From assembly GCA_964637775.1 (NCBI GenBank), contig CAZWWX010000005.1, positions 18,277 through 82,276 on the forward strand: a DNA stretch of 64,000 bases, in the 5' to 3' direction. The translations under genes and the position numbers were made by a program. Shown one piece after another: positions 1 through 64,000 of the stretch. Below the pieces are notes generated by a model. That model had not been told where the DNA came from, made no database searches, and worked only from the letters and a program-made list of their open reading frames with translations. Position 1 is the first letter of the stretch. The number at the start of each line of letters is the position of its first letter. This DNA is from an uncultured Bacillales bacterium (lineage in GTDB: Bacteria > Bacillota > Bacilli > Tepidibacillales > Tepidibacillaceae).

Positions 1-1137
1 TTCCGCAAGCGCATTCAGACCATCAGCATCAATGACCAGCGGACAGCCAATATTCTTGAGCAAAAGCTCCAAGACAGCTCTTTCGTCTGACCAGCGACCT
101 ACTCCACACCCATAACAGGCTGCTGAGTATTTGCGACCGTCTTTCATAAATCTTACTAAATCTATATGACCAAGAAAACCTTCCTCCACATCTGCCACAC
201 CAACAAATAAGGCCTCAGGCAAATAACTAAATATTAGCGGTCTAATCGAATCTGGCGCAACCATCGTCACTAGCCCCGCCCCCACCCGCATAGCAGCCTT
301 AGCGGCCAGCGCCGGTGCTCCCGGCATATCGCGCGACCCACCAACTACAAGTGCGTGTCCGTGACTGCCTTTGTGTGAGTCTTTGGCGCGTTTGGGAATC
401 GCGTTAGCAACCATTGCCGGTGTTATAAGTTTTAACAAAAGATTTGCATTATCAATATGGTCATTATCAATATACTCACTATCAACATATTGCTCAGGAA
501 TTCCAATATCAACCACGACAAGCTCACCTGTATATTCACTACCGACATCTAAAAAATGCCCTCTTTTAGCCAGTGCAAAAGTTATCGTCAGATCTGCCCT
601 AAAAGCAATGCCCGCTACTTCACCGGTATCAGCATTAAGGCCAGTCGTTATATCAAGAGCAACCCGCTTGGCGCGAGATTGGTTTAATTTTTCTATCAAA
701 CTCGGCAACGGGTCACGTAAATTACCACGACTCCCAATGCCGATAATTCCGTCAACTATAATATGATAGCGATCAAAGTCGCTCGCTTCAGTGAGTTCAT
801 TTGCACCAATAAATTGCGTCTTAATACCCACATTATGTAGTAATTCTAATTTCTCCTTACAAGTCGCTGACAATTGAGAAACTGAACCGATTAACCAGCT
901 GTCAACCTCGTAACCTAATTCTTGCAACCTACGTGCAACAACCAGTCCGTCACCGCCGTTATGGCCTTGTCCACTGATTACGAGGACATTCCGATACTCA
1001 GCGGCACTATACCGCTCACTAATCACTCGCGTAGCACCACTGCCGGCATTTTCCATCAGCTCTCCTGCCGGCATACCTGCTTCGCGAATTGTCCGTTCAT
1101 CTAATCGTCTCATTTCATCAGCAGTGACAAGTAACAT
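1..1137 (-). CDS. nnr: NAD(P)H-hydrate repair enzyme Nnr (YjeF-N epimerase + ADP-dependent dehydratase); C-terminus runs off the window start
   Basis: Not in ORF track (no stop inside window). Own minus-strand translation from ATG 1137-1135: MLLVTADEMRRLDERTIREAGMPAGELMENAGSGATRVI..VISGQGHNGGDGLVVARRL (YjeF-N motif), later GHALVVGGSRDMPGAPALAA (carbohydrate-kinase part). Frame open to base 1. 20-nt overlap with acpS stop. Confidence 0.85.
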   Translation of the reverse strand, partial: MLLVTADEMRRLDERTIREAGMPAGELMENAGSGATRVISERYSAAEYRNVLVISGQGHNGGDGLVVARRLQELGYEVDSWLIGSVSQLSATCKEKLELLHNVGIKTQFIGANELTEASDFDRYHIIVDGIIGIGSRGNLRDPLPSLIEKLNQSRAKRVALDITTGLNADTGEVAGIAFRADLTITFALAKRGHFLDVGSEYTGELVVVDIGIPEQYVDSEYIDNDHIDNANLLLKLITPAMVANAIPKRAKDSHKGSHGHALVVGGSRDMPGAPALAAKAAMRVGAGLVTMVAPDSIRPLIFSYLPEALFVGVADVEEGFLGHIDLVRFMKDGRKYSAACYGCGVGRWSDERAVLELLLKNIGCPLVIDADGLNALAE

Positions 1138-1546
1138 TGGGCTTACCTCCATTAGGATTGCCTTCTTCAATAATTACCTGTGCAAGGGCAAAATCTTCCG
1201 TATGCGAAATGCTTAGATGATAAACCCATAATTTATCCTGCCTGCTCTCATCTCGAACATTTCCCAGAAAATTTATATAAGGCTTCCCGCAAAGTAGCGC
1301 TAAAATCTCGATATCCTGCCAACGCAGGTTTTTTCCGATTCCCGTGCCGAGCGCTTTTGAGAAAGCCTCTTTGGCGGCGTATCGCCCGGCGATGTACTCC
1401 GCTCTTCTTTTGTGATTTTCAGGAATCAATGCCTGCTCATTCTCAGTAAATACACGTTTAAGAAAGCCGCTCTCATTTCGTTCGAGCAGCTTTCTTATTC
1501 GATTAATTTCAATCAGGTCGATACCTGTTCCATAAATCATCTGCAT
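1118..1546 (-). CDS. acpS: holo-[acyl-carrier-protein] synthase
   Basis: ORF-track protein IYGTGIDLIEINRIRKLL..AGRYAAKEAFSKALGTGIG..SISHTEDFALAQVIIE is typical AcpS. Start could be the second Met (1540). Confidence 0.9.
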   Translation of the reverse strand: MQMIYGTGIDLIEINRIRKLLERNESGFLKRVFTENEQALIPENHKRRAEYIAGRYAAKEAFSKALGTGIGKNLRWQDIEILALLCGKPYINFLGNVRDESRQDKLWVYHLSISHTEDFALAQVIIEEGNPNGGKPNVTCHC

Positions 1547-1578
1547 TACCTCTTGAGCCTATTATAGCACAGAATAAC

Positions 1579-2256
1579 CTAGTTTAATCCCTGCTTTTTA
1601 CGCGCAAGATAACCAACACCAACTACACCGACTGTAACCAGAGCAGTAAAGACCCAATCAAATTTTCCGAGCAGATAAAAAACGTGCTCATGCATAAAGA
1701 TATCTGTAACAATCATCTTACCGGCTACATAGGCAATAACTGCCGCACCGATATAAATAATGATTGGATAACGGTCGATAAACTTCAAAATTATCGTGCT
1801 ACCGAATACAATAATCGGAATGCTGATTAACAGACCAAGAACAACCAACCCAATATGTCCATCAGCGGCACCGGCTACAGCCAACACATTATCGATACCC
1901 ATTAATAGATCTGCCATAATAATCGTACGAATAGCAGCACCTAAACTTTCCTTAGACTCAACCGTTTCCTCGTGTTCACTTTTGTCGTACAGCAATTTAA
2001 AGGCAATCCAGATAAGCAGAATACCACCGACAAATTTTAGAAGCGGGATCTGTAGTAACCATACCGCGATAATTGTCATTAGGATACGCACGACAATCGC
2101 ACCAAGTACACCCCAGGCGATTGCCTTTTTCCGCTGATGCTTCGGAAGTTTGCGCGTCGCAAGTGCAATTAATATCGCATTGTCTCCTCCAAGCACTAAG
2201 TCGATTAATATGATACTGATTAATCCGCTAAAAAAATCTGATGAAAGAAAATCCAT
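1579..2256 (-). CDS. TerC-family integral membrane protein (YkoY/YjbE-like, putative Mn/metal exporter)
   Basis: Protein has duplicated DNAILIA / DNVLAVA TerC motifs. ORF-track TTG start at 2277 lies on the SD; GGAGG + 8 nt precedes ATG at 2256 (MDFLSSDFF). Sits directly behind a yybP-ykoY riboswitch. Confidence 0.85.
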   Translation of the reverse strand: MDFLSSDFFSGLISIILIDLVLGGDNAILIALATRKLPKHQRKKAIAWGVLGAIVVRILMTIIAVWLLQIPLLKFVGGILLIWIAFKLLYDKSEHEETVESKESLGAAIRTIIMADLLMGIDNVLAVAGAADGHIGLVVLGLLISIPIIVFGSTIILKFIDRYPIIIYIGAAVIAYVAGKMIVTDIFMHEHVFYLLGKFDWVFTALVTVGVVGVGYLARKKQGLN

Positions 2257-2302
2257 CAACAACCCCTCCAATTGCAATTTTTGCTTAGGGCTCAGATAAA
2301 AA

Positions 2303-2430
2303 TAAAAAAGACCTTTATCTAATACCCAAATTAGATAAAGGTCTTGCTAACAACATAAGTTCGTTGCCGGTAAAGCCGGGGATACATCCCGTACTGACGA
2401 CTTTGCCGCTTAATAGCTACTCCCCTTCAA
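2303..2430 (-). promoter_or_regulatory. yybP-ykoY (Mn2+) riboswitch with intrinsic terminator
   Basis: Minus strand reads GAAGGGGAGTAGCTATTAAGCGGCAAAGTCGTCAGTACGGGATGTATCCCCGGCTTTACCGGCAACGAACTTATGTTGTTAGCAAGACC. The GGGGAGTAG core is conserved. It is followed by hairpin AGACCTTTATCTAA/TTAGATAAAGGTCT plus a T-run, which overlaps the 3' aptamer strand. Confidence 0.75.
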
Positions 2431-2437
2431 TAACCAG

Positions 2438-2466
2438 AATTTATCATTTTTCTTGTAAACTGTCAA
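2438..2466 (-). promoter_or_regulatory. sigma-A type promoter for riboswitch-TerC unit
   Basis: Minus strand: TTGACA, 17 nt, TAAATT, immediately upstream of the riboswitch. Confidence 0.5.
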
Positions 2467-2580
2467 TATGTTTCTATATTTGTTACAGAAATGTATTATT
2501 TAGCCCTCCGCTGATATTTCTTACTATAAACTGTTATAATTAAGAAAGATTTATATTCTAATTCATTAGGAGTGATAATA

Positions 2581-3237
2581 ATGAGCGAAATGAATATTTC
2601 ATCGGTGGGTCGCAGACTCTTTTATAGCCTGGGTTCAATGATCTTAGTAATTCTAATATTAGTTGCCGGGATTGTTACCCTACTCTCATACGGTCCCGGT
2701 CCAAGCCTACCGCGCGGGTTAACAGGTATCGCGTTATTTTTAATTGCTATTTTCTTAATTTGGTACACACTTGACGGTAAAAAAGTCGTTGCAACGACTT
2801 GGGCGGGCATCGTTGCCGGCATGTTCAGTTGGATTTCAATCGGCGAAGTTTCACCACACTTTGGCTTTCCGGAAATTGAAGCCGAAAGAGGTTTTATCTT
2901 ACTAATATTCCTTTCAACAATTACGCTTTTTCTCGCTATGAAGAAAAAGTTACCATTCGCATTTATGGTCTTTCTATCAGTCTTTCTTTTTAACTGGTGG
3001 GGCCATTCAGTTCTGTTAGTCCAAGACTTTATAGGCAAAACTATTAACGAGCCAATTTTTGAACTTACATATCAGATAACCGGCTATATCTTTGCACTCG
3101 CTTTTCTCTGGTTGCTCTACATCATAATCCGAAAACCAGCACCAAAGACTCGCCTTATCTATTACGGATTCTTGCTATATTTCTTCTTAGTAACGGGAAT
3201 TGAAGGTATTACAAGTATTTCCTCTACATTTAGCTAA
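2581..3237 (+). CDS. hypothetical polytopic membrane protein
   Basis: ORF-track frame 2572..3237 is highly hydrophobic with about 6 predicted helices. AGGAG + 8 nt precedes ATG at 2581 (MSEMNISS). No family recognised. Confidence 0.6.
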   Translation: MSEMNISSVGRRLFYSLGSMILVILILVAGIVTLLSYGPGPSLPRGLTGIALFLIAIFLIWYTLDGKKVVATTWAGIVAGMFSWISIGEVSPHFGFPEIEAERGFILLIFLSTITLFLAMKKKLPFAFMVFLSVFLFNWWGHSVLLVQDFIGKTINEPIFELTYQITGYIFALAFLWLLYIIIRKPAPKTRLIYYGFLLYFFLVTGIEGITSISSTFS

Positions 3238-3267
3238 ATAGTAACGTGCACCTAACTATTTAACAAC

Positions 3268-3306
3268 AAAAAAGGCTGCGAATCATAACGCAGCCTTTAT
3301 TTTTTC
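3268..3306. terminator. bidirectional rho-independent terminator
   Basis: AAAGGCTGCG-aatcataa-CGCAGCCTTT with an A-run on the left and a T-run on the right. The glmM stop codon lies in the loop. Confidence 0.65.
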
Positions 3307-4668
3307 AATCAACTCTTTTAGAACAAGTTCGATCTGCTCGCGGTCGACACCCTCAACCATCACGCGGAGTAGCGGCTCCGTCCCTGACAGGCGCACCAGC
3401 ACCCGCCCATCCGGACCAAGATGCTTGTTAGCTTCCACAATTGCAGCGTCAATTTCATTATTGTTATAAAATTTGGCGCGATCATTAATTCGTAGATTTT
3501 CCAGCAATTGTGGGTATTTGCGCATCTCGCCTGCGAGCGTTTCTAAACTCTCGCCACGCAGAACCACAACTTCTGCCAGCTTTAATGATGAAAGAATTCC
3601 ATCACCTGTTGTATTACAATCTAAAAATATCAAATGCCCCGACTGTTCACCACCAAGGTTATAACCATTAGCAACCATCTCTTCTAACACATAGCGGTCA
3701 CCAACACGGGTCTGACTTGTAGCAATCCCGATCTCTTCAAGGCTACGATGAAAACCAAGATTGCTCATCACCGTGCAGACGATTGTCTGTTTATTTAACT
3801 TGCCGTGACGAGCTAAATCTTTGCCACAGATATAGAGCAACTGATCACCATCAATTACCTCACCACTCCCAGCTACAGCTAACAAGCGGTCAGCGTCTCC
3901 ATCATAAGCAAAACCCAAGTCAGCCTTTTCAGCAAGTACTTTGTCAATCAATCCTTCAAGATGCGTTGAACCGCAACGCTCATTAATATTAAAACCATTA
4001 GGTTCATTATTAATCACAATAACCTCTGCACCTAAATCGCGGAATACGCGTGGCGCCAATTCATAAGCAGCACCATTCGCAGTGTCCATCACAACGCGCA
4101 AGCCGTCTAGTCTGCTCTCAACACTACTCTCAAGAAAATCTGTATAGCGTTGAATCAACCCATCAGAATCAATCACACGATCGGCTGAGGCCGTTGCCAC
4201 ATTTATTTCATCAACTAAATCAGTTTCCACGGTTCCTGCAGCATCACCGGCAACTGTCGCTACATCACCGGCATCAAGTAGAGCCTCGATAGCAGCCTCC
4301 ACTTCGTCAGCAAGCTTCATACCACGCTCATCAAAGAACTTAATTCCATTATCATAATAAGGATTGTGCGAAGCGGAAATCATTACTCCCGCAGCGGCAT
4401 CCGTATTTTTCACAAGATAAGCAACTGCCGGAGTTGGGACAACTCCCAGTTTAATTACATTCGCTCCGGTCGCTAAAATACCAGCCACAAGCGCGTTCTC
4501 AAGTGATTCACCGGAAACTCGCGTATCTCTACCGATGAGCATCGTCGGCTGTGCGTGCTTTTCAGCTATAATTTGCGCGCCGGCTCTGCCTAGTCGATAT
4601 ACAAGTTCGGGCGTCAGAAATTCATTTGCTTTTCCGCGGACACCATCTGTTCCGAAATATTTCCCCAC
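3283..4668 (-). CDS. glmM: phosphoglucosamine mutase
   Basis: GKYFGTDGVRG N-terminus, active-site SASHNPYYDNGIKFF, GEQSGH. The ORF-track ATG at 4692 has no SD. A GTG at 4668 gives the canonical MGKYFGTDGVRG start, so either start is possible. Confidence 0.93.
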   Translation of the reverse strand: MGKYFGTDGVRGKANEFLTPELVYRLGRAGAQIIAEKHAQPTMLIGRDTRVSGESLENALVAGILATGANVIKLGVVPTPAVAYLVKNTDAAAGVMISASHNPYYDNGIKFFDERGMKLADEVEAAIEALLDAGDVATVAGDAAGTVETDLVDEINVATASADRVIDSDGLIQRYTDFLESSVESRLDGLRVVMDTANGAAYELAPRVFRDLGAEVIVINNEPNGFNINERCGSTHLEGLIDKVLAEKADLGFAYDGDADRLLAVAGSGEVIDGDQLLYICGKDLARHGKLNKQTIVCTVMSNLGFHRSLEEIGIATSQTRVGDRYVLEEMVANGYNLGGEQSGHLIFLDCNTTGDGILSSLKLAEVVVLRGESLETLAGEMRKYPQLLENLRINDRAKFYNNNEIDAAIVEANKHLGPDGRVLVRLSGTEPLLRVMVEGVDREQIELVLKELIEKIKAAL

Positions 4669-4690
4669 CTTTATCCACGCGCCCCTTTCC

Positions 4691-4722
4691 ATTACTCGTT
4701 ATTTATTACTCGTTATTTATTA
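4691..4722. repeat. 14-bp direct repeat x2.3 (ATTACTCGTTATTT) in the cdaR-glmM spacer
   Basis: Read directly: attactcgttattt attactcgttattt atta. Spans from the cdaR stop to the upstream glmM ATG. Confidence 0.8.
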
Positions 4723-5490
4723 TTCTTCAGTTTCAATTCCCTCATTATCGTTCTCGCCATTCTCATCTTCATCATTTTCATCACCCGGTTGATCTTCATC
4801 ATAAGGTGGAAATAAGATTAATTCTAAACTAACTAACACCCTGTCAGGTTTAATTCCTACAGAAACAAAATTACCATTCTTATCTAAGGCTCGCAGGCTA
4901 AGCTCCTGTGAAAGCGACTCAGTTGCGCCATCCACGTTAAGATAAGCCTTCACATAAGCAACCTGGTTAACTAGCGCTGCAGTTCCTGTTACGTGCACTT
5001 TTTCCGGCGCTACAGTCATTGCTCCCACAATAACTCCGGTTGCCGGAGTTCCAAGATTTTCAATAGTAACTATCATCTCTTTCGAGTGTCTCTGCTCAAT
5101 GACCACCTGTGCTGTTTTTGGCTCGATTGTCACAGTGGCGCCTTTAGGAAAACCGGAAAACTTAATATCCGCATTGACAACACCCGGCTCCAGATTAGTT
5201 AAGTCAACATAGATACTGCTATTAGCCATATTGATACCATCACGCACACTCTCAATGACCGAGGCGCTACCCTTAACCGTAACCAATACGGTATCAGCCT
5301 TTATGCTCGCATAGTACTGATTCTCATCGTAAACTGCTGTGATTTTTGTCTCATACGTATATTGAGTATCAATCGGTTTATTTGGCACCACAGAATCAGT
5401 TGGCGTCATCGTAACAACCAACCAGAGCATAGTCGCGAAAGCAACCGATATTACCTTCAGTACATTGGTATTATTTAGCCATTTATCCAT
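4720..5490 (-). CDS. cdaR: CdaR (YbbR-domain regulator of diadenylate cyclase) with acidic C-terminal tail
   Basis: Lies between cdaA and glmM. N-terminal TM helix followed by repeated beta-rich YbbR-like segments. Likely start is MDKWLNNTN (5490), giving an 8-nt overlap with the cdaA stop. Tail is DEDQPGDENDEDENGENDNEGIETEE. Confidence 0.8.
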   Translation of the reverse strand: MDKWLNNTNVLKVISVAFATMLWLVVTMTPTDSVVPNKPIDTQYTYETKITAVYDENQYYASIKADTVLVTVKGSASVIESVRDGINMANSSIYVDLTNLEPGVVNADIKFSGFPKGATVTIEPKTAQVVIEQRHSKEMIVTIENLGTPATGVIVGAMTVAPEKVHVTGTAALVNQVAYVKAYLNVDGATESLSQELSLRALDKNGNFVSVGIKPDRVLVSLELILFPPYDEDQPGDENDEDENGENDNEGIETEE

Positions 5491-6292
5491 TCTTTTTCCA
5501 CCTCTTCCGCCAGAATTTATAGTACTTGGTGGAACTTTCTTCACTAAGCTCGGATAGCAATAATTGTCTTAAACTATCTTCATTTAAACCACGAATAATC
5601 TTACCGTCAATCGTTACGGAAACTGTACCCGTCTCTTCCGAAGCAATAATTGTAATCGCATCAGAAACCTCACTAATGCCAATTGCAGCACGGTGTCTGG
5701 ATCCGAGTTCCTTGCTTACGTACGGGCTTTGCGTCAGCGGTAAATAGCTCGCAGCCGATAAAATCTTACCATTTCTAATAATAACAGCTCCATCATGCAA
5801 AGGTGCATTCAGCATAAAAATATTGATTAACATCTCCGAACTGAGATCAGCATTCAGCACAGTTCCCGTCTCCTTATATTCGTCAAGACCTATCATTCGC
5901 TCCATCACTATTAGCGCGCCAATCTTGCGTTTTGAAAAATAAAATACCGCATCGATAATTTTGTTAATCATAATTGCTGTTTCGTTTTCTCTCGTCGCAT
6001 AAGCACTCTTAAAGAAGCTACCACTACCCAACTTTTCCAGTGCGCGCCTTAGCTCCGGTTGGAAAATGATAATGATTGCCAGAACCCCATATGTAAATGT
6101 TTGTGACATCAGCCATTGCAGAGTCTTTAACTCAAAAAAGGCACTCAAAAGCCAGGCAATAATAACAATCATTATCCCCTTGATCAGCTGAATTGCCCTA
6201 GTCCCGCGCAGCAACATCAATAATTTATAAATTATGTAACTAACGATAAGAATGTCCAGTACTACGACCAACACAGAAAGCGGAAACTCCAC
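5483..6292 (-). CDS. cdaA: diadenylate cyclase CdaA (c-di-AMP synthase)
   Basis: Three N-terminal TM helices plus a DAC domain: GALIVMER..DGAVIIRNGKILSAASYLPL..RHRAAIGISEVSDAITIIASEETGTVS. Confidence 0.93.
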   Translation of the reverse strand: MEFPLSVLVVVLDILIVSYIIYKLLMLLRGTRAIQLIKGIMIVIIAWLLSAFFELKTLQWLMSQTFTYGVLAIIIIFQPELRRALEKLGSGSFFKSAYATRENETAIMINKIIDAVFYFSKRKIGALIVMERMIGLDEYKETGTVLNADLSSEMLINIFMLNAPLHDGAVIIRNGKILSAASYLPLTQSPYVSKELGSRHRAAIGISEVSDAITIIASEETGTVSVTIDGKIIRGLNEDSLRQLLLSELSEESSTKYYKFWRKRWKKNG

Positions 6293-6320
6293 CGGCTTCT
6301 CCCCCTATATCAAATTGCTC

Positions 6321-7109
6321 TTAGTCGAGCAGCTTTCCGCCTCCAATAATCGGCGGGAAATTAACCTCATCATAATTGACTACCTCATCCGCAGCTGGCT
6401 TCTGAAGTTTATTTGCAATACCTTCATTAATTTTCGTCAAATCGATCTCACCGCTAATCTGCAGTTGATCAGTGGAATCCTGTAGTGAAACACCTGCTTG
6501 AAAATTCAACTTGCGCAGATAATCATTTTTATCAAACACCAGCGTCGCGACAATCTCAGTCATTTCCGCAAACGGGCCAAAACCACTCATACGGTCCGTC
6601 CTAATCTCAATCGCTTCGTTCACTCTACCGGTTGCAAAACTGAACCCCTTTGTCTTCACGCGCACAACTTCGTCAGCACTAAGATTAGACACAGCGCCTA
6701 TCAGCCAGTCATAGAAACTTGTCTGCGACCCGGCATGGGCGGTGAACATTACATAGTCACGATTTAACTCCGGTATTTGTTCTTGCAATATTGCCGGAAC
6801 CTTAATATAGAGTTCACCATCTGTCACTAACATCGGAAAATCAACCAGCAAATTAACACCTTGCATAGTCGTAATAATCCGCACTTCGCTGTCAAGATAG
6901 AGCAGTCGCTGATCCAGCCTCCCTGTAAAAGAAAAAGTCGAATCCTCTGCCGGTGCGTTGAGCTTTCCGCTAAACTGCAGATCATTAATCGACTTGTTTT
7001 TAGTTAATGCTTGCTCCAAATAGTCATGCGCACTTATGCCACTGTTTCCACAGCCACTAACCGCCACTATTAGAACTATTATTAAAATAAGATAGATTAC
7101 ACGTTTCAT
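6321..7109 (-). CDS. hypothetical lipoprotein
   Basis: Lipobox signal MKRVIYLILIIVLIVAVSGCGNS. No family recognised. Confidence 0.65.
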   Translation of the reverse strand: MKRVIYLILIIVLIVAVSGCGNSGISAHDYLEQALTKNKSINDLQFSGKLNAPAEDSTFSFTGRLDQRLLYLDSEVRIITTMQGVNLLVDFPMLVTDGELYIKVPAILQEQIPELNRDYVMFTAHAGSQTSFYDWLIGAVSNLSADEVVRVKTKGFSFATGRVNEAIEIRTDRMSGFGPFAEMTEIVATLVFDKNDYLRKLNFQAGVSLQDSTDQLQISGEIDLTKINEGIANKLQKPAADEVVNYDEVNFPPIIGGGKLLD

Positions 7110-7180
7110 CAGAATCCTCTGCCTCTATAAAATCTTTCCTATTCTATTCTACACTTTTCTGTTATATTTTGCTTTAAAAA

Positions 7181-7954
7181 TTATAGTGTCTTTGCGAGTT
7201 CTTGCATAATCTCTTGTTTATACTGCATAAATTCCTCAGTAACCATCACTTCCGCAGCTCGTGGTCGCGGTAGATCGATTGTGAACTCCGCCACTACTCG
7301 TGCCGGTCGTGCCGAAAATAAATAGATTCGATCTGACAAATAGATTGCCTCATCGACACTATGCGTCACAAATAAGACCATTGACTTAAAGCGCTCCCAG
7401 ATTCCCAGCAACCATTGTTGCATCTGCATTCGCGTAATTTCATCCAATGCTGAGAATGGCTCATCAAGCAACAGCAACTCATTTTTCAACAAAAGTGTGC
7501 GGAGCAGAGCAGCACGCGACCGCATTCCACCCGAAAGCATGTGCGGAAATTGTTGCTCAAAACCCGACAGACCAAAGACGGCGAGATATTCGTTTGCCTT
7601 TTCTCTGCTCTCTTTTTTGCTGTATCCTTTGATTTCGAGACCGAGAATAATGTTATCAATTACCGTCCGCCACGGTAATAGATGATCTTGCTGCGGCATA
7701 TAGCTGATAACCCCTTTGCGGGCGATAATCGACTCTCCGTTTAATAAAATCTCTCCTGCGGAAGGCTGCTCAATGCCACTAATAATATTGAACAAGGTGC
7801 TCTTACCGGATCCGGACGGACCGATAATCGAAACGAATTCACCCGGATTAACAGTAAGCGAGATGTTATCCAGCGTATCAAAAGTACCACCGGTAACCAG
7901 CGGATAGACTTTGTCTAAATTATTAATAATCAGCCCATCATTGTTTTTTGTCAT
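7181..7954 (-). CDS. ABC transporter ATP-binding protein (NitT/TauT family, ThiZ-like)
   Basis: Walker A GPSGSGKST, signature LSGGMRSRAAL, Walker B LLLLDEPFSALD. Last gene of the TPP-riboswitch operon. Confidence 0.9.
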   Translation of the reverse strand: MTKNNDGLIINNLDKVYPLVTGGTFDTLDNISLTVNPGEFVSIIGPSGSGKSTLFNIISGIEQPSAGEILLNGESIIARKGVISYMPQQDHLLPWRTVIDNIILGLEIKGYSKKESREKANEYLAVFGLSGFEQQFPHMLSGGMRSRAALLRTLLLKNELLLLDEPFSALDEITRMQMQQWLLGIWERFKSMVLFVTHSVDEAIYLSDRIYLFSARPARVVAEFTIDLPRPRAAEVMVTEEFMQYKQEIMQELAKTL

Positions 7955-8054
7955 TAGACCTTACCTCGTCTCTCCTCAACTTCGCTACAGGCTTCCAATG
8001 TCACCACTGATTGCTCGCTTTATCATTCACCTAATCGCTCACTTAATTACTCGC

Positions 8055-9083
8055 TTAATCGCCGGCTCCCGGTAAAAATTGATTAGTAAACGCCTCTTCA
8101 ACCGGGAATAGCTTATCGATCAACTCATACTGATACATCCAATTGGTGTAGTTTTCCCAGACTTCTGCCTTTTGTATACCCCACACAGGTGCGTCATCCT
8201 GATATTTTTCACTCAACCACAATTGACTCTTCAACACTAAATCACGGTCCAATCCGGAAACGCTGTTCGTTAGAATCTCTGCAGACTCTGTTGGATTAGC
8301 AATTGCGTACTCATACCCCTTCGCTGTTGCCTCCATGAACTTGCTAACTAAATCCGGTTTGTCGGATATCATTTTGTCATTCGTTATAATCACCGGTGTA
8401 TAATAGTCCAGCTCTGGCGACAGTTCTCTCAACTCAATAAAGTTGATTGGATAATTACGAAGCTCAGCCTCAATGCCGGCCCAACCGTAGAAAATCCATT
8501 GGAAATCAATCTTGCCGCTCTCTGTCGCTGTAAAGAAATCTGCAGCGCCGGCGTTGATAAAGTTGACTTTGCTAAAATCTGCTCCTTCACTCATCATAAT
8601 TGACTGCATTACGGCTGTTTCCATCGGCGTACCCCAACCACCGTAGTTGCGACCTTCAAAGTCTTTAGAGGATGTTATGTTAAGACTAACAGGCGATGCA
8701 TACCCGGAAGTATTGTGCTGAATAATAGTGGCAATTGACACAACCGGAATTGATTGCGAGCGCGCATAAGTAACCTCTTCTTGGTAGCTGATACCGAATT
8801 CTGCTTTGCCGGAGGCAATTAGTTGCGGTGTACTGCCTTCGGAAGCTTGTATAATCTCTACCTTAAGACCTTGCTCTTCATAATAACCCTTTTTAAGTGC
8901 AACATAGAGTCCGGTGTGATTTGTGTTCGGCGTCCAGTCCAACATCACCGTAATTTTTTCCGGTCTGTCAGCAGTACAACCACCAAGCGGCATCAGTGCT
9001 AAACTAATAATTAATGCGAAAACAAGCACCATCAACACACTGCTCTTTGCAGTTTTTCTCATAACCTTTTTCTCATGATTCAT
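8055..9083 (-). CDS. ABC substrate-binding lipoprotein, NMT1/THI5 (ThiY-like) family
   Basis: KITVMLDWTPNTNHTGLYVALKKGYYEEQGLKVEI is the NMT1/THI5 signature. Lipobox LMPLGGC. GGAGAGGTG + 6 nt precedes ATG at 9083 (the ORF-track GTG at 9092 lies inside the SD). Confidence 0.88.
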   Translation of the reverse strand: MNHEKKVMRKTAKSSVLMVLVFALIISLALMPLGGCTADRPEKITVMLDWTPNTNHTGLYVALKKGYYEEQGLKVEIIQASEGSTPQLIASGKAEFGISYQEEVTYARSQSIPVVSIATIIQHNTSGYASPVSLNITSSKDFEGRNYGGWGTPMETAVMQSIMMSEGADFSKVNFINAGAADFFTATESGKIDFQWIFYGWAGIEAELRNYPINFIELRELSPELDYYTPVIITNDKMISDKPDLVSKFMEATAKGYEYAIANPTESAEILTNSVSGLDRDLVLKSQLWLSEKYQDDAPVWGIQKAEVWENYTNWMYQYELIDKLFPVEEAFTNQFLPGAGD

Positions 9084-9102
9084 CAATAACACCTCTCCAT
9101 CA

Positions 9103-9150
9103 TTTTTTCTGTATTTAATTTTTTCTGTATTTAATTTTTTCTGTATTTAA
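9103..9150. repeat. perfect 16-bp tandem repeat x3 (TTTTTTCTGTATTTAA)
   Basis: Read directly at 9103-9118, 9119-9134 and 9135-9150, followed by a degenerate copy. Lies in the intra-operon spacer between the permease stop and the binding-protein start. Confidence 0.9.
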
Positions 9151-9182
9151 CTTTTACTGTTGTACCTTGTATTATTTAGTTA

Positions 9183-9953
9183 TTAGTATTCCTCTTCTTG
9201 CTTGTTCCAAGGTATCAGCAGTCGTTCAAGTAATAGAATCGTTCCATAGATAAACACACTAATCGCAACAATCACGATAATTCCCGCAAAAACCTGGTCA
9301 GTCTGAAACGAATTAAACGTATTTTTAATATAAAGTCCAAGTCCCTTGTTCGCGACTAACCATTCACCGATAATTGCACCCATCACACTATAAGTTGCCG
9401 CCACCCGCAAACCTGAGAAAAAATACGGTAACGATGCAGGAAACTTAACCTTAGTAAATATCTGCCACTCAGTTGCGTCCATCGATTGTAAGAGTCGGAT
9501 CAAACTCCGGTCAGTGCTGCTCAACCCATCGACAAGGTTCGTTACAATAGGAAAAAAGCAGATAATCGCAACAATAATAATCTTCGGCAGGATCCCAAAT
9601 CCAAACCAGATAAAGAGCAAAGGGGCAATCGCAAAGATCGGCACCGTTTGCGACGCAACAAGGATTGGGAACAGACCTTGTTTTAGTGCCAAATAACGGT
9701 CGATTAAGATTGCCAAGAAGACAGACACAATAATCGCAATCGCAAATCCGAGCATTGCCTCATAAACTGTCACCCACGCACTGGCTAAAATCAACTCTCG
9801 TTGCTCAATTAAAACTCGAAAAATCTGCGATGGAGCCGGCAGGATCCACTTGGCCGGCTTTAGTAAAAACACAAGTAACTCCCACAACAATAGCGCAATC
9901 ACTGTAATCATCACCGCATAACGATATCTCATTATCGTTTTCAACTTTGTCAC
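9183..9953 (-). CDS. ABC transporter permease (ThiX-like, NitT/TauT family)
   Basis: Six hydrophobic segments and the BPD-transporter EAA-like region SLIRLLQSMDATEWQIFTKVKFPASLP. Confidence 0.88.
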   Translation of the reverse strand: MTKLKTIMRYRYAVMITVIALLLWELLVFLLKPAKWILPAPSQIFRVLIEQRELILASAWVTVYEAMLGFAIAIIVSVFLAILIDRYLALKQGLFPILVASQTVPIFAIAPLLFIWFGFGILPKIIIVAIICFFPIVTNLVDGLSSTDRSLIRLLQSMDATEWQIFTKVKFPASLPYFFSGLRVAATYSVMGAIIGEWLVANKGLGLYIKNTFNSFQTDQVFAGIIVIVAISVFIYGTILLLERLLIPWNKQEEEY

Positions 9954-10043
9954 CTCTCTTACACAAGCACATACCTAATGCTGCCTTCCCGCACTACTTA
10001 CGATAAATAATTCAGCAGCCAGTCCGGCAGCCGATTCGGATAA

Positions 10044-10183
10044 TAAAAAAAGCTGACCCAAAGGTCAGCATACGTCTGTTACATATATCTACTAATGCTT
10101 CCCTCCGCTGGCATTACCCAGATCAGGTTAGTGGGTCGATTATTTTACAATATCCTCTCAGCCAAAATCAGCTCCCCAGCACT
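10044..10183 (-). promoter_or_regulatory. TPP (THI-box) riboswitch with terminator
   Basis: Minus strand: AGTGCTGGGGAGCTGATTTTGGCTGAGAGGATATTG..ACCCACTAACCTGATCTGGGTAATGCCAGCGGAGGGAAGC. CTGAGA and ACCTGATCTGGnTAATGCCAGCG are the conserved TPP elements. Downstream hairpin GCTGACC-tttg-GGTCAGC plus T7. Confidence 0.85.
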
Positions 10184-10248
10184 ATTAAGTTGTAGGTTTA
10201 TAATAACACTTTTCCCAGATAAGTCAAACTAAGTCGTACTTGCAAACG

Positions 10249-11148
10249 CTACAAAAGTTTCTCGCCAAACGCTGAGCCGACCAGCCCAACCGCGATTTCT
10301 GCTGTATCATTTTTGTTATCGAGAATTGGATTGACCTCCGTAAACTCTGCAGAGACCATCAAACCGGCTTCCGAAAACATCTCCATCGCCAGATGTGCTT
10401 CACGGTAAGTGATACCGCCTTTTTCCGGTACGCAAACACCCGGCGCCTCTTTTGGATCGATTACATCTAAATCGAAACTTAGATGGACTGAACTCGTCCG
10501 TTCACGTAGATACTCAATTGCCTTCTCCATTACACGAGTCATTCCCAAACGATCAATCTCATGCATCGTAAACACTTTAACTCCTAACTCCTTAATCAAT
10601 CTCTTCTCACCGGGATCAAGCGAACGCGCACCGACAATTACAATATTTTCTGGTTTAACTTTTGCTTTAGCACCATTAATATTAGTAAGTGCCGAATTGC
10701 CCAACCCCAACGAAGCAGCTAACGGCATCCCATGAATATTCCCTGAAGAGGTAGTTTCATCGGTATTAATATCGGCATGCGCATCAACCCAGATTAGGCC
10801 CAGATTATCATAATGCTCGCTCACACCGGCAATCGTACCAATCGCTATGCTATGGTCACCGCCAAGAACCAGTGGAAAGCGACCTTCTTTAATGATTGCA
10901 GAAACCCGTTCAGCAAGGTCCCTATTAACCGCCGCTACTTCTTTCAGATATTTGATTCGCGGGTTACCGGGGTCAATATCTTCTGAATTATAGGCTTCAA
11001 TATCTCCTAAATCAATAACTTCATGGCCGATGCTTTTGATTCGCTCAATAATATTCGCGTAACGAATCGCACTCGGTCCCATATCAACACCACGGCGGCC
11101 AACGCCGAGATACATTGGTACGCCAATAATTGAAATCTGTTTGCTCAT
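10249..11148 (-). CDS. rocF: arginase
   Basis: ISIIGVPMYLGVGRRGVDMGPSAIRYANIIERI, GGDHSIAIGT, DAHADINT, SFDLDVIDP. These are ureohydrolase Mn ligands and closely resemble RocF. Confidence 0.9.
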   Translation of the reverse strand: MSKQISIIGVPMYLGVGRRGVDMGPSAIRYANIIERIKSIGHEVIDLGDIEAYNSEDIDPGNPRIKYLKEVAAVNRDLAERVSAIIKEGRFPLVLGGDHSIAIGTIAGVSEHYDNLGLIWVDAHADINTDETTSSGNIHGMPLAASLGLGNSALTNINGAKAKVKPENIVIVGARSLDPGEKRLIKELGVKVFTMHEIDRLGMTRVMEKAIEYLRERTSSVHLSFDLDVIDPKEAPGVCVPEKGGITYREAHLAMEMFSEAGLMVSAEFTEVNPILDNKNDTAEIAVGLVGSAFGEKLL

Positions 11149-11239
11149 ACACTCACCCTCTGTTTGTATCGTTTTCGTTTATACCCTCTTAACAATGCTA
11201 TTTTTTATTATAACTTAAAATGCCTACAAATTAAAACAT

Positions 11240-11268
11240 AAAAGAACCGTTTACGAGAAACGGCTCTT
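11240..11268 (-). terminator. rho-independent terminator after the DUF4332 gene
   Basis: Minus strand AGAGCCGTT-tctcgta-AACGGTTCT followed by TTTTATGTTTT. Confidence 0.55.
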
Positions 11269-11293
11269 CCTATAACATCAGTTAAATTATAAA

Positions 11294-11698
11294 TTAATAT
11301 TCCATCACTCTTGGAAGTTTCGCAGCTTGCTTAACCCAGCTCTCAACCATTGAAAGTGCCGGCGGTCTTCTTACAAGTCTCTTCGCTGCATTTACTTCAA
11401 GCATTTTAGCGTGAAGGTTGTCAGGTCTGCGTTGTGCTAATTCAACAACCGTATCAACACCGGCTGCTTCAAGTAGCTCTGAGTATTGAGATGCAACACC
11501 TTTAATCCGGAAAAGATCTGCATGGTTGGTCCAAGTTAAGATAAGTTTTTCAGATACTCCGGCCTCCTGAGCCAATCTGATTCTGCCTTTTTTGGTTGCT
11601 CCTTCTTGAAGTAACTTTTCTACAGTATGAATTCCGATTCCTTTAAGCTTCTCTGCGTAGACGCCACCAATTCCCTCAATATCAATAATACTTGCCAT
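11294..11698 (-). CDS. DUF4332 (helix-hairpin-helix) domain protein
   Basis: Two HhH-like repeats, IEGIGGVYAEKLKGIGIHTVEKLL and IKGVASQYSELLEAAGVDTVVELA, as in DUF4332 proteins. Confidence 0.75.
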   Translation of the reverse strand: MASIIDIEGIGGVYAEKLKGIGIHTVEKLLQEGATKKGRIRLAQEAGVSEKLILTWTNHADLFRIKGVASQYSELLEAAGVDTVVELAQRRPDNLHAKMLEVNAAKRLVRRPPALSMVESWVKQAAKLPRVMEY

Positions 11699-11796
11699 TT
11701 CACTTACTCCTTTCTTTTCTCATAGATATTGTAAATGTAATATAGCCTAATTATACCATCAATATGCAATATTTCCACTTAAATTAGTGATTATTG

Positions 11797-12819
11797 TCAC
11801 AAGGTGCCTTCTGACTTCAGCCACTCAATCGTGTCGCGTAGTGTATCTTCCATCTCACGAGTCTTATAGCCTAACTCTCTTGTTGCCTTTTCATGTGTGA
11901 ATAGGGCATTACTATTCAGCGTATAAATCGAATATGCGGTAAAAAGTGGTGGCTGTTTCAATATTTTATAATACATTTCCGCAAGTGGTGCGGTTAACTT
12001 CACAAACCAGAGTGGCAGAAAATTTTTGATTGCTTTCTTACCGGTAATCCGGTGCAGCAAATATAATATTTCTCTCACAGAAAAATAACGATTCGACAAA
12101 ATATACCCCTCGCCAGCTCGCCCTTTTTCAGAACAAGCAATGATTCCGTCAACCACATCACGAACATCGACAAAGTCATAGCCACCGTCTATGCCGGAAG
12201 TTAACCGCCGTTTGTAGTAGTCGATTACCAACGTAGTTAAGTGACCACGCCCATTATCGAACGGTCCGCAAATGCCTGATGGGTGAACTATGCTTGCGTT
12301 TAAGCCTTTTTGTGCGCTCGCAAAAACATATGCGGTCGCCTCAGACTTGGTTTTCGCATAAGGGCCAACTACATCATTCGGGTTAAAATCATAAACTTCA
12401 CTAATCACTTCACCGAGAGGCTTTTCAGGAATCGCATGTACTGAACTGACATAGACCAACTTGTCAACCGCATGATCGAGAGCCAGGTCCACTATATTCT
12501 TTGTGCCGGTCACATTGACATCATAGACTAACTGCTGAAATTTAGAGGAAATTGTGACAATGCCGGCACAGTGAATGAGGATGAGTTCTTTCTTGTCAGG
12601 GTTGTCTGGATTATCTGGATTATCTGGATTGTCGAAAAATGTCGAAAGGCTGGCTTTATTGGTCACATCTCCATAACAGAGTTCGTAGTCGCCTTTGGGA
12701 ATATTAGGCTCGCCCGGTAGGACCAAGGCTCGCACCTCGCATTTAAGCTCAAGTAAACGGCTAAGGAGTGCACTCCCAAGATGTCCAGCCGCACCTGTTA
12801 CCAGATAAAGTCGTGTCAT
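11797..12819 (-). CDS. NAD-dependent epimerase/dehydratase (extended SDR, dihydroflavonol-reductase-like)
   Basis: VTGAAGHLGSAL Rossmann motif and YAKTK catalytic YxxxK. GAGAGGTG + 6 nt precedes ATG at 12819 (MTRLYLVTG); the ORF-track GTG at 12828 is in the SD. Confidence 0.85.
   Translation of the reverse strand: MTRLYLVTGAAGHLGSALLSRLLELKCEVRALVLPGEPNIPKGDYELCYGDVTNKASLSTFFDNPDNPDNPDNPDKKELILIHCAGIVTISSKFQQLVYDVNVTGTKNIVDLALDHAVDKLVYVSSVHAIPEKPLGEVISEVYDFNPNDVVGPYAKTKSEATAYVFASAQKGLNASIVHPSGICGPFDNGRGHLTTLVIDYYKRRLTSGIDGGYDFVDVRDVVDGIIACSEKGRAGEGYILSNRYFSVREILYLLHRITGKKAIKNFLPLWFVKLTAPLAEMYYKILKQPPLFTAYSIYTLNSNALFTHEKATRELGYKTREMEDTLRDTIEWLKSEGTL
12595..12633 (-). repeat. in-frame 9-bp tandem repeat encoding D(NPD)4 inside the SDR gene
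   Basis: Minus strand GAC AAT CCA GAT AAT CCA GAT AAT CCA GAC AAC CCT GAC = DNPDNPDNPDNPD. Confidence 0.9.
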
Positions 12820-12917
12820 TATAAACACCTCTCTGTTCAGATTTAAAATTTACTTATAGATTATTTTCCGGTCAAGTATTCTAGGTTCATTTTAGCACAA
12901 AAACAGTATTCTATAAA

Positions 12918-13517
12918 TTATTTGTTCGACATACCGGTTAAAAGGAGTCTAATAGCATTAACGTGCAAGTCTGCATATTCGTCACTGCTCAAACGGGGCA
13001 TCGCTATACAAAGTTGGGTAGCACCAATTAACATTGACATCACCGCAAAACTTAATGACTCAACATCATTTGTATTGAAAGTTCGTTGTTCAATGCCTCT
13101 CTCTACAACTGATCTTACAGCATTAGGTACTAATTCCAAACTCTCCGTGACCGATTGTAAAGCGGGTGAATCATCTGTAAGCGTCTTGAAATATTCTTCA
13201 ACCGAGCTGAGTAAAGGGTTTGCGCAGTCTCTACCATATATGTCAGCTAGTGTTAGAAGCTGGTCGACCGGAGACATAGATTCATATTCGGCAGTCAACC
13301 ATTTCTGCGAAAGTTCCTTAACATGCGCCTCGATGATTTGAACAAAAATATCCTCCTTGTTTTTAAAATGATGATATATATTCCCTTTGCTCAATTGGGT
13401 TAACCTGCACAAATCGTCCATCGTGGCATCTTTATAGCCCTTTTCTATAAACAAAGTTCGAGCATGCGACAATATAATTGATTTAGATTCATCAGCCTGT
13501 AATCTTCTTCTAGCCAT
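12918..13517 (-). CDS. TetR/AcrR family transcriptional regulator
   Basis: N-terminal HTH: ILSHARTLFIEKGYKDATMDDLCRLTQLSKGNIYHHFKNKEDIF. Confidence 0.9.
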   Translation of the reverse strand: MARRRLQADESKSIILSHARTLFIEKGYKDATMDDLCRLTQLSKGNIYHHFKNKEDIFVQIIEAHVKELSQKWLTAEYESMSPVDQLLTLADIYGRDCANPLLSSVEEYFKTLTDDSPALQSVTESLELVPNAVRSVVERGIEQRTFNTNDVESLSFAVMSMLIGATQLCIAMPRLSSDEYADLHVNAIRLLLTGMSNK

Positions 13518-13543
13518 ATTTTCCTCCAGTATGTAAAAGAATT

Positions 13544-14188
13544 TTATTCAAAAAGTGGTAAAATTGATATTACCTCAACGGCTTCGTAAACAGCTCCCAA
13601 CAAAAGGACACCTACTATCGGTATATAAAGCCACGCAGTCTGAGCCAGTCCATGCTTATACCCGCCCCAACGAGATTTGATGCCAAGACCTTTGGGGAAT
13701 AAAAATGATTTGCCTTGCAGAAAGATTGCAAACATTACTAATATATAGGCCTGGCCTTCAATTAAAAGTGTTAAATAGTGCGGTATTAACGAAACATCAT
13801 TTTGAATTGGTGAAAACAAAAAGCCCCAAGTGCCAGCACGGTATAATCCCATTAAAAGACCACTAAAAGGTATGATTAATGATGGCAGTGTCATTGTTAG
13901 AAACGAACCCACTATAAGGTTAATAAGAAGTGTGTAAAAGGCTGCCAACAGAATGTTACCATTATCGTAAGCCGCCACTACAGTTGATTCCATCAGAGGG
14001 ATTGAAAGATCTTGATCTACACTTGCAATAGCATTAGCTTGTAAATCGGGAAAAACCCAAGCAACAAGCATGCAAAGAATAAACAAGCCATAAAAAATTA
14101 TGTTCATGATAATAAATACTTTTTTATTTTCTTTAATTATCTCAATTGGTTTTTGGATAAATTTTGACTGCCATAATGATTTTAACAC
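13544..14188 (-). CDS. hypothetical membrane protein, weakly SpoIIM/DUF95-like
   Basis: Polytopic protein. AAGGAGG + 8 nt precedes the GTG start. Pattern ..LINLIVGSF..GLLMGLY..HYLTLLIEGQAYIL loosely resembles DUF95. First gene of the operon with TetR. Confidence 0.6.
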   Translation of the reverse strand: MLKSLWQSKFIQKPIEIIKENKKVFIIMNIIFYGLFILCMLVAWVFPDLQANAIASVDQDLSIPLMESTVVAAYDNGNILLAAFYTLLINLIVGSFLTMTLPSLIIPFSGLLMGLYRAGTWGFLFSPIQNDVSLIPHYLTLLIEGQAYILVMFAIFLQGKSFLFPKGLGIKSRWGGYKHGLAQTAWLYIPIVGVLLLGAVYEAVEVISILPLFE

Positions 14189-14220
14189 AATAAAATCCTC
14201 CTTTAGTTCAGGTATAAGTT

Positions 14221-14286
14221 AAATAATGGTGTTACCGACCGTATAGTCGGTAACACCATTATTTACTAACTAAGCGTGCTTGTCAA
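14221..14286 (-). promoter_or_regulatory. promoter (TTGACA-17-AATAAT) overlapped by a perfect 19-bp-arm palindrome, a candidate TetR operator
   Basis: 14221-14264 = AAATAATGGTGTTACCGAC cgtata GTCGGTAACACCATTATTT. The -35 (rc TTGACA) is at 14281-14286 and the -10 at 14258-14263, inside the right arm. Confidence 0.5.
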
Positions 14287-14400
14287 TCAATATAAACATA
14301 TATTTACCTTTTTATTGTGACAAAACATTTTTTGGCAAGTTTTGAAATTTAACTTTTAAAACTTTTAAATATAGGAAGTTTTGAAAGTCTAAATCATGAA

Positions 14401-14431
14401 AAATAAAAAAACCAACTTTATAAAAGTTGGT
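14401..14431 (-). terminator. rho-independent terminator of the Gln-Lys-Gly tRNA array
   Basis: Minus strand ACCAACTTT-tat-AAAGTTGGT followed by TTTTTTATTT, 12 nt after tRNA-Gly. Confidence 0.7.
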
Positions 14432-14443
14432 CTAATTCACAGA

Positions 14444-14518
14444 TGGAGCGGACGACGAGATTCGAACTCGCGACCCTCGCCTTGGCAAGGCGATGCTCTA
14501 CCACTGAGCCACGTCCGC
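14444..14518 (-). tRNA. tRNA-Gly (GCC)
   Basis: Hand-folded cloverleaf: GCGGACG/CGTCCGC acceptor, anticodon loop TTGCCAA, TTCGAATC T-loop, encoded CCA. Confidence 0.95.
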
Positions 14519-14527
14519 ATTGATAAT

Positions 14528-14603
14528 TGGTGGGTCATACAGGAATCGAACCTGTGACACCCTGATTAAAAGTCAGGTGCTCTACCGCCTGAGCTAATGA
14601 CCC
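14528..14603 (-). tRNA. tRNA-Lys (TTT)
   Basis: GGGTCAT/ATGACCC acceptor, anticodon loop CTTTTAA, TTCGATT T-loop, CCA. Confidence 0.95.
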
Positions 14604-14607
14604 AAAA

Positions 14608-14682
14608 TGGCTGGGCTATCTGGATTCGAACCAGAGAATGACGGAGTCAAAGTCCGTTGCCTTACCGCTTGGCTATAGCCCA
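14608..14682 (-). tRNA. tRNA-Gln (TTG)
   Basis: TGGGCTA/TAGCCCA acceptor, anticodon loop CTTTGAC, TTCGAAT T-loop, CCA. Confidence 0.95.
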
Positions 14683-14719
14683 TCAAGATTAACTGGTCGT
14701 GGATGAAAACACTTTTTAT

Positions 14720-14748
14720 ATTCTAGCATATATAAAATTATTTCTCAA
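14720..14748 (-). promoter_or_regulatory. candidate promoter for the Gln-Lys-Gly tRNA array
   Basis: Minus strand TTGAGA, 17 nt, (TGc)TAGAAT with extended -10, about 38 nt upstream of tRNA-Gln, just downstream of the PIN gene stop (14755-14757). Confidence 0.45.
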
Positions 14749-14754
14749 TATCGA

Positions 14755-15147
14755 TTATAAAGACATATATTTATCTATAAATTCAGATGGTGTCAGGATC
14801 TCTAAATTCGGAATAATTAATTCAGCAAAATCCTTATCACCTGTTATTAAAACGTCCACCTTAGCTGCGACCGCTGAAGCTATAATAGGTAAATCTTGTG
14901 GATCCCTTATACAAGGCACACCAGTTAAATCTACTGGGGTAGGAAAATATTCAAAAGATATTTCTGATATAAATATATCAAAAGCCTATAGATAGTTGGG
15001 TGTTTTCCTCCCAATCACTATTTTACTCTCCTCAATAACATAGGAACACAATACCAAACTTCGTGTTCCTATAATATGTTCGAGTAATTCAGCTAGTTTT
15101 GTACTATTAAAAATAAGTGCAGATAATAATACATTGGTATCAATCAT
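14755..15147 (-). pseudogene. PIN-domain toxin (TIGR00305-like VapC-type) interrupted by an in-frame TAG
   Basis: Own translation: MIDTNVLLSALIFNSTKLAELLEHIIGTRSLVLCSYVIEESKIVIGRKTPNYL*AFDIFISEISFEYFPTPVDLTGVPCIRDPQDLPIIASAVAAKVDVLITGDKDFAELIIPNLEILTPSEFIDKYMSL. TAG is at 14986-14988. ATG overlaps the antitoxin stop (ATGATTGA). Confidence 0.8.
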
Positions 15148-15415
15148 TATTCTCATTATTTTTAACCTGAAACTCTTTCCTAACTTCCTTAACTAAACTG
15201 ACTAATTCTTCCTCAGATTCTAAACCTAGTTCTTCTGCCAGCCTCTCAAAAGCTTTCCGTGCTTCGTAAATCGCGAACTTAGTAGGGTTCTCAATTACAA
15301 TCTTATTGCCATCTTTAACAAAAGCAACCTTATCACCTTCTTTTAAATTCAGCTGCTCCCGAATACGGATAGGTATTGTTATTTGTCCTTTAGAAGTTAT
15401 CTTAGCTAATTCCAT
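15140..15415 (-). CDS. AbrB/MazE/SpoVT-family antitoxin
   Basis: MELAKITSKGQITIPIRIREQLNLKEGDKVAFV is a SpoVT/AbrB swapped-hairpin domain, with an acidic C-terminal tail. Confidence 0.85.
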   Translation of the reverse strand: MELAKITSKGQITIPIRIREQLNLKEGDKVAFVKDGNKIVIENPTKFAIYEARKAFERLAEELGLESEEELVSLVKEVRKEFQVKNNENND

Positions 15416-15465
15416 TGCTCTAACCTCCTCGCTTATTCCTTTAATTCATAGTTTTCCTTACTTTC

Positions 15466-15494
15466 ATTATAGGCTGTTATGCTTATTAAAACAA
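15466..15494 (-). promoter_or_regulatory. candidate promoter of the AbrB-PIN cassette
   Basis: Minus strand TTGTTT, 17 nt, TATAAT, 50 nt upstream of the antitoxin ATG. Confidence 0.45.
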
Positions 15495-15500
15495 CCCTTA

Positions 15501-15533
15501 CAAAATAAAAACTCGCTATCAAAGGAGCGAGTT
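15501..15533 (-). terminator. rho-independent terminator of the upstream 7-tRNA array
   Basis: Minus strand AACTCGCT-cctttgat-AGCGAGTT followed by TTTTATTTTG, directly after tRNA-Thr(TGT). Confidence 0.7.
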
Positions 15534-15547
15534 ACATAGTAAAAAAC

Positions 15548-15623
<76 letters not shown>

Positions 15624-15682
15624 ACAAAAAAATAGGTTAACCGCATGTGGTGATATCCCGAAAACTTACCCAATAATACAAA

Positions 15683-15758
15683 TGGTGGACGATGACGGGA
15701 TCGAACCGCCGACCCCCTGCTTGTAAGGCAGGTGCTCTCCCAGCTGAGCTAATCGTCC
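15683..15758 (-). tRNA. tRNA-Val (TAC)
   Basis: GGACGAT/ATCGTCC acceptor, anticodon loop CTTACAA, TTCGATC T-loop, CCA. Confidence 0.95.
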
Positions 15759-15763
15759 ATAAC

Positions 15764-15838
15764 TGGTGACCCGTAGGGGACTCGAACCCCTGTTACCGCC
15801 GTGAAAGGGCGGTGTCTTAACCGCTTGACCAACGGGCC
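15764..15838 (-). tRNA. tRNA-Glu (TTC)
   Basis: GGCCCGT/ACGGGTC acceptor, anticodon loop CTTTCAC, TTCGAGT T-loop, CCA. Confidence 0.95.
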
Positions 15839-15852
15839 TAATTTAATTTATC

Positions 15853-15928
15853 TGGAGCTCCCAACCAGAATTGAACTGGTGACCTCTTCCTTACCATGGA
15901 AGCACTCTACCTACTGAGCTATGGGAGC
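15853..15928 (-). tRNA. tRNA-Thr (GGT)
   Basis: GCTCCCA/TGGGAGC acceptor, anticodon loop ATGGTAA, TTCAATT T-loop, CCA. Confidence 0.93.
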
Positions 15929-15929
15929 A

Positions 15930-16005
15930 TGGCTCCTCGTGCTGGACTCGAACCAGCGACAACTCGGTTAACAGCCGAGTGCTCTACCTGCTGAGCTAAC
16001 GAGGA
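15930..16005 (-). tRNA. tRNA-Asn (GTT)
   Basis: TCCTCGT/ACGAGGA acceptor, anticodon loop CTGTTAA, TTCGAGT T-loop, CCA. Confidence 0.95.
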
Positions 16006-16028
16006 AAGGTATTGTCATTTTAAAAATA

Positions 16029-16104
16029 TGGTGGAGCTAAGCGGGATCGAACCGCTGACCTCCTGCTTGCAAGGCAGGCGCTCTCCCAGCTGAGCTATAG
16101 CCCC
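16029..16104 (-). tRNA. tRNA-Ala (TGC)
   Basis: GGGGCTA acceptor with G3:U70, anticodon loop CTTGCAA, TTCGATC T-loop, CCA. Confidence 0.95.
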
Positions 16105-16205
16105 ATAATTGGGTAAATCTATTTAGTTATTTAAATCCCATACTTTGTTCCTATGTATCTTGTCGAATAATGTCGAACAACATATGAAACTAGCTGAAAT
16201 CTAAA

Positions 16206-16282
16206 TGGTGGGCCTAACAAGACTCGAACTTGTGACCTCACGCTTATCAGGCGTGCGCTCTAGCCAGCTGAGCTATAGGCCC
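16206..16282 (-). tRNA. tRNA-Ile (GAT)
   Basis: GGGCCTA/TAGGCCC acceptor, anticodon loop CTGATAA, TTCGAGT T-loop, CCA. Confidence 0.95.
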
Positions 16283-16391
16283 CCGAATAGTTAAAGCGAC
16301 ATTTATTATCTCATAAAATTAAATCGACTGTCAATAAATTGTCACTCAAAAAAGTGAAAAATAACCGAAATTATTTTTCACACCAGTAGTC

Positions 16392-16421
16392 ATTCTACCA
16401 TTATAAAATACGAACTGTCAA
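16392..16421 (-). promoter_or_regulatory. candidate promoter of the 7-tRNA array
   Basis: Minus strand TTGACA, 18 nt, (TGg)TAGAAT. A second TTGACA-18-(TGa)GATAAT lies nearer tRNA-Ile at about 16310-16340. Confidence 0.4.
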
Positions 16422-16441
16422 CTACACCACTCTAACACATT

Positions 16442-17071
16442 TTAAATCAACAACGCAACCAACGTCGAGCTAATCGTGCTCTCGATAATAGCTGCAATGA
16501 ATAACAATACTACTATGCCGAGGATGAATATTCCCAGCTCGCGGAAGCCATTCGCAACTCTGTTTGGTGCCGGATCTTCTTTGTTGCCGGAAACAAAGTT
16601 AACAATAGCGCGCCATGTTACTCCGCCAAGTTTCAAACCATAGGCACCAGCCAACACAATCGCTGTCAACTCGAAAATACCATGCGGGATAATACCGGCG
16701 ATAAAGCCGATTAGCGAACCACCTTCGGCGATGAAAAACTTCGCAAAAACACCGATAAAAAGCCCATTAAACAACAAAATCATAAACGGTACAATCCCGA
16801 AAATCAGCCCGAGGAAAATCATCATCATCGCGACCAAAACATTGTTAAAAAAAATCATCTGTATTGTATAGAGAAGGCTATCGCGTGTCGCAATATCCTG
16901 CGCCATTTCATTCATCTGATCAAAGGCGTCTTTGATAAACGGATTACTAAGATCGACGAATAGCCCAACCAAAAATGCCAAGAAAAAGGCGATCCCCGCC
17001 CGCCAGTTCATCACTTTATTATCACTAACTATTCGCCAAAAACCCTGCCACAAAAGCTGCATGCCTTTCAC
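16442..17071 (-). CDS. stage II sporulation protein M family (DUF95) membrane protein
   Basis: FFNNVLVAMMMIFLGLIFGIVPFMILLFNGLFIG..GIIPHGIFELTAIVLAGAYGLKLG matches the SpoIIM/DUF95 pattern. Confidence 0.8.
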   Translation of the reverse strand: MKGMQLLWQGFWRIVSDNKVMNWRAGIAFFLAFLVGLFVDLSNPFIKDAFDQMNEMAQDIATRDSLLYTIQMIFFNNVLVAMMMIFLGLIFGIVPFMILLFNGLFIGVFAKFFIAEGGSLIGFIAGIIPHGIFELTAIVLAGAYGLKLGGVTWRAIVNFVSGNKEDPAPNRVANGFRELGIFILGIVVLLFIAAIIESTISSTLVALLI

Positions 17072-17212
17072 CTCACAAGTAATATACTTATTATAGCTTA
17101 TCTTGACAAATTTGTGCGCTTTTCAACTTTATAATAAGTACTCGCAATCGTATCTGCTAACTTTAAAATTCAGACTACATATAATATACTTAATGAATAA
17201 GGATGTGACAAA

Positions 17213-19408
17213 ATGCCTATCAAAAACGACAAAAAAGAACAGATCACCCTAAATATCGAGGGGATGACTTGTACAGCCTGCTCCACGCGAGTTGAGACTA
17301 ACCTCAACAAACTTGAGGGCGTAGAGGCTGCGGTCAACCTCAGCTTAAACAGCGCTAATATCAGCTACGATAAGGACCAAGTGTCTGCCGAACTTTTGAA
17401 GGAAACGATCAACAAACTGGGCTACCAGGTAGTTGAAAAATCTGCTGAGAACAGCGATCCCTATCTAATGCATGCCGAAGAGTTGAAGCGGATGAAGCGG
17501 CGGGTTATCCTGGCAATTATATTGGCCCTGCCTTTGTTGTGGAGTATGTTTGGCCATCTGGGTCTAAAAATTATCACTCCTGATATCCTGCTCAATCCTT
17601 GGTTTCAATGGGCGCTAGCGACACCGATTCAGTTCTATATCGGCTATGGTTTCTACAAAGGGTCCTATTTTTCGCTAAAAAACCGCTATGCTAACATGGA
17701 TGTGCTGGTAGCTCTGGGTACTTCGGCTGCCTATTTCTATAGTGTCTATAATGTTCTCGTTGGGAACGACCACCTCTATTTCGAGACGAGTGCGGTCCTG
17801 ATTACCCTAGTATTGCTTGGGAAATATCTCGAGGCCCTATCGAAACGTGAAACCTACACGGCTCTTGCTAAATTGTTTTCACTAAAGCCAGAGGTTGCCT
17901 ATATTGAGCGCGATGGCGGCTTCGTTGAGGTTGCAGTTTCTACTGTCCGAGTTGGCGACATCCTAACCGTGCGCCCAGGTGAACGCGTACCGCTCGATGG
18001 CACAATCATTACCGGTTTCTCGTCAATCGACGAATCGATGATTTCCGGCGAAAGCATACCGGTTGACAAAAACCTTGGTGACGAGGTTATTGGAGCAACG
18101 ATCAATAACTTCGGAACCTTTCAATTTAAGGTGACACGGATTGGCGAGGAAACCTTGCTTTCACAGATTATTAAATCGGTCGAAGAAGCGACCGCGACCA
18201 AACCGAACATTCAACGGATTGCTGACCGGATTTCGAATATTTTCGTGCCGACGGTGATTGCACTCTCTATCCTGACGTTTATCGCCCACTATTTTATATT
18301 TTCGGCGGGCGACTTTGCGCGGTCTCTGCTAGTTGCGATTTCCGTTCTCGTCATCTCCTGCCCTTGTGCGCTTGGCCTCGCGACCCCGACTTCGATCATG
18401 GTCGGTACGGGTAAAGCGGCTGAAAACGGCATCCTCTTTAAGTCCGGCGAGTACATCGAGAATGCTAATAAAATTTCGGCGATAGTTTTTGACAAAACCG
18501 GCACCCTCACCAAGGGCCAGCCGGAACTAACCGATTACCGGCTAATTAATGGCGATGAGCAGGAACTCTTGAAGGCAATCCTCTCAATTGAAAGCTACTC
18601 GGAACACCCGATTGGACAGGCTGTTGCCCGCGGTATTGTGGCGATGGGGCTGACGGCGGATCCAGTGAGTGACTTTGCTGTATTGCCGGGCCGGGGAGTT
18701 AAAGCTTCGTATGGAGGTCAAGTTTATCAGATTGGAACCCGGCGCCTGCTGGATGACCTGGGTGTTGATTACAGGAGTCTTGAGGCGGAGGCTATGGCCT
18801 TAGAAGATCAAGGGAAAACTGTGTTCTTCGTGGCTGCGCAAGCTATTAATGGGATTGTGGCGGTCGCTGATACGGTGAAGGAAGATTCGCTGGCGGCGGT
18901 AAAAAGGCTGCAAGATGCTGGAATCGAACTCTACATGTTGACCGGTGATAATCAGCGGACTGCTGAGCAGATAGGTAAGCAGGTTGGAATCACCAATGTG
19001 ATAGCGGAAGTATTGCCGCAGGGCAAGGTTGACGCGATTAAGCGCCTGCAAAGTGAAGGCCACTACGTGGCGATGGTCGGCGATGGAATTAATGATGCGC
19101 CAGCCCTGATTGCAGCCGATGTCGGTATCGCGATTGGAACGGGAACTGATATAGCGATTGAGGCGTCGGATATTACTTTGCTGCGGGAGAGTATATCGGG
19201 AGTACCGGCTGCGATCACTGTGAGTCGGAAAACTTTGCGGAATATTAAGCAGAACTTATTCGCCTCTCTTTTCTACAATTCGCTGGGTATCCCACTAGCA
19301 ATGATTGGCCTCTTATCACCGATAATCGCGGGTATCGCGATGTCTCTCAGCTCAGTGTCAGTGGTCTTGAATGCGCTACGCTTGAAACGGATCAAGATTG
19401 ATGAATAA
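17213..19408 (+). CDS. copA: copper-translocating P1B-type ATPase
   Basis: N-terminal HMA GMTCTACSTRVE, TGES, transmembrane CPC (SCPCALGLATPT), DKTGTLT, GDGINDAP. Confidence 0.95.
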   Translation: MPIKNDKKEQITLNIEGMTCTACSTRVETNLNKLEGVEAAVNLSLNSANISYDKDQVSAELLKETINKLGYQVVEKSAENSDPYLMHAEELKRMKRRVILAIILALPLLWSMFGHLGLKIITPDILLNPWFQWALATPIQFYIGYGFYKGSYFSLKNRYANMDVLVALGTSAAYFYSVYNVLVGNDHLYFETSAVLITLVLLGKYLEALSKRETYTALAKLFSLKPEVAYIERDGGFVEVAVSTVRVGDILTVRPGERVPLDGTIITGFSSIDESMISGESIPVDKNLGDEVIGATINNFGTFQFKVTRIGEETLLSQIIKSVEEATATKPNIQRIADRISNIFVPTVIALSILTFIAHYFIFSAGDFARSLLVAISVLVISCPCALGLATPTSIMVGTGKAAENGILFKSGEYIENANKISAIVFDKTGTLTKGQPELTDYRLINGDEQELLKAILSIESYSEHPIGQAVARGIVAMGLTADPVSDFAVLPGRGVKASYGGQVYQIGTRRLLDDLGVDYRSLEAEAMALEDQGKTVFFVAAQAINGIVAVADTVKEDSLAAVKRLQDAGIELYMLTGDNQRTAEQIGKQVGITNVIAEVLPQGKVDAIKRLQSEGHYVAMVGDGINDAPALIAADVGIAIGTGTDIAIEASDITLLRESISGVPAAITVSRKTLRNIKQNLFASLFYNSLGIPLAMIGLLSPIIAGIAMSLSSVSVVLNALRLKRIKIDE

Positions 19409-19482
19409 ATGAGGTAGGGTTAGTTTTAAATCAGCAGATATTATATAATGAGTGTGACTGAAAGAGACGAGGAGGAGTTAGA

Positions 19483-19692
19483 ATGAGAACAAAACTGTAT
19501 GTTGGAAACATGTCATGCAGCCATTGCGAGGCAGCGATTAGCGAGGCGCTTGCGAAGCTTGATGGTGTTAGTGAATTCGCAATTGACTTAGAGAACAAGA
19601 TTGTTGAAGTCGAATTCGATAGCGCGGTTGTTACACTGAGCGGTATCATCACAGCAATTAATGAGCTTGGATATGATGTGGAGATAGTATAG
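19483..19692 (+). CDS. copZ: copper chaperone CopZ (HMA domain)
   Basis: 69 aa with MSCSHCEAAISEAL metal-binding motif, directly after copA. Confidence 0.9.
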   Translation: MRTKLYVGNMSCSHCEAAISEALAKLDGVSEFAIDLENKIVEVEFDSAVVTLSGIITAINELGYDVEIV

Positions 19693-19715
19693 AAGTAACC
19701 ACTGGCTAAAAAAAG

Positions 19716-19746
19716 AAAACGGGACATTTACATGTCCCGTTTGTTA
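19716..19746. terminator. bidirectional terminator between copZ and the DUF2075 gene
   Basis: ACGGGACAT-ttac-ATGTCCCGT with an A-run on the left and TTTGTT on the right. The stop codon of the minus-strand gene lies in the loop. Confidence 0.65.
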
Positions 19747-21431
19747 TTGTAATTATTTTTTAATATAAACTGTTCAAGATAATTCTTAAGATGCTGATTA
19801 CAAACATATACATATGTACCTTTTATTGCACGTGACATTAGAACCGTATAAATATTGATTATATATCTTTCCAACTCCTCGTTTGATTCTACTCCTTGTT
19901 TTCCTTTTTTATCAAAATATTTCCTCTTATCAATCTGTATTCTTTTGGTTATAGGATCATAAAAAATATCTTCTCCAATAATTACACCTGCATAATTTAA
20001 ATCGTATCCTTGTATTGTATGTATGCTACCGATTTCATGGATTGACTTCTTATTAATAGCCCAGCCTGCTAGGTTAGTATTCCAAATCATTTTTTCATCT
20101 TCAATTTCAATATCATAAAGATCTCGATTAACTGCTTCCTGGTAAGTCAAGTCTTTGGTCTTCCAGGGCCAAGCATATCCAGCAACTATTCGTGAAAGAC
20201 CAAAACTATTGTTTTTACTAATGATTTCTTCTTTCATTGCTTTAATCGAATCAAACAATTTAAAATCGTAATCCTCAAATACAATTCTCTGTTCAGGTGG
20301 ATTATTACTAAAAATATCCTTAATATATTTTAGATAATCCGCCCCTCCCTTGACTCTAAGTTGTGACCTAATTTGATATTTTTCAAAATTAGGCATGTTC
20401 TTAAGTGCCATAAAATCTTTTTCCCTTATATCTGACGGTCTAACCGATTGTAAGCTATCATAGAAAAATATTTGATGATCTGATTGGTTAATTATCCATG
20501 CTAATTGAGTTGCCTCTCTCTTTAAACTTAATTGTTTATTTGCATCATCAAAAGAGCCATAATTAGTTATAGATTTTCTTCTATGTAATCTATGTGCTTC
20601 ATCTACAATTAACAAATCATATTTTTCTTTCACAACATCATTAGGTCCAATAATCATATTAGATTTAAGTCCGTCTATATTCTTCATAACTTGTTTTAAG
20701 GTTTTGCGGAGTGAAGTCATTGGCACTACAAGACCAATCTTATATTCGCTTAACCTTTCATGTACATCCTTAAATTTATTAAACAACTCCTCATTTTCCT
20801 TAGAAATAAATTCCACCACTTTATTATCTGCAAACAATTTCATTAAATACATTGCCAATATAGTCTTCCCCGTACCAGCCTCTCCATTTACTATTTTAGT
20901 TGAGCATTTACCTTTTGAGACCATAAGTACGATATCTAATAATATGTCATGTATAACTGAGTATTGTTCTTCTGTAAGTCTTTTATATGGAGTATATTTA
21001 AACAATTCAGTATTGATAATATCTTCAAGTTCTTGTAAAACGACATTCTTACTATGTAATTCTTCCCAAATATTTTCAAATAATCTTTCATAGTTTTTCT
21101 TCTCATAATAATTATGATTACGCATACCACTATTACTATTTAAGATTCTATATTTTTTATCAGCTGACATATATTCAATCAGTTTAGATTCAATATCTAA
21201 AACAGCAGATTTATTAAATTCCTCATGGGCTATAATGTTGATTTTTGTAAGTTTTGCACGATCGTCAGTCTTTAGATGTTGTTTCATTCTATTAGTAATG
21301 CTTGTAGTCTCACCAATATAAGCCTCTCTATTGTCGTTTAATATGTATACAACAGGCCAGTTCTCGCCATACCATACATTTGATATATTTACAGCGACAT
21401 CTAAATTAAAGTCTCTCTCAGTAATAATCAT
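19728..21431 (-). CDS. GIY-YIG nuclease-like N-terminus fused to a DUF2075 (Schlafen-group-3-like SF1 helicase/ATPase) domain
   Basis: N-terminus WPVVYILNDNREAYIGETTSITNRMKQHL (GIY-YIG-like), Walker A NGEAGTGKT, Walker B LLIVDEAHRL, C-terminus IHTIQGYDLNYAGVIIG..YTVLMSRAIKGTYVYV. ATG is 1 nt after the MazG stop. Confidence 0.85.
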   Translation of the reverse strand: MIITERDFNLDVAVNISNVWYGENWPVVYILNDNREAYIGETTSITNRMKQHLKTDDRAKLTKINIIAHEEFNKSAVLDIESKLIEYMSADKKYRILNSNSGMRNHNYYEKKNYERLFENIWEELHSKNVVLQELEDIINTELFKYTPYKRLTEEQYSVIHDILLDIVLMVSKGKCSTKIVNGEAGTGKTILAMYLMKLFADNKVVEFISKENEELFNKFKDVHERLSEYKIGLVVPMTSLRKTLKQVMKNIDGLKSNMIIGPNDVVKEKYDLLIVDEAHRLHRRKSITNYGSFDDANKQLSLKREATQLAWIINQSDHQIFFYDSLQSVRPSDIREKDFMALKNMPNFEKYQIRSQLRVKGGADYLKYIKDIFSNNPPEQRIVFEDYDFKLFDSIKAMKEEIISKNNSFGLSRIVAGYAWPWKTKDLTYQEAVNRDLYDIEIEDEKMIWNTNLAGWAINKKSIHEIGSIHTIQGYDLNYAGVIIGEDIFYDPITKRIQIDKRKYFDKKGKQGVESNEELERYIINIYTVLMSRAIKGTYVYVCNQHLKNYLEQFILKNNYNNKRDM

Positions 21432-21432
21432 T

Positions 21433-21747
21433 TTATAGCTCCGTGTATTTTTTACTACTTCCTTTTACTTTATCTACCTCATATCGGGATTCATTCTTAT
21501 CAATCTTTTTATGGGCAACTTCAACTAAATCCATTCCCAGTTTTTCTGCTAACATTACTGTGTATAAAAAAACATCTGCTATCTCATCCTCAACTTTCTC
21601 TTGTTTAAAATTATTGTCCCATTGGAAATTTTCTAATAATTCTGCAGATTCAATTACTATTGACTTCGCCAAGTTTTCAGGAGAATGAAATTGACCCCAG
21701 TCTCTTTCCCTATTAAATTTATTTACTCTTTCAACTATTTCTTTCAT
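21433..21747 (-). CDS. MazG-like nucleotide pyrophosphohydrolase (small all-alpha NTP-PPase)
   Basis: FNRERDWGQFHSPENLAKSIVIESAELLENFQW..EIADVFLYTVMLAEKLGMDL, i.e. the EExxE..D metal-binding pattern of the MazG/dCTPase-like family. Confidence 0.85.
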   Translation of the reverse strand: MKEIVERVNKFNRERDWGQFHSPENLAKSIVIESAELLENFQWDNNFKQEKVEDEIADVFLYTVMLAEKLGMDLVEVAHKKIDKNESRYEVDKVKGSSKKYTEL

Positions 21748-21850
21748 CGCTTAGATCTCCTTGATTAAAGTAATAATTTGTAATTTTTATACTTATTTTA
21801 TCATAAAAATTAACTTATGTAGTCCAACTTATTAATAAATGATAAATATA

Positions 21851-21870
21851 GGGGACACTCCCGTGTCCCC
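21851..21870. terminator. GC-rich hairpin GGGGACAC-tccc-GTGTCCCC (terminator-like)
   Basis: Perfect 8-bp stem followed by TTTGTT on plus and TATATTT on minus. Lies between the mazF stop and the MazG-like gene promoter region. An additional AT hairpin ATATCAAG-ttat-CTTGATAT is at 21913-21932. Confidence 0.5.
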
Positions 21871-21941
21871 TTTGTTGCTTGCGTCCTTCACACTAAAAAA
21901 ACTTTATAAATTAATATCAAGTTATCTTGATATTACATTAA

Positions 21942-22328
21942 TCATTGGGTCAACAACATTTCATAAATCGCACTAAACACTATATTACACTTTGTAAGCA
22001 CCTCTTTCGGTGCCTTTTCTACAAATACAAATCTACGTTCACTTAAATCAAGAACTTTGGCCTGATCTATTAAAATATCACCTTTGGTTTTGAGATTGAA
22101 GGAATCAATATTTACTCTTGTAAAAAAATCTCTAACGGTGCTCGTGACTGGAACAACAGTCACTAACCCATTCAGTTCCAGCTGAGTAATTGGATCTGAT
22201 ATGACAAGTCCCGGTCTATAACCTTGCTGTTCATGACCTGTTGAAGGTGAAAAACTAACTTTAATTATATCTCCAAACTCTAGATTAATGTAATTTTCTT
22301 TATACCCATCCGAAGGTCTCTTTACCAT
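21942..22328 (-). CDS. mazF: MazF/PemK-family endoribonuclease toxin
   Basis: GDIIKVSFSPSTGHEQQGYRPGLVISD..VVPVTST..DQAKVLD is typical PemK/MazF. ATG overlaps the mazE stop (ATGGTAA). Confidence 0.88.
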   Translation of the reverse strand: MVKRPSDGYKENYINLEFGDIIKVSFSPSTGHEQQGYRPGLVISDPITQLELNGLVTVVPVTSTVRDFFTRVNIDSFNLKTKGDILIDQAKVLDLSERRFVFVEKAPKEVLTKCNIVFSAIYEMLLTQ

Positions 22329-22579
22329 ATTTCTTTACCAACCGGTTCACCCCAATCAATATGATCCTTAGGGTTATATTGTTTATTAGTAGCCTGCTCA
22401 GCTAAAATTTGAAATTTAGTTTTGTTCTGTTGCTTAGTTAACAATAATTTATCCCCTTCAACGCTCATCTCAAAAATTACATCCCCAATGTTGGTACTAT
22501 CAACATTTAATTTATCTAGTATCATTTTGGGTATGCGAATAGCAGCACTATTCCCCCACTTAACTAAATTTACTGTCAT
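22322..22579 (-). CDS. mazE: MazE/AbrB-family antitoxin
   Basis: MTVNLVKWGNSAAIRIPKMILDKLNV SpoVT/AbrB domain. AAGAGGTG + 6 nt precedes ATG at 22579 (the ORF-track GTG at 22588 is in the SD). Confidence 0.88.
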   Translation of the reverse strand: MTVNLVKWGNSAAIRIPKMILDKLNVDSTNIGDVIFEMSVEGDKLLLTKQQNKTKFQILAEQATNKQYNPKDHIDWGEPVGKEIW

Positions 22580-22634
22580 TGAAAACACCTCTTACATTCT
22601 AAATATATATCTTACTTATAGTATATACATGTGT

Positions 22635-24122
22635 CTACATTCCGTCAACTACTTCCCGCAGTTTCTCCCACAGCCTTACCATCGCAAAAGTATCCAGATG
22701 ACAGTACGCCAGCAGCGATTTCCTATGTGCCTCAAGCTCTTCCTCGCTCATCTCAGCCATTCTGCTAAATAATGCTGATGCTTCCAGACCATTATGAACT
22801 CCTTCCAGCTGACTATAATCAAGACCAGGATCACCGGGGAATAGGGCTGGCAACACATATTTAATAGAATACGAGCCTTTCATAGCTTTCGTGTAATAAT
22901 AGTGCTTCTGAAAAGGAATCATTAAATCTTGCATATTATCATGCATATTCATTAGATGGTCTTCGTATTCTGGAAAAGCCTGAGCAAGTTTTTTTATTAC
23001 ACCTTTTTCAAAACCCATATTATATGCCAACACGCAGACATCGCGTGGTATATCTGCACATAACTTTGTTACCAGACCAATTCGCGGATCGACTCCCGGA
23101 TAAGCCAAGTACTCTTCATGATGTAACTGTCCACCCTCTTCTTCGATGTAATGCAAAGAGTACTGAAAGGCAATCTGCTGATAGGGACTAGAGTTGTCGT
23201 AGAGCGGGATGGCTGGCTGAATAGATTCGAAATCCAGGAAATACATCGGGTAATACAATTTATTAAGTACTCCCCTAATCTCTGGCTTGTTAATGTACGT
23301 TTCCGGATTATATAGCTCATACTCGACCTGACGATGTTGCTTGTCCTTCAGCTGGTTACTCGCGTAGAGGTCATCAAAAGAAATAATCCCCTGGTCATAG
23401 AAAGCTAGCTTATTAGGCCTCCACAACCCAGCTACATTAAACACGTTGGGCTTAGGCAAGTCAGCCGTGCAGTAAGCGAAGAATCCGCAGCCATAGGGAA
23501 TGAAGCAATAGTCACCAATATCATCAGGCGGCTCATTAGCCATCCCCAGATATGAGCTAATATTGGCAAGATGTCTTTCAACCACAGGAACCAGGCTCTG
23601 AACATCTCCTGTTACATCCACGATCTTAAACAGCTGCTCTAAATCCAGGTCGCCATAGCGCACATATTCGTTGTTAATATATACGACATGTACTTTGCTA
23701 ACCTCATAGCCCAGCTTAGTAAGCACATAGTATTGGTAGGCAGCGTCATCATAGTATATATCTTTTATTTCCGTAGAACTCTTAACCTCGTAAATTTCTA
23801 ATTCCCGGTTACCTAAGTTTCTAAGTATATCCACTCGACAGAGCAGGCCATTATAATCAAAGGTCGCCTCTGTAATAATCTCTACATTATTAGAAATCTT
23901 TTCGCTGGTATCGTCTATCATTGCTTCCGCATCGTTCCATGGGATTTCGCTGTACTCGCCGAATAAACCCTTTGCCAGGTTACCAACTTCGAGACCGACC
24001 TCTAAGATATTCTGATTCGTGACCGATTCATCATATTCGTCTGGGCGAAAACGTTTTAACCAGAGCATTTTCGGGCACTGGACTCCCAGGACATAATCGG
24101 ATTTAGTTAATCGTAGTGACAT
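22635..24122 (-). CDS. DUF2779 protein: Cas4/RecB-like PD-(D/E)xK nuclease N-domain plus RNase-H-fold C-domain
   Basis: LTKSDYVLGVQCPKMLWLKRF N-terminus typical of DUF2779. RVDIL..LEIYEVKSS (D..ExK). Cys pattern C16 plus CFIPYGCGFFAYC resembles the Cas4/AddB Fe-S staple. C-domain has YFLDFES and CHLDTFAM. Confidence 0.8.
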   Translation of the reverse strand: MSLRLTKSDYVLGVQCPKMLWLKRFRPDEYDESVTNQNILEVGLEVGNLAKGLFGEYSEIPWNDAEAMIDDTSEKISNNVEIITEATFDYNGLLCRVDILRNLGNRELEIYEVKSSTEIKDIYYDDAAYQYYVLTKLGYEVSKVHVVYINNEYVRYGDLDLEQLFKIVDVTGDVQSLVPVVERHLANISSYLGMANEPPDDIGDYCFIPYGCGFFAYCTADLPKPNVFNVAGLWRPNKLAFYDQGIISFDDLYASNQLKDKQHRQVEYELYNPETYINKPEIRGVLNKLYYPMYFLDFESIQPAIPLYDNSSPYQQIAFQYSLHYIEEEGGQLHHEEYLAYPGVDPRIGLVTKLCADIPRDVCVLAYNMGFEKGVIKKLAQAFPEYEDHLMNMHDNMQDLMIPFQKHYYYTKAMKGSYSIKYVLPALFPGDPGLDYSQLEGVHNGLEASALFSRMAEMSEEELEAHRKSLLAYCHLDTFAMVRLWEKLREVVDGM

Positions 24123-24167
24123 AGGCTCTGCCTCCTTTATTCTTATTATACGCTATTAAAAATAAAA

Positions 24168-25106
24168 TTATATTTTCATCAAATTCATGATCAAGTTAAC
24201 CAATAAATCTTTTTCGGTCGGATCCGAAACAGCCAACATTATTGTTAGAGCTACTAATGTCTTGTTATCAATTACTTGGGTATCTTGTTTAAACAAGGCA
24301 TCGTTTTTATCTAAAAAATATACAAATAAGGCAGCAGCAATTCTTTTATTTCCATCGGCAAAACCATGGTTTTTTACTAAAAAATATAACAGCTGTGCAG
24401 CTTTTTCTTCCAAAGTTGGATACAACTCTTGACCTTCAAAGGTTTGATAAATAGCGTTGATACTTGATTTAAATTCCCCGCCTCGTTCAACCCCGAACAC
24501 ATCCGTTTCGTAATCAGCTTTCATGGATTGAATAATATCAATACATTCAGCATACGATAATACATGAGAAGTTTTTGTCCCACTTGGCCTCTTAATTTTT
24601 TTATGATCATAATCATCCAATAATTGTAGCGCTAAAGTATAACTTTCCAATACAGATAAAACCTGAGAAGCTTCTAGCTGATTACTGGATCTTTCTATAA
24701 TTTTAATCAGCTGAAGCTGCTCCTTATAAGAAATTTTATTGATGTTAAAGGCATATCCTTTAATCGCGTAATCTCTTAGTACGGAAGTTGCCCATTTCCT
24801 AAACGTAATGCCTCTCTTAGAATTAACACGATAACCAACCGCTAATATTACATCTAAATTATAATACATCGGAGGTCTTGAGGATTTATTTTCACTTCTG
24901 TCGAATATTTCGACAGAAGTATCTTTATCAAGTTCTCCATTTTTGAAAATATTCGTAATATGATAAGATATCGAAGACCTTGCTGTTTCAAAAAGAACCG
25001 ACATCTGTTCTTGTGTTAACCATACCGTATCAGCTTCTGGGCTTACATTTACCTCAATCGTAAACTTCTCATCATTAAAAACAATTATCTCATTTATATT
25101 TTCCAT
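24168..25106 (-). CDS. RhuM-family N-domain fused to a Fic/Doc toxin domain
   Basis: N-terminus DTVWLTQEQMSVLFETARSSISYHITNIFKNGELD..YYNLDVILAVGYRVNSKRGITFRKWAT (RhuM). C-terminus HGFADGNKRIAAALF is the Doc-type HxFx(D/N)(A/G)NKR motif. Confidence 0.85.
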   Translation of the reverse strand: MENINEIIVFNDEKFTIEVNVSPEADTVWLTQEQMSVLFETARSSISYHITNIFKNGELDKDTSVEIFDRSENKSSRPPMYYNLDVILAVGYRVNSKRGITFRKWATSVLRDYAIKGYAFNINKISYKEQLQLIKIIERSSNQLEASQVLSVLESYTLALQLLDDYDHKKIKRPSGTKTSHVLSYAECIDIIQSMKADYETDVFGVERGGEFKSSINAIYQTFEGQELYPTLEEKAAQLLYFLVKNHGFADGNKRIAAALFVYFLDKNDALFKQDTQVIDNKTLVALTIMLAVSDPTEKDLLVNLIMNLMKI

Positions 25107-25203
25107 CGCACTTGCTCCTTACCACTAATTCAAAAATTAAACATAAACTCCTACACATAAGGTTCATACATTAAGTATATACTTGTACCTTAATTGGTAC
25201 AAC

Positions 25204-25231
25204 AAAAGGGGACACAATCGTGTACCCTTTT
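25204..25231. terminator. orphan terminator-like hairpin in the divergent RhuM-Doc / Fic intergenic region
   Basis: AAAAGGGGACAC-aatc-GTGTACCCTTTT (one mismatch) with T-runs on both strands. Near-copy of the 21851 hairpin. Confidence 0.4.
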
Positions 25232-25418
25232 ATTCCTATTATACACTATTTCTCCAACATCTAAACTGTAAATCTCAGCCAAATAATAATCATCCAAGGA
25301 ATGTCACAAGTCGCTAAATTTAATTTGCCAATTTTAAGTTTCTATAGTATATTTAACATATAATTAATTAGAGGAAGTGAAACTCATTTCATTTCCTCTA
25401 ATAAGAGGATGAGGAAAT

Positions 25419-26609
25419 ATGAAAAACCCATGGTATAGTCTTGAATATGAAACCATTCCCTGGACAAGCAACGTTGACATGTCCTATTTATCACGACAAT
25501 CGAAAAGAAAAATATTAGATACCTATGAATCGTCCATACCGGATACAATAGCTGATAAATCTCTAACACTGCCATCGCAACTGGAGGCTCGAGTATCCGA
25601 TCTCTTAATTAATATGTCACGTTTCGATATGGCTCAATCACAAAAGGGCTACAGCTTCCCCACACTTCTACTGCGGAGCGAGTCTGCGGCCAGTTCTCAG
25701 ATCGAGAATTTAACCTCCGGGATTAGAAATATTTCGCTAGCCGAATTAACTGATAAAGTACCGAAAAATGCACAGTTAATTGCAGGAAATGTTCACGCTA
25801 TGCGGGAGGCCCTTAATATTGAGGAGCCAATCAGCTATTCAACAATTCTTGAAATCCACCGAATGTTAATGATAGATGTTTATGGAGAATTAGCTGGAAC
25901 TATCAGACAACAGACCGTATGGATTGGCGGCACATCTTTATCTCCACACGGAGCAACCTTTGTGCCACCGCACTTTTCAAGAATTGATGATTATCTACAA
26001 GACCTCATTAAGTACGCCGGTAGAATAGATATAAATCCGCTAGTAAAGGCAGCAATACTTCACGCACAGTTTGAAATTATCCACCCGTTTATTGATGGTA
26101 ACGGCAGGACAGGCAGAGTCCTTATCCATAAATCACTTAGAGATGACGGTGTTTTGAAAACAGTAGCCCTACCCATATCGGCCGGATTACTCAACAATAC
26201 CAGCGACTATATGAAAGCCCTTATGGAATTCCAGAAGGGTGATCCAATCCCCATCATAGAGCAATTAATTGGAGCGATTGAAACGTCCCTACTCATCGGC
26301 GACATTGTGTCAGATGAAATCTCAGTAATCCAGTATAAGTGGTTAAGCAGAATTAATGAGCGAAAGAGTTCATCTATCTACAGACTAGTTAATATTTTAT
26401 TAGAACAACCAGTAATCAACTCTAACTATTTATCACACAAACTTGATATTACGCCTAGGGCTGCCAATCAACTCATTGAAAGAGCTATTGGCTATGGAAT
26501 ACTCAGTCGATTTGGTTCAGAAAAACGCGGTATTTTCTATCAGTCAAACGATATCATTGAGATTATGAACCGGGTTTCAAGCAATGAGATAATAAAAAGA
26601 AATTTATAA
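25419..26609 (+). CDS. Fic-family protein (AMPylase-type) with N-terminal inhibitory helix and C-terminal wHTH-like region
   Basis: Canonical HPFIDGNGRTGRVLIH. N-terminal SSQIEN fits the (S/T)xxxE(G/N) auto-inhibition motif. Confidence 0.88.
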   Translation: MKNPWYSLEYETIPWTSNVDMSYLSRQSKRKILDTYESSIPDTIADKSLTLPSQLEARVSDLLINMSRFDMAQSQKGYSFPTLLLRSESAASSQIENLTSGIRNISLAELTDKVPKNAQLIAGNVHAMREALNIEEPISYSTILEIHRMLMIDVYGELAGTIRQQTVWIGGTSLSPHGATFVPPHFSRIDDYLQDLIKYAGRIDINPLVKAAILHAQFEIIHPFIDGNGRTGRVLIHKSLRDDGVLKTVALPISAGLLNNTSDYMKALMEFQKGDPIPIIEQLIGAIETSLLIGDIVSDEISVIQYKWLSRINERKSSSIYRLVNILLEQPVINSNYLSHKLDITPRAANQLIERAIGYGILSRFGSEKRGIFYQSNDIIEIMNRVSSNEIIKRNL

Positions 26610-26615
26610 GATAAC

Positions 26616-26644
26616 AAAAACCACTGTATGAACAGTGGTTTTTG
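26616..26644. terminator. bidirectional terminator (Fic gene / rpsI)
   Basis: AAAAACCACTG-tatgaa-CAGTGGTTTTT. Confidence 0.7.
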
Positions 26645-26663
26645 TATATATCGTAAAAATATA

Positions 26664-27056
26664 TTAACGTTTTGAGAATTGTGGTGCACGACGAGCGCCT
26701 TTAAGTCCGTATTTCTTACGCTCTTTCATTCTTGCGTCACGTGTTAAAAATCCAGCAGATTTTAGAGTTCCACGATAGTCGCCTTCAGTTTTTAGTAGCG
26801 CACGAGAGATCCCGTGTCTGATCGCGCCCGCTTGTCCGGTTGAGCCTCCACCCTTTGCACTAACCAGTACATCATAGGTTCCTAGAGTACCTGTCGCTAC
26901 AAGAGGTTGTTTAACAATCAACTTAAGAGTTTCCATATCGAAATATTCGTCGATGTCACGTTTATTAATAATGATTTTTCCATCGCCCGGTACTAAACGA
27001 ACACGCGCTACTGAGCTTTTACGTCTGCCGGTGCCATAAAATTGTATCTGTGCCAA
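26664..27056 (-). CDS. rpsI: 30S ribosomal protein S9
   Basis: [44 protein letters not shown]. Confidence 0.97.
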
Positions 27057-27075
27057 AACTTTTTACCTCCTTCGC

Positions 27076-27513
27076 TTAACCTCTAATTTCCCATACTTCT
27101 GGTTGTTGTGCTTGATGTGGATGTTCAGCTGTTGGATAAACTTTAAGTTTTAATCCTTGCTTACGTCCAAGTCTGCCCTTCGGCAGCATTCCTCTAACCG
27201 CTGATTCAATTACGCGCTCTGGGCGCTTTTTCAAAAGCTCACCGGCTGAAATTGATTTCAGACCACCTGGGTAGCCAGAGTGACGGTAGTATTTTTTATC
27301 TGCTAATTTGTTACCTGTTAGAACGATTTTCTCTGCATTTATTATAATAACGAAATCGCCTGTGTCAATGTGTGGCGTAAATTGTGGCTTGTGTTTACCG
27401 CGAATCAGTGTCGCAGCTTCGGTTGCCAAACGGCCCAAAGTCTTACCATCCGCATCGATTACATACCATTTACGCTCAACCTCGTTGGGCTTCGCCATAT
27501 ATGTCGTACGCAT
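27076..27513 (-). CDS. rplM: 50S ribosomal protein L13
   Basis: [47 protein letters not shown]. Confidence 0.97.
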
Positions 27514-27679
27514 TCCTTTTCCTCCTAGCTAACTCGTAAATTTAATAAATTCATTCCATCTCATATGTATATCAACTACGGGGCTGTGTTGAAATACCAA
27601 AAATCATTTTACTACATACGCCGCTCGTAGTCAACATTTATCTGATGTTTTTACGTTTATGACTAAACTATTTTCGCAT

Positions 27680-28426
27680 CTAATACTCGACGTCCCAAAG
27701 GAAAAGTCCACTCGCCGGCGCTGTTGGTCCAGCCTCCCGCCGGTCTTGTTTCTCGATAATTATCCCTATCTCCTCCGGCAAAAAAGTTCCATCTCCAACT
27801 CGGACTAGCGTACCGATCATGATGCGGACCATGTTATGGAGAAAGCCGCTCCCCCTAATCTCAAAGATTACCCGGTCCCCCTCTCGCCAGATCTCCGAGT
27901 GAGTGATGGTGCGGACTCGGTCATCCTTCCCATACAGAGTCGAGAAGCTTGTAAAGTCATGTGTCCCCTTGAAGTATTGTGCAGCTTGCTGCATCGCCAC
28001 CACATCAATCGCGAACGGCACATGCCAGCTATATTGCCTCATGAAGACATCGCTAATCCGCGCATTATAGATGTAATAGCGGTAGGTCTTCATCACGGCA
28101 TCATAGCGCGAATGAAACTCTTTCCCAACTTCGCTTGCTGCGGTAACGCGGATATCCGCAGGCAGCAGGCGGTTAAAGACCGTTGGCAGCTTTTCAATTG
28201 GAATAGCCTCATCCAGCTTAAAGTGCACCACTTGCTTGCGTGCGTGGACACCTGCATCAGTCCGACCGGAAGCTGCCAAGCGCACATTCCCGCCCGTCAG
28301 TTCGAATAAGACTTTCGCCAATTCGGCCTGCACTGTCGGGCGATCCGGTTGCGTCTGGAATCCATGATAATTAGTTCCATCATAGCTAATTTCAAGTTTA
28401 ACGTTACGTTTAATATTTCGGCTCAT
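27680..28426 (-). CDS. truA: tRNA pseudouridine(38-40) synthase
   Basis: ISYDGTNYHGFQTQP..ASGRTDAGVHARKQVVHF..GSGFLHNMVRIMIGTL. Markedly GC-rich relative to flanks. Confidence 0.95.
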   Translation of the reverse strand: MSRNIKRNVKLEISYDGTNYHGFQTQPDRPTVQAELAKVLFELTGGNVRLAASGRTDAGVHARKQVVHFKLDEAIPIEKLPTVFNRLLPADIRVTAASEVGKEFHSRYDAVMKTYRYYIYNARISDVFMRQYSWHVPFAIDVVAMQQAAQYFKGTHDFTSFSTLYGKDDRVRTITHSEIWREGDRVIFEIRGSGFLHNMVRIMIGTLVRVGDGTFLPEEIGIIIEKQDRREAGPTAPASGLFLWDVEY

Positions 28427-28476
28427 CTAGAACCCCTCTCATCCGTCTATCTAATCACCAATAGATCCATCACACA

Positions 28477-29286
28477 CTACACTAACACTGCTATCCCAAC
28501 CAACACTCCGATCACTACAACCACCAGCACCCACTCGCGGCCGCTCATTGCCACATTCACCAAGCTCGTCCGCGCTGACCGCGGCTCATAGCCGCGAAGC
28601 TCCATCGCTAACGCAATGTTGTCAGCGCGCTTCATCGTATTAGCCAGTACCGGCACCAGAAGCGCCAAGAGATCCCGCGCCCGCCCCCAAAGGGTCGGTC
28701 GTCCCTGCCCGCGCCCGCGGGCCATCTGGGCCATATTCAGCCGTTCGCCCTCCTCAAGCACGATCGGTATAAAACGCAATGCAAGAGCTAACATAATTCC
28801 AATCTCTGCCGTCGGCACTTTCAGATAACTGAGTGGCTTTAGCAAGCGTTCAACTGCCTGTGCAGCGCTCAGGACCGGCGTAGACAGCGTAAACAGGCTT
28901 GCTGCTATAATTATCATAGTTAACCGGCAGGCGACGTACATAGCCTGGATTAGACCCTCTAGTTCGATTGTCACGAAGCCGACTGCAAGCAGGACTCCGC
29001 CCCCCTTTGTGAAAAACAAGTGAAAGAGCGCGAAAATCGCTATCACCCAGAGGACAGGCCGCATTCCCCGCACCAAAAACCCTGCCGGTATTCGCGACGC
29101 GATCACACCCACAACCAACAAAACCGCCATTAACCCAAATCCCGCGAACGACTTCACAAGTACCAGTGTCACGAGAAAAGCTATCAGAATTAATAACTTA
29201 GCCAGAGCTCCAAGCCTATGGAGCGGCGAATCCAGTGCCAGGTAACGTCCAATCAAAAATTGACTCGCCCTAGACATAGCCATCAC
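28477..29286 (-). CDS. ecfT: energy-coupling factor transporter transmembrane component
   Basis: Polytopic protein with [14 protein letters not shown] coupling-helix region (Ala-Arg-Gly motif). Conserved position after ecfA. Start may be an internal Met (29277). Confidence 0.9.
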
Positions 29287-30994
29287 CTATGTACTGCTCG
29301 CCTGTATTCTGCGCCAACTCATCTTTATCATACATACCCATATATTTCGCTAACTCTCCGCCAGCATTCATCAACGCGCCCGGCTCACCACTCGCAACAA
29401 TTCGCCCAGCCTCCATCACAACTAACCGGTCAACCAGACTCAATAACCTCTCAACCTCGTGGCTCGCGATAAGAATCGTCCGTCCCTCAGCTTGCAAATG
29501 TCGAATAATCTGCACCAACTCGCGGCAACCGACATCGTCAAGTCCGGCAAAGGGCTCATCGAACAGGACCAGGTCCGGCTCATAGATCAGAATCCCTGCA
29601 AGCGCGACTTTTCTCTGCTCACCACCGCTTAGCACAAAAGGTGACAGCTTACCATAGCGTTCGAGCGGTAAACCAAAATTACCCAGCAATCCAGCAAGCC
29701 TTTCCCTTGCTATCGCATCCGGAACGCCAAAGTTTCGTGCACCGTATAAGACATCATCTTCGACCGTGGCTGCAAACAGCTGCTGCTCCGGATATTGAAA
29801 GGCAAAGCCCACCGGCCCCTCTGTTCCTGCGCCCCCCGCCGGCGTTTCCGGCTCGAGCAAGCCCGCCACCAACTTGAGCAAAGTCGATTTACCGGCGCCC
29901 GTGTTCCCAACAATCCCTACTGTCGAGCCCGCCGGAACCGTAAGCGACACGTCGCTTAGGGCCCTCCAGGCCCCCGGCCCCCCATCATTATATGTATAAC
30001 TTACATTGTGTAAAACGACTCCAGCAGTCCCCGCCTGACTATCTCGGCTTTCACCACCATCCACGGCACCGCCTTCAACGACTACCTCAACTCCATCACT
30101 ACTTCCAACAACACTCATCAACCCCTGTATATCCGCGTATCCCGCAGTCACGGGCTCGCCGTCCTCAAATCCTGCTGCGCAGCCACTATAAACTATTCGC
30201 CCAGCCTCCATGACAGCCAGTCGGTCCCCAACCCGCGACTCACTCAAACGATTCGTGATCAATACAACTGCTATATTTCCCTCCACAGCTAATTCCTTAA
30301 GAAAGGCGATTATTTCCTTACGGGTTATCGGATCTAACATCGAAGTCGCCTCATCAAGGATAAGAACTTCCGGCTCCAGCGCCAGAATGCCGGCTATTGC
30401 CAGCTTTTGCTTCTCACCACCCGAGAGAAAGCTTGGATCAAAATCTGCCTTATCCACTAAGCCAACTTTCTTGAGTGCAGCCAGAGCACGCTCCCTAATA
30501 ATATCAGGTACCAGCGCCTGATTCTCGAGCCCGAAGGCAACATCAAGCAAGACAGTGCTCCCAATAATCTGATTATCAGGATTCTGCATTACTAAACCAA
30601 CACGCGGAAAACTTTCCTTACCTCTCTCCTTACACCTTTCCTTACAATCCACACCATCACACCCAAAACTTACCTCATCACCTACACCACAATCACAACT
30701 CTCCCTATCACCCTCAGCACAACCCTCACTCCACTCAAACTCACCACCCGAAGATGCCAAGGCTCCAGCCAATACCAAGGCTAGTGTCGACTTGCCGGAC
30801 CCATTGCGACCAGTTAAGACCAGCAACTCACCCGTTCTAATCTCTAAATCTACGCCTCTAAGAGCCGGTCCTCTGCCAGACCCAAACTCCGGATTTTCCG
30901 CTACATTACGATTCGTCCCAACCCCCGAATCTTCCGCCGCACCACGACTCATCTCATATTCATATGTCATACCGCTTATTCTTAGCACCTTCAC
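29270..30994 (-). CDS. ecfA: fused tandem ECF-transporter ATPase (EcfA1-EcfA2 in one 574-aa polypeptide) with low-complexity and Cys-rich inserts
   Basis: Two full ABC cassettes: GRNGSGKST / LSGGEKQK / ILDEATS and GNTGAGKST / LSGGEQRK / [10 protein letters not shown]. Insert [44 protein letters not shown] lies between Walker A and the Q-loop of cassette 1. Confidence 0.88.
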
Positions 30995-31085
30995 CTAATT
31001 CACCCTACCTATGTAAACCAAAAAGGGCGCAGACCGAGATTCACCTATTACCCTCGCCATCGCCCTTTTCATTTTAAACTAATCT

Positions 31086-31451
31086 CTACTCGACTAACTC
31101 AAGGAACACCATCTCCGCAGCATCGCCACGACGAGGTCCTAACTTAAGTATGCGTGTATATCCACCTTGACGTTCTTCGAAACGTGGAGCAATATCGGAA
31201 AAAAGCTTCTGAATTGCATCTTGTCCCGTTTCTTGATTCGCAACTTCTCTTCTTACAAAAGCCGCAACCTGGCGTCTCGCATGTAAATCACCGCGCTTAG
31301 CAAGCGTTATCATTTTTTCAGCGATTGAACGCACCTCTTTGGCCTTGGATTCTGTTGTCTCAATCCGCTCGTAAATAAACAGATCAGTTACCAGATCACG
31401 ATATAAGGCCTTGCGGTTAGAAGAGACACGATTTAGCTTTCTATATGCCAT
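31086..31451 (-). CDS. rplQ: 50S ribosomal protein L17
   Basis: [35 protein letters not shown]. Confidence 0.97.
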
Positions 31452-31477
31452 TGCCTTCGTCCTCCTTCAAAGTACTC

Positions 31478-32422
31478 CTAATCTTCTTTGTTCAGCGCCA
31501 AGCCTAATTCTTGTAGCTTGAACTGAACTTCCTCTAATGATTTACGGCCCAGATTACGGACTTTCATCATGTCCTCTTCTGTGCGCGTAATCAATTCCTG
31601 AACCGTGTTAATTCCCGCACGCTTCAAGCAGTTATAAGAACGAACCGACAGGTCCAATTCCTCGATCGTCATTTCAAGGACCTTTTCTTTCTGGTCTTCT
31701 TCTTTTTCGATCATAATTTCTGCTTCTTGCGCCTCTTCAGTTAAACCTACAAAAAGGTTTAGATGCTCGGTCAAAATTTTCGCACCGAAAGAAACTGCTT
31801 CTTCCGGATGAATACTACCATTCGTCCATACTTCCAATGTTAGTTTGTCAAAGTCAGTTACCTGACCGACACGTGTATCTTCAACAGTGAAATTAACTCT
31901 GGTTACCGGTGTATATAACGAGTCGATTGGTATTAGCCCAATAATCTGCTCGTCTTTTTTATTACCCTCAGCCTTAACATAGCCACGTCCGCGATTAACA
32001 CGAATCAGCATGTGCAATCTTGCACCTTCTTCAACAGTAGCTATTACTTGGTCTGGATTTAATATTTCAACATCGCTGTCAGCTCTAATGTCACCGGCAG
32101 TGATTTCTCCGCCGCCAACAACATCAATTTCTAACACTTTTTCTTGATCAGAATGAATTTTTAGTGACAGCTTTTTAAGATTAAGAATAATCTCAGCTGT
32201 ATCCTCAAGTACACCCGGGATCGTTGAAAACTCATGTAACACACCATCAATTTGAACAGAGGTTACTGCTGCACCCGGCAATGATGATAGTAGAATTCTT
32301 CTTAACGAGTTGCCAAGCGTAGTTCCATATCCTCTTTCAAGCGGTTCAACTACGATCTTACCGTAGCTTGAATCTTTAGCAATTTCCACTAGTTCAATTT
32401 TCGGTTTTTCAATCTCTATCAT
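31478..32422 (-). CDS. rpoA: DNA-directed RNA polymerase subunit alpha
   Basis: [42 protein letters not shown]. Confidence 0.97.
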
Positions 32423-32434
32423 TAAAAACCCTCC

Positions 32435-32824
32435 TTAAACGCGACGTCTTTTTGGTGGACGGCATCCGTTGTGCGGAATCGGTGTAACGTCTTTGATCAT
32501 TCGTACCTCAAGACCTGCAGCCTGCAAGGAGCGAATAGCTGCCTCTCTGCCGGCTCCCGGGCCCTTAACTACCACGTCAACACCCTTCATTCCATGTTCC
32601 ATAGCAGTCTTTGCAGCTGCCTCAGCAGACATCTGTGCCGCAAATGGCGTGCTTTTTCTAGAACCTTTAAAACCTAATGCGCCCGCGCTACTCCAAGATA
32701 TCACGTTGCCATGCGGGTCTGTGATTGTCACGATTGTATTATTAAAAGTGGACTTAATATGTGCAACTCCACTCTCAATGTTTTTTCTTTCACTTTTTTT
32801 AATTCTTGTAGTTCTTTTAGCCAT
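32435..32824 (-). CDS. rpsK: 30S ribosomal protein S11
   Basis: [48 protein letters not shown]. Confidence 0.97.
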
Positions 32825-32838
32825 TTCGTCATCCCTCC

Positions 32839-33207
32839 TTACTTCTTCTTATTAGCTACAGTTCGTCTTGGACCTTTTCTGGTTCTTGCATTGGTTTTAG
32901 TTTTTTGTCCGCGAACCGGTAGACCACGACGATGACGAATGCCTCTATAAGAACCTATTTCAGTTAGGCGCTTAATATTAAGAGCAACTTCACGTCGCAG
33001 ATCTCCCTCAACCTTAACATTTTTATCGATTACTTCACGTAATCTTGAAACCTCATCCTCGGTAAGATCTCTAACTCTTGTATTAACATCAATATCTGCT
33101 AACTTCAAAATCTTTTGGGAAGTCGATTTCCCAACACCAAAAATATAGGTTAACGCAACCTCTACTCGTTTATCACGAGGTAAGTCTACACCTGCTATAC
33201 GTGCCAT
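32839..33207 (-). CDS. rpsM: 30S ribosomal protein S13
   Basis: [43 protein letters not shown]. Confidence 0.97.
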
Positions 33208-33226
33208 TCAATTACACCTCCTTATA

Positions 33227-33583
<357 letters not shown>

Positions 33584-33591
<8 letters not shown>

Positions 33592-33907
33592 GGATTAACT
33601 CCCCTTTCTTTCCCATAGATTCCTCTAAACCGTTCATGTACTCTTGAATTACATATCGCAGTTTAGCGTTGGATATCCGATTTTCCTCCATCACGCTCGT
33701 TATTACCTCTTTAGAAACTATTCCTGTTGATCTTAGATGGATTACATTCTTTTTCTTGGGGTTATCATACTTGCGACGATCACCATCAACGATTAGAACG
33801 TAACGTTCATTAACAATTTCTAAAACGACTGCATATTTACCGGTATCTCGGCCTTTCTTAACTTGTACAATTTCGCCAACTTTATAACCTGAACCTGTTT
33901 CACTCAT
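33584..33907 (-). CDS. KOW-domain RNA-binding protein (YbzG-like)
   Basis: [27 protein letters not shown] motif. Conserved slot between map and infA. 8-nt overlap with infA. Confidence 0.8.
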
Positions 33908-33915
33908 CTAATCAC

Positions 33916-34662
33916 CTACAACTTGGTCATTATTTCATGACCATCTTTTGTAATCACTATTGTGTGTTCGAAATGCGCACACAAAGAATTATCTACGGAA
34001 ACAACTGTCCATCCATCCGCTAAAACTCGCACAAATCTTTCACCTATAATTATCATCGGTTCAATAGCTAAGGCCATACCTATCTTCAGTCGTGGTCCTC
34101 GATCAGGAGGTCCATAATTCGGGATATGGGGATCCTCATGTAGTCTCGCTCCAATTCCGTGGCCAACATATTCACGTACAATCGAGTAATCATATAATGC
34201 AATATGTTGCTCAATCGCGTGCGATATGTTCGATAGCCGCTCATCTGGCATCGCTTCAGCTAAACCCTTGTATAAAGATTCCTCTGTTGCTTGTAATAAT
34301 TTTTTAGCACTTTCTGATATCTCACCAACACCATAGGTCCAGGCGGAATCGCCATGATAGCCCTGATATTCAGCTCCTATATCGATACTAATTATGTCAC
34401 CCTCCTTCAAAACTCGGTCGCTCGGAATCCCGTGGACTAATTCCTCATTAACTGAGGTGCAGATACTTGCGGGAAACCCACCGTATCCTTTGAAAGAAGG
34501 TAAAGCATTTTGTTTCCTAATATACTCCTCGGCAAGCCGGTCTAACTCCTCAGTTGTTATACCGGGCTTAACCTGTTCCGTCAGCATTTGATGCGTCTCA
34601 GCAACAATTCTACCGGCGCTGCGCATTAGCGCAACTTCATGCTCAGTCTTACAGATAATCAT
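33916..34662 (-). CDS. map: type I methionine aminopeptidase
   Basis: [44 protein letters not shown] metal ligands. Confidence 0.96.
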
Positions 34663-34664
34663 TA

Positions 34665-35351
<687 letters not shown>

Positions 35352-36644
35352 CTACTTCTTAATAAAGCCATCATAATGGCGGCTCATAAGTTGAGATTCT
35401 ATTTGTTTCATTGTATCTAGCGCAACCCCAACAACGATTAGTAGTGAGGTACCGCCGATCTGTACTGATTGTGGTAAATTCGTAAATGCGATAAATACTA
35501 CCGGCAGAATCGCCACAGCCGCTAAGAAAATAGCCCCTGTAAGTGTAATCCGATTAAGAATCCTTACAATATATTTGGTAGTTGCTTGACCCGGCCTAAT
35601 GCCCGGAATAAATCCACCGTTTTTACGCATATTCTCTGACATGTTCTCCGGATTGATCTGAACAAACGTATAAAAATACGTAAATCCAATAATCAGTAAC
35701 ATATAGAATACCGCACCGAATGGATCATTATAGGTAAAGTGCTTGATAAACCAGTCTGCAACCGGTTTCCCCGCCCAGAATTGGGCAATCGTAGCCGGGA
35801 ACATGAGTAAAGAAATCGCAAAGATAACCGGAATAACGCCCGCAGAGTTTACCTTAAACGGAATGTAAGTTGATTGTCCACCGTACATTTTACGGCCAAC
35901 AACACGTTTTGCGTAGTTAACCGGAATCCGCCTTGTACCTTGGGTAACAAAGATAACCCCCGCCACAATCGCAATGATTACAGCAGTTATGATAACTAAT
36001 TTTACTACTGCCAAGAAAATTTGCTCTGTACCGGTTGAGAACTCAGTGGCAAAGATTGCCCGTAATTGATCCGGGAATCCGGCAACGATACCGGCAAAGA
36101 TGATAATCGAAATACCGTTACCAACTCCGCTTTCCGTAATCTGCTCACCAAGCCACATTAGAAATGCAGTACCGGCAGTTAGCGTAATTGTAATGATTAA
36201 GTATGTTGTAAAGCTTGGATTGATTACAAGTCCCGGATACATTCTGTTAAAACTGATTGAGAATCCAATACCTTGTACGAAACCAAGAACAACCGTGCCA
36301 TAACGTGTGATTTGCGTCATTTTACGGCGACCTTCTGCTCCTTCACGCGCCCATCTCGCAAAAAGTGGAATTACGTCCATCGCAAGTAAGTTCATAATAA
36401 TCGATGCTGTAATGTATGGCATAATACCCATTGCAAAGATTGAGAAGTGACGCAGTGCTCCTCCTGAAAACGTATTAAGCAGTCCCAGGAAATCTCTCTC
36501 CGATAGATTCGCTAACACACTGCTGTCGATGTTTGGAACCGGTATAAAACTACCAATCCGGAAAACAACTAACATCAGCAATGTAAAAATGATTTTATTT
36601 CTTAAATCTTTAACTTTATAAATATTAGCGATCGTAGAAAACAT
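35352..36644 (-). CDS. secY: preprotein translocase subunit SecY
   Basis: 430 aa, 10 TM segments, ..FSGGALRHFSIFAMGIMPYITASII..GGFIPGIRPG. Confidence 0.97.
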   Translation of the reverse strand: MFSTIANIYKVKDLRNKIIFTLLMLVVFRIGSFIPVPNIDSSVLANLSERDFLGLLNTFSGGALRHFSIFAMGIMPYITASIIMNLLAMDVIPLFARWAREGAEGRRKMTQITRYGTVVLGFVQGIGFSISFNRMYPGLVINPSFTTYLIITITLTAGTAFLMWLGEQITESGVGNGISIIIFAGIVAGFPDQLRAIFATEFSTGTEQIFLAVVKLVIITAVIIAIVAGVIFVTQGTRRIPVNYAKRVVGRKMYGGQSTYIPFKVNSAGVIPVIFAISLLMFPATIAQFWAGKPVADWFIKHFTYNDPFGAVFYMLLIIGFTYFYTFVQINPENMSENMRKNGGFIPGIRPGQATTKYIVRILNRITLTGAIFLAAVAILPVVFIAFTNLPQSVQIGGTSLLIVVGVALDTMKQIESQLMSRHYDGFIKK

Positions 36645-37084
36645 TAGATCACCTCAGTTCTGCCGCCGGCAGCAGCAATTTTACTAACGGCAGTTTGTGA
36701 AAACTTATTTGCCTTAATAGTTAGTGCAACATTAATTTCTTTGTTACCCAACACTTTAACTCCGTCCTTAACCTGTTTAACGTACCCTTTTTCTTTAAGT
36801 AACTCCGGTGTTACAACAGTACCCTCTTCAAAGTTATTTAAAACATCAAGGTTTATGATTGCATACTCTTTGCGAGTAGGATTTGTAAATCCACGTTTAG
36901 GTAAGCGACGTGCCAATGGGTTCTGACCACCCTCGAAGCCAAGTCTAACGCCACCGCCGGAACGTGATTTCTGTCCATCGTGCCCACGACCGGATGTTTT
37001 ACCATGTCCGGATCCTGTGCCACGGCCTACACGTTTCTTATTATGACGTGAACCTTCAGCAGGTTTTAATTCATGCAGCTTCAT
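36644..37084 (-). CDS. rplO: 50S ribosomal protein L15
   Basis: [41 protein letters not shown]. Confidence 0.97.
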
Positions 37085-37113
37085 AAGTACACCTCCCTAG
37101 TCTTACTCCTAAT

Positions 37114-37302
37114 TTATTCATCTAACTCTTTTACTTCTACTAAATGACTCACTTTTTCTACCATCCCACGAATAGCCGGATTATCGTTATGAATCACTGT
37201 TTGATTTAATTTGCGTAGTCCCAAAGTTTTTACAACAATCTTTTGCGTCTTAGGACGCCCGATTGCACTACGCTTCAATGTTACTTGAATTTTTTTTGCC
37301 AT
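37114..37302 (-). CDS. rpmD: 50S ribosomal protein L30
   Basis: [33 protein letters not shown]. Confidence 0.95.
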
Positions 37303-37313
37303 GATATTTCCCC

Positions 37314-37811
37314 CTATCCTAACAGCTCTTCAACAGATTTGCCGCGAAGCTTAGCAACCTCTTCAGCACGTTTAAGCTCAGTTAAGCCTGTAATAGTCGC
37401 ATTAACCATGCTCATCGCATTTGAAGAACCTAACGATTTAGTTAAAATATCTTCAATCCCCGCTAATTCAAGCACCGCACGTACAGGTCCGCCGGCAATA
37501 ACTCCGGTACCTTCAGATGCTGGTTTTAGAAACACCCTACCTGCTCCGTAGATTCCATAAATCTCATGGGGAATTGTTGTCCCAACGATCGGAACTTGAA
37601 TCAAGTTTTTCTTCGCATCTTCAATACCTTTTCTTATCGCATCAGGAACCTCAGAAGCTTTACCAAGCCCTGCTCCTACATATCCGTTTTTATCACCAAC
37701 AACTACCAGCGCACTGAAGCTAAAGCGTCTACCGCCCTTAACAACCTTGGCAACACGGTTGATGTGAACCACCTTTTCTTCTAATTCAAGTGTGTTTGGA
37801 TCAATATGCAT
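37314..37811 (-). CDS. rpsE: 30S ribosomal protein S5
   Basis: [36 protein letters not shown]. Confidence 0.97.
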
Positions 37812-37835
37812 CTTTTTCCCTCCTTACTTGTCTGG

Positions 37836-38204
37836 CTAGAATTGAAGTCCATTCTCACGCGCAGAGTCAGCCAGTGCTTTAACTCTTCCGTGGTATAAAT
37901 AACCGCTACGGTCAAAAACTACACTTTTATAACCTTTCGCAACAGCTTTTTTAGCAATCGCTTCACCAACAAGTTTAGCAGCTTCGACGTTCCCGCCGTT
38001 TTTAAATTTACCTTTAAGCTCTTCATCTAATGTTGAAGCTGACACTAAAGTGTTGTGATTAATATCATCAATAAGCTGTGCGTACATATGTTTAGAAGAA
38101 CGAAACACGTTTAAACGTGGTCTCTCCAATGTACCATATAAATTTTTTCTGATTCTAAGATGTCTTTTTAGACGAATCTTATTTTTATCTTCTTTTTTTA
38201 TCAA
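37836..38204 (-). CDS. rplR: 50S ribosomal protein L18
   Basis: [46 protein letters not shown]. Confidence 0.97.
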
Positions 38205-38235
38205 CCGGGTTCACTCCCTTCGTTACACTGAAACA

Positions 38236-38772
38236 TTATTTGCCTGTCTTACCAACTTTGCGGCGAATGTGTTCATTCGCGTATTTAATGCCTTTACCTT
38301 TATAAGGTTCAGGTTCACGTACTGAACGGATATTAGCAGCTATTGCGCCAACGCGTTCCTTATCGATTCCCTTAACAAGGATTTTATTATTATCGATAAC
38401 TTCAAGTTCTACACCTTTCTCAGGTGTAAATTCAACCGGATGTGAATAACCAACGCTAAGAGTAATCTTATCACCGGCTTGTAACACACGATAACCAACG
38501 CCAACTAATTCCAGTTTTTTCTCAAAACCTTTAGTTACGCCCTCTACCATGTTATTAAGCAAGCTTCTTGTTGTCCCATGTAATGAACGGTGATTTTTAT
38601 TATCAGTCGGTCTTTTCACAACAAGTTTACCTTCATCAATCTCTATTATCAAATCAGCATTAAAGGTTTTTGTAAGGGATCCCTTAGGTCCTTTAACAGT
38701 AATCTCAGAGCCCTTAATATCAACCTCTACTCCCTCAGGAATTACAATTGCTTCTTTTCCTATACGAGACAT
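38236..38772 (-). CDS. rplF: 50S ribosomal protein L6
   Basis: [38 protein letters not shown]. Confidence 0.97.
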
Positions 38773-38801
38773 TCTTACACCTCCATTCGGATTTAAGTTT
38801 A

Positions 38802-39200
38802 TTACCAGATGTACGCAAGTACTTCTCCACCGGTCTTTTTGTTGCGTGCCTCTTTGTCAGTTAGAACACCTTGTGATGTTGAAATAATTGCAATACCGAG
38901 TCCTCCAAGTACCTTAGGTATCTCAGTGCTTTTCGCATAAACTCTTAATCCTGGCTTGCTTATTCTTTTTAAACCTGTAATTACTCTTTCATTATTCGGT
39001 CCATATTTCAGGAACACACGAATTATTCCTTGTTTAGTATCTTCTATATACTCAGCGTCTCGAATAAAGCCTTCACGCTTTAGAATCTCAGCAATTTCAC
39101 GTTTTACGTTAGATGCCGGAATTTCAACGATTTCATGGCGAACAATGTTCGCATTTCTTATTCGAGTTAACATATCTGCAATCGGATCTGTCATTGCCAT
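38802..39200 (-). CDS. rpsH: 30S ribosomal protein S8
   Basis: [52 protein letters not shown]. Confidence 0.97.
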
Positions 39201-39228
39201 CTAAGTATCCTCCTTCCTTAGCTTGGAT

Positions 39229-39414
39229 TTACCAACTAGCTTTTTTTACTCCAGGAATTTGTCCTTGATTCGCAAGCTCACGCAAACAAATTCTACACAG
39301 TTTAAATTTACGTAAAACCGCATGTGGTCGTCCACAACGCTCGCAGCGTGTATATTCTCTTACTTTAAATTTTTGTGGACGCTTCTGCTTGGCAATCATT
39401 GATTTCTTGGCCAC
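39229..39414 (-). CDS. rpsN: 30S ribosomal protein S14 type Z (zinc-binding)
   Basis: 61 aa, [20 protein letters not shown]. Confidence 0.96.
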
Positions 39415-39434
39415 TCTATTCCCTCCTCAAATGC

Positions 39435-39977
39435 TTATTTCTTAAACGGCATTCCTAATTGACTTAATAGTTCAAAGGCCTCTTCATCTGTCTTTGCAGT
39501 TGTTACAAAAACGACGTCCATTCCACGAATCTTGTCAATTTTGTCATAATCAATCTCCGGGAACATCAACTGTTCTTTTAAACCTAACGTGTAGTTTCCA
39601 CGTCCATCAAATGATTTACTTGAAACACCACGAAAGTCACGTACACGCGGTAAAGATAGGTTGACCAATTTATCGATAAAATGGTACATCCTTTCTCCGC
39701 GGAGCGTTACCTTCGCACCAATTGGCATGCCACCACGCAGCTTAAAACCGGCAATTGATTTTTTTGCACGTGTGATAACCGGTTTCTGACCGGCAATTAA
39801 CTGAATATCTGCTACAGCACTGTCAAGAATTTTAGTATTCTGAACAGCTTCACCAAGACCCATGTTGATAACAACTTTTTCAACACGCGGCACTTGCATA
39901 ACAGTTTTATAATTAAACTTTTTTATTAAAGCCGGTGTTATTTCACTAATATAACGTTCCTTTAATCTTGCCGCCAC
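39435..39977 (-). CDS. rplE: 50S ribosomal protein L5
   Basis: [20 protein letters not shown]... The ORF-track TTG at 40013 overlaps rplX. GGAAGGAGAG + 8 nt precedes GTG at 39977 (MAARLKERY). Confidence 0.96.
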
Positions 39978-40002
39978 TGTTTTTACTCTCCTTCCAACCT
40001 GA

Positions 40003-40344
40003 CTACTTATCAATCACTTCGCCAGACTTTTTCGCATATCTTACTTTTTCACCATTATTCAAAAATTTAATGCCGATTTTAGTCGGTTCACCCGATTTCG
40101 GGTCAACAAGCATAACTTTTGAAGAATCGATTGGTGCTTCTTTATTCACTATTCCGCCCTGCGGGTTTTCTTTCGAAGGCTTGGAATGTCTTTTGATCAT
40201 GTTAATGCCCTCAACTAAAACCTTACCCTCTGTAGGGAGGACAAAAATTACTCTACCCTTTTTCCCTTTATCCTTACCACTGATAACAACAACGTTATCA
40301 CCCTTTTTAACGTGGATTTTGTGGACTTTTTTTAAGGATTTCAT
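40003..40344 (-). CDS. rplX: 50S ribosomal protein L24
   Basis: [26 protein letters not shown] motif. GAGGAGG precedes the ATG. Confidence 0.96.
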
Positions 40345-40368
40345 GGAAACACCTCCTCATAATAAAGA

Positions 40369-40737
40369 TTATATGACCTCAGGAGCCAGCGAGATTATTT
40401 TCATAAAATCTTTCTCCCTAAGTTCACGTGCAACCGGTCCGAAGATACGAGTGCCACGTGGGCTTTTATCTTCCTTAATAATTACAGCTGCATTTTCATC
40501 AAATTTTATATATGATCCGTCATCTCTACGAGCTCCCGTTTTCGTTCTAACGATTACTGCTTTGACAACGTCTCCCTTTTTAACAACGCCACCTGGTGTA
40601 GCCTCTTTAACTGAACATATAATTATGTCACCAATGTTGGCTACTTTTTTGCCGGAACCGCCGATTACTTTTATTGCCATAACTTTTTTAGCTCCGGAAT
40701 TGTCAGCAACGTTAAGCATTGTTTGGGTTTGTATCAT
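40369..40737 (-). CDS. rplN: 50S ribosomal protein L14
   Basis: [50 protein letters not shown]. Confidence 0.97.
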
Positions 40738-40776
40738 CTAATTTCCCTCCTTTGAGAACAGTTTGCCATGCTGTTA

Positions 40777-41043
40777 TTAAACTGTAACTGCCTCTTCCAA
40801 GATTTCTACCAGACGCCATCTCTTATCTTTCGAAAGTGGTCTAGTTTCAGCAATTTTAACAACATCACCGATCTTAGCTTGGTTATTCTCATCATGTGCC
40901 TTGTACTTTTTCGTATGTTTGATGTTTTTACCATAAAGTGAATGCTTTTTATAAGTTTCAATCGCGACAACGATTGTTTTGTCCATCTTGTCGCTTACAA
41001 CTTTACCTACTAATACTTTACGATTACTTAATACAGACATCAT
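40777..41043 (-). CDS. rpsQ: 30S ribosomal protein S17
   Basis: [47 protein letters not shown]. Confidence 0.96.
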
Positions 41044-41053
41044 CTAACCTCCT

Positions 41054-41254
41054 CTACCTATTGATCCCTAATTCGCGTTCGCGTAACACTGTATTAGCAC
41101 GCGCAATCGATTTTTTAACTGTCGGAATACGTGCAGTATTCTCCAGTTGACCCGTTGCTAATTGAAAACGGAGGTTAAACAACTCATCCTTATGTGCCTT
41201 GATTTTTTGTTCAATCTCAGCAGTGGTCATGTTTCTATATTCTTCAGCTTTCAT
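41054..41254 (-). CDS. rpmC: 50S ribosomal protein L29
   Basis: [43 protein letters not shown] at 41254 overlaps the rplP stop (AATGAAAGCTGA). The ORF-track GTG at 41266 is unlikely. Confidence 0.95.
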
Positions 41255-41678
41255 TCGAGTCACCACCCACTTCTACACGCTTAACGAACTTCGTTTTAAT
41301 TGGCAGCTTATTAGATGCCAGACGCATCGCTTCGCGCGCTACTTCTTCCGTAACACCGGCAAGTTCAAACATAATCTTGCCAGGTTTTACAACTGCAACC
41401 CATTTCTCCGGGTTACCTTTACCGCTTCCCATCCTAACCTCTAACGGTTTTTGTGTAACCGGTTTATCCGGGAAAATTTTAATCCATACTTGTCCACCAC
41501 GTTTAATATATCTCGTCATCGCAATACGTGCCGCTTCTATCTGCCGGTTAGTAATCCATGCAGGCTCAAGTGCTTCCAGACCATATTCGCCGTAAGCAAC
41601 AGTAGTGCCGCCTTTGGCTCTGCCGCGCATTTTCCCGCGGAACTGTTTACGATATTTAACACGCTTTGGCATCAACAT
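41244..41678 (-). CDS. rplP: 50S ribosomal protein L16
   Basis: [43 protein letters not shown]. Confidence 0.97.
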
Positions 41679-41680
41679 GA

Positions 41681-42343
41681 TTATCTGCCTCCTTCCTTAG
41701 CTTCCTTGTTCTTCGCCTCAGGAAGAACCTCCCCACGATATATCCAGACTTTAACGCCTAATAAACCATAGGTTGTTAATGCTTCTGCAGTACCATAATC
41801 AATATCAGCTCTTAATGTATGTAGAGGTACTGTTCCCTCGCTATAACCTTCACTACGCGCAATCTCAGCGCCGCCTAAACGACCGCTTACAAGTGTTTTA
41901 ATTCCAAGCCCGCCGGCACGCATTGTCCGTTGAATTGCTTGTTTCATCGCTCTACGATATGAAACCCGACGCTCAAGTTGTTGCGCAATACTCTCAGCAA
42001 CGATAGTCGCATTAAGTTCAGGATTCTTAATCTCAGCAATGTTAATATGAACTTTTTTATCAGTAAGGTCAGATAACATTTTACGAATGTTCTCAACCTC
42101 TTGTCCACCTTTACCAATAACCACTCCCGGCTTAGCAGTATGAATAGTTACATTTACACGATTAACTGCTCGCTCAATCTCGATGTGTGAAATTGCTGAA
42201 TCTGCTAAGCGTTCTTTAAGCAGCTTACGAATCTTAATGTCTTCTAACAATAAATCTGCATAGTTCTTGTCAGCGTACCATTTAGATTCCCAGTCGCGTA
42301 TTATACCTACTCTTAAACCAATTGGATTAACCTTTTGTCCCAA
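41681..42343 (-). CDS. rpsC: 30S ribosomal protein S3
   Basis: [26 protein letters not shown] domain..[10 protein letters not shown]. Confidence 0.97.
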
Positions 42344-42346
42344 GCT

Positions 42347-42691
42347 TTATCCCTCCTTCTTCTCTGTTAAGACAATCGTAATGTGACTTGTCCGCTTATT
42401 TATTCTGCTTGCGCGCCCTTGTGCTCTTGGACGAAAACGTTTCATCGTTGCGCCTTGGTTCGCATAAGCTTCACTTACAACTAATTTTGTCGGATCCATT
42501 TTGAAATTGTTCTCTGCGTTCGCAATTGCAGAGTTAAGTACTTTTTCAACTACCGGTGATGCTGCTTTTGGTGTCATCCGAAGAATTGCCAATGCCTCAC
42601 CAGCCTCTTTGCCTCGAATTAGGTCTACTACAAGACCGGCCTTACGAGGAGCGATCCGCACATGCTTTGCTACAGCTCTTGCTTGTTGCAT
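42347..42691 (-). CDS. rplV: 50S ribosomal protein L22
   Basis: [47 protein letters not shown]. Confidence 0.97.
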
Positions 42692-42714
42692 TACTGTACC
42701 TCCTCTTTAGTCAA

Positions 42715-42990
42715 TTAACGTTTAGTCTTCTTATCGTCTACGTGTCCTTTATAAGTACGTGTTGGCGCAAACTCGCCAAGTTTGTGTCCTACCATATCCT
42801 CTGTTATATATATAGGTACATGCTTGCGTCCATCGTGTACTGCAATCGTGTGTCCAATATATTGCGGAAAAATTGTAGAGCGACGTGACCATGTTTTAAT
42901 TACTTTTTTCTCATTTTTTTCGTTTAACACTTCTATCTTATTTAACAAATGGCTATCTGCAAATGGGCCTTTCTTTAAACTACGTCCCAT
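42715..42990 (-). CDS. rpsS: 30S ribosomal protein S19
   Basis: [49 protein letters not shown]. Confidence 0.97.
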
Positions 42991-43031
42991 ACAAATACCT
43001 CCCTTCTTGATGGTTTCTAACCAATACCACC

Positions 43032-43862
43032 CTATTTCTTACGTCCACGGATGATGTATTTATTGGATGCCTTAGTTTTCTTGCGAGTCTTGTACCCTAA
43101 AGTAGGTACTCCCCATGGTGTAACAGGTGATTTTCTACCGATTGGAGCTTTACCTTCACCACCACCATGTGGATGGTCAACCGGGTTCATAACAACACCG
43201 CGAACTGTAGGTCTTTTACCCATCCAGCGAGAACGGCCCGCTTTACCAATCGTAATGTTTTCGTGATCGGTATTGCCAACTTGTCCAATTGTCGCTTTGC
43301 ACTCCTTACGAAGCATTCGAACCTCACCTGAGCTAAGTCGAATCGTGATGTAGTCCTTATCCTTACCCAGTAACTGAGCTTCAGTACCGGCTGCTCTTGC
43401 AAGTTGTCCGCCTTTACCTGCTTTCATCTCAACATTGTGTACGATTGTACCAACAGGAATGTTTTCTAACGGTAATGCGTTACCAACTACGATATCTGCA
43501 TTCGGACCGGATTCAATCATGCTGCCAACCTTTAGTCCTTTAGGTGCGAGAATATATCTTTTTTCACCGTCAACATAATGGATTAAAGCGATGTTAGCCG
43601 AACGGTTTGGATCGTACTCAATTGTTGCTACGCGACCAGGTACTCCGTCTTTGTTCCTTTTAAAGTCGATAATTCTATATTGTCTCTTATGTCCGCCGCC
43701 TTGGTGCCGAACAGTAACTCTACCCTGATTATTTCGACCGGCCTTTTTGTGCAAAGGCGCAAGTAGTGACTTTTCCGGTGTATTTGTAGTAATTTCTTCG
43801 AACGTAAGACCAGACATTCCGCGTCTACCGCTTGTTGTCGGTTTATAATGTTTAATCGCCAT
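43032..43862 (-). CDS. rplB: 50S ribosomal protein L2
   Basis: [42 protein letters not shown]. Confidence 0.97.
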
Positions 43863-43887
43863 TTTCAGTCCCCTCCTTTACAAATTC

Positions 43888-44175
43888 CTAAGCTTCAAAT
43901 AGCTCGATTGATTTACTATCTTCAGTTAACGTAATAATCGCTTTTTTCCAGCTTCTAGTATAGCCAGAGTATCTGCCATATGTTTTCGGTTTAGCAGGCA
44001 TCTTGATAACATTTACCTTCGCTACTTTTACACCGAAAATTTCCTCTATTGCTTGTTTTACCTCTGTTTTGTTTGCTTTTTTATCTACTTCAAAAACGTA
44101 TTTGTTTACCGCCATAAAGTCACTGGTTTTCTCAGTAATAACAGGTTTTAGAATAATATCGCGAGGATTCTTCAT
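43888..44175 (-). CDS. rplW: 50S ribosomal protein L23
   Basis: [46 protein letters not shown]. Confidence 0.96.
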
Positions 44176-44798
44176 TATACTAGCACCTCCTCTATTCTTT
44201 CGACCGCTTCCTTGGTGATAATTAACTTATCATGGTACAGAAGGTCGAGAACATTAATCCCTTCAGCAGTTACAAATTTAACTCCCGGAAGATTTCTCAA
44301 TGAAAGGATTGCATTGTCGTTATAATCCTTATCAACAATCAGTACCTTTGTTTTAACATTTAACTTATCTAAAAGATTAACCATATTTTTAGTCTTAACT
44401 TCAGCAAAGTTAAGCTCGTTCAACACGATTATTTCGTTCTCAATTACTTTGCTTGATAAAGCAGACTTAAGCGCTAATCTTCTAACCTTTTTCGGTAATT
44501 TATATGCATAGCTTCTCGGTGTTGGGCCAAAAACTGTGCCGCCACCAACCCAGATTGGTGATCTTGTTGAACCAACGCGCGCACGGCCTGTGCCTTTTTG
44601 TCTCCACGGCTTACGTCCTCCGCCACTAACTTCAGAACGGTTCTTTACCTTATGTGTTCCTTGGCGAAGTGAAGCTTGTTGCATAACAACTGCGTCATGG
44701 AGAACTGCAGTGTTAGGTTCGATTCCAAAGATTGAATCTTTAAGATTTATCTTATCAATCTCTTTACCACTCATATCATATAAAGCTACTTTAGGCAT
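44175..44798 (-). CDS. rplD: 50S ribosomal protein L4
   Basis: [43 protein letters not shown]. Confidence 0.97.
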
Positions 44799-44827
44799 AG
44801 CTGATCCTCCTTTCTCCCATTAACAGA

Positions 44828-45457
44828 TTATTTCTTCCGTTTAACGGCTTCTTTGATAATTATATAGCTGTTGTTAGCGCCGGGTACTGAACCTTTGATT
44901 AACAACATATCTCTTGCTTCATCAACTCGTACAACCTCAAGGTTCTGAATCGATACTCTCTCGCCGCCCATTCTGCCCGGTAATGGTCTACCCTTCAGAA
45001 CTCTAGCCGGATCGACAGCGCCTAACGAACCTACGCCACGGTGATAACGAGAACCATGTGCCATTGGCCCGCGTGATTGGTTATGTCTTTTGATAGAGCC
45101 TGCGAACCCCTTACCTTTACTAATTCCTACTACGTCAACCAGTTCGCCGTCAGTGAATATATCAGCTTTTAGTTGTTGACCAACTTCGTACTCCGCAAAT
45201 GTGCCACGGAGTTCTTTGACGAAGCGCTTAGGAGCTGTATCAGCTTTTTTGGTATGTCCAAGTTCAGGTTTAGTTGCGCGATGTTCTTTTTTATCATCGA
45301 ATCCAATTTGGATTGCATCGTATCCATCGTTCTCAACATTCTTCTTTTGGATAACAACGCATGGACCTGCTTGAACTATTGTTACAGGTATTGCTTTTCC
45401 ATCCTCGGCGAAAATTTGTGTCATTCCTAATTTTTTACCTAAGATTCCTTTACTCAT
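44828..45457 (-). CDS. rplC: 50S ribosomal protein L3
   Basis: [23 protein letters not shown] + 6 nt precedes ATG at 45457 (the ORF-track GTG at 45466 is in the SD). Confidence 0.97.
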
Positions 45458-45489
45458 ATTGGCCACCTCCTATTACATTTCATTTTTAG

Positions 45490-45810
<321 letters not shown>

Positions 45811-45937
45811 TTATCGTCTATTATTTTTAACAGACTTCTCCGTGAAAATTCCCCTAACCACGCGGTTTTATATGGCAATGCACCCGTGTGTGTCAGCAAC
45901 CTCTCACATCATCGCAAATCTTTTGACCAACGCAAAT

Positions 45938-45966
45938 ATTATATTAAATAAACTCTTTAAATGCAA
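45938..45966 (-). promoter_or_regulatory. S10-operon promoter (TTGCAT-17-TATAAT)
   Basis: Minus strand cccTTGCATttaaagagtttatttaaTATAAT, about 135 nt upstream of the rpsJ ATG. Leaves a long 5' leader of unknown structure. Confidence 0.6.
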
Positions 45967-46088
45967 GGGTTATTTTAAAATTAAGATGCCGGTAAACACA
46001 TGGAAAGACCGCCAAAGTTTCCTTCAACGGTCTTGATTCCTGTTTAATTAGAGTGTTACTCGATTATTACTCCGTAGCTAATCTTAAA

Positions 46089-47279
46089 CTACTTTGTAAT
46101 TGTCGCAACAACACCGGCACCAACAGTTCTACCACCTTCACGAATAGCAAAACGAGTTCCTTCTTCGATTGCGATTGGTGCAATAAGTTTAACTTTGATT
46201 GTAATGTTGTCGCCAGGCATTACCATCTCAACTCCATCAGGTAACTCAATAACACCAGTTACGTCAGTAGTACGGAAGTAGAATTGCGGACGGTAGTTGC
46301 TGAAGAATGGAGTATGACGTCCACCCTCTTCTTTAGACAATACATAAATCTCAGCATTAAATTCTGTATGAGGTTTAACTGAGCCCGGTTTAGTTAAAAC
46401 TTGTCCACGCTCAATTTCTTTACGGTCCACTCCGCGAAGTAGCAAACCAACGTTATCGCCTGCTTGTGCTTGGTCAAGTAGTTTACGGAACATTTCAACT
46501 CCCGTACAAACAGTTTTTCTTGTCTGATCAGCAAGACCAACAATCTCAACCTCGTCACCAACTTTGATAACTCCACGCTCAACACGACCGGTTGCAACAG
46601 TACCACGACCGGTAATTGTGAAAACATCCTCTACAGGCATTAAGAAAGGTTTGTCAACTTCACGAACCGGATCAGGGATATAAGAATCAACTGCATCCAT
46701 TAATTCGCCAATTGCGTTAGCCCATTCGCTGTCAGGGTTTTCAAGAGCTTTAAGCGCTGAACCTCTAATAATTGGTGTATCATCACCGGGGAATTCGTAT
46801 TCGCTAAGTAGTTCGCGAATTTCCATTTCAACCAATTCCAGTAGTTCTTCGTCGTCAACCATATCAACTTTGTTCATGAAAACAACGATGTATGGTACGC
46901 CAACTTGGCGTGAAAGAACGATATGCTCACGAGTTTGTGGCATCGGGCCGTCAGCAGCCGATACAACCAGGATCGCGCCGTCCATTTGTGCAGCACCGGT
47001 GATCATGTTTTTAACATAGTCAGCATGGCCTGGGCAGTCAACGTGTGCATAGTGACGTTTTGCAGTCTCATACTCAACGTGTGAAGTTGAAATCGTAATA
47101 CCACGTTCTCTCTCCTCAGGTGCTTTGTCGATTTGATCATAGCCGGTGGCTTTTGATCCTCCGGTTTTTGCAAGTACAGTTGTAATTGCAGCTGTTAAAG
47201 TTGTTTTACCATGGTCAACGTGACCGATAGTACCTACGTTAACATGTGTTTTGTTACGTTCAAATTTTTGTTTAGCCAT
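46089..47279 (-). CDS. tuf: elongation factor Tu
   Basis: [46 protein letters not shown]. Confidence 0.98.
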
Positions 47280-47395
47280 TTAATATATCCTCCTTAACAC
47301 TTCTTTATTATTATATTTAGCCTCACTACTTCCATTATACTATCTATTATAATCGTAGTGAGAAATATTTCAATTGTTACCTGTTAAAATCAGCA

Positions 47396-49468
47396 TTAAC
47401 CTTGTTGTTTTGCAATGATCGTTTCAGAAATATGTTTTGGCACCTCTTCGTAACCATCGAATTGCATCGAATAGTTTCCGCGTCCTTGTGTATTAGAACG
47501 AAGCGAGGTCGCATAGCCAAACATCTCTGAAAGTGGTACTAATGCATGTACGCTTTGAGCACCGGCATTAGCGCCCATACCCTCAATTCTTCCGCGACGA
47601 GAGCTTAGATCTCCCATTACATCACCCATGTACTCTTCAGGTACTGTAACTTCAACCTTCATCACCGGTTCAAGAATTACCGGATTACATTTGCTCTTCG
47701 CAGCTTTAAGTGCCATTGAACCGGCAATCTTAAATGCCATCTCCGAGGAGTCAACATCGTGGTAAGAACCATCAAAGATTGTCGCTTTAAAATCGATTAG
47801 TGGATAACCTGCAAGAATACCGTTAAGTGCTGAATCTACAATTCCGGCTTGTACTGCCGGAATATATTCACGCGGAACAACTCCGCCAACAATCTTGTTT
47901 TCGAATTCGAATCCTTTACCTTTTTCAAGCGGTGCAAATTCAATCCATACGTGACCGTATTGGCCGCGTCCACCAGATTGTCTAACGAATTTACCCTCAA
48001 CTTGCGCTGTAGTGCGAATCGTCTCTTTATAAGCAACCTGTGGAGCACCTACATTAGCCTCTACCTTAAACTCGCGTTTCAAGCGGTCAACGATTACATC
48101 AAGATGTAGCTCTCCCATCCCTGCAATAATCGTTTGTCCGGTTTCTTCATCAGTATGAGTTTTAAAAGTCGGATCCTCTTCGGCAAGTTTTGAAAGGGCA
48201 ATACCCATTTTGTCTTGGTCCATCTTAGTTTTCGGTTCTACCGACAAACGAATAACAGGCTCAGGAAAGTCCATTGATTCTAAAATAATCGGGTGTTTCT
48301 CATCGCACAAGGTATCGCCTGTGCCTGTGTCCTTAAGACCGACACCTGCAGCTATATCGCCTGAGAAAACCTTGCTAATCTCTTCCCTATGGTTCGCATG
48401 CATCTCAAGGATACGACCGATTCTCTCACGTTTACCCTTAGATGAATTCAAAACATATGAACCTGAATCTAATGTTCCGGAATAAACACGGAAAAACGTT
48501 AATTTCCCTACATAAGGGTCTGTCATTACTTTAAAAGCAAGTGCAGAAAACGGTGCTTTATCATCCGAATGTCTGTCAGCATCCTCACCTTTTGGTGTGG
48601 TACCTTTAATTGCCGGTACATCCAGCGGGCTTGGAAGATAATCGATAACCGCGTCAAGCATTCTCTGAACACCTTTGTTTTTGTAAGCTGAACCGCATAC
48701 TACCGGAAATATTTGTACTGAAAGCGTTCCTTTACGAAGAGCTTGAACAATCTCCTCATTCGTAATCTCTTCACCTTCTAAATACTTCATCATTAGGTCT
48801 TCGTCAATCTCAGCAACAGCTTCGACTAAATTATTTCGCCATTCCTCTGCGAGTTCACGGTATTCCTCTGCAATCGGTTGGATTTCAGTGGTATTACCTA
48901 AATCATCAGTATAGTAATATGATTCCATCTTGATAAGGTCAATTATTCCTACAAACTTGTCCTCAGCTCCGATTGGCAATTGGATTGGAACAGGGTTAGC
49001 CTTTAAGCGATCAATAATAGTTTGCACCGCATTTAAAAAATCAGCTCCCGTTTTGTCCATCTTGTTAACAAAGATAATTCTTGGAACACCATACGTTGTA
49101 GCCTGGCGCCAAACAGTCTCTGTTTGCGGTTCAACACCACTCTTAGCATCTAGTACTGTAACTGCTCCATCCAAAACACGTAATGAACGTTCAACCTCAA
49201 CAGTAAAGTCTACGTGACCCGGGGTATCAATAATATTTATACGATAACCCTTCCACTGTGCTGTTGTTGCAGCTGAGGTGATTGTAATCCCACGTTCTTG
49301 TTCTTGCTCCATCCAGTCCATTGTTGCTGCACCCTCATGTGTCTCACCCATTTTGTGAGTGCGACCGGTATAGTAGAGAATGCGCTCCGTTGTTGTCGTT
49401 TTGCCGGCATCGATGTGAGCCATTATCCCAATATTACGTGTATTTTGTAGGGAGAATTTTCTGTCCAT
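47396..49468 (-). CDS. fusA: elongation factor G
   Basis: [46 protein letters not shown]. Confidence 0.98.
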
Positions 49469-49501
49469 ATTTATTTATCCCCTCTTACTTTCTATAAAAT
49501 A

Positions 49502-49972
49502 TTACCAGCGATAATGAGCAAATGCTTTGTTCGCTTCCGCCATCTTATGTGTATCTTCTCTCTTTTTAACAGATGAACCAGTATTATTAGCAGCATCCAT
49601 TATCTCGCCAGCAAGTCTTTCTTCCATCGTTTTCTCACCACGAAGTCTTGAATAATTAACCAACCAACGTAAACCAAGAGTTGTTCTTCTCTCAGGCCTA
49701 ACTTCAATTGGCACTTGATAGTTCGCACCACCTACACGGCGAGCTTTAACTTCAAGAACAGGCATAATATTCTTCATTGCCTCATCGAAAACTTCCATTG
49801 GGTCCTTGCCGGTTTTCTCTCTAATTATGTTAAATGCATTATATAAAATCTGTTGAGAAACGCTCTTTTTACCATCTACCATCATACCATTGATTAAGCG
49901 CGTAACAAGTTTGCTATTGTATAGCGGATCAGGCAAAACGTCTCTTCTTGTAACAGGTCCTTTGCGCGGCAT
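49502..49972 (-). CDS. rpsG: 30S ribosomal protein S7
   Basis: [48 protein letters not shown]. Confidence 0.97.
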
Positions 49973-50022
49973 AGTATCTCCTCCTTTATATATTTTTCAT
50001 CTATGTTTTTAATTATCATAAA

Positions 50023-50442
50023 TTAGTTGGAAACTTTAGGTCTTTTCGTTCCATATTTAGAACGAGCTTGTGCTCTCTTCTGAACTCCGGCTGTATCAAG
50101 TGCACCACGTACAATGTGATATCTAACACCCGGCAAGTCTTTAATACGTCCACCACGTACAAGTACAACACTATGTTCTTGTAAGTTATGTCCAATACCG
50201 GGGATATACGCAGTTACCTCAATTCCGTTAGTTAAACGTACACGAGCATATTTACGCAAAGCAGAGTTTGGTTTTTTCGGTGTCATCGTACCTACACGCG
50301 TGCAAACACCACGTTTCTGTGGAGAACTTTGCTCGGTGAACTCTTTTTGGAAGCTATTATAGCCTTTTTGAAGAGCCGGTGAAGATGATTTCGTAACTTT
50401 ACTCTTTCTACCCTTACGAATTAATTGATTAATTGTTGGCAT
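50023..50442 (-). CDS. rpsL: 30S ribosomal protein S12
   Basis: [40 protein letters not shown] + 6 nt precedes ATG at 50442. Confidence 0.97.
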
Positions 50443-50557
50443 CAAAGCCACCTCCTTCCATTGTTTTAAGCACACAGTTCCGGGTGGTTCATATTAGTGT
50501 AAAATAAATTGCACGATAATAGCTTGATAATCGCTATCCAGCTATTATCGGCAATCA

Positions 50558-50806
50558 TTACTTCAATATGGCAACCGTCGCTGCGCCAACTTCAATGCCA
50601 CTAGTTTTCCCAAGCTTTTTCATTGAATCAACATAGGAAACTTCAACGGCTTTTTCTTGACTCAGACTTACAATTTTCGTTGTGTAACGTGGATCAGCAT
50701 CCTTCGCTACAATAACCTCTGCAGCCTTTCCCTGTTCAAGCGCCTTTATCGTTTGCTTAATTCCAACAGAGATGCTTTCAGCCTGCTTCACTTTTTCATA
50801 AGACAT
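50558..50806 (-). CDS. ribosome-associated L7Ae/L30e-family protein (YbxF-like)
   Basis: [35 protein letters not shown]. Conserved slot between rpoC and rpsL. GGAGGA + 7 nt precedes ATG at 50806. Confidence 0.85.
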
Positions 50807-50886
50807 CTGATTATCCTCCAAAGTACAGGTGTTTTTTTCACCTAAAATAGATTAACACCATTTAAATGCTCTGTCAACAGTAAATT

Positions 50887-53800
50887 TTAATCGATTGCAA
50901 CAGCTTCAGGCTCTTCACTTACTGTTTCCTCACAACCAAGCTGTGATGAAATTCCAATATTTCGATATCTCTTCAGCCCGGTTCCCGCAGGAATCAGCTT
51001 ACCAATGATAACATTTTCCTTAAGCCCTAACAGATAATCTGTTTTTCCTTTGATTGCCGCCTCAGTAAGTACGCGAGTTGTCTCTTGGAAAGATGCAGCT
51101 GACAAGAACGAGTCTGTCTCAAGCGATGCTTTCGTTATACCTAGTAATACCGGCTTAACAGTTGCCGGCTCTTTGCCACCGGCAAAAGCATTACGGTTAG
51201 CCTTCTCATAAGTGTGCAGGTCAACCATTGATCCCGGTAACAATTCAGTATCACCGCTCTCGATTACCTTAACTTTTCTAAGCATTTGCCGAACCATAAT
51301 CTCAATATGCTTGTCGTTAATTTCAACGCCTTGCAGTCGGTACACTCTTTGTACTTCTTGCAAAATATATCTTTGAACACCGGAAATTCCTTTAATTCGC
51401 AACAATTCTTTTGGATCGATTGAACCTTCAGTTAGCTCCTCACCTGCTACTAACTCTTGATCAACTATTACTTTGATCCGTGAACCAAATGGTACTGTAT
51501 AAGCTTTCTCCTCCACTTCGTTCGCGATTGTAACTTCACGAATATCAGCAGTGTCAACTATTTCTTTTACTACACCGTCAAATTCAGCGATAACCGCTTG
51601 GCCTTTCGGATTACGTGCCTCAAAGAGCTCCTGAATCCGCGGCAAACCTTGTGTAATATCGTCGCCGGCAACCCCGCCTGTGTGGAATGTACGCATCGTA
51701 AGTTGCGTGCCCGGCTCACCAATTGATTGTGCTGCAATTGTACCAACAGCTTCACCAATTTCAACATTTGCGCCGGTCGCCAAGTTACGACCATAGCACT
51801 TCTCACAAACACCTCTCAGTGTACGGCAGTTAAATACAGAACGAATATTCACTTCAGTGATTCCTGATTCAACGATCTTGTGCGCAATGTCTTGGTCGAT
51901 TAGTTCATTAGGTTTAACTAACACTGCGCCGGTCTTCGGATTCTTCACTGTCTCGAAAGCAAAACGTCCAATAATACGGTCGTATAGCTTCTCAATAACC
52001 TCATTACCGTCCACTATCGTTGACACGATTAGACCTTTATCAGTATTACAATCAACCTCTCTGATAATAACGTCTTGAGCAACGTCAACTAATCGACGTG
52101 TTAAGTAACCGGAGTCAGCAGTTCTCAGTGCTGTATCCGCCAAACCTTTACGCGCACCATGTGTCGAAATAAAGTATTCCAGTACCGATAGACCTTCACG
52201 GAAATTCGATTTAATCGGCAATTCAATAATCTTTCCGGATGGCGCTGCCATCAGGCCACGCATACCGGCAAGTTGTGTTATTTGCGAAACGTTACCACGA
52301 GCACCGGAGTTAGCCATCATATAAATCGAATTAAATTTATCTAAACTATTCATCAATACATCTGTGATATCATCTTTAGCTTTGCTCCAAATCGAGATAA
52401 TTCGGTCATAGCGTTCCTCATCAGTAATTAAACCGCGTCGATATTGATTAACAACGCCTTTTACTTTCTCTTCCGCCTCTTCAAGAATTACGTCCTTCTC
52501 TTTCGGAATATCTACATCCGATACGGCAATCGTTATGCCGGCTTTCGTAGAATATGAAAAACCAAGTTTCTTAATTTTATCAAGGATAATCGCCGTCTCA
52601 GTTGTATGGTATTTACGGAAAATCTCTGCGATAATTGTTCCAAGGAACCCTTTGGTAATCGCTCCTTTTCCCTCAACAGCCGTAACAGCTTTCCTAATGT
52701 CAACGCCCTTTTCAAAGATAAAGTACTTATCATCAATACCATCCATCAAGTTCGCCTTAGTCGGCTCATTAATATATGGTAAATCAGCCGGGAATACCTC
52801 GTTAAAGATAACCTTACCTATCGTCGTCACCAGCAGTGCTTTCTCTTGTTTCGGTGAGAAAGAGGTTTTCTTTACTGTTTTTGCCGGAATCGCGATTCGC
52901 GCGTGAAGCGAAGCGAACCCGTTAAAATAAGCAGCAATAGCCTCCTCAGGTCCACTAAACAACATTCCTTCACCTTTGTCTCCTGCTTTTTCAATCGTTA
53001 GATAATAACAACCAAGCACCATGTCTTGCGACGGAGTTACAACCGGTTTACCATCTTTTGGATTGAGAATATTATAAGAAGCTAACATTAGAAGTCTCGC
53101 TTCTGCTTGGGCTTCTGCAGATAACGGAACATGAACCGCCATTTGGTCACCATCAAAGTCGGCATTGTACGCTGTACAAACAAGCGGATGCAATTGAATT
53201 GCGCGCCCTTCAACAAGCACCGGCTCAAATGCTTGAATGCCCAGACGATGCAGGGTCGGTGCACGGTTCAAGAGAACCGGATGCTCGCGAATTACTTCCT
53301 CAAGAATATCCCATACCTCTGGGCTCATCCGTTCAACTCGACGCTTAGCGCTCTTAATATTATGTGTGATTTCCCTTTGAACTAATTCCTTCATTACGAA
53401 AGGTTTAAACAGCTCAAGTGCCATTTCCTTTGGCAGACCGCATTGATGCATCTGTAAATCCGGTCCAACAACGATAACCGAACGACCTGAATAGTCAACA
53501 CGTTTACCCAGTAGATTCTGGCGAAAACGACCTTGTTTACCCTTAAGCATATGGCTTAAAGATTTAAGTGGACGATTACCGGGACCGGTAACCGGTCTAC
53601 CGCGGCGACCATTATCAATAAGTGCGTCAACCGCTTCTTGAAGCATACGTTTCTCATTTTGAACAATTATATCAGGTGCGCCTAAATCTAACAGACGTTT
53701 TAACCGGTTATTTCTATTAATTACCCGGCGATACAGGTCATTTAAATCTGATGTAGCGAACCGACCACCATCGAGCTGTACCATTGGTCGTAGCTCCGGC

Positions 53801-54504
53801 GGAATAATCGGCAATACATCAAGTATCATCCACTCCGGTCTGTTGCCGGAGGTTCTGAACGCATCAAGTATCTCTAATCTTTTGATGATACGGTTTTTCT
53901 TTTGACCTTGAGCCGTTTCTAATTCTTCTTTTAGTTCTTGCATTTCACCTTCAACATCAATGTCTGAAAGTAATTTTTTAATCGTCTCCGCTCCCATACC
54001 GGCAGCAAAATTATATCCGTAACGCTCGCGATATGCACGGTACTCTTTTTCAGTTAGTAGTTGTTTTTTGTCAAGCGGTGTCTCACCCGGATCTGTCACA
54101 ACATAAGACGCAAAGTAAATTACCTCCTCAAGCGAGCGTGGCGACATGTCGAGAATAAGCCCCATTCTGCTTGGGATACCTTTAAAATACCAGATATGCG
54201 AAACCGGTGCAGCTAACTCAATATGCCCCATCCGTTCACGTCTGACCTTCGATCTCGTAACCTCAACGCCGCAGCGATCGCAGACAACACCTTTGTAGCG
54301 TACGCGTTTGTACTTACCGCAATGGCATTCCCAGTCCTTAGTTGGGCCGAAAATCTTCTCACAGAATAAACCTTCTTTTTCCGGCTTAAGTGTACGATAA
54401 TTGATTGTTTCCGGTTTCTTAACCTCTCCGAACGACCATGATCGAATCTTTTCAGGAGAAGCAAGGCCTATACTCATCGCTTCGAATCTATTTACATCTA
54501 TCAA
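50887..54504 (-). CDS. rpoC: DNA-directed RNA polymerase subunit beta'
   Basis: [23 protein letters not shown], Zn [14 protein letters not shown], catalytic [20 protein letters not shown] + 6 nt precedes TTG at 54504 (the ORF-track GTG at 54513 is inside the SD). Confidence 0.98.
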
Positions 54505-54537
54505 AGGGTACACCTCCCTTAGCTATCAGCCAATTTT

Positions 54538-57500
54538 TTATTCATCATCACTACCAAAGTCGTTTCCGAAATTCAAGTTAAGCTTCTTCATATCAATTTC
54601 TTCCTCAGTGTCAAGCTCCTTAATCTCAATCTCTTCTTCATCACTGGAGAGAATTTTTACGTTAAGCGCCAAACTCTGTAATTCCTTAATCAACACCTTG
54701 AAGGATTCAGGTACACCGGCTTCCGGCACGTTTTCGCCCTTTACAATTGCTTCATAAGTCTTAACACGGCCAATTACATCATCCGATTTTACTGTTAAAA
54801 TTTCTTGCAATGTATAAGCGGCACCATAAGCTTCAAGCGCCCACACTTCCATCTCACCAAAACGTTGACCACCGAACTGCGCTTTACCGCCAAGTGGTTG
54901 TTGCGTTACTAAAGAGTATGGTCCGGTTGAACGAGCATGAATTTTATCGTCAACCATGTGAAGCAATTTAATCATGTACATTACGCCGACTGTAACTCTT
55001 CTTTCAAAAGGTTCACCGCTCCGGCCATCGTACAAAATTGTTTTCCCATCTCTCTCATACCCTGCTTCTTCCAACGCCGCAAAAACATCATTCTCGTTCG
55101 CCCCATCAAAAACCGGAGTTGCGACGTGGATCCCTAATGCCTTTGCCGCCCAACCAAGATGTACTTCCAGTACTTGACCGATGTTCATCCGCGATGGAAC
55201 TCCAAGTGGATTCAGAATTATATCGACCGGTTTACCATCAGGTAAGAACGGCATATCCTCTTCCGGTAAAATACGAGCGATTACACCCTTGTTACCATGA
55301 CGTCCGGCCATCTTGTCACCCTGGGAAATCTTCCGTTTCTGGGCTATATATACGCGGACCAGATAGTTTACACCCGGAGGGAGCTCATCACCATTTTCAC
55401 GAGTGAACACTTTGACATCAACAACAATCCCGTCTTGTCCGTGCGGTGCTCGTAATGAAGTATCACGTACTTCACGCGCCTTTTCACCAAAAATTGCGTG
55501 TAGTAATCTTTCTTCAGCTGTTAACTCTGTAACCCCTTTAGGTGTAACTTTACCGACAAGGATATCGCCGGGGCGAACCTCCGCACCAATCCGAATCACT
55601 CCACGCTCATCAAGATTTTTTAGTGCATCGTCTCCGACATTCGGAATATCTCTCGTTATTTCTTCAGGACCAAGTTTCGTATCGCGAGCCTCTGATTCAT
55701 ACTCTTCAATGTGAATTGAAGTATAAGTATCTTCCTTAACAAGTCTTTCACTGATCAGAATCGCATCCTCAAAGTTATAGCCTTCCCAAGTCATAAATGC
55801 AACAACAATGTTGCGTCCTAATGCTAATTCACCAAGCTCAGTTGATGGTCCATCGGCAATTGTTTCGCCCTTTTTAACCGTGTCGCCCTTTTTAACGAGC
55901 GGACGTTGGTTAATACATGTCCCTTGGTTCGAACGCATAAACTTATGAAGCTTATATACAATTAAATCGCCTTCAACCTTCTTACGACCGGAAGTTGTAA
56001 TTGTTCTTACAGCAATTTCTTTAGCATCAATTCTTTCAACAACGCCGTCAGCTTGTGCAACGATACATACTCCTGAATCGCGAGCAGTTTTGAACTCCAT
56101 ACCGGTTCCGATTAACGGCGCTTCCGGTGTTAATAACGGAACCGCCTGCCGCTGCATGTTGGATCCCATCAATGCACGGTTAGAGTCATCATTCTCAAGG
56201 AATGGAATCATCGCCGTTGCAACAGAAACAACCTGCATCGGTGAAACGTCAATAAAGTCAACTCTTTCTTTGGTAGTAATAATATTCTCATCTTTGTATC
56301 TGGCAACAATTCCATCTTCCAAAAACTTACCTTTTTCATCAAACTTCACATTTGCCTGTGCGATAACATAATTATCCTCTTCATCAGCTGTTAGATAAAC
56401 AATATCGTCAGTGATTAGACTTGTATCTGAATCAACGCGGCGATACGGAGTCTCAATAAAGCCATAAGGATTAACTCGCGCATAGCTTGAAAGTGAGTTA
56501 ATTAGCCCAATGTTCGGACCCTCAGGCGTTTCAATCGGGCACATTCTTCCGTAGTGTGAATGGTGAACGTCACGCACTTCAAAACCCGCGCGTTCACGCG
56601 TCAAACCACCCGGCCCAAGCGCACTCAAGCGTCTTTTGTGTGTCAATTCCGAAAGTGGATTAGTCTGATCCATGAATTGCGAAAGCTGACTGCTTCCAAA
56701 AAATTCTTTAACGGACGCAATCACCGGTCGAATGTTGATAAGTGCTTGTGGTGTAAGCATGTTCACATCGTGAATTGACATCCGCTCACGAACAACTCTC
56801 TCCATTCGTGCTAAACCAATTCGGAATTGGTTCTGTAGCAATTCACCAACTGAACGTAATCGTCTATTTCCTAAATGGTCAATATCATCAATATCACCAA
56901 CGCCATAGAATAGGTTAATAAAGTAATTAATCGTTGCAACAATATCACTTGGAGTAATATTCTTGACTGATTGATTGATTTGTTGGTTGGAAATCACATT
57001 AATAGCCACATCTTCTGAATTTGGAGCGTAAATCTTCACTATCTGTAATGGAATTGCATCTTCCAATACACCAAGTTTAGGTTCATAGTTTAAATAATTT
57101 AAGCCACTATCAAACAGTGGAATCAGCTTGTTGAGTAGTTTACGATCAATCACTTGACCGGCTTCAGCGATAATCTCACCCGTTTCCAGATTAACAAGAT
57201 TTTCGGCAAGTTTCTGATTAAACAATCTATTCTTGATATGTAGCTTCTTGTTAATTTTGTAGCGTCCAACATCTGCTAAATCATAACGTTTTGGATCGAA
57301 AAATCTCGCGTACAGCAAACTCTTAGCACTTTCAATCGTCGCCGGTTCTCCCGGACGCAGGCGTTCATAAATTTCAATCAAAGCCTTTTCAGTTGAATCA
57401 GTACTATCTTTTTCTAATGTATTCCGAACAAATTGATTATCACCAAGTAGTTCAATAATCTCATCGTCAGTCCCAAAACCCAGCGCACGCAAAAGAACCG

Positions 57501-58074
57501 TCGCCGGTAATTTCCGCGTACGATCAATACGGACATAGAGAATATCCTTAACATCTACTTCAAGCTCTAGCCATGCCCCACGATTAGGGATCATTGTTGA
57601 TGTGAAAATTCTTTTACCGTTCTTATCAAACTTGGTACCGAAATAAACACTTGGTGAACGCACAAGTTGGCTGACAATTACCCTCTCAGCGCCATTAATA
57701 ATAAATGTGCCGGTCGGAGTCATCAGAGGAAAATCTCCCATAAATACCTCTTGTTCCTTAACTTCACCGGTCTCCTTGTTAATCAAACGAACTTTTGCTC
57801 TTAGTGGCGCCGAATAAGTAACATCTCGCTCCTTTGCCTCATCCACTGAATACTTAGCCTCACCAATGCTGTGGTCGAAAAACTCCAAAATTAGATTTCC
57901 AGCAAAATCCTGAATCGGCGAAATATCACGAAACATTTCGCGCAGACCATCATTTATAAACCACTGATAAGAATTTAGCTGTATCTCAATAAGATTTGGA
58001 ACGTCTAAAACCTCAATAATTTCCGCATAACTTCTTCGTTCGCGTTTACCTAAATTTACAGTCTTCACTGCCAA
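54538..58074 (-). CDS. rpoB: DNA-directed RNA polymerase subunit beta
   Basis: [52 protein letters not shown]. Likely TTG start at 58074 (GGGGTG + 6 nt); the ORF-track GTG at 58083 lies in the SD. Confidence 0.98.
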
Positions 58075-58280
58075 GCTTTTCACCCCTTTTGAACAGTGTA
58101 ATTAAAAAAGAAAAAAATGGGTTCTGTAACCACATTTTTATTAACATATATTGTCTTAAATTCTTCTTTACCACGTTCCTTACCCTTATATTTTTATACT
58201 AAAAAATGGGCACAATAGCCGTATATTATCATTTTCGCATCTACATATATTATCACAAGGAATTTTTGTAGTCAAGTAAT

Positions 58281-58892
58281 TTATTTAGTACTTTTTATAA
58301 TAAAATACCCTTTTGACTTTGCGACAACCTCTACATTACTATATAAATTCTCAAGCTCAGCAGTCGTAGATGATGCACCTTGTTTCTTCCGGATCACAAT
58401 CCAGAGTTCCCCACCCTGCTTTAATCCAATATGTGCTTCACGATATAATCTAAAGACCGTATCCTTACCGGCCCGGATCGGCGGATTCAAGAATATATAA
58501 TCAAAGTCATTCTCTGCTATGCTCATAAACCCGTCGCTACCAACAATGTTTATGCTAACATCTTTAGGAATGCAATCTGCATTCCTAATAACATTCGTCT
58601 TTAAAAGTTGGACTGCCCTTGTATTAATATCAGCCATCGTCAATTGTCCCTGTATAAGTTTTGATGCTAACACAATACCGATTGGTCCATAACCCGCAGC
58701 CAAATCTAAAACTTTGCTACCAGGTTTAATTACAGCATGTTCAATCAAAAGAGCAGTTCCGTAATCAACTCTGTTTTTCGAAAACACACCTGAATCTGTA
58801 CTGAAGCGATATTTTTTACCACCAAACATATAGACAAATTCCTGCTCCGCATGTTTGGTAGTAGGATTCTCACTATAATAATGTTCTCCCAT
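58281..58892 (-). CDS. class I SAM-dependent methyltransferase (YbxB/RsmC-like rRNA methyltransferase)
   Basis: VLDLAAGYGPIGI SAM motif, FLNPPIRAGK (NPPxH-like). ATG at 58892 lies downstream of the rplL terminator hairpin; the longer ORF-track start would run through it. Confidence 0.85.
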   Translation of the reverse strand: MGEHYYSENPTTKHAEQEFVYMFGGKKYRFSTDSGVFSKNRVDYGTALLIEHAVIKPGSKVLDLAAGYGPIGIVLASKLIQGQLTMADINTRAVQLLKTNVIRNADCIPKDVSINIVGSDGFMSIAENDFDYIFLNPPIRAGKDTVFRLYREAHIGLKQGGELWIVIRKKQGASSTTAELENLYSNVEVVAKSKGYFIIKSTK

Positions 58893-58925
58893 ATCGTTAC
58901 CCCTAAAAGTCAAATAAAATAAATT

Positions 58926-58966
58926 AACCGAAAAACCTATCGTCATTAACAATAGGCTTTTCGGTT
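58926..58966 (-). terminator. hairpin after rplL (terminator/attenuator)
   Basis: 15-bp arms AACCGAAAAACCTAT / ATAGGCTTTTCGGTT (one mismatch), 11-nt loop, T-rich tail on the minus strand. Confidence 0.5.
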
Positions 58967-58979
58967 AGCTAAATCTCCC

Positions 58980-59345
58980 TTATACTATTTCTACAGTTGC
59001 ACCGGCTTCTTCAAGTTTAGCTTTAACTGATTCAGCCTCTTCTTTAGATACTCCTTCTTTAACAGCTTTTGGAGCATTGTCAACTAATTCTTTAGCTTCT
59101 TTCAGACCTAGTCCTGTAATCTCACGAACTATTTTAATTACGTTAATTTTAGAAGCACCGGCGTTCGCTAAATTTACAGTGAATTCTGATTGCTCTTCAG
59201 CAACTTCAGCACTAGCTCCACCGGCTACCATAGCAACAGGAGCTGCTGCAGTAACACCAAATTCTTCCTCAATTGCTTTAACAAGATCGTTTAATTCTAA
59301 GACTGACATATTTTTTATAGCTTCAATAATTTGCTCTTTATTCAT
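58980..59345 (-). CDS. rplL: 50S ribosomal protein L7/L12
   Basis: [50 protein letters not shown] + 7 nt precedes ATG at 59345. Confidence 0.97.
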
Positions 59346-59376
59346 TTTCATATCCTCCTAATTTTATATAAATAGA

Positions 59377-59868
59377 TTATGCTTCCTTTTCAGCAACGGC
59401 TTTAACAACACATGCCATATTTCTCATCGGCGCCTGTAAGACGCTTAACAACATTGAAAGTAATCCTTCTCTTGAAGGTAAATCCGCAAGTTCTTTTACC
59501 TGTGCCAATCCTAAAAGTTGACCCTCAAGAACACCCGCTTTAATTTCTAAAGCTTTATGTTTTTTCGCAAATTCAGCAATAATTTTCGCCGGAGCCACTA
59601 AATCTTCATTGCTAAAAGCAATTGCTGTCGGTCCAACCAAAAATTCATCAAGATCGCTAAGATTGATTTCAGTCATAGCTCGTCTAACAAAAGTGTTTTT
59701 TAGAACCTTATATTCAACGCCTGCTTCACGCAGTTTTTTTCTAAGTTCTGTTACCTCAGCAACAGTCAAACCGCGGTAGTCCGTTAGAATAGTTGATTTG
59801 CTATCCGTAAACCTCTGTACTATTTCAGCTACTTCTCTTTCTTTTCTTTCACGAATGCTTGCACCCAT
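59377..59868 (-). CDS. rplJ: 50S ribosomal protein L10
   Basis: [33 protein letters not shown]. Confidence 0.96.
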
Positions 59869-59900
59869 CCTTACACCTCCTCCTTATTACTCCGCGTAAA

Positions 59901-60020
59901 CAAAAAACACCTTCGCAAACATACGAAAGTGTTATATCCCGAAGAATATCTGCACCTCGGTAGGAAATTAAGCCCTGTGGCACCTACTGTCTACGGTAAT
60001 AATTTATTTAATTTAGCAAA
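59901..60020 (-). promoter_or_regulatory. ribosomal protein L10 leader (autoregulatory 5' UTR with attenuator hairpin)
   Basis: Minus strand CCGTAGACAGTAGGTGCCACAGGGCTTAATTTCCTACCGAGGTGCAG, then AACACTTTCG-tatgttt-GCGAAGGTGTT + TTTTTG before the rplJ SD. Position and architecture match the Firmicute L10 leader; I could not run a covariance model. Confidence 0.55.
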
Positions 60021-60023
60021 GCC

Positions 60024-60052
60024 ATTTTAGCATGTTGCTAATCTGCTGTCAA
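60024..60052 (-). promoter_or_regulatory. rplJL promoter
   Basis: Minus strand TTGACA, 17 nt, (TGc)TAAAAT, directly after the rplA stop. Confidence 0.55.
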
Positions 60053-60056
60053 AGCA

Positions 60057-60746
60057 TTATTTTTTAAGTATATTTACCCTTACTCCCGGACCCATCGTTG
60101 AACTAATAACAACGTTTCTGAAGTATTGACCTTTTGCTGAAGCTGGTTTTGCTTTAGCCAATGTATCAATTACAGTTTCAAGGTTTTCGACCAGTTTTTC
60201 ATCTTCGAAAGATACTTTCCCGATTGGCGTGTGAATGTTACCGACTTTATCAGTACGATATTCGATCTTACCGGCTTTAATCTCTTGAACTGCACGTTCA
60301 ACATCAAACGTAACTGTTCCGGTTTTCGGGTTAGGCATTAACCCTTTAGGCCCAAGCACTCTACCTAATTTACCTACCGTTGCCATCATGTCCGGTGTTG
60401 CTACTACAACATCAAACTCAAACCAGCCTTTTTGAATCTTATCAACCAGTTCCTCATCACCAACATAATCTGCACCGGCATTTTCCGCTTCTTTAACTTT
60501 CTCGCCTTTCGCAAAGACGAGCACGCGCTGCACCTTGCCTGTACCATGCGGCAAAACTACCGCACCGCGAATCTGCTGGTCTGCTTTTCTTGGGTCAACA
60601 CCAAGGCGAAAAGCAACTTCTACAGTTTCATCAAATTTAGCAGTAGCTATTTTTTTAACAATTTCAATCGCTTCTCTGATGTCATACTGATGATGACGAT
60701 CAAATTGCTTAACTGCTTCACTATATTTTTTCCCTACTTTAGCCAT
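60057..60746 (-). CDS. rplA: 50S ribosomal protein L1
   Basis: [49 protein letters not shown] + 6 nt precedes ATG at 60746. Confidence 0.97.
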
Positions 60747-60821
60747 ATTTATACCTCCCATGTGGTTATACGGTTTAACCTCCCACTAAATTGGAGCCGT
60801 TAAACAAAAAATTTCTAATGA

Positions 60822-61247
60822 TTAATCTTCAATAACAATCCCCATACTACGCGCTGTACCTTCAACGGTCAACATTGCCGCCTCAACAGACGCAGCATTT
60901 AAATCAGCCATTTTGGTCTCTGCAATTTCTCTAACTTTATCGCGTTTTACTGTCGCAACTTTTTTCTTGTTAGGTTCACCGGATGCGCGAACAATTCCGG
61001 CAGCCTTCTTCAGAAGTATGGAAGCCGGTGGAGTTTTCGTAACAAAACTGAATGAACGATCTTCATATACAGTAATCTCAACAGGAATTACAAGCCCCAT
61101 CTGATCCTGTGTTTTAGCATTATACTCTTTACAAAATCCCATAATATTTATGCCTGCTTGTCCTAAAGCAGGTCCAACCGGCGGAGCGGGTGTCGCTTTA
61201 CCGGCATCAATTTGTAATTTAATCACTTTAATAGCTTTCTTAGCCAT
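60822..61247 (-). CDS. rplK: 50S ribosomal protein L11
   Basis: [34 protein letters not shown]. Confidence 0.97.
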
Positions 61248-61260
61248 ATACTACACCTCC

Positions 61261-61797
61261 CTATAACTTTTCAATCTGGTCAAAATCAAGTTCTACAGGC
61301 GTTTCCCTGCCGAACATATTCACTAACACCTTGATTTTTAACTTTTCCATATTTATTTCATCAATATAACCGACAAAGTTTTCGAACGGTCCATCAATTA
61401 CTCTAACATTCTCTTTCAGTTCAAAATCAATTTTCGGTTTAGTCGCAGCGATTCCCATCCTGCGCATAATAGCCTTAACCTCTGTCTCAAGTAAAGGAGT
61501 AGGTTTCGAACCAGCGCCTGCAGATCCAACGAATCCGGTCACTCCTGGCGTATTCCGCACAACATACCATGACTCATCTGTCATTAGCATCTCAACCAAG
61601 ATGTAGCCGGGAAACACTTTTTTCTGAACGATTCGACGCTTGCCACCCTTATTTTCCATCTCTTCTTCCATCGGAACAAGAACAGAAAAAATTCGATCGC
61701 CCATACCCATGGTCTCGACGCGTTTCTCTAAATTGGTTTTTACTTTGTTTTCATACCCTGAATATGTATGAACAACATACCATCTTTTTTCTTCCAT
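61261..61797 (-). CDS. nusG: transcription termination/antitermination factor NusG
   Basis: KRWYVVHTYSGYENKVK..FPGYILVEM..KOW VRVIDGPFENFVGYI. Confidence 0.96.
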   Translation of the reverse strand: MEEKRWYVVHTYSGYENKVKTNLEKRVETMGMGDRIFSVLVPMEEEMENKGGKRRIVQKKVFPGYILVEMLMTDESWYVVRNTPGVTGFVGSAGAGSKPTPLLETEVKAIMRRMGIAATKPKIDFELKENVRVIDGPFENFVGYIDEINMEKLKIKVLVNMFGRETPVELDFDQIEKL

Positions 61798-61851
61798 GAT
61801 AGATTAGGACGACGCCCTTTCCTCCCTCAAATCAAAATAACATGCAATCAT

Positions 61852-62070
61852 TTAACTACCAAATCCAATTAGATTTAACAGCCCGGAAATTATAAAATCG
61901 ACAAGGACAAAGAATATCGTTATAAATACAACTGTAAAAATAACGACCTTTGAGTAACTAATTAATTCCTTCCGGTCAGGCCAACGAACCTTTTTTAGTT
62001 CCCTAAAGCTGTCGCGAAAGAAACTAAAAATACCGACGATAAACTTTTTAATTTTTGCAAGAAATTTCAT
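61852..62070 (-). CDS. secE: preprotein translocase subunit SecE
   Basis: FFRDSFRELKKVRWPDRKELISYSKVVIFTVVFITIFF. Single TM segment, between rpmG and nusG. Confidence 0.9.
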   Translation of the reverse strand: MKFLAKIKKFIVGIFSFFRDSFRELKKVRWPDRKELISYSKVVIFTVVFITIFFVLVDFIISGLLNLIGFGS

Positions 62071-62084
62071 AATTTTTCCCCCAC

Positions 62085-62234
62085 TTATCGAGTCTCACGG
62101 TGTACTGTGTGTGCATTACAAAATCTGCAATGTTTTTTTAGTTCAATCCGGTCTGGATTATTCCGTTTGTTCTTAATTGTGGTATAATTGCGTTGTTTGC
62201 ATTCGGTGCAAGCCAATGTAATAATAACTCGCAT
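62085..62234 (-). CDS. rpmG: 50S ribosomal protein L33 (Zn-ribbon form)
   Basis: Not in ORF track. Own translation: [49 protein letters not shown]. Confidence 0.93.
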
Positions 62235-62373
62235 ATATACACCTCCCACGTTTAACTTAAATAATTTTAATAACCTTATAAGTACTCCTTGTCGAACAAG
62301 TCTTTATAAGGTCACCTGTGCTACTCTATCATAACCAAAATACAATGTCAATAAATAATAGTGCTAATATTGA

Positions 62374-62402
62374 TAAAAAGAAGCGGCTCAACGCCGCTTC
62401 TT
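62374..62402 (-). terminator. rho-independent terminator after sigH
   Basis: GAAGCGGC-tcaac-GCCGCTTC with TTTTTATC on the minus strand. Confidence 0.65.
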
Positions 62403-62422
62403 ACTTATATGAGATAACCTTG

Positions 62423-63166
62423 TTAGTAATCATTAACGCTTGCAAAAAATACTGCAAGTTTACGCTTAATTCGTTGGATAGCATTATCAATCACCTTTGG
62501 TTCCCTACCCAACTTTATAGCTATTTCTTGATAAGTATAGCCTTCAAGGTGGTAGCCAAACACGACTGATTCGAACTTGCTTAGCCGAGCGACGATCTCT
62601 CTCCCAATCTCCGCCTGCTCCTCTTTGATCAAGTAGAAAGTTTCAGGCTCCTTGATCTCGTCACCTTTCATAATATCGGAAAGGCTAATGTCTTTTTCAC
62701 CGTCAACAATCTGGGCGTCAATTGAAATCGCATAATTTAGAGGATAATTCTTATAGCTGGTAGCACTCTTGATTGCTGAAATCATGTGTCTTCTAACACA
62801 AATCTCCGCAAATGATTTAAATGTGTTACCATGCTCAATCCGGAAATCCCGTACTGCTTTGTAAAAACCAATAATTGCTTCTTGTTCAACATCATCAACA
62901 TCGGCACCAACCAAGAAATATATTCGCGACTTAGCTTTAATCATGCTTCCATACTTATTGTATAGATAACCTAACGCAGGTCCATATACTTCTTGTGCAA
63001 TTAAGACTATTTCCTCATCCGTTAAATTACTAAAATCACTTTCTTTAATATTTTTTTCTTCATAATAAACATATTTCAAGTCTACATTGTCACAGTCCTT
63101 AGTACTATCTCTTTCTTCAGTACCGTCTATGTCTTTTTTATCTTCGTCGTCGGACATATCACTCAC
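62423..63166 (-). CDS. sigH: RNA polymerase sigma factor SigH (sigma-30 family) with about 50-aa acidic N-terminal extension
   Basis: DVEQEAIIGFYKAVRDFRIEHGNTFKSFAEICVRRHMISAIKSATSYK and C-terminal LEGYTYQEIAIKLGREPKVIDNAIQRIKRKL. Conserved slot between rlmB and rpmG. Confidence 0.88.
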   Translation of the reverse strand: MSDMSDDEDKKDIDGTEERDSTKDCDNVDLKYVYYEEKNIKESDFSNLTDEEIVLIAQEVYGPALGYLYNKYGSMIKAKSRIYFLVGADVDDVEQEAIIGFYKAVRDFRIEHGNTFKSFAEICVRRHMISAIKSATSYKNYPLNYAISIDAQIVDGEKDISLSDIMKGDEIKEPETFYLIKEEQAEIGREIVARLSKFESVVFGYHLEGYTYQEIAIKLGREPKVIDNAIQRIKRKLAVFFASVNDY

Positions 63167-63261
63167 CTCTCTTTAAATAATTAGAATCTATATATTTGTA
63201 GATATTGACATTTATTCTCATTAGATACATTATATAGTATTTCTTTAATAAGTCAATCCTA

Positions 63262-64000
63262 TTATATTAACTCTTGTTGTCTCAATATTTCATATAGGAA
63301 AATCGCTGTCGCCACAGAAGCATTTAGTGAATTTACACTGCCATACATAGGAAGCTTGGCAATATAATCACATTTGCTAAGTAGCAGTTTTGATACCCCC
63401 TGACCCTCACCTCCAATTACTAAGCAGACCGGCATTTTGTAGTCTATCTCTGTATAAAGGCTGGTGCCGCTAGCATCCGCACCCACTATCCAATACCCTT
63501 CATCCTTTACCCGTTTAACTGTCTGCACTAAATTAGTAACGCGCGCCACCGGTACATGCTCAATCGCTCCTGCTGAAGTTTTAGCAACAGTCGACGTTAG
63601 ACCAACTGACCTTCTTTCCGGTATTATAATTCCCGAAGCTGCCACTACGTCAGCTGTCCGTAGAATGGCACCCAAATTATGAGGATCCTCTAATCCATCA
63701 AGCATAATTAACAAGGGGTATTTGCGGGAATCGCGAGCTCTTTTTATTATGACTTCTAGCGGCAAATACGAATATGCAGCAATTATAGCGGCTACTCCTT
63801 GGTGTTTGTCGCTACCAACAATCTGGTCTAAGTTGTGTCTCGCAATACTATTTATTTTAATTCTGCGATTCTTAGCTAACTGGAGTATCTCAGTTACGCG
63901 AGCATGTTTTGTTCCCTCAGCAACGTAGAGTTGCTCTATCTCTCTGTTTGCAACCAGAGATTCCATTACTGAGTTGACACCGATAATTATTTGTTTATCT
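63262..64000 (-). CDS. rlmB: 23S rRNA (guanosine-2'-O)-methyltransferase RlmB/YacO (SPOUT); N-terminus runs off the window end
   Basis: HQGVAA..MLDGLEDPHNLGAILRTADVVAASGIIIPERRS..CLVIGGEGQGVS..GSVNSLNASVATAIFLYE. The frame stays open upstream of the ORF-track ATG (..DKQIIIGVNSVMESL), so the true start is beyond base 64000. Confidence 0.9.
   Translation of the reverse strand, partial: DKQIIIGVNSVMESLVANREIEQLYVAEGTKHARVTEILQLAKNRRIKINSIARHNLDQIVGSDKHQGVAAIIAAYSYLPLEVIIKRARDSRKYPLLIMLDGLEDPHNLGAILRTADVVAASGIIIPERRSVGLTSTVAKTSAGAIEHVPVARVTNLVQTVKRVKDEGYWIVGADASGTSLYTEIDYKMPVCLVIGGEGQGVSKLLLSKCDYIAKLPMYGSVNSLNASVATAIFLYEILRQQELI

Follow-up and report, generated by a model that had tools for sequence, protein, structure and literature searches.

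A probable composite defence and toxin locus next to rpsI, with a MazG-like/GIY-YIG-helicase pair as a candidate anti-phage system

In Streptococcus pneumoniae, the non-homologous DpnI and DpnII cassettes occupy one site, and homologous recombination swaps them with no recombinase devoted to the task. SoFic has been reported as a defence gene (Millman et al. 2022; 10.1101/2022.05.11.491447), and the single gene PDC-S05 of the RhuM family protected E. coli about 1000-fold from T7 and T5, a member also acting against T4 (10.1101/2024.09.26.614923). For PDC-S23 itself, no published experiment came to light. Nhi, a nuclease joined to a DUF2075 helicase, is a proven anti-phage enzyme (10.1101/776245).

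The interval between copZ and rpsI in the window, a 64,000-nucleotide stretch of DNA from an uncultured Bacillales bacterium, is likely to be a composite locus of chromosomal defence and toxin genes in which two independently variable slots lie around a conserved DUF2779 gene and cassettes are exchanged by homologous recombination; this judgement concerns the architecture and the mode of exchange only. Three of its modules, MazEF, SoFic and PDC-S23, are already catalogued types or candidates. The new element here is the pair of a MazG-like protein and a GIY-YIG/Schlafen-type SF1B helicase, which is widespread, unstudied and a good candidate for a new anti-phage system. The initial annotation had described seven conflict-type genes forming one island without a recombinase. 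All seven ORFs lie where it had placed them and Pfam backs every domain call (GIY-YIG just under the cut-off); a chromosomal defence and toxin cluster without its own recombinase is also what we find, and the predicted uncharacterised immunity module is plausible in the form of the MazG-like/helicase pair. However, the conflict-type label fails for DUF2779, and this gene, which lies by rpsI in every related lineage examined and has a host-like GC, divides the supposed single island into two slots.

The DUF2779 protein (22635..24122, minus strand, 495 aa; Pfam, 153.7 bits; weak Cas4 hits in PADLOC) has the motifs of a Cas4-like PD-(D/E)xK nuclease (D98, E112-x-K114 and Cys16/206/212/218) and, after it, those of a DEDD-type RNase H-like exonuclease domain (D297-x-E299 and H475-x-D477), an interpretation that follows PMC13621843 and PMC3985635. 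The gene adjoins rpsI in L041, L163 and L167, and is a lineage-conserved anchor that separates the variable slots. Because it is conserved here and quasi-essential in JCVI-syn3.0 (PMC13621843), it may be a housekeeping gene. Slot A (24140-26650), absent from sister lineages, contains a SoFic-type Fic gene and a solitary RhuM-Doc fusion, while slot B (19686-22645), a non-homologous segment delimited by BLAST breakpoints against sibling strains, contains MazEF and the MazG-like/GIY-YIG-helicase operon.

Comparison of the interval across relatives, a check proposed in the initial annotation, shows that its content differs even between close ones. Slot A is found in all strains with identical RpsI, which retain Fic, RhuM-Doc and DUF2779, and is missing from those lineages whose RpsI is 99% or 95% identical. 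In the same siblings, MazEF and the MazG-like/helicase genes of slot B are replaced by a D12 methyltransferase, a DpnII endonuclease, an N6_N4 methyltransferase and an 82-aa ORF. This allelic replacement is a DpnII-type restriction-modification cassette of 3.3 kb in a backbone identical over >10 kb, with BLAST breakpoints at 19685 and 22646; it is one of only two slot-B alleles seen within the species, all comparison data being metagenome contigs. The gene order is rpsI, DUF2779, DpnII restriction-modification, RtcB and copZ in L167 (RpsI 99%), and rpsI, DUF2779, mazEF and copZ in L163 (RpsI 95%), neither of which has Fic or RhuM-Doc; the extra DNA relative to L163 corresponds to 19694-22041. 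Vulcanibacillus (83%) has a Bacillus-type cwlD-gerD-pdaB at the site instead.

The differences from the sibling L041 form a SNP mosaic. There are 153 in copA/copZ, 61 in DUF2779, 2 in RhuM-Doc and 29 in 25224-25547 (about 9% divergent), while the next 10.7 kb are identical (0 differences in 25548-36296). The clusters, which lie in copA, in DUF2779 and in the Fic promoter, point to homologous recombination in the flanks as the route of exchange, and such exchange accounts for the missing recombinase. Cassettes would thus enter and leave without a recombinase of their own, being swapped by recombination in the copA/copZ, DUF2779 and rpsI flanks, an exchange that may be likened to that at the pneumococcal DpnI/DpnII locus.

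The larger gene of the candidate pair (19728..21431, minus strand, 567 aa; identified from Pfam, invariant residues and an AF2 model) encodes an N-terminal GIY-YIG domain and a Schlafen-group-3/DUF2075 SF1B helicase (PF09848, 222 bits) with Walker A GEAGTGKT at 183-190 and DEAH at 277-280. The GIY-YIG domain scores 22.4 bits against a Pfam cut-off of 22.6, and the call was accepted because invariant residues and a confident AF2 model (pLDDT 82) back it; Y29, Y38, G40, R48, E81, N98, K189, D277 and E278 are invariant in 21 homologues. Upf1, SLFN11/14, RecD2, Dna2 and Dda are the folds nearest to the helicase model. The MazG-like protein (21433..21747, minus strand, 104 aa; Pfam PF12643, 64.9 bits) is a DCTPP1-type all-alpha NTP pyrophosphohydrolase closest among solved structures to dCTP pyrophosphatase 1/RS21-C6 (E 4e-16), and its metal-binding acidic residues E33, E36, E39, E55 and D58 show 100% conservation across 71 partner sequences. 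Identity with the tandem-domain E. coli MazG was rejected (16.9 vs 208 bits). With 1 nt between the MazG-like stop and the start of the helicase, the two genes form one operon, preceded by a promoter-like TTGGAC...TGATAAAAT and an AAGGAGA ribosome-binding site. Direct reading and a hairpin scan of the region between mazF and the MazG-like gene (21748..21941, minus strand) revealed a 10-bp AT-rich palindrome directly past the mazF stop (21912-21935) and a GC-rich hairpin, the mazEF terminator, at 21850-21871.

The two-gene pairing is strict: the MazG-like gene adjoins a helicase homologue in 81 of 86 loci from diverse bacteria, MazEF adjoins it in none of the 86, and its partner is the helicase and not MazEF. 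The helicase family comprises 411 clusters at 50% identity (E <= 1e-30) and is C-terminally fused to a LexA-like S24 peptidase in 33/86 loci. Such a fusion and a 'house-cleaning' pyrophosphatase suit an SOS or DNA-repair role no less than they suit defence. The pair occurs on megaplasmids of B. thuringiensis and B. mycoides (Bacillus cereus group), where HNH endonucleases and a zeta toxin lie next to it, and 6 viral contigs have a homologue. Elsewhere, the 150 nearest neighbours of the pair represent 175 Pfam families, many of them housekeeping, with defence-type families in the minority (C5 methylase x4; RhuM, DndB, PLD and AbiEii-like AAA_21, x2 each), and one homologue is placed after dnaG-rpoD. 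PADLOC v2 holds no full-length model for the pair and no paper on it was found.

We put the chance that this pair is an anti-phage system at about even; the anti-phage function, the substrates and the role of the pyrophosphatase are what we infer. By analogy with Nhi, the helicase might load onto replication or recombination intermediates of the phage, and the GIY-YIG domain would cut the intermediates it holds. The pyrophosphatase could remove a (possibly modified) dCTP-type nucleotide needed by the phage, or it could exclude such nucleotides from host DNA so that the nuclease spares the host. In relatives with the C-terminal S24 domain, RecA-ssDNA filaments may trigger activation via self-cleavage.

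Alternatively, the pair, perhaps together with DUF2779, may belong to an SOS-linked module for DNA repair and nucleotide-pool sanitation and not to immunity, which we consider unlikely. The pyrophosphatase would then destroy non-canonical dNTPs, the GIY-YIG helicase would excise or process DNA containing them, and S24 would supply the link to RecA after damage. GIY-YIG is the nuclease fold of UvrC and Slx1, the S24 domains found in 33/86 homologues are LexA/UmuD-like, and the partner is closest, among proteins of solved structure, to house-cleaning dCTP pyrophosphatases. The many housekeeping neighbours, including dnaG-rpoD in one case, and the quasi-essential DUF2779 of the minimal cell (PMC13621843) also agree with such a role. 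However, the pair is strain-variable and sits at the same site as the restriction-modification system of the siblings, its GC is 0.30 against a background of 0.415, and its distribution is patchy, extending to the megaplasmids with HNH endonucleases and zeta toxin and to some viral contigs; moreover, the analogous nuclease and DUF2075 protein Nhi acts against phages (10.1101/776245).

The MazF/PemK-family toxin (21942..22328, minus strand, 128 aa; Pfam, 65.8 bits) and the AbrB/SpoVT-type antitoxin MazE (22322..22588, minus strand, 88 aa; Pfam, 29.9 bits; NCBIfam MazE, 38.9 bits and under the equivalog cut-off) overlap by 7 nt. Over 101 aa, MazF shares 77% identity with its syntenic counterpart in the sister species L163, and nucleotide homology to L163 stops at 22042, within mazF. 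MazEF is ancestral to the genus, because the L163 orthologue is 78% identical at the nucleotide level, like the flanks. In slot A, the RhuM-Doc gene (24168..25106, minus strand, 312 aa) joins a RhuM N-terminal region to a Doc-type Fido domain and matches PDC-S23 over its full length (PADLOC, 7e-117). Pfam recovers both RhuM and Fic, the motif HGFADGNKR lies at 247-255, and TIGR01550 Doc scores 41.9 bits, over its cut-off of 38.65. The gene is solitary, as are its homologues in unrelated contexts, and no small antitoxin-like ORF was found upstream. Its Doc-type kinase motif suggests growth arrest via phosphorylation of a translation factor.

RhuM-Doc and Fic are separated by a divergent control region (25107..25418; read from the sequence and a hairpin scan), which holds a hairpin at 25207-25230 (GGGGACAC-AATC-GTGTACCC) and a 16-nt inverted repeat (25367-25402) spanning the Fic ribosome-binding site. 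The Fic protein (25419..26609, plus strand, 396 aa) has the SoFic architecture (PADLOC SoFic, 1.1e-64 over 309/361 profile positions; Pfam Fic, 76 bits), with the Fic motif HPFIDGNGRTGR at 222-233, an N-terminal inhibitory-helix motif SSQIEN at 92-97 and a C-terminal HTH-like region. Residues 108-383 align to the SoFic structures 3EQX/3ZCN, and the 75.6 bits obtained are far under the NCBIfam SoFic equivalog cut-off of 550. It is probably an AMPylase whose catalytic motif is intact and which carries an auto-inhibitory helix.

Outside defence, too, Fic and MazEF proteins are widely found, and the folds of MazEF, Doc and Fic are those of classic toxins. The genes could hence be selfish addiction modules of toxin-antitoxin type, kept because their loss is harmful and without benefit against phages or plasmids; a degraded AbrB/PIN pair nearby (14755-15415) shows turnover of such modules. 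We regard this as improbable, since neither RhuM-Doc nor Fic has a cognate antitoxin gene, a restriction-modification system alternates in the same slot and the nuclease-helicase pair is left unexplained; anti-phage activity has also been reported for the RhuM family and SoFic (10.1101/2024.09.26.614923; 10.1101/2022.05.11.491447).

The sharp fall in GC described initially, from 35/60 in the line at 18301 to 15/60 in that at 21001, is exact in its counts but compares extremes: copA is above average (0.494 against a window mean of 0.415), and the drop is real but uneven. The helicase (0.298), MazG-like (0.311), MazEF (0.33-0.35) and RhuM-Doc (0.329) genes are low, DUF2779 (0.429) and Fic (0.401) are host-like, and 25 of the 34 lowest-GC 500-nt windows of the 64 kb fall inside the island. 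Terminator-like sites number 12 in the scan against 5.0 +/- 2.4 in shuffles. Strong hairpins, said to bound every module, were found at 19717-19742, 21850-21871, 25207-25230 and 26614-26645, but none at the DUF2779|mazE (46 nt) or RhuM-Doc|DUF2779 (45 nt) junction. The first (19717..19742), a perfect 11-bp stem (AAACGGGACAT-TTAC-ATGTCCCGTTT) between the copZ and helicase stops, is probably a bidirectional terminator, and its 20-nt core ACGGGACATGTAAATGTCCC recurs in the siblings (L041 17603-17620), at that end of their non-homologous DpnII cassette which faces copZ. The last (26614..26645) has a 14-bp stem common to the convergent Fic and rpsI genes and stands where lineages without slot A have a different rpsI terminator. 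In agreement with the initial annotation, no integrase, transposase or tRNA-derived direct repeat was found in the interval or adjoining it; att-like repeats were not found either, and the slot-A junctions have no direct repeats. A decayed mobile-element remnant (integrative island, prophage end or integron-like array), whose recombinase was lost or acts in trans on GGGACA...TGTCCC hairpins as recombination sites, is very improbable: the low GC, three sequence-related hairpins that are confined, within the 64 kb, to module borders, the same 20-nt hairpin ending both non-homologous slot-B cassettes and a phage-integrase fragment directly after one helicase homologue (L063) would fit it, but no integrase or transposase ORF or fragment is present in the interval or the neighbours checked, the slot junctions have no direct repeats, the A-tract/T-tract flanks are typical of bidirectional terminators, the hairpin motif occurs in 0/86 module-carrying loci of other organisms, scans of viral contigs gave 0 hits and 16 scattered single hits, and the SNP mosaic in flanking core genes is the trace left by homologous recombination.

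Among known systems, Nhi of Staphylococcus epidermidis (SERP2475; 'Nhi-like' of Millman et al. 2022) resembles the helicase in having an N-terminal nuclease and a DUF2075/SF1B helicase in one polypeptide, in its structural neighbours Dda, Upf1 and Dna2 (10.1101/776245) and in its patchy, often plasmid-borne distribution. The nuclease, however, is GIY-YIG here and an HsdR-like PD-(D/E)xK in Nhi, and Nhi is a single gene whereas the helicase nearly always has a MazG-like partner and is often S24-fused; no Nhi-named model is among the PADLOC hits. With Schlafen group 3, the helicase shares PF09848, SLFN11 and SLFN14 are among its top structural matches, and in both a nuclease accompanies this helicase, with antiviral or replication-stress roles that are putative for the pair here; yet the nucleases are unrelated (GIY-YIG versus the Schlafen tRNA endonuclease fold) and identity is about 11-12%. 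The partner has the all-alpha fold and the conserved EXXE...EXXD metal site of DCTPP1/RS21-C6 and MazG, but consists of one 104-aa domain and shares its operon with a nuclease-helicase. The slot-A Fic matches SoFic of Shewanella oneidensis in a near full-length PADLOC hit, Fic motif, inhibitory motif and domain layout, but with about 62 bits to SoFic itself it is a member of the SoFic-type family and not an orthologue. RhuM-Doc agrees with PDC-S23 in its full-length match and, as in other genomes, its solitary gene, whereas the tested PDC-S05 protein is without a Doc effector domain as described (10.1101/2024.09.26.614923). Finally, as at pneumococcal DpnI/DpnII and core-genome defence hotspots, defence cassettes lie between conserved genes and one allele is of DpnII type; unlike there, two adjacent slots surround a conserved nuclease gene, and the alternative to restriction-modification is MazEF with a nuclease-helicase operon.

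The seven open reading frames that the initial annotation had recognised between copZ and the rplM-rpsI operon (19728-26609) were all found at the coordinates it gave, and the domains claimed for their products were upheld by Pfam, PADLOC and NCBIfam searches. On the minus strand lie the genes for a GIY-YIG + SLFN-g3/DUF2075 helicase (19728-21431), a MazG-like pyrophosphohydrolase (21433-21747), MazF (21942-22328), MazE (22322-22588), a DUF2779 protein with a Cas4-like N-terminus (22635-24122) and a RhuM + Doc protein (24168-25106), and on the plus strand lies that for Fic (25419-26609). The nuclease-helicase, MazEF, PDC-S23 and the SoFic-type Fic all lie inside 7 kb, a clustering of defence-type genes. 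The sharp drop in GC content reported from a line of copA to one inside the island holds only in part. Both line counts are exact and four modules are clearly atypical against the window mean of 0.415 (helicase 0.298, MazG-like 0.311, MazEF 0.33-0.35 and RhuM-Doc 0.329), but copA itself exceeds that mean, and DUF2779 (0.429) and Fic (0.401) are close to it.

Informative comparisons were obtained by looking up the exact protein sequence of RpsI and of variants nearly identical to it, and the relatives compared are metagenome contigs throughout. Synteny searches via TruA in species-representative genomes gave only relatives of at most 50% identity, with no island gene adjoining rpsI. The closest named RpsI proteins are from Vulcanibacillus and Tepidibacillus (83% identity), and in Vulcanibacillus rpsI is followed by cwlD-gerD-pdaB-spoIIM, like in Bacillus. 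As would be expected of a defence island, the interval between copZ and rpsI differs in content among relatives while its flanks are syntenic, and four fillings were seen across lineages with 95-100% identical RpsI. Contigs L041-L048, with identical RpsI, keep Fic, RhuM-Doc and DUF2779, and carry from DUF2779 to copZ a D12-class methyltransferase, a DpnII endonuclease, an N6_N4 methyltransferase and an 82-aa ORF; homology between the window and these strains stops at window positions 22646 and 19685. In one of the sibling strains the D12-class methyltransferase of this DpnII cassette is split into 201-aa and 149-aa ORFs (L046:10703-11720), which may be due to a frameshift or an assembly error. 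The order in contig L167 (GCA_964397765.1; RpsI 99%) is rpsI, DUF2779, the same DpnII-type restriction-modification system, RtcB and copZ, and in contig L163 (GCA_964568525.1; RpsI 95%) it is rpsI, DUF2779, mazE-mazF and copZ. Fic and RhuM-Doc are missing from both. DUF2779 is kept across these fillings and is therefore the fixed element of the lineage, with two variable slots: slot A (24140-26650), holding Fic and RhuM-Doc, and slot B (19686-22645), holding MazEF and the MazG-like/helicase operon.

MazEF is deduced to be ancestral because it has 78% nucleotide identity to L163, similar to that of the flanks. Compared with L163, slot B of the window has 2.35 kb of extra DNA (19694-22041), which comprises the MazG-like/helicase operon and the 3' end of mazF. 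The MazF of L163 (L163:12298-12789) has 112 aa, and the codons for its final residues lie on the antisense strand of the 3' end of copZ; this looks like a deletion scar, left when slot B was emptied and the toxin shortened. A third kind of slot-B content is the RtcB RNA ligase gene between the DpnII cassette and copZ in L167 (L167:15137-16237). RtcB is able to repair toxin-cut RNA. Outside the interval, the same relatives differ at 29270-30994, where two ECF-transporter ATPase genes are fused into a 574-aa ORF with a GC-rich, cysteine-rich linker. They are separate genes in L163 (253 and 268 aa), other strains have 518-, 572- or 612-aa versions, and the fused region is ~76% identical to L167 at the nucleotide level, against ~90% in the flanks.

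The way in which the cassettes are exchanged can be read from the comparison with L041, one of the identical-RpsI contigs. There are zero differences over 25548-36296 (10.7 kb), but 29 in 25224-25547 (which spans the control region between RhuM-Doc and Fic plus the first Fic codons), 2 in RhuM-Doc, 61 in DUF2779 and 153 in copZ-copA, fading near 17389. Such diverged tracts around the cassettes, in a backbone that is otherwise identical, point to homologous recombination via the flanks, of which this SNP mosaic is the signature; the tracts can be read off directly, as the compared strains share an identical backbone for more than 10 kb. At slot A the rpsI terminator was replaced by the insertion, and neither slot has direct repeats at its junctions. 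The absence of a recombinase, transposase or tRNA-derived repeat, as initially claimed, stands for the interval and its adjoining DNA, where the ORF, repeat and junction checks revealed no recombinase ORF, tRNA-derived repeat or junction direct repeats. An integrative mobile element (ICE, prophage or integron), which is recognised by a recombinase gene with att/attC repeats, is therefore not indicated. Nor is integration linked to a tRNA, since the closest tRNA cluster lies past copA and spoIIM, and the sole tRNA-like repeat in the island, a 13/16-nt match within mazF, is taken as chance. The recombinase is most simply missing because the cassettes swap by homologous recombination in the flanks. 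The pneumococcal DpnI/DpnII cassette locus is the classic precedent for this, and one allele here is likewise DpnII-type. The notion of a defence island without recombinase is thus broadly right, but it has to be recast as two exchanged slots around a conserved nuclease gene, with MazEF as an old resident. The locus represents a clean natural example, in uncultured Bacilli, of a fixed core-genome site at which defence cassettes are swapped without mobile-element machinery.

Strong hairpins, initially thought to bound every module, are present at four of the six junctions but absent at DUF2779/mazE and RhuM-Doc/DUF2779. Those at 19717-19742, 21850-21871 and 25207-25230 have related stems (GGGACA...TGTCCC) that are confined to the island in this window. 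A role as recombination sites or as a repeat element is not favoured, as the motif is missing from all foreign loci carrying the MazG-like/helicase pair; scans of viral contigs gave 0 matches, and 16 scattered single matches. The hairpins are treated here as terminators. One 20-nt hairpin ends both of the non-homologous slot-B cassettes (17603-17620 in L041), and this common copZ-proximal hairpin is probably an ancestral terminator retained in both alleles. Elsewhere in the window, a perfect palindrome with a 20-bp stem (TAAATAATGGTGTTACCGAC...GTCGGTAACACCATTATTTA; 14220-14265) is located just 3' of a 214-aa membrane-like ORF (13544-14188) that has no Pfam match.

Three modules of the interval belong to known types or are already listed as candidates. 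The Fic protein fits the SoFic model of PADLOC over nearly its whole length (1.1e-64, profile positions 52-360 of 361), possesses the motif HPFIDGNGRTGR at residues 222-233, fitting HxFx(D/E)GNGRxxR, and an SSQIEN inhibitory motif at the N-terminal side, and can be aligned to the SoFic structures 3EQX/3ZCN. Motif and domain layout are hence shared with SoFic, but the score of 75.6 bits against NCBIfam equivalog NF046030 (S. oneidensis SoFic; cut-off 550) is below that of an orthologue. The start codon of Fic is closely preceded by an inverted repeat of 16 nt (ATTAGAGGAAGTGAAA / TTTCATTTCCTCTAAT; 25367-25402), which would sequester a GAGGAAG Shine-Dalgarno-like sequence and has several inter-strain SNPs inside; it may serve to control translation. 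RhuM-Doc matches PDC-S23 of PADLOC over its full length (7.1e-117, residues 1-311), with a Doc kinase-type motif HGFADGNKR at 247-255 and a TIGR01550 score that exceeds the cut-off. Upstream of its gene only implausible ORFs of 20-63 aa were seen in place of an antitoxin. Homologues annotated as 'RhuM/Fic/DOC family protein' are common in Bacillota, where they are solitary and occur in unrelated contexts; since those with 60-70% identity have no Fic neighbour, RhuM-Doc and Fic are not regarded as functionally paired. PDC-S05, a candidate that consists of RhuM only, gives E. coli protection from T7, T5 and T4 (10.1101/2024.09.26.614923), and no experimental test of PDC-S23 itself was found in the literature searched.

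MazEF is a standard overlapping type II toxin-antitoxin pair: the PemK/MazF and AbrB-type MazE Pfam scores pass their cut-offs and the genes overlap by 7 nt. Both proteins are below the NCBIfam equivalog cut-offs, and the pair is therefore a family member and not the orthologue of E. coli MazEF. A second, decayed toxin-antitoxin pair occupies a low-GC gap between two tRNA clusters (14755-15415), in which an AbrB/MazE-type antitoxin (15140-15415, minus strand) precedes a PIN_3 toxin that is broken into an N-terminal (14986-15156) and a C-terminal piece (14755-14919). The DUF2779 protein (PF11074, 153.7 bits; N-terminal Cas4 models at 1.7e-8) is a Cas4-like PD-(D/E)xK nuclease with D98, E112-x-K114 and all four Cys, linked to a DEDD exonuclease domain with D297-x-E299 (PMC13621843, PMC3985635). 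The conservation and host-like composition of the gene, together with the quasi-essentiality of DUF2779 in JCVI-syn3.0 (PMC13621843), argue for a resident nuclease and not a part of the variable arsenal.

The restriction-modification alternative at slot B singles out the MazG-like and helicase genes as a conserved two-gene module, unmodelled in the 2023 PADLOC library. The two genes are 1 nt apart and have a promoter-like signal and a ribosome-binding site of their own, downstream of the mazF terminator. Among 86 loci retrieved by a helicase profile (80 metagenomic and 6 viral), which are not independent (42 are distinct among those of at least 8 kb), the MazG-like gene is adjacent to the helicase in 81: directly upstream in 73, one gene apart in 2 and downstream in 6. 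Three of the five exceptions are at a contig end or have upstream DNA too short to judge. This pairing argues for a two-gene unit. An E. coli-type mazE-mazF-mazG operon is not supported, because the MazG-like protein is of another family than tandem-domain MazG (NF007113, 16.9 bits against a cut-off of 208), its gene is set off from mazF by a terminator hairpin and a gap of 194 nt, and it is linked to the helicase instead; neither MazE nor MazF occurs at any of the 86 loci. Fusions of the two proteins (Rosetta-stone) were absent among the best 150 representatives, of which the long forms bear S24 or HSDR_N.

Residues E33, E36, E39, E55 and D58 of the MazG-like protein are present in 71/71 distinct partner sequences, and among proteins of solved structure it is most closely related to dCTP pyrophosphatase 1/RS21-C6. 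In the helicase, with GIY-YIG at residues 27-100 and PF09848 at 180-544, the GIY-YIG residues Y29, Y38, R48, E81 and N98 and the Walker A and DEAH motifs are conserved. Sequence searches of solved structures with the helicase and DUF2779 gave no matches; the nearest folds to the confidently predicted helicase model (pLDDT 82) are the SF1B helicases Upf1, SLFN11/14, RecD2, Dna2 and Dda. At 50% identity the family falls into 411 clusters (E <= 1e-30). One variant bears an N-terminal HSDR_N domain. A C-terminal Peptidase_S24 domain (LexA/UmuD-type) was found in 33/86 loci, nearly always with the MazG-like partner retained (L124:5971-8220 and 32 other loci, including L073, L075, L089 and L093). 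At locus L127 an S24-fused gene without the partner follows dnaG-rpoD, and at L115 the S24-fused protein has an unassigned N-terminal extension of ~230 aa.

Neighbours of the module elsewhere are heterogeneous, including some defence genes and many housekeeping ones, and no third conserved partner was found, as 150 neighbours fell into 175 Pfam families. On Bacillus cereus-group megaplasmids the pair is annotated as 'nucleotide pyrophosphohydrolase' and 'DUF2075 domain-containing protein', with HNH endonucleases and a zeta toxin as neighbours; 106 plasmid records, 70 from Bacillus, have a helicase homologue, and the pair is present in 2/2 inspected. On the B. thuringiensis plasmid pIS56-233 the two proteins are WP_080546736.1 and WP_000947885.1. 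PADLOC v2 gave only weak partial matches to the helicase (PDC-S14, AbiO, PDC-S41 and BrxD). In the literature searched, no paper was found that treats DUF2075 together with MazG, and a 2019 paper contains no more than a brief remark that fusions of DUF2075 to GIY-YIG occur (PMC6765204).

Two functions can be considered for the pair. It is quite possible, though somewhat short of probable in our estimation, that the genes form an undescribed, widespread two-gene anti-phage system that combines nucleotide-pool editing with nuclease-helicase attack, and that is armed via RecA-ssDNA sensing in the S24-bearing third. Its chief rival is a module for SOS-linked repair and sanitation of the nucleotide pool, a role with which the S24 domain on helicases and the house-cleaning enzyme family of the partner would agree; however, the strain variability, low GC and plasmid carriage of the pair, and its alternation with a restriction-modification system, speak against this. 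For the anti-phage reading, the GIY-YIG helicase would attack phage DNA intermediates, by analogy with Nhi, while the pyrophosphatase might deprive the phage of a (modified) dCTP-type nucleotide, or else keep host DNA free of a feature recognised by the nuclease. The S24 fusions suggest that these forms could be activated by RecA-ssDNA filaments. The module is directly testable, since cultured B. thuringiensis and B. mycoides plasmids carry it, its catalytic residues are clear and the S24 fusions suggest a RecA trigger. If it is an immune system, it links nucleotide pyrophosphatases to nuclease-helicase immunity and broadens a Schlafen/DUF2075 theme common to bacteria and animals; it would then be a bacterial counterpart of SLFN11 logic, killing or clearing genomes under replication stress.

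Of the characterised systems, the pair comes closest to Nhi, in which one protein combines an HsdR-like PD-(D/E)xK nuclease with a DUF2075 helicase and breaks down the replication intermediates of phages (10.1101/776245). As in Nhi, an N-terminal nuclease is fused to a DUF2075 SF1B helicase according to domain and fold matches, but the nuclease is GIY-YIG and not PD-(D/E)xK, which sets it apart from SERP2475 by description. The pair, the one new item of the interval, is best described as a candidate two-gene variant of nuclease-helicase immunity.

Follow-up and report, generated by a model that had tools for sequence, protein, structure and literature searches.

Do the two abutting minus-strand genes at positions 19728-21747 of the window (the whole stretch of DNA analysed, 64,000 nucleotides from an uncultured Bacillales bacterium) belong together, and if they do, is immunity what they serve? 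An earlier note on this DNA had proposed that a MazG-like pyrophosphohydrolase and a GIY-YIG/DUF2075 helicase are translationally coupled and form a candidate two-gene nucleic-acid immunity module. The window contains no rRNA gene. All features given below lie on the minus strand. By the ORF list, gene 1 (21433-21747) encodes a 104-aa MazG-like pyrophosphohydrolase of the DCTPP1/RS21-C6 type and gene 2 (19728-21431; ORF list and Pfam) a 567-aa protein in which a GIY-YIG nuclease domain is fused to a DUF2075/SLFN-group-3 SF1B helicase.

Direct reading of the sequence places a Shine-Dalgarno motif, AAGGAG (21757-21762), 9 nt 5' of the MazG ATG (21747), and a GGAG (21439-21442) within the 3' end of the MazG gene, 7 nt ahead of the helicase ATG. 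At this coupling junction (21432-21442), where the minus strand reads GAG CTA TAA A ATG ATT, the MazG stop codon TAA (21435-21433) is separated from the helicase ATG (21431-21429) by a single spacer nucleotide (21432), precisely as the earlier note had it. A terminator search found an intrinsic terminator with an 11-bp stem and a T-run at 19717-19742, which overlaps the helicase stop codon (19728-19730), is two-sided and also serves the convergent copZ, and another at 21850-21871, which ends the upstream mazEF operon and sets the 5' limit of the pair. As read from these signals, the pair is a bicistronic unit bounded by intrinsic terminators, and because the second terminator stands between mazEF and the pair, the pair's own promoter must fall within 21748-21849; a sigma-70 scan for it did not exceed shuffle expectation and no promoter was confidently identified. 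The GC content of the two genes (29-31%) is strongly atypical against that of their flanks in the window (41-53%). In E. coli the gene order is relA-mazEFG. The window resembles it in having mazE and mazF ahead of a MazG-type gene in the same orientation, but the gene product here is a 104-aa PF12643 protein, as opposed to the tandem PF03819 protein of E. coli, and a terminator separates the units. We therefore rejected mazEF as a part of the unit, given this intervening terminator and the lack of a conserved MazEF next to the pair in other loci.

The MazG-like protein matches PF12643 with an E-value of 8.3e-18 (64.9 bits, cut-off 27) and the MazG family PF03819 with 1.3e-6, and among structures in the PDB it matches DCTPP1/RS21-C6 (4e-16) and the archaeal pyrophosphatase 4qgp (5.5e-16); it also matches a PHROG pyrophosphatase (3.5e-16). 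Its score above the cut-off and its EExxE...ExxD metal motif place it in the MazG-like/DCTPP1 family (PF12643), and across 72 paired homologues neither the metal ligands E33, E36, E39, E55 and D58 nor W17, H21 and K81 vary. It is, by prediction, an all-alpha (d)NTP pyrophosphohydrolase of the DCTPP1/RS21-C6 type.

In gene 2, the GIY-YIG domain (aa ~25-105, 21117-21359), identified by PF01541 and by profile matches, carries the putative catalytic residues Y29, Y38, G40, R48, H52, E81 and N98/N100, which are invariant in 72 sequences except for Y29 (71/72). With the full protein PF01541 scores 22.4 bits, just below the cut-off of 22.6, and with the isolated N-terminus 25.4 bits; all 21 of 21 N-termini of the family match it (best 2.5e-8), and the profile of the N-terminus matches the GIY-YIG structures T4 EndoII, UvrC and I-TevI. 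The domain thus belongs to the GIY-YIG superfamily, and nuclease activity is predicted for it. The helicase core (aa 180-544, 19800-20894) matches PF09848 with 1.6e-65 over model positions 5-353 of 354, and contains the Walker A motif GEAGTGKT (aa 183-190, 20862-20885) and the Walker B motif LLIVDEAHRL (aa 273-282, 20586-20615), with K189, D277, E278, Q328, R359, R414 and R534 invariant in the 72 sequences. The model match, both Walker motifs, the arginine fingers and the SF1B fold make it a member of the SLFN-g3_helicase/DUF2075 group of SF1B helicases. In line with this, Foldseek searches with an AF2 model of the 567-aa protein (pLDDT 81, pTM 0.80) retrieved the SF1B helicases RecD2, UPF1, Dda, Pif1, Dna2 and SLFN14; the model further contains helical segments at aa 100-175 for which no domain matched and, at aa 413-479, an insert modelled with low confidence. 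All three peptides quoted in the earlier note, VVYILNDNREAYIGETTSITNRMKQHL (aa 27-53) and the two Walker motifs, are present at these places, and the HMM check it had called for recovered every family named (PF01541, there on the isolated N-terminus, PF09848 and PF12643/PF03819); Pfam and the N-terminal profile confirm the architecture of GIY-YIG plus DUF2075. Since all catalytic residues are invariant, both the small MazG and the nuclease-helicase look active.

Whether the two genes belong together is a question of recurrence, which the earlier note had made one of the points on which its proposal could fail. The 567-aa protein has 7576 homologue clusters at E<=1e-5, its closest helicase relatives being from Erysipelotrichaceae MAGs, and we surveyed the gene neighbourhoods of the 80 best helicase relatives, each from a different species, drawn from Bacillota, Bacteroidota, Patescibacteria, Actinomycetota, Proteobacteria and archaea. 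In 71 of these 80 species-level loci a MazG gene lies directly upstream on the same strand, with a distance of -14 to +22 nt to the helicase gene in 69 of the 71; 14 junctions are ATGA overlaps and 8 are overlaps of -1, so the tight or overlapping junction behind the proposed coupling is a conserved trait. In two further loci another gene separates the two, and in two more they diverge; co-occurrence among close relatives is ~94%. MazG is missing from four or five of the 80 loci, one of them a decaying copy, and may thus be dispensable in some hosts. The flanks of the 80 loci are otherwise unrelated, and an all-against-all BLASTP of their ORFs of >=80 aa found no third conserved gene, the next cluster occurring in 6 of 80. 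A chance adjacency of two genes without relation, or a cassette for phage replication, might have been argued from a single window, with nothing beyond it. The survey refutes this: the adjacency recurs in 71 of 80 independent loci with unrelated flanks, which is beyond chance, and few phages carry a relative (4 of 50,697 records and 6 IMG/VR contigs, mostly at contig ends). We regard it as extremely improbable. A phage origin was rejected on the same counts, PHROGs also offering no named system. A mirror-tree comparison of MazG and helicase gave only a moderate correlation (Pearson 0.50), and we therefore did not use it as evidence for a complex.

When MazG is taken as the starting point, a DUF2075 gene is present in 37-40 of ~70 metagenomic loci with room for one. 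These include loci with reversed gene order and a variant whose N-terminal domain is PD-(D/E)xK-like, which indicates that the link of MazG is to the helicase core. The pair is also carried by megaplasmids of the Bacillus cereus group, where the helicases are 32-35% identical to that of the window and the two genes bear the annotations 'nucleotide pyrophosphohydrolase' and, after it, 'DUF2075 domain-containing protein', as well as by archaeal and Hymenobacter plasmids. The co-occurrence thus extends from close relatives to these distant copies and to a second nuclease architecture, and the refuting case named in the earlier note, no such pairs beyond this genome, is clearly contradicted.

The surroundings of the pair point to defence. 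In the window, PADLOC and related matches comprise MazEF, a Cas4-like DUF2779 protein, RhuM-Fic (PDC-S23) and SoFic. Elsewhere, the commonest families among 129 immediate neighbours are type IV REase/DUF3427, SoFic, PLD-ResIII, DpnI, NERD, HNH, PbeA, REase_I and PtuA, and ~15% of the neighbours are, by a raw, uncontrolled count, clearly of defence type. At one locus (L012) the pair sits in an island between a HaeIII restriction-modification system and a PARIS-like AAA_15+DUF4435 pair, and at another (L007) a Cas9 locus follows a few hundred bases downstream. The pair thus lies on megaplasmids and in what look like variable defence islands, most clearly in the window, L012 and L007, and conserved linkage and context together support its reading as an immunity module, a phenotype that we infer.

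This context also bears on an accessory role in repair and sanitation, in which MazG would clear a damaged or modified pyrimidine dNTP and the GIY-YIG helicase would excise the same lesion, a UvrC-like incision with a UvrD-like motor in a logic resembling MutT/MutM/MutY, with no phages involved. DCTPP1 relatives are pool sanitisers, as PMC13510388 describes them, and GIY-YIG is the fold of UvrC incision. Close MazG homologues (62-65% identity) are also found alone, and a search for residues that separate paired from stand-alone forms, as a hint of a binding surface, returned no distinguishing columns; judged by this, the MazG partner resembles any other house-cleaning enzyme, which would suit a function in repair or sanitation too. 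The pair occurs, moreover, in reduced CPR and DPANN genomes. Nonetheless it is patchily distributed (it was found in at least 593 of 185,579 species genomes, the CPR and DPANN ones included), its flanks are unrelated in every lineage, it travels on megaplasmids and has a strongly deviating base composition, and the genes found near it are those of restriction, PARIS-like, Cas9 and Fic systems, with no SOS or repair genes conserved nearby. We consider this reading fairly unlikely.

The stand-alone enzymes weigh against toxin-antitoxin addiction, by which the nuclease-helicase would be a toxin neutralised by the small upstream MazG and the arrangement would stabilise an island or plasmid. A small first gene with an overlapping or abutting junction is what type II operons have, the pair lies on megaplasmids and beside MazEF, zeta and Fic toxins, and one Nhi homologue is described in the literature as toxic on induction. 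A type II antitoxin, though, is small, non-enzymatic and a constant companion of its toxin, while here the catalytic residues of MazG are kept invariant, its close homologues live alone without a helicase, helicases without MazG exist, and the pair also comes in reversed and divergent order. A role of this kind is very unlikely.

A third possibility concerns what the enzymes would act upon. In a modification-directed, type IV-like restriction, the nuclease-helicase would attack DNA with modified pyrimidines and MazG would destroy the matching modified dNTPs (such as 5-methyl- or 5-hydroxymethyl-dCTP and hmdUTP), which would keep the mark out of host DNA and deprive the phage of its special precursor. 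In line with this, MazG matches DCTPP1/RS21-C6 proteins of known structure and retains the aromatic residues W17, W43 and Y62 that align with their pocket, and DCTPP1 is reported to act on 5-methyl-dCTP (PMC4491611). Enzymes that depend on DNA modification rank high among the neighbours (DUF3427 in 4 cases, DpnI in 2), DUF2075 NTPases have been noted in the literature beside MDREs of the McaZI group, and MutT homologues adjoin SauUSI homologues (PMC7641849). Type IV restriction, however, couples a reader to a nuclease, and no modified-base reader (SRA, EVE/PUA, DUF3427, McrB N-terminal, GmrSD) was matched by Pfam in the 567-aa protein at E<=0.01; C5-methyltransferases and the HaeIII system beside some copies are awkward for an m5C-directed nuclease, and the substrate specificity of MazG is not readable from sequence. 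We hold this to be distinctly unlikely.

We consider it most likely, with odds a little better than even, that the pair is a horizontally mobile, self-contained two-gene operon acting as an Nhi-like nuclease-helicase system against phages or mobile DNA. Both proteins would be made together from one transcript. The SF1B DUF2075 motor would load on invader DNA or on intermediates of its replication and translocate, driven by ATP, while the N-terminal GIY-YIG domain would nick or cut that DNA. The DCTPP1-type MazG would hydrolyse dNTPs to dNMP and PPi, its likeliest substrates being cytosine-type or non-canonical dNTPs, and would thereby either withhold precursors from phage replication or bar nucleotides of phage type, or released by degradation, from host DNA. 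Substrate, target and any physical complex between the two proteins are, like the MazG role itself, put forward here as predictions. A more specific form of the idea, which we offer as a long shot, is a 'pool-and-polymer' immunity against phages with non-canonical pyrimidines, where MazG would destroy phage-specific dNTPs such as 5-hydroxymethyl-/5-methyl-dCTP and hmdUTP, so that phage replication stalls or goes un-modified and these bases stay outside host DNA, and the co-translated GIY-YIG/SF1B motor would then destroy exposed or stalled phage DNA. If true, it would be the host-side mirror of the dCTPase, dUTPase and MazZ strategies of phages.

Is such a system already known? PADLOC 2.0 gave no full-length match to any system, only partial ones of the 567-aa protein to AbiO (3e-8), PDC-S14 (4e-9) and PDC-S41 (4e-6); PADLOC, NCBIfam and PHROGs returned no named system for the helicase; and our literature search found no paper with both DUF2075 and MazG and none describing the pair. 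The MazG system of DefensePredictor is a different one, composed of MazG and a MazG-C kinase. The suspicion that the MazG partner belongs to no recognised system was thus borne out in the sources searched, and the pair is probably an undescribed two-gene immune system. DUF2075/Schlafen-type nuclease-helicases already link bacterial immunity (Nhi, AbiO) to the human SLFN restriction factors; to these the pair would add 1) a widespread GIY-YIG version that reaches CPR bacteria and DPANN archaea and 2) a conserved enzymatic partner from the family of human DCTPP1, which would join, within a single operon, the attack on foreign DNA to an intervention in the dNTP pool. That MazG goes with nuclease heads of two kinds suggests a rule common to the DUF2075 helicase family, one that the single-gene annotations Nhi, Nhi-like and PDC-S41 miss, and since the pair resides on plasmids of cultured strains of Bacillus thuringiensis, B. 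cereus and B. mycoides, it is directly testable. One such copy is H175_RS30570/RS30565 (WP_080546736.1 and WP_000947885.1) on plasmid pIS56-233 of B. thuringiensis IS5056.

Several known systems resemble one half of the pair or its logic. Mammalian dCTP pyrophosphatase 1 (DCTPP1/RS21-C6) shares with gene 1 the all-alpha MazG-like build, the ExxE...ExxD site and the RDWxQFH and FQW motifs, but serves eukaryotes as a housekeeping sanitiser, extends further at its C-terminus and has no nuclease-helicase partner. Nucleotide depletion serves as defence in the case of dCTP deaminase and dGTPase. In the PUA-Calcineurin-CE-HAD systems, too, an enzyme of defence acts on the dNTP pool, and in some of them a MazG-like domain, a predicted effector, replaces the dNTP-depleting one (bioRxiv 10.64898/2026.01.15.699771); there, however, the partners are PUA sensors and HAD proteins, whereas in the present pair MazG is without a regulatory domain and goes with a nuclease-helicase. 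A comparable layout is that of type IV restriction enzymes of the SauUSI type, whose homologues adjoin genes of MutT pyrophosphohydrolases (Bell et al. 2020, PMC7641849), again a nuclease-helicase restriction protein beside a small nucleotide pyrophosphohydrolase gene, but built from a PLD nuclease, an SF2 helicase, a DUF3427 reader and a Nudix hydrolase, no part of which is homologous.

On the helicase side, Nhi-like (Millman et al. 2022) and lactococcal AbiO are single defence proteins with DUF2075, and for neither has a MazG partner been described; the match to AbiO (30.7 bits, 3.3e-8) joins aa 140-408 to positions 168-371 of a 468-position model, short of full length. The PD-(D/E)xK-like-DUF2075 proteins encoded after a MazG gene (L100, 4325-6301; Petrocella L093, 6333-8663) have the same MazG family upstream and a helicase core 30% identical to that of the window (4e-39), but differ in an N-terminal domain of ~270 aa with an RVDF...VELKQW motif; they match PADLOC Nhi (L100, 1.9e-15) and PDC-S41, and their pairing with MazG is likewise undescribed in the literature searched. 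Nhi itself (S. epidermidis SERP2475) consists of an N-terminal nuclease and an SF1B helicase overlapping DUF2075, and its immunity needs both activities (Bari et al., bioRxiv 10.1101/776245). The kinship with Nhi that the earlier note had suggested stands for the helicase, whose motifs overlap DUF2075 and which here also lies C-terminal to the nuclease; it does not extend to the nuclease, which is HsdR-like PD-(D/E)xK in Nhi and GIY-YIG in the window protein, nor did the PADLOC Nhi model match the latter at E<=0.01. Both are nuclease-SF1B/DUF2075 fusions, sporadic, horizontally spread and near defence genes. Nhi suffices as a single gene, protecting against phages by breaking down their replication intermediates, whereas the conserved partner, a predicted dNTP pyrophosphatase, would set the present pair apart from it and speaks for a two-gene unit.

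Two adjacent genes make up the pair on the minus strand, with the ORF of the MazG-like protein (104 aa) at 21433-21747 and that of the GIY-YIG/DUF2075 helicase (567 aa) at 19728-21431. Their junction is tight, reading ...GAG CTA TAA A ATG ATT... in the raw sequence: a single nucleotide (21432) separates the MazG stop codon (TAA, 21435-21433) from the helicase start at 21431, which agrees with the spacing given in the earlier note, whose three quoted peptide strings are also all found in the window sequence. A GGAG lies 7 nt 5' of the helicase start, within the 3' end of the MazG coding region, and an AAGGAG 9 nt 5' of the MazG start. Because terminator-like hairpins lie on both sides, one at 21850-21871, just past the upstream mazF, and the other at 19717-19742, across the 3' end of the helicase ORF with the stop codon in its loop (6 such sites in the scanned region, where shuffles give 0.9), the two genes form a bicistronic unit of their own; its promoter could not be assigned confidently. 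A mazE/mazF (PemK) pair (21942-22588) immediately precedes the MazG-like gene in the same orientation, and the resulting order recalls the E. coli mazEFG arrangement; we rejected mazEF as a part of the unit, since the terminator at 21850-21871 stands between them and MazEF is not conserved beside the pair elsewhere. The window also holds a TPP riboswitch (10082-10188) and a ribosomal protein L10 leader (59893-60014), both at Rfam gathering level and unrelated to the pair.

The large protein belongs to the DUF2075/SF1B and GIY-YIG families, as the earlier note had read it, with Pfam, profile and fold matches in agreement. Its SLFN-g3_helicase/DUF2075 match covers aa 180-544 (1.6e-65), and its GIY-YIG score, which at 22.4 bits falls just short of the 22.6 cut-off when the whole protein is scanned, rises to 25.4 bits for the N-terminus alone; GIY-YIG is matched by all 21 of 21 diverse family N-termini (best E-value 2.5e-8), and a profile of this domain finds the structures of T4 endonuclease II (0.0066), UvrC (∼0.08) and I-TevI (0.098). 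The PDB folds nearest to its AlphaFold2 model (pLDDT 81, pTM 0.80) are the SF1B helicases RecD2, UPF1, Dda, Pif1 and Dna2, with SLFN14 lower. The small protein is a member of the MazG-like family, matching both Pfam models named in the earlier note (MazG-like PF12643, 8.3e-18; MazG PF03819, 1.3e-6), a phage pyrophosphatase PHROG (3.5e-16), the solved mouse and human dCTP pyrophosphatase 1 (RS21-C6/DCTPP1, 4e-16), with RDWxQFH, ExxELxExFQW and ExxD motifs in the RS21-C6 alignment, and an archaeal pyrophosphatase structure (5.5e-16). The active sites are intact: GIY-YIG residues Y29, Y38, G40, R48, H52, E81, N98 and N100 and helicase residues K189 (Walker A), D277/E278 (Walker B), Q328, R359, R414 and R534 are essentially invariant in the family, and MazG residues E33, E36, E39, E55, D58, W17, H21 and K81 are invariant among 72 paired homologues, so that both proteins look catalytically competent across the family. 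The MazG partner almost certainly acts enzymatically on (d)NTPs, and its resemblance to DCTPP1, a sanitiser of cytosine-derived triphosphates such as 5-methyl-dCTP (PMC13510388, PMC4491611), suggests that its substrate is a pyrimidine or non-canonical dNTP.

The two-gene proposal of the earlier note depended on MazG recurring beside DUF2075 homologues, and it does so widely. Taking one genome per species, we found a helicase relative in at least 593 species; the best 80 loci, 41-67% identical to the window protein, span Bacillota, Bacteroidota, Patescibacteria, Actinomycetota, Gammaproteobacteria, Bdellovibrionota, and DPANN and Methanomassiliicoccales archaea. Scored by TBLASTN with the MazG protein, 71 of these 80 carry MazG directly upstream of the helicase on the same strand, two have one gene between (L012, L013), two have it divergent (L011, L058) and five are without it, including one where a contig end leaves no room (L077) and one where the helicase is split and decaying (L053; two ORFs at 5920-7650). 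The linkage is tight, with stop-to-start distances of -14 to +22 nt in 69 of the 71 adjacent pairs (-4, ATGA, in 14 and -1 in 8), and chance adjacency is excluded by this survey. In an all-against-all comparison of the ORFs of 80 aa or more from the 80 loci, only the pair is conserved (78 and 72 loci; next cluster 6 loci), from which it follows that the contexts are independent and the unit strictly two-gene. At L001, a further MazG copy (3745-4059) follows the pair in convergent orientation.

Seen from MazG, 70 of 80 metagenomic loci had room downstream, and in 12 of these a GIY-YIG-type helicase follows directly, in 25 a DUF2075 gene is otherwise arranged and in 33 there is none. The other arrangements include helicases upstream of MazG and DUF2075 proteins with a different N-terminus of ∼270 aa bearing a PD-(D/E)xK-like RVDF...VELKQW motif, as found after MazG at L100 (4325-6301) and in Petrocella atlantisensis (L093, 6333-8663), where Macro and ADP-ribosylglycohydrolase genes follow. 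The helicase core of this variant is 30% identical to that of the window protein (4e-39), and it gives what we consider weak matches to the PADLOC defence-system models Nhi (1.9e-15), AbiO and PDC-S41. Stand-alone MazG homologues exist at 62-65% identity, and we found no alignment columns separating them from paired ones; two such lone genes (L092, 6001-6315; L094, 6001-6318), with no DUF2075 gene near, follow a methyl-accepting chemotaxis protein gene and are coupled to it in translation. The existence of stand-alone MazGs, the varying gene order and the invariant MazG active site disfavour a toxin-antitoxin-like pair.

The pair is horizontally mobile. Bacillus cereus-group megaplasmids carry copies at 32-35% identity; helicase matches fall in 106 plasmid records (70 Bacillus) and MazG matches in 100 (74 Bacillus), at coordinates matching those of the helicase. 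Two annotated examples list a 'nucleotide pyrophosphohydrolase' directly before a 'DUF2075 domain-containing protein', beside HNH endonucleases and a zeta toxin. Phage genomes are nearly free of the pair genes (4 of 50,697 records; 6 IMG/VR contigs, mostly contig ends), and a phage replication cassette is excluded by the survey. Across positions 19000-27000 of the window, the GC content of the operon is 29-31% versus 41-53% around it (copA, ribosomal-protein region), which suggests recent horizontal acquisition.

The pair lies in clear defence islands in the window and at L012 and L007. That of the window spans ∼7 kb between rpsI and copZ/copA and also holds MazEF, a DUF2779 protein with a Cas4-like N-terminus (22635-24122, minus strand), a RhuM-Fic/DOC fusion corresponding to the PADLOC candidate PDC-S23 (24168-25106, minus strand; 7e-117) and a divergent SoFic homologue (25419-26609, plus strand; 1e-64). 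Among 129 immediate neighbours at other loci, in a tally whose enrichment is qualitative, the commonest families include DUF3427/type IV methyl-directed REases (4), Fic/SoFic (4), PLD+ResIII (3), PbeA (3), type I REases (3), DpnI (2), a second DUF2075 protein, PDC-S41 (2), and NERD, HNH and PtuA. At L012 (2349-10147) the order is a HaeIII R-M system, MazG, a 376-aa Hypoth_Ymh protein (PF09509), the helicase and an AAA_15+DUF4435 (PARIS-like) pair; at L007 the pair is followed within a few hundred bases by the start of a Cas9-Cas1-Cas2 locus; and at L086-L091 a Fic protein and a KAP NTPase, followed by the pair, are inserted between core genes. Such defence neighbours, together with the patchy distribution, unrelated flanks, carriage on plasmids and atypical GC, speak against the main alternative, an accessory repair or pool-sanitation module, which draws on the look of MazG as an ordinary house-cleaning enzyme. 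Elsewhere in the window, an 11-tRNA array (14447-16282) is interrupted by two TA-type genes, one for an AbrB/MazE-type antitoxin (15140-15415) and the other a PIN-domain ORF truncated to 56 aa (14986-15156), both on the minus strand, which look like a decayed VapBC-like pair.

The immunity reading is supported as a candidate, and we infer function and mechanism by analogy. Nhi, the staphylococcal single-gene immunity protein, is a PD-(D/E)xK-DUF2075 enzyme that needs both its nuclease and helicase activities and limits phage DNA accumulation; likewise, the SF1B motor would engage foreign or replicating DNA for cleavage by the GIY-YIG domain, and the MazG partner may starve the phage or protect the host. 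The pairing is unusually clean and wide-ranging, brings together two families that each have a human counterpart (SLFN helicases, DCTPP1) and is testable in Bacillus.

The earlier note recognised no described system with an obligate small MazG partner; none of the open-access papers searched contains both DUF2075 and MazG, and we found the pair described neither there nor in PADLOC 2.0 of 2023, though a newer database could list it. DUF2075 fused to GIY-YIG or PD-(D/E)xK domains, and DUF2075 NTPases beside McaZI-group modification-dependent enzymes, are already recorded (NAR 2019 survey); MutT pyrophosphohydrolase genes adjoin SauUSI-type nuclease-helicases (PMC7641849), and in PUA-HAD systems MazG-like domains have been predicted to serve as alternative effectors against dNTPs (bioRxiv 10.64898/2026.01.15.699771). 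The MazG system of DefensePredictor differs in combining MazG with a MazG-C kinase. The kinship to Nhi given in the earlier note stands for the DUF2075 helicase, but the window protein is not a member of Nhi, because its nuclease fold differs and it does not match the Nhi model. The pair may nonetheless act as Nhi, Nhi-like and AbiO proteins do, and the candidate new element is nuclease-DUF2075 helicase immunity with a DCTPP1-like partner that we call obligate.
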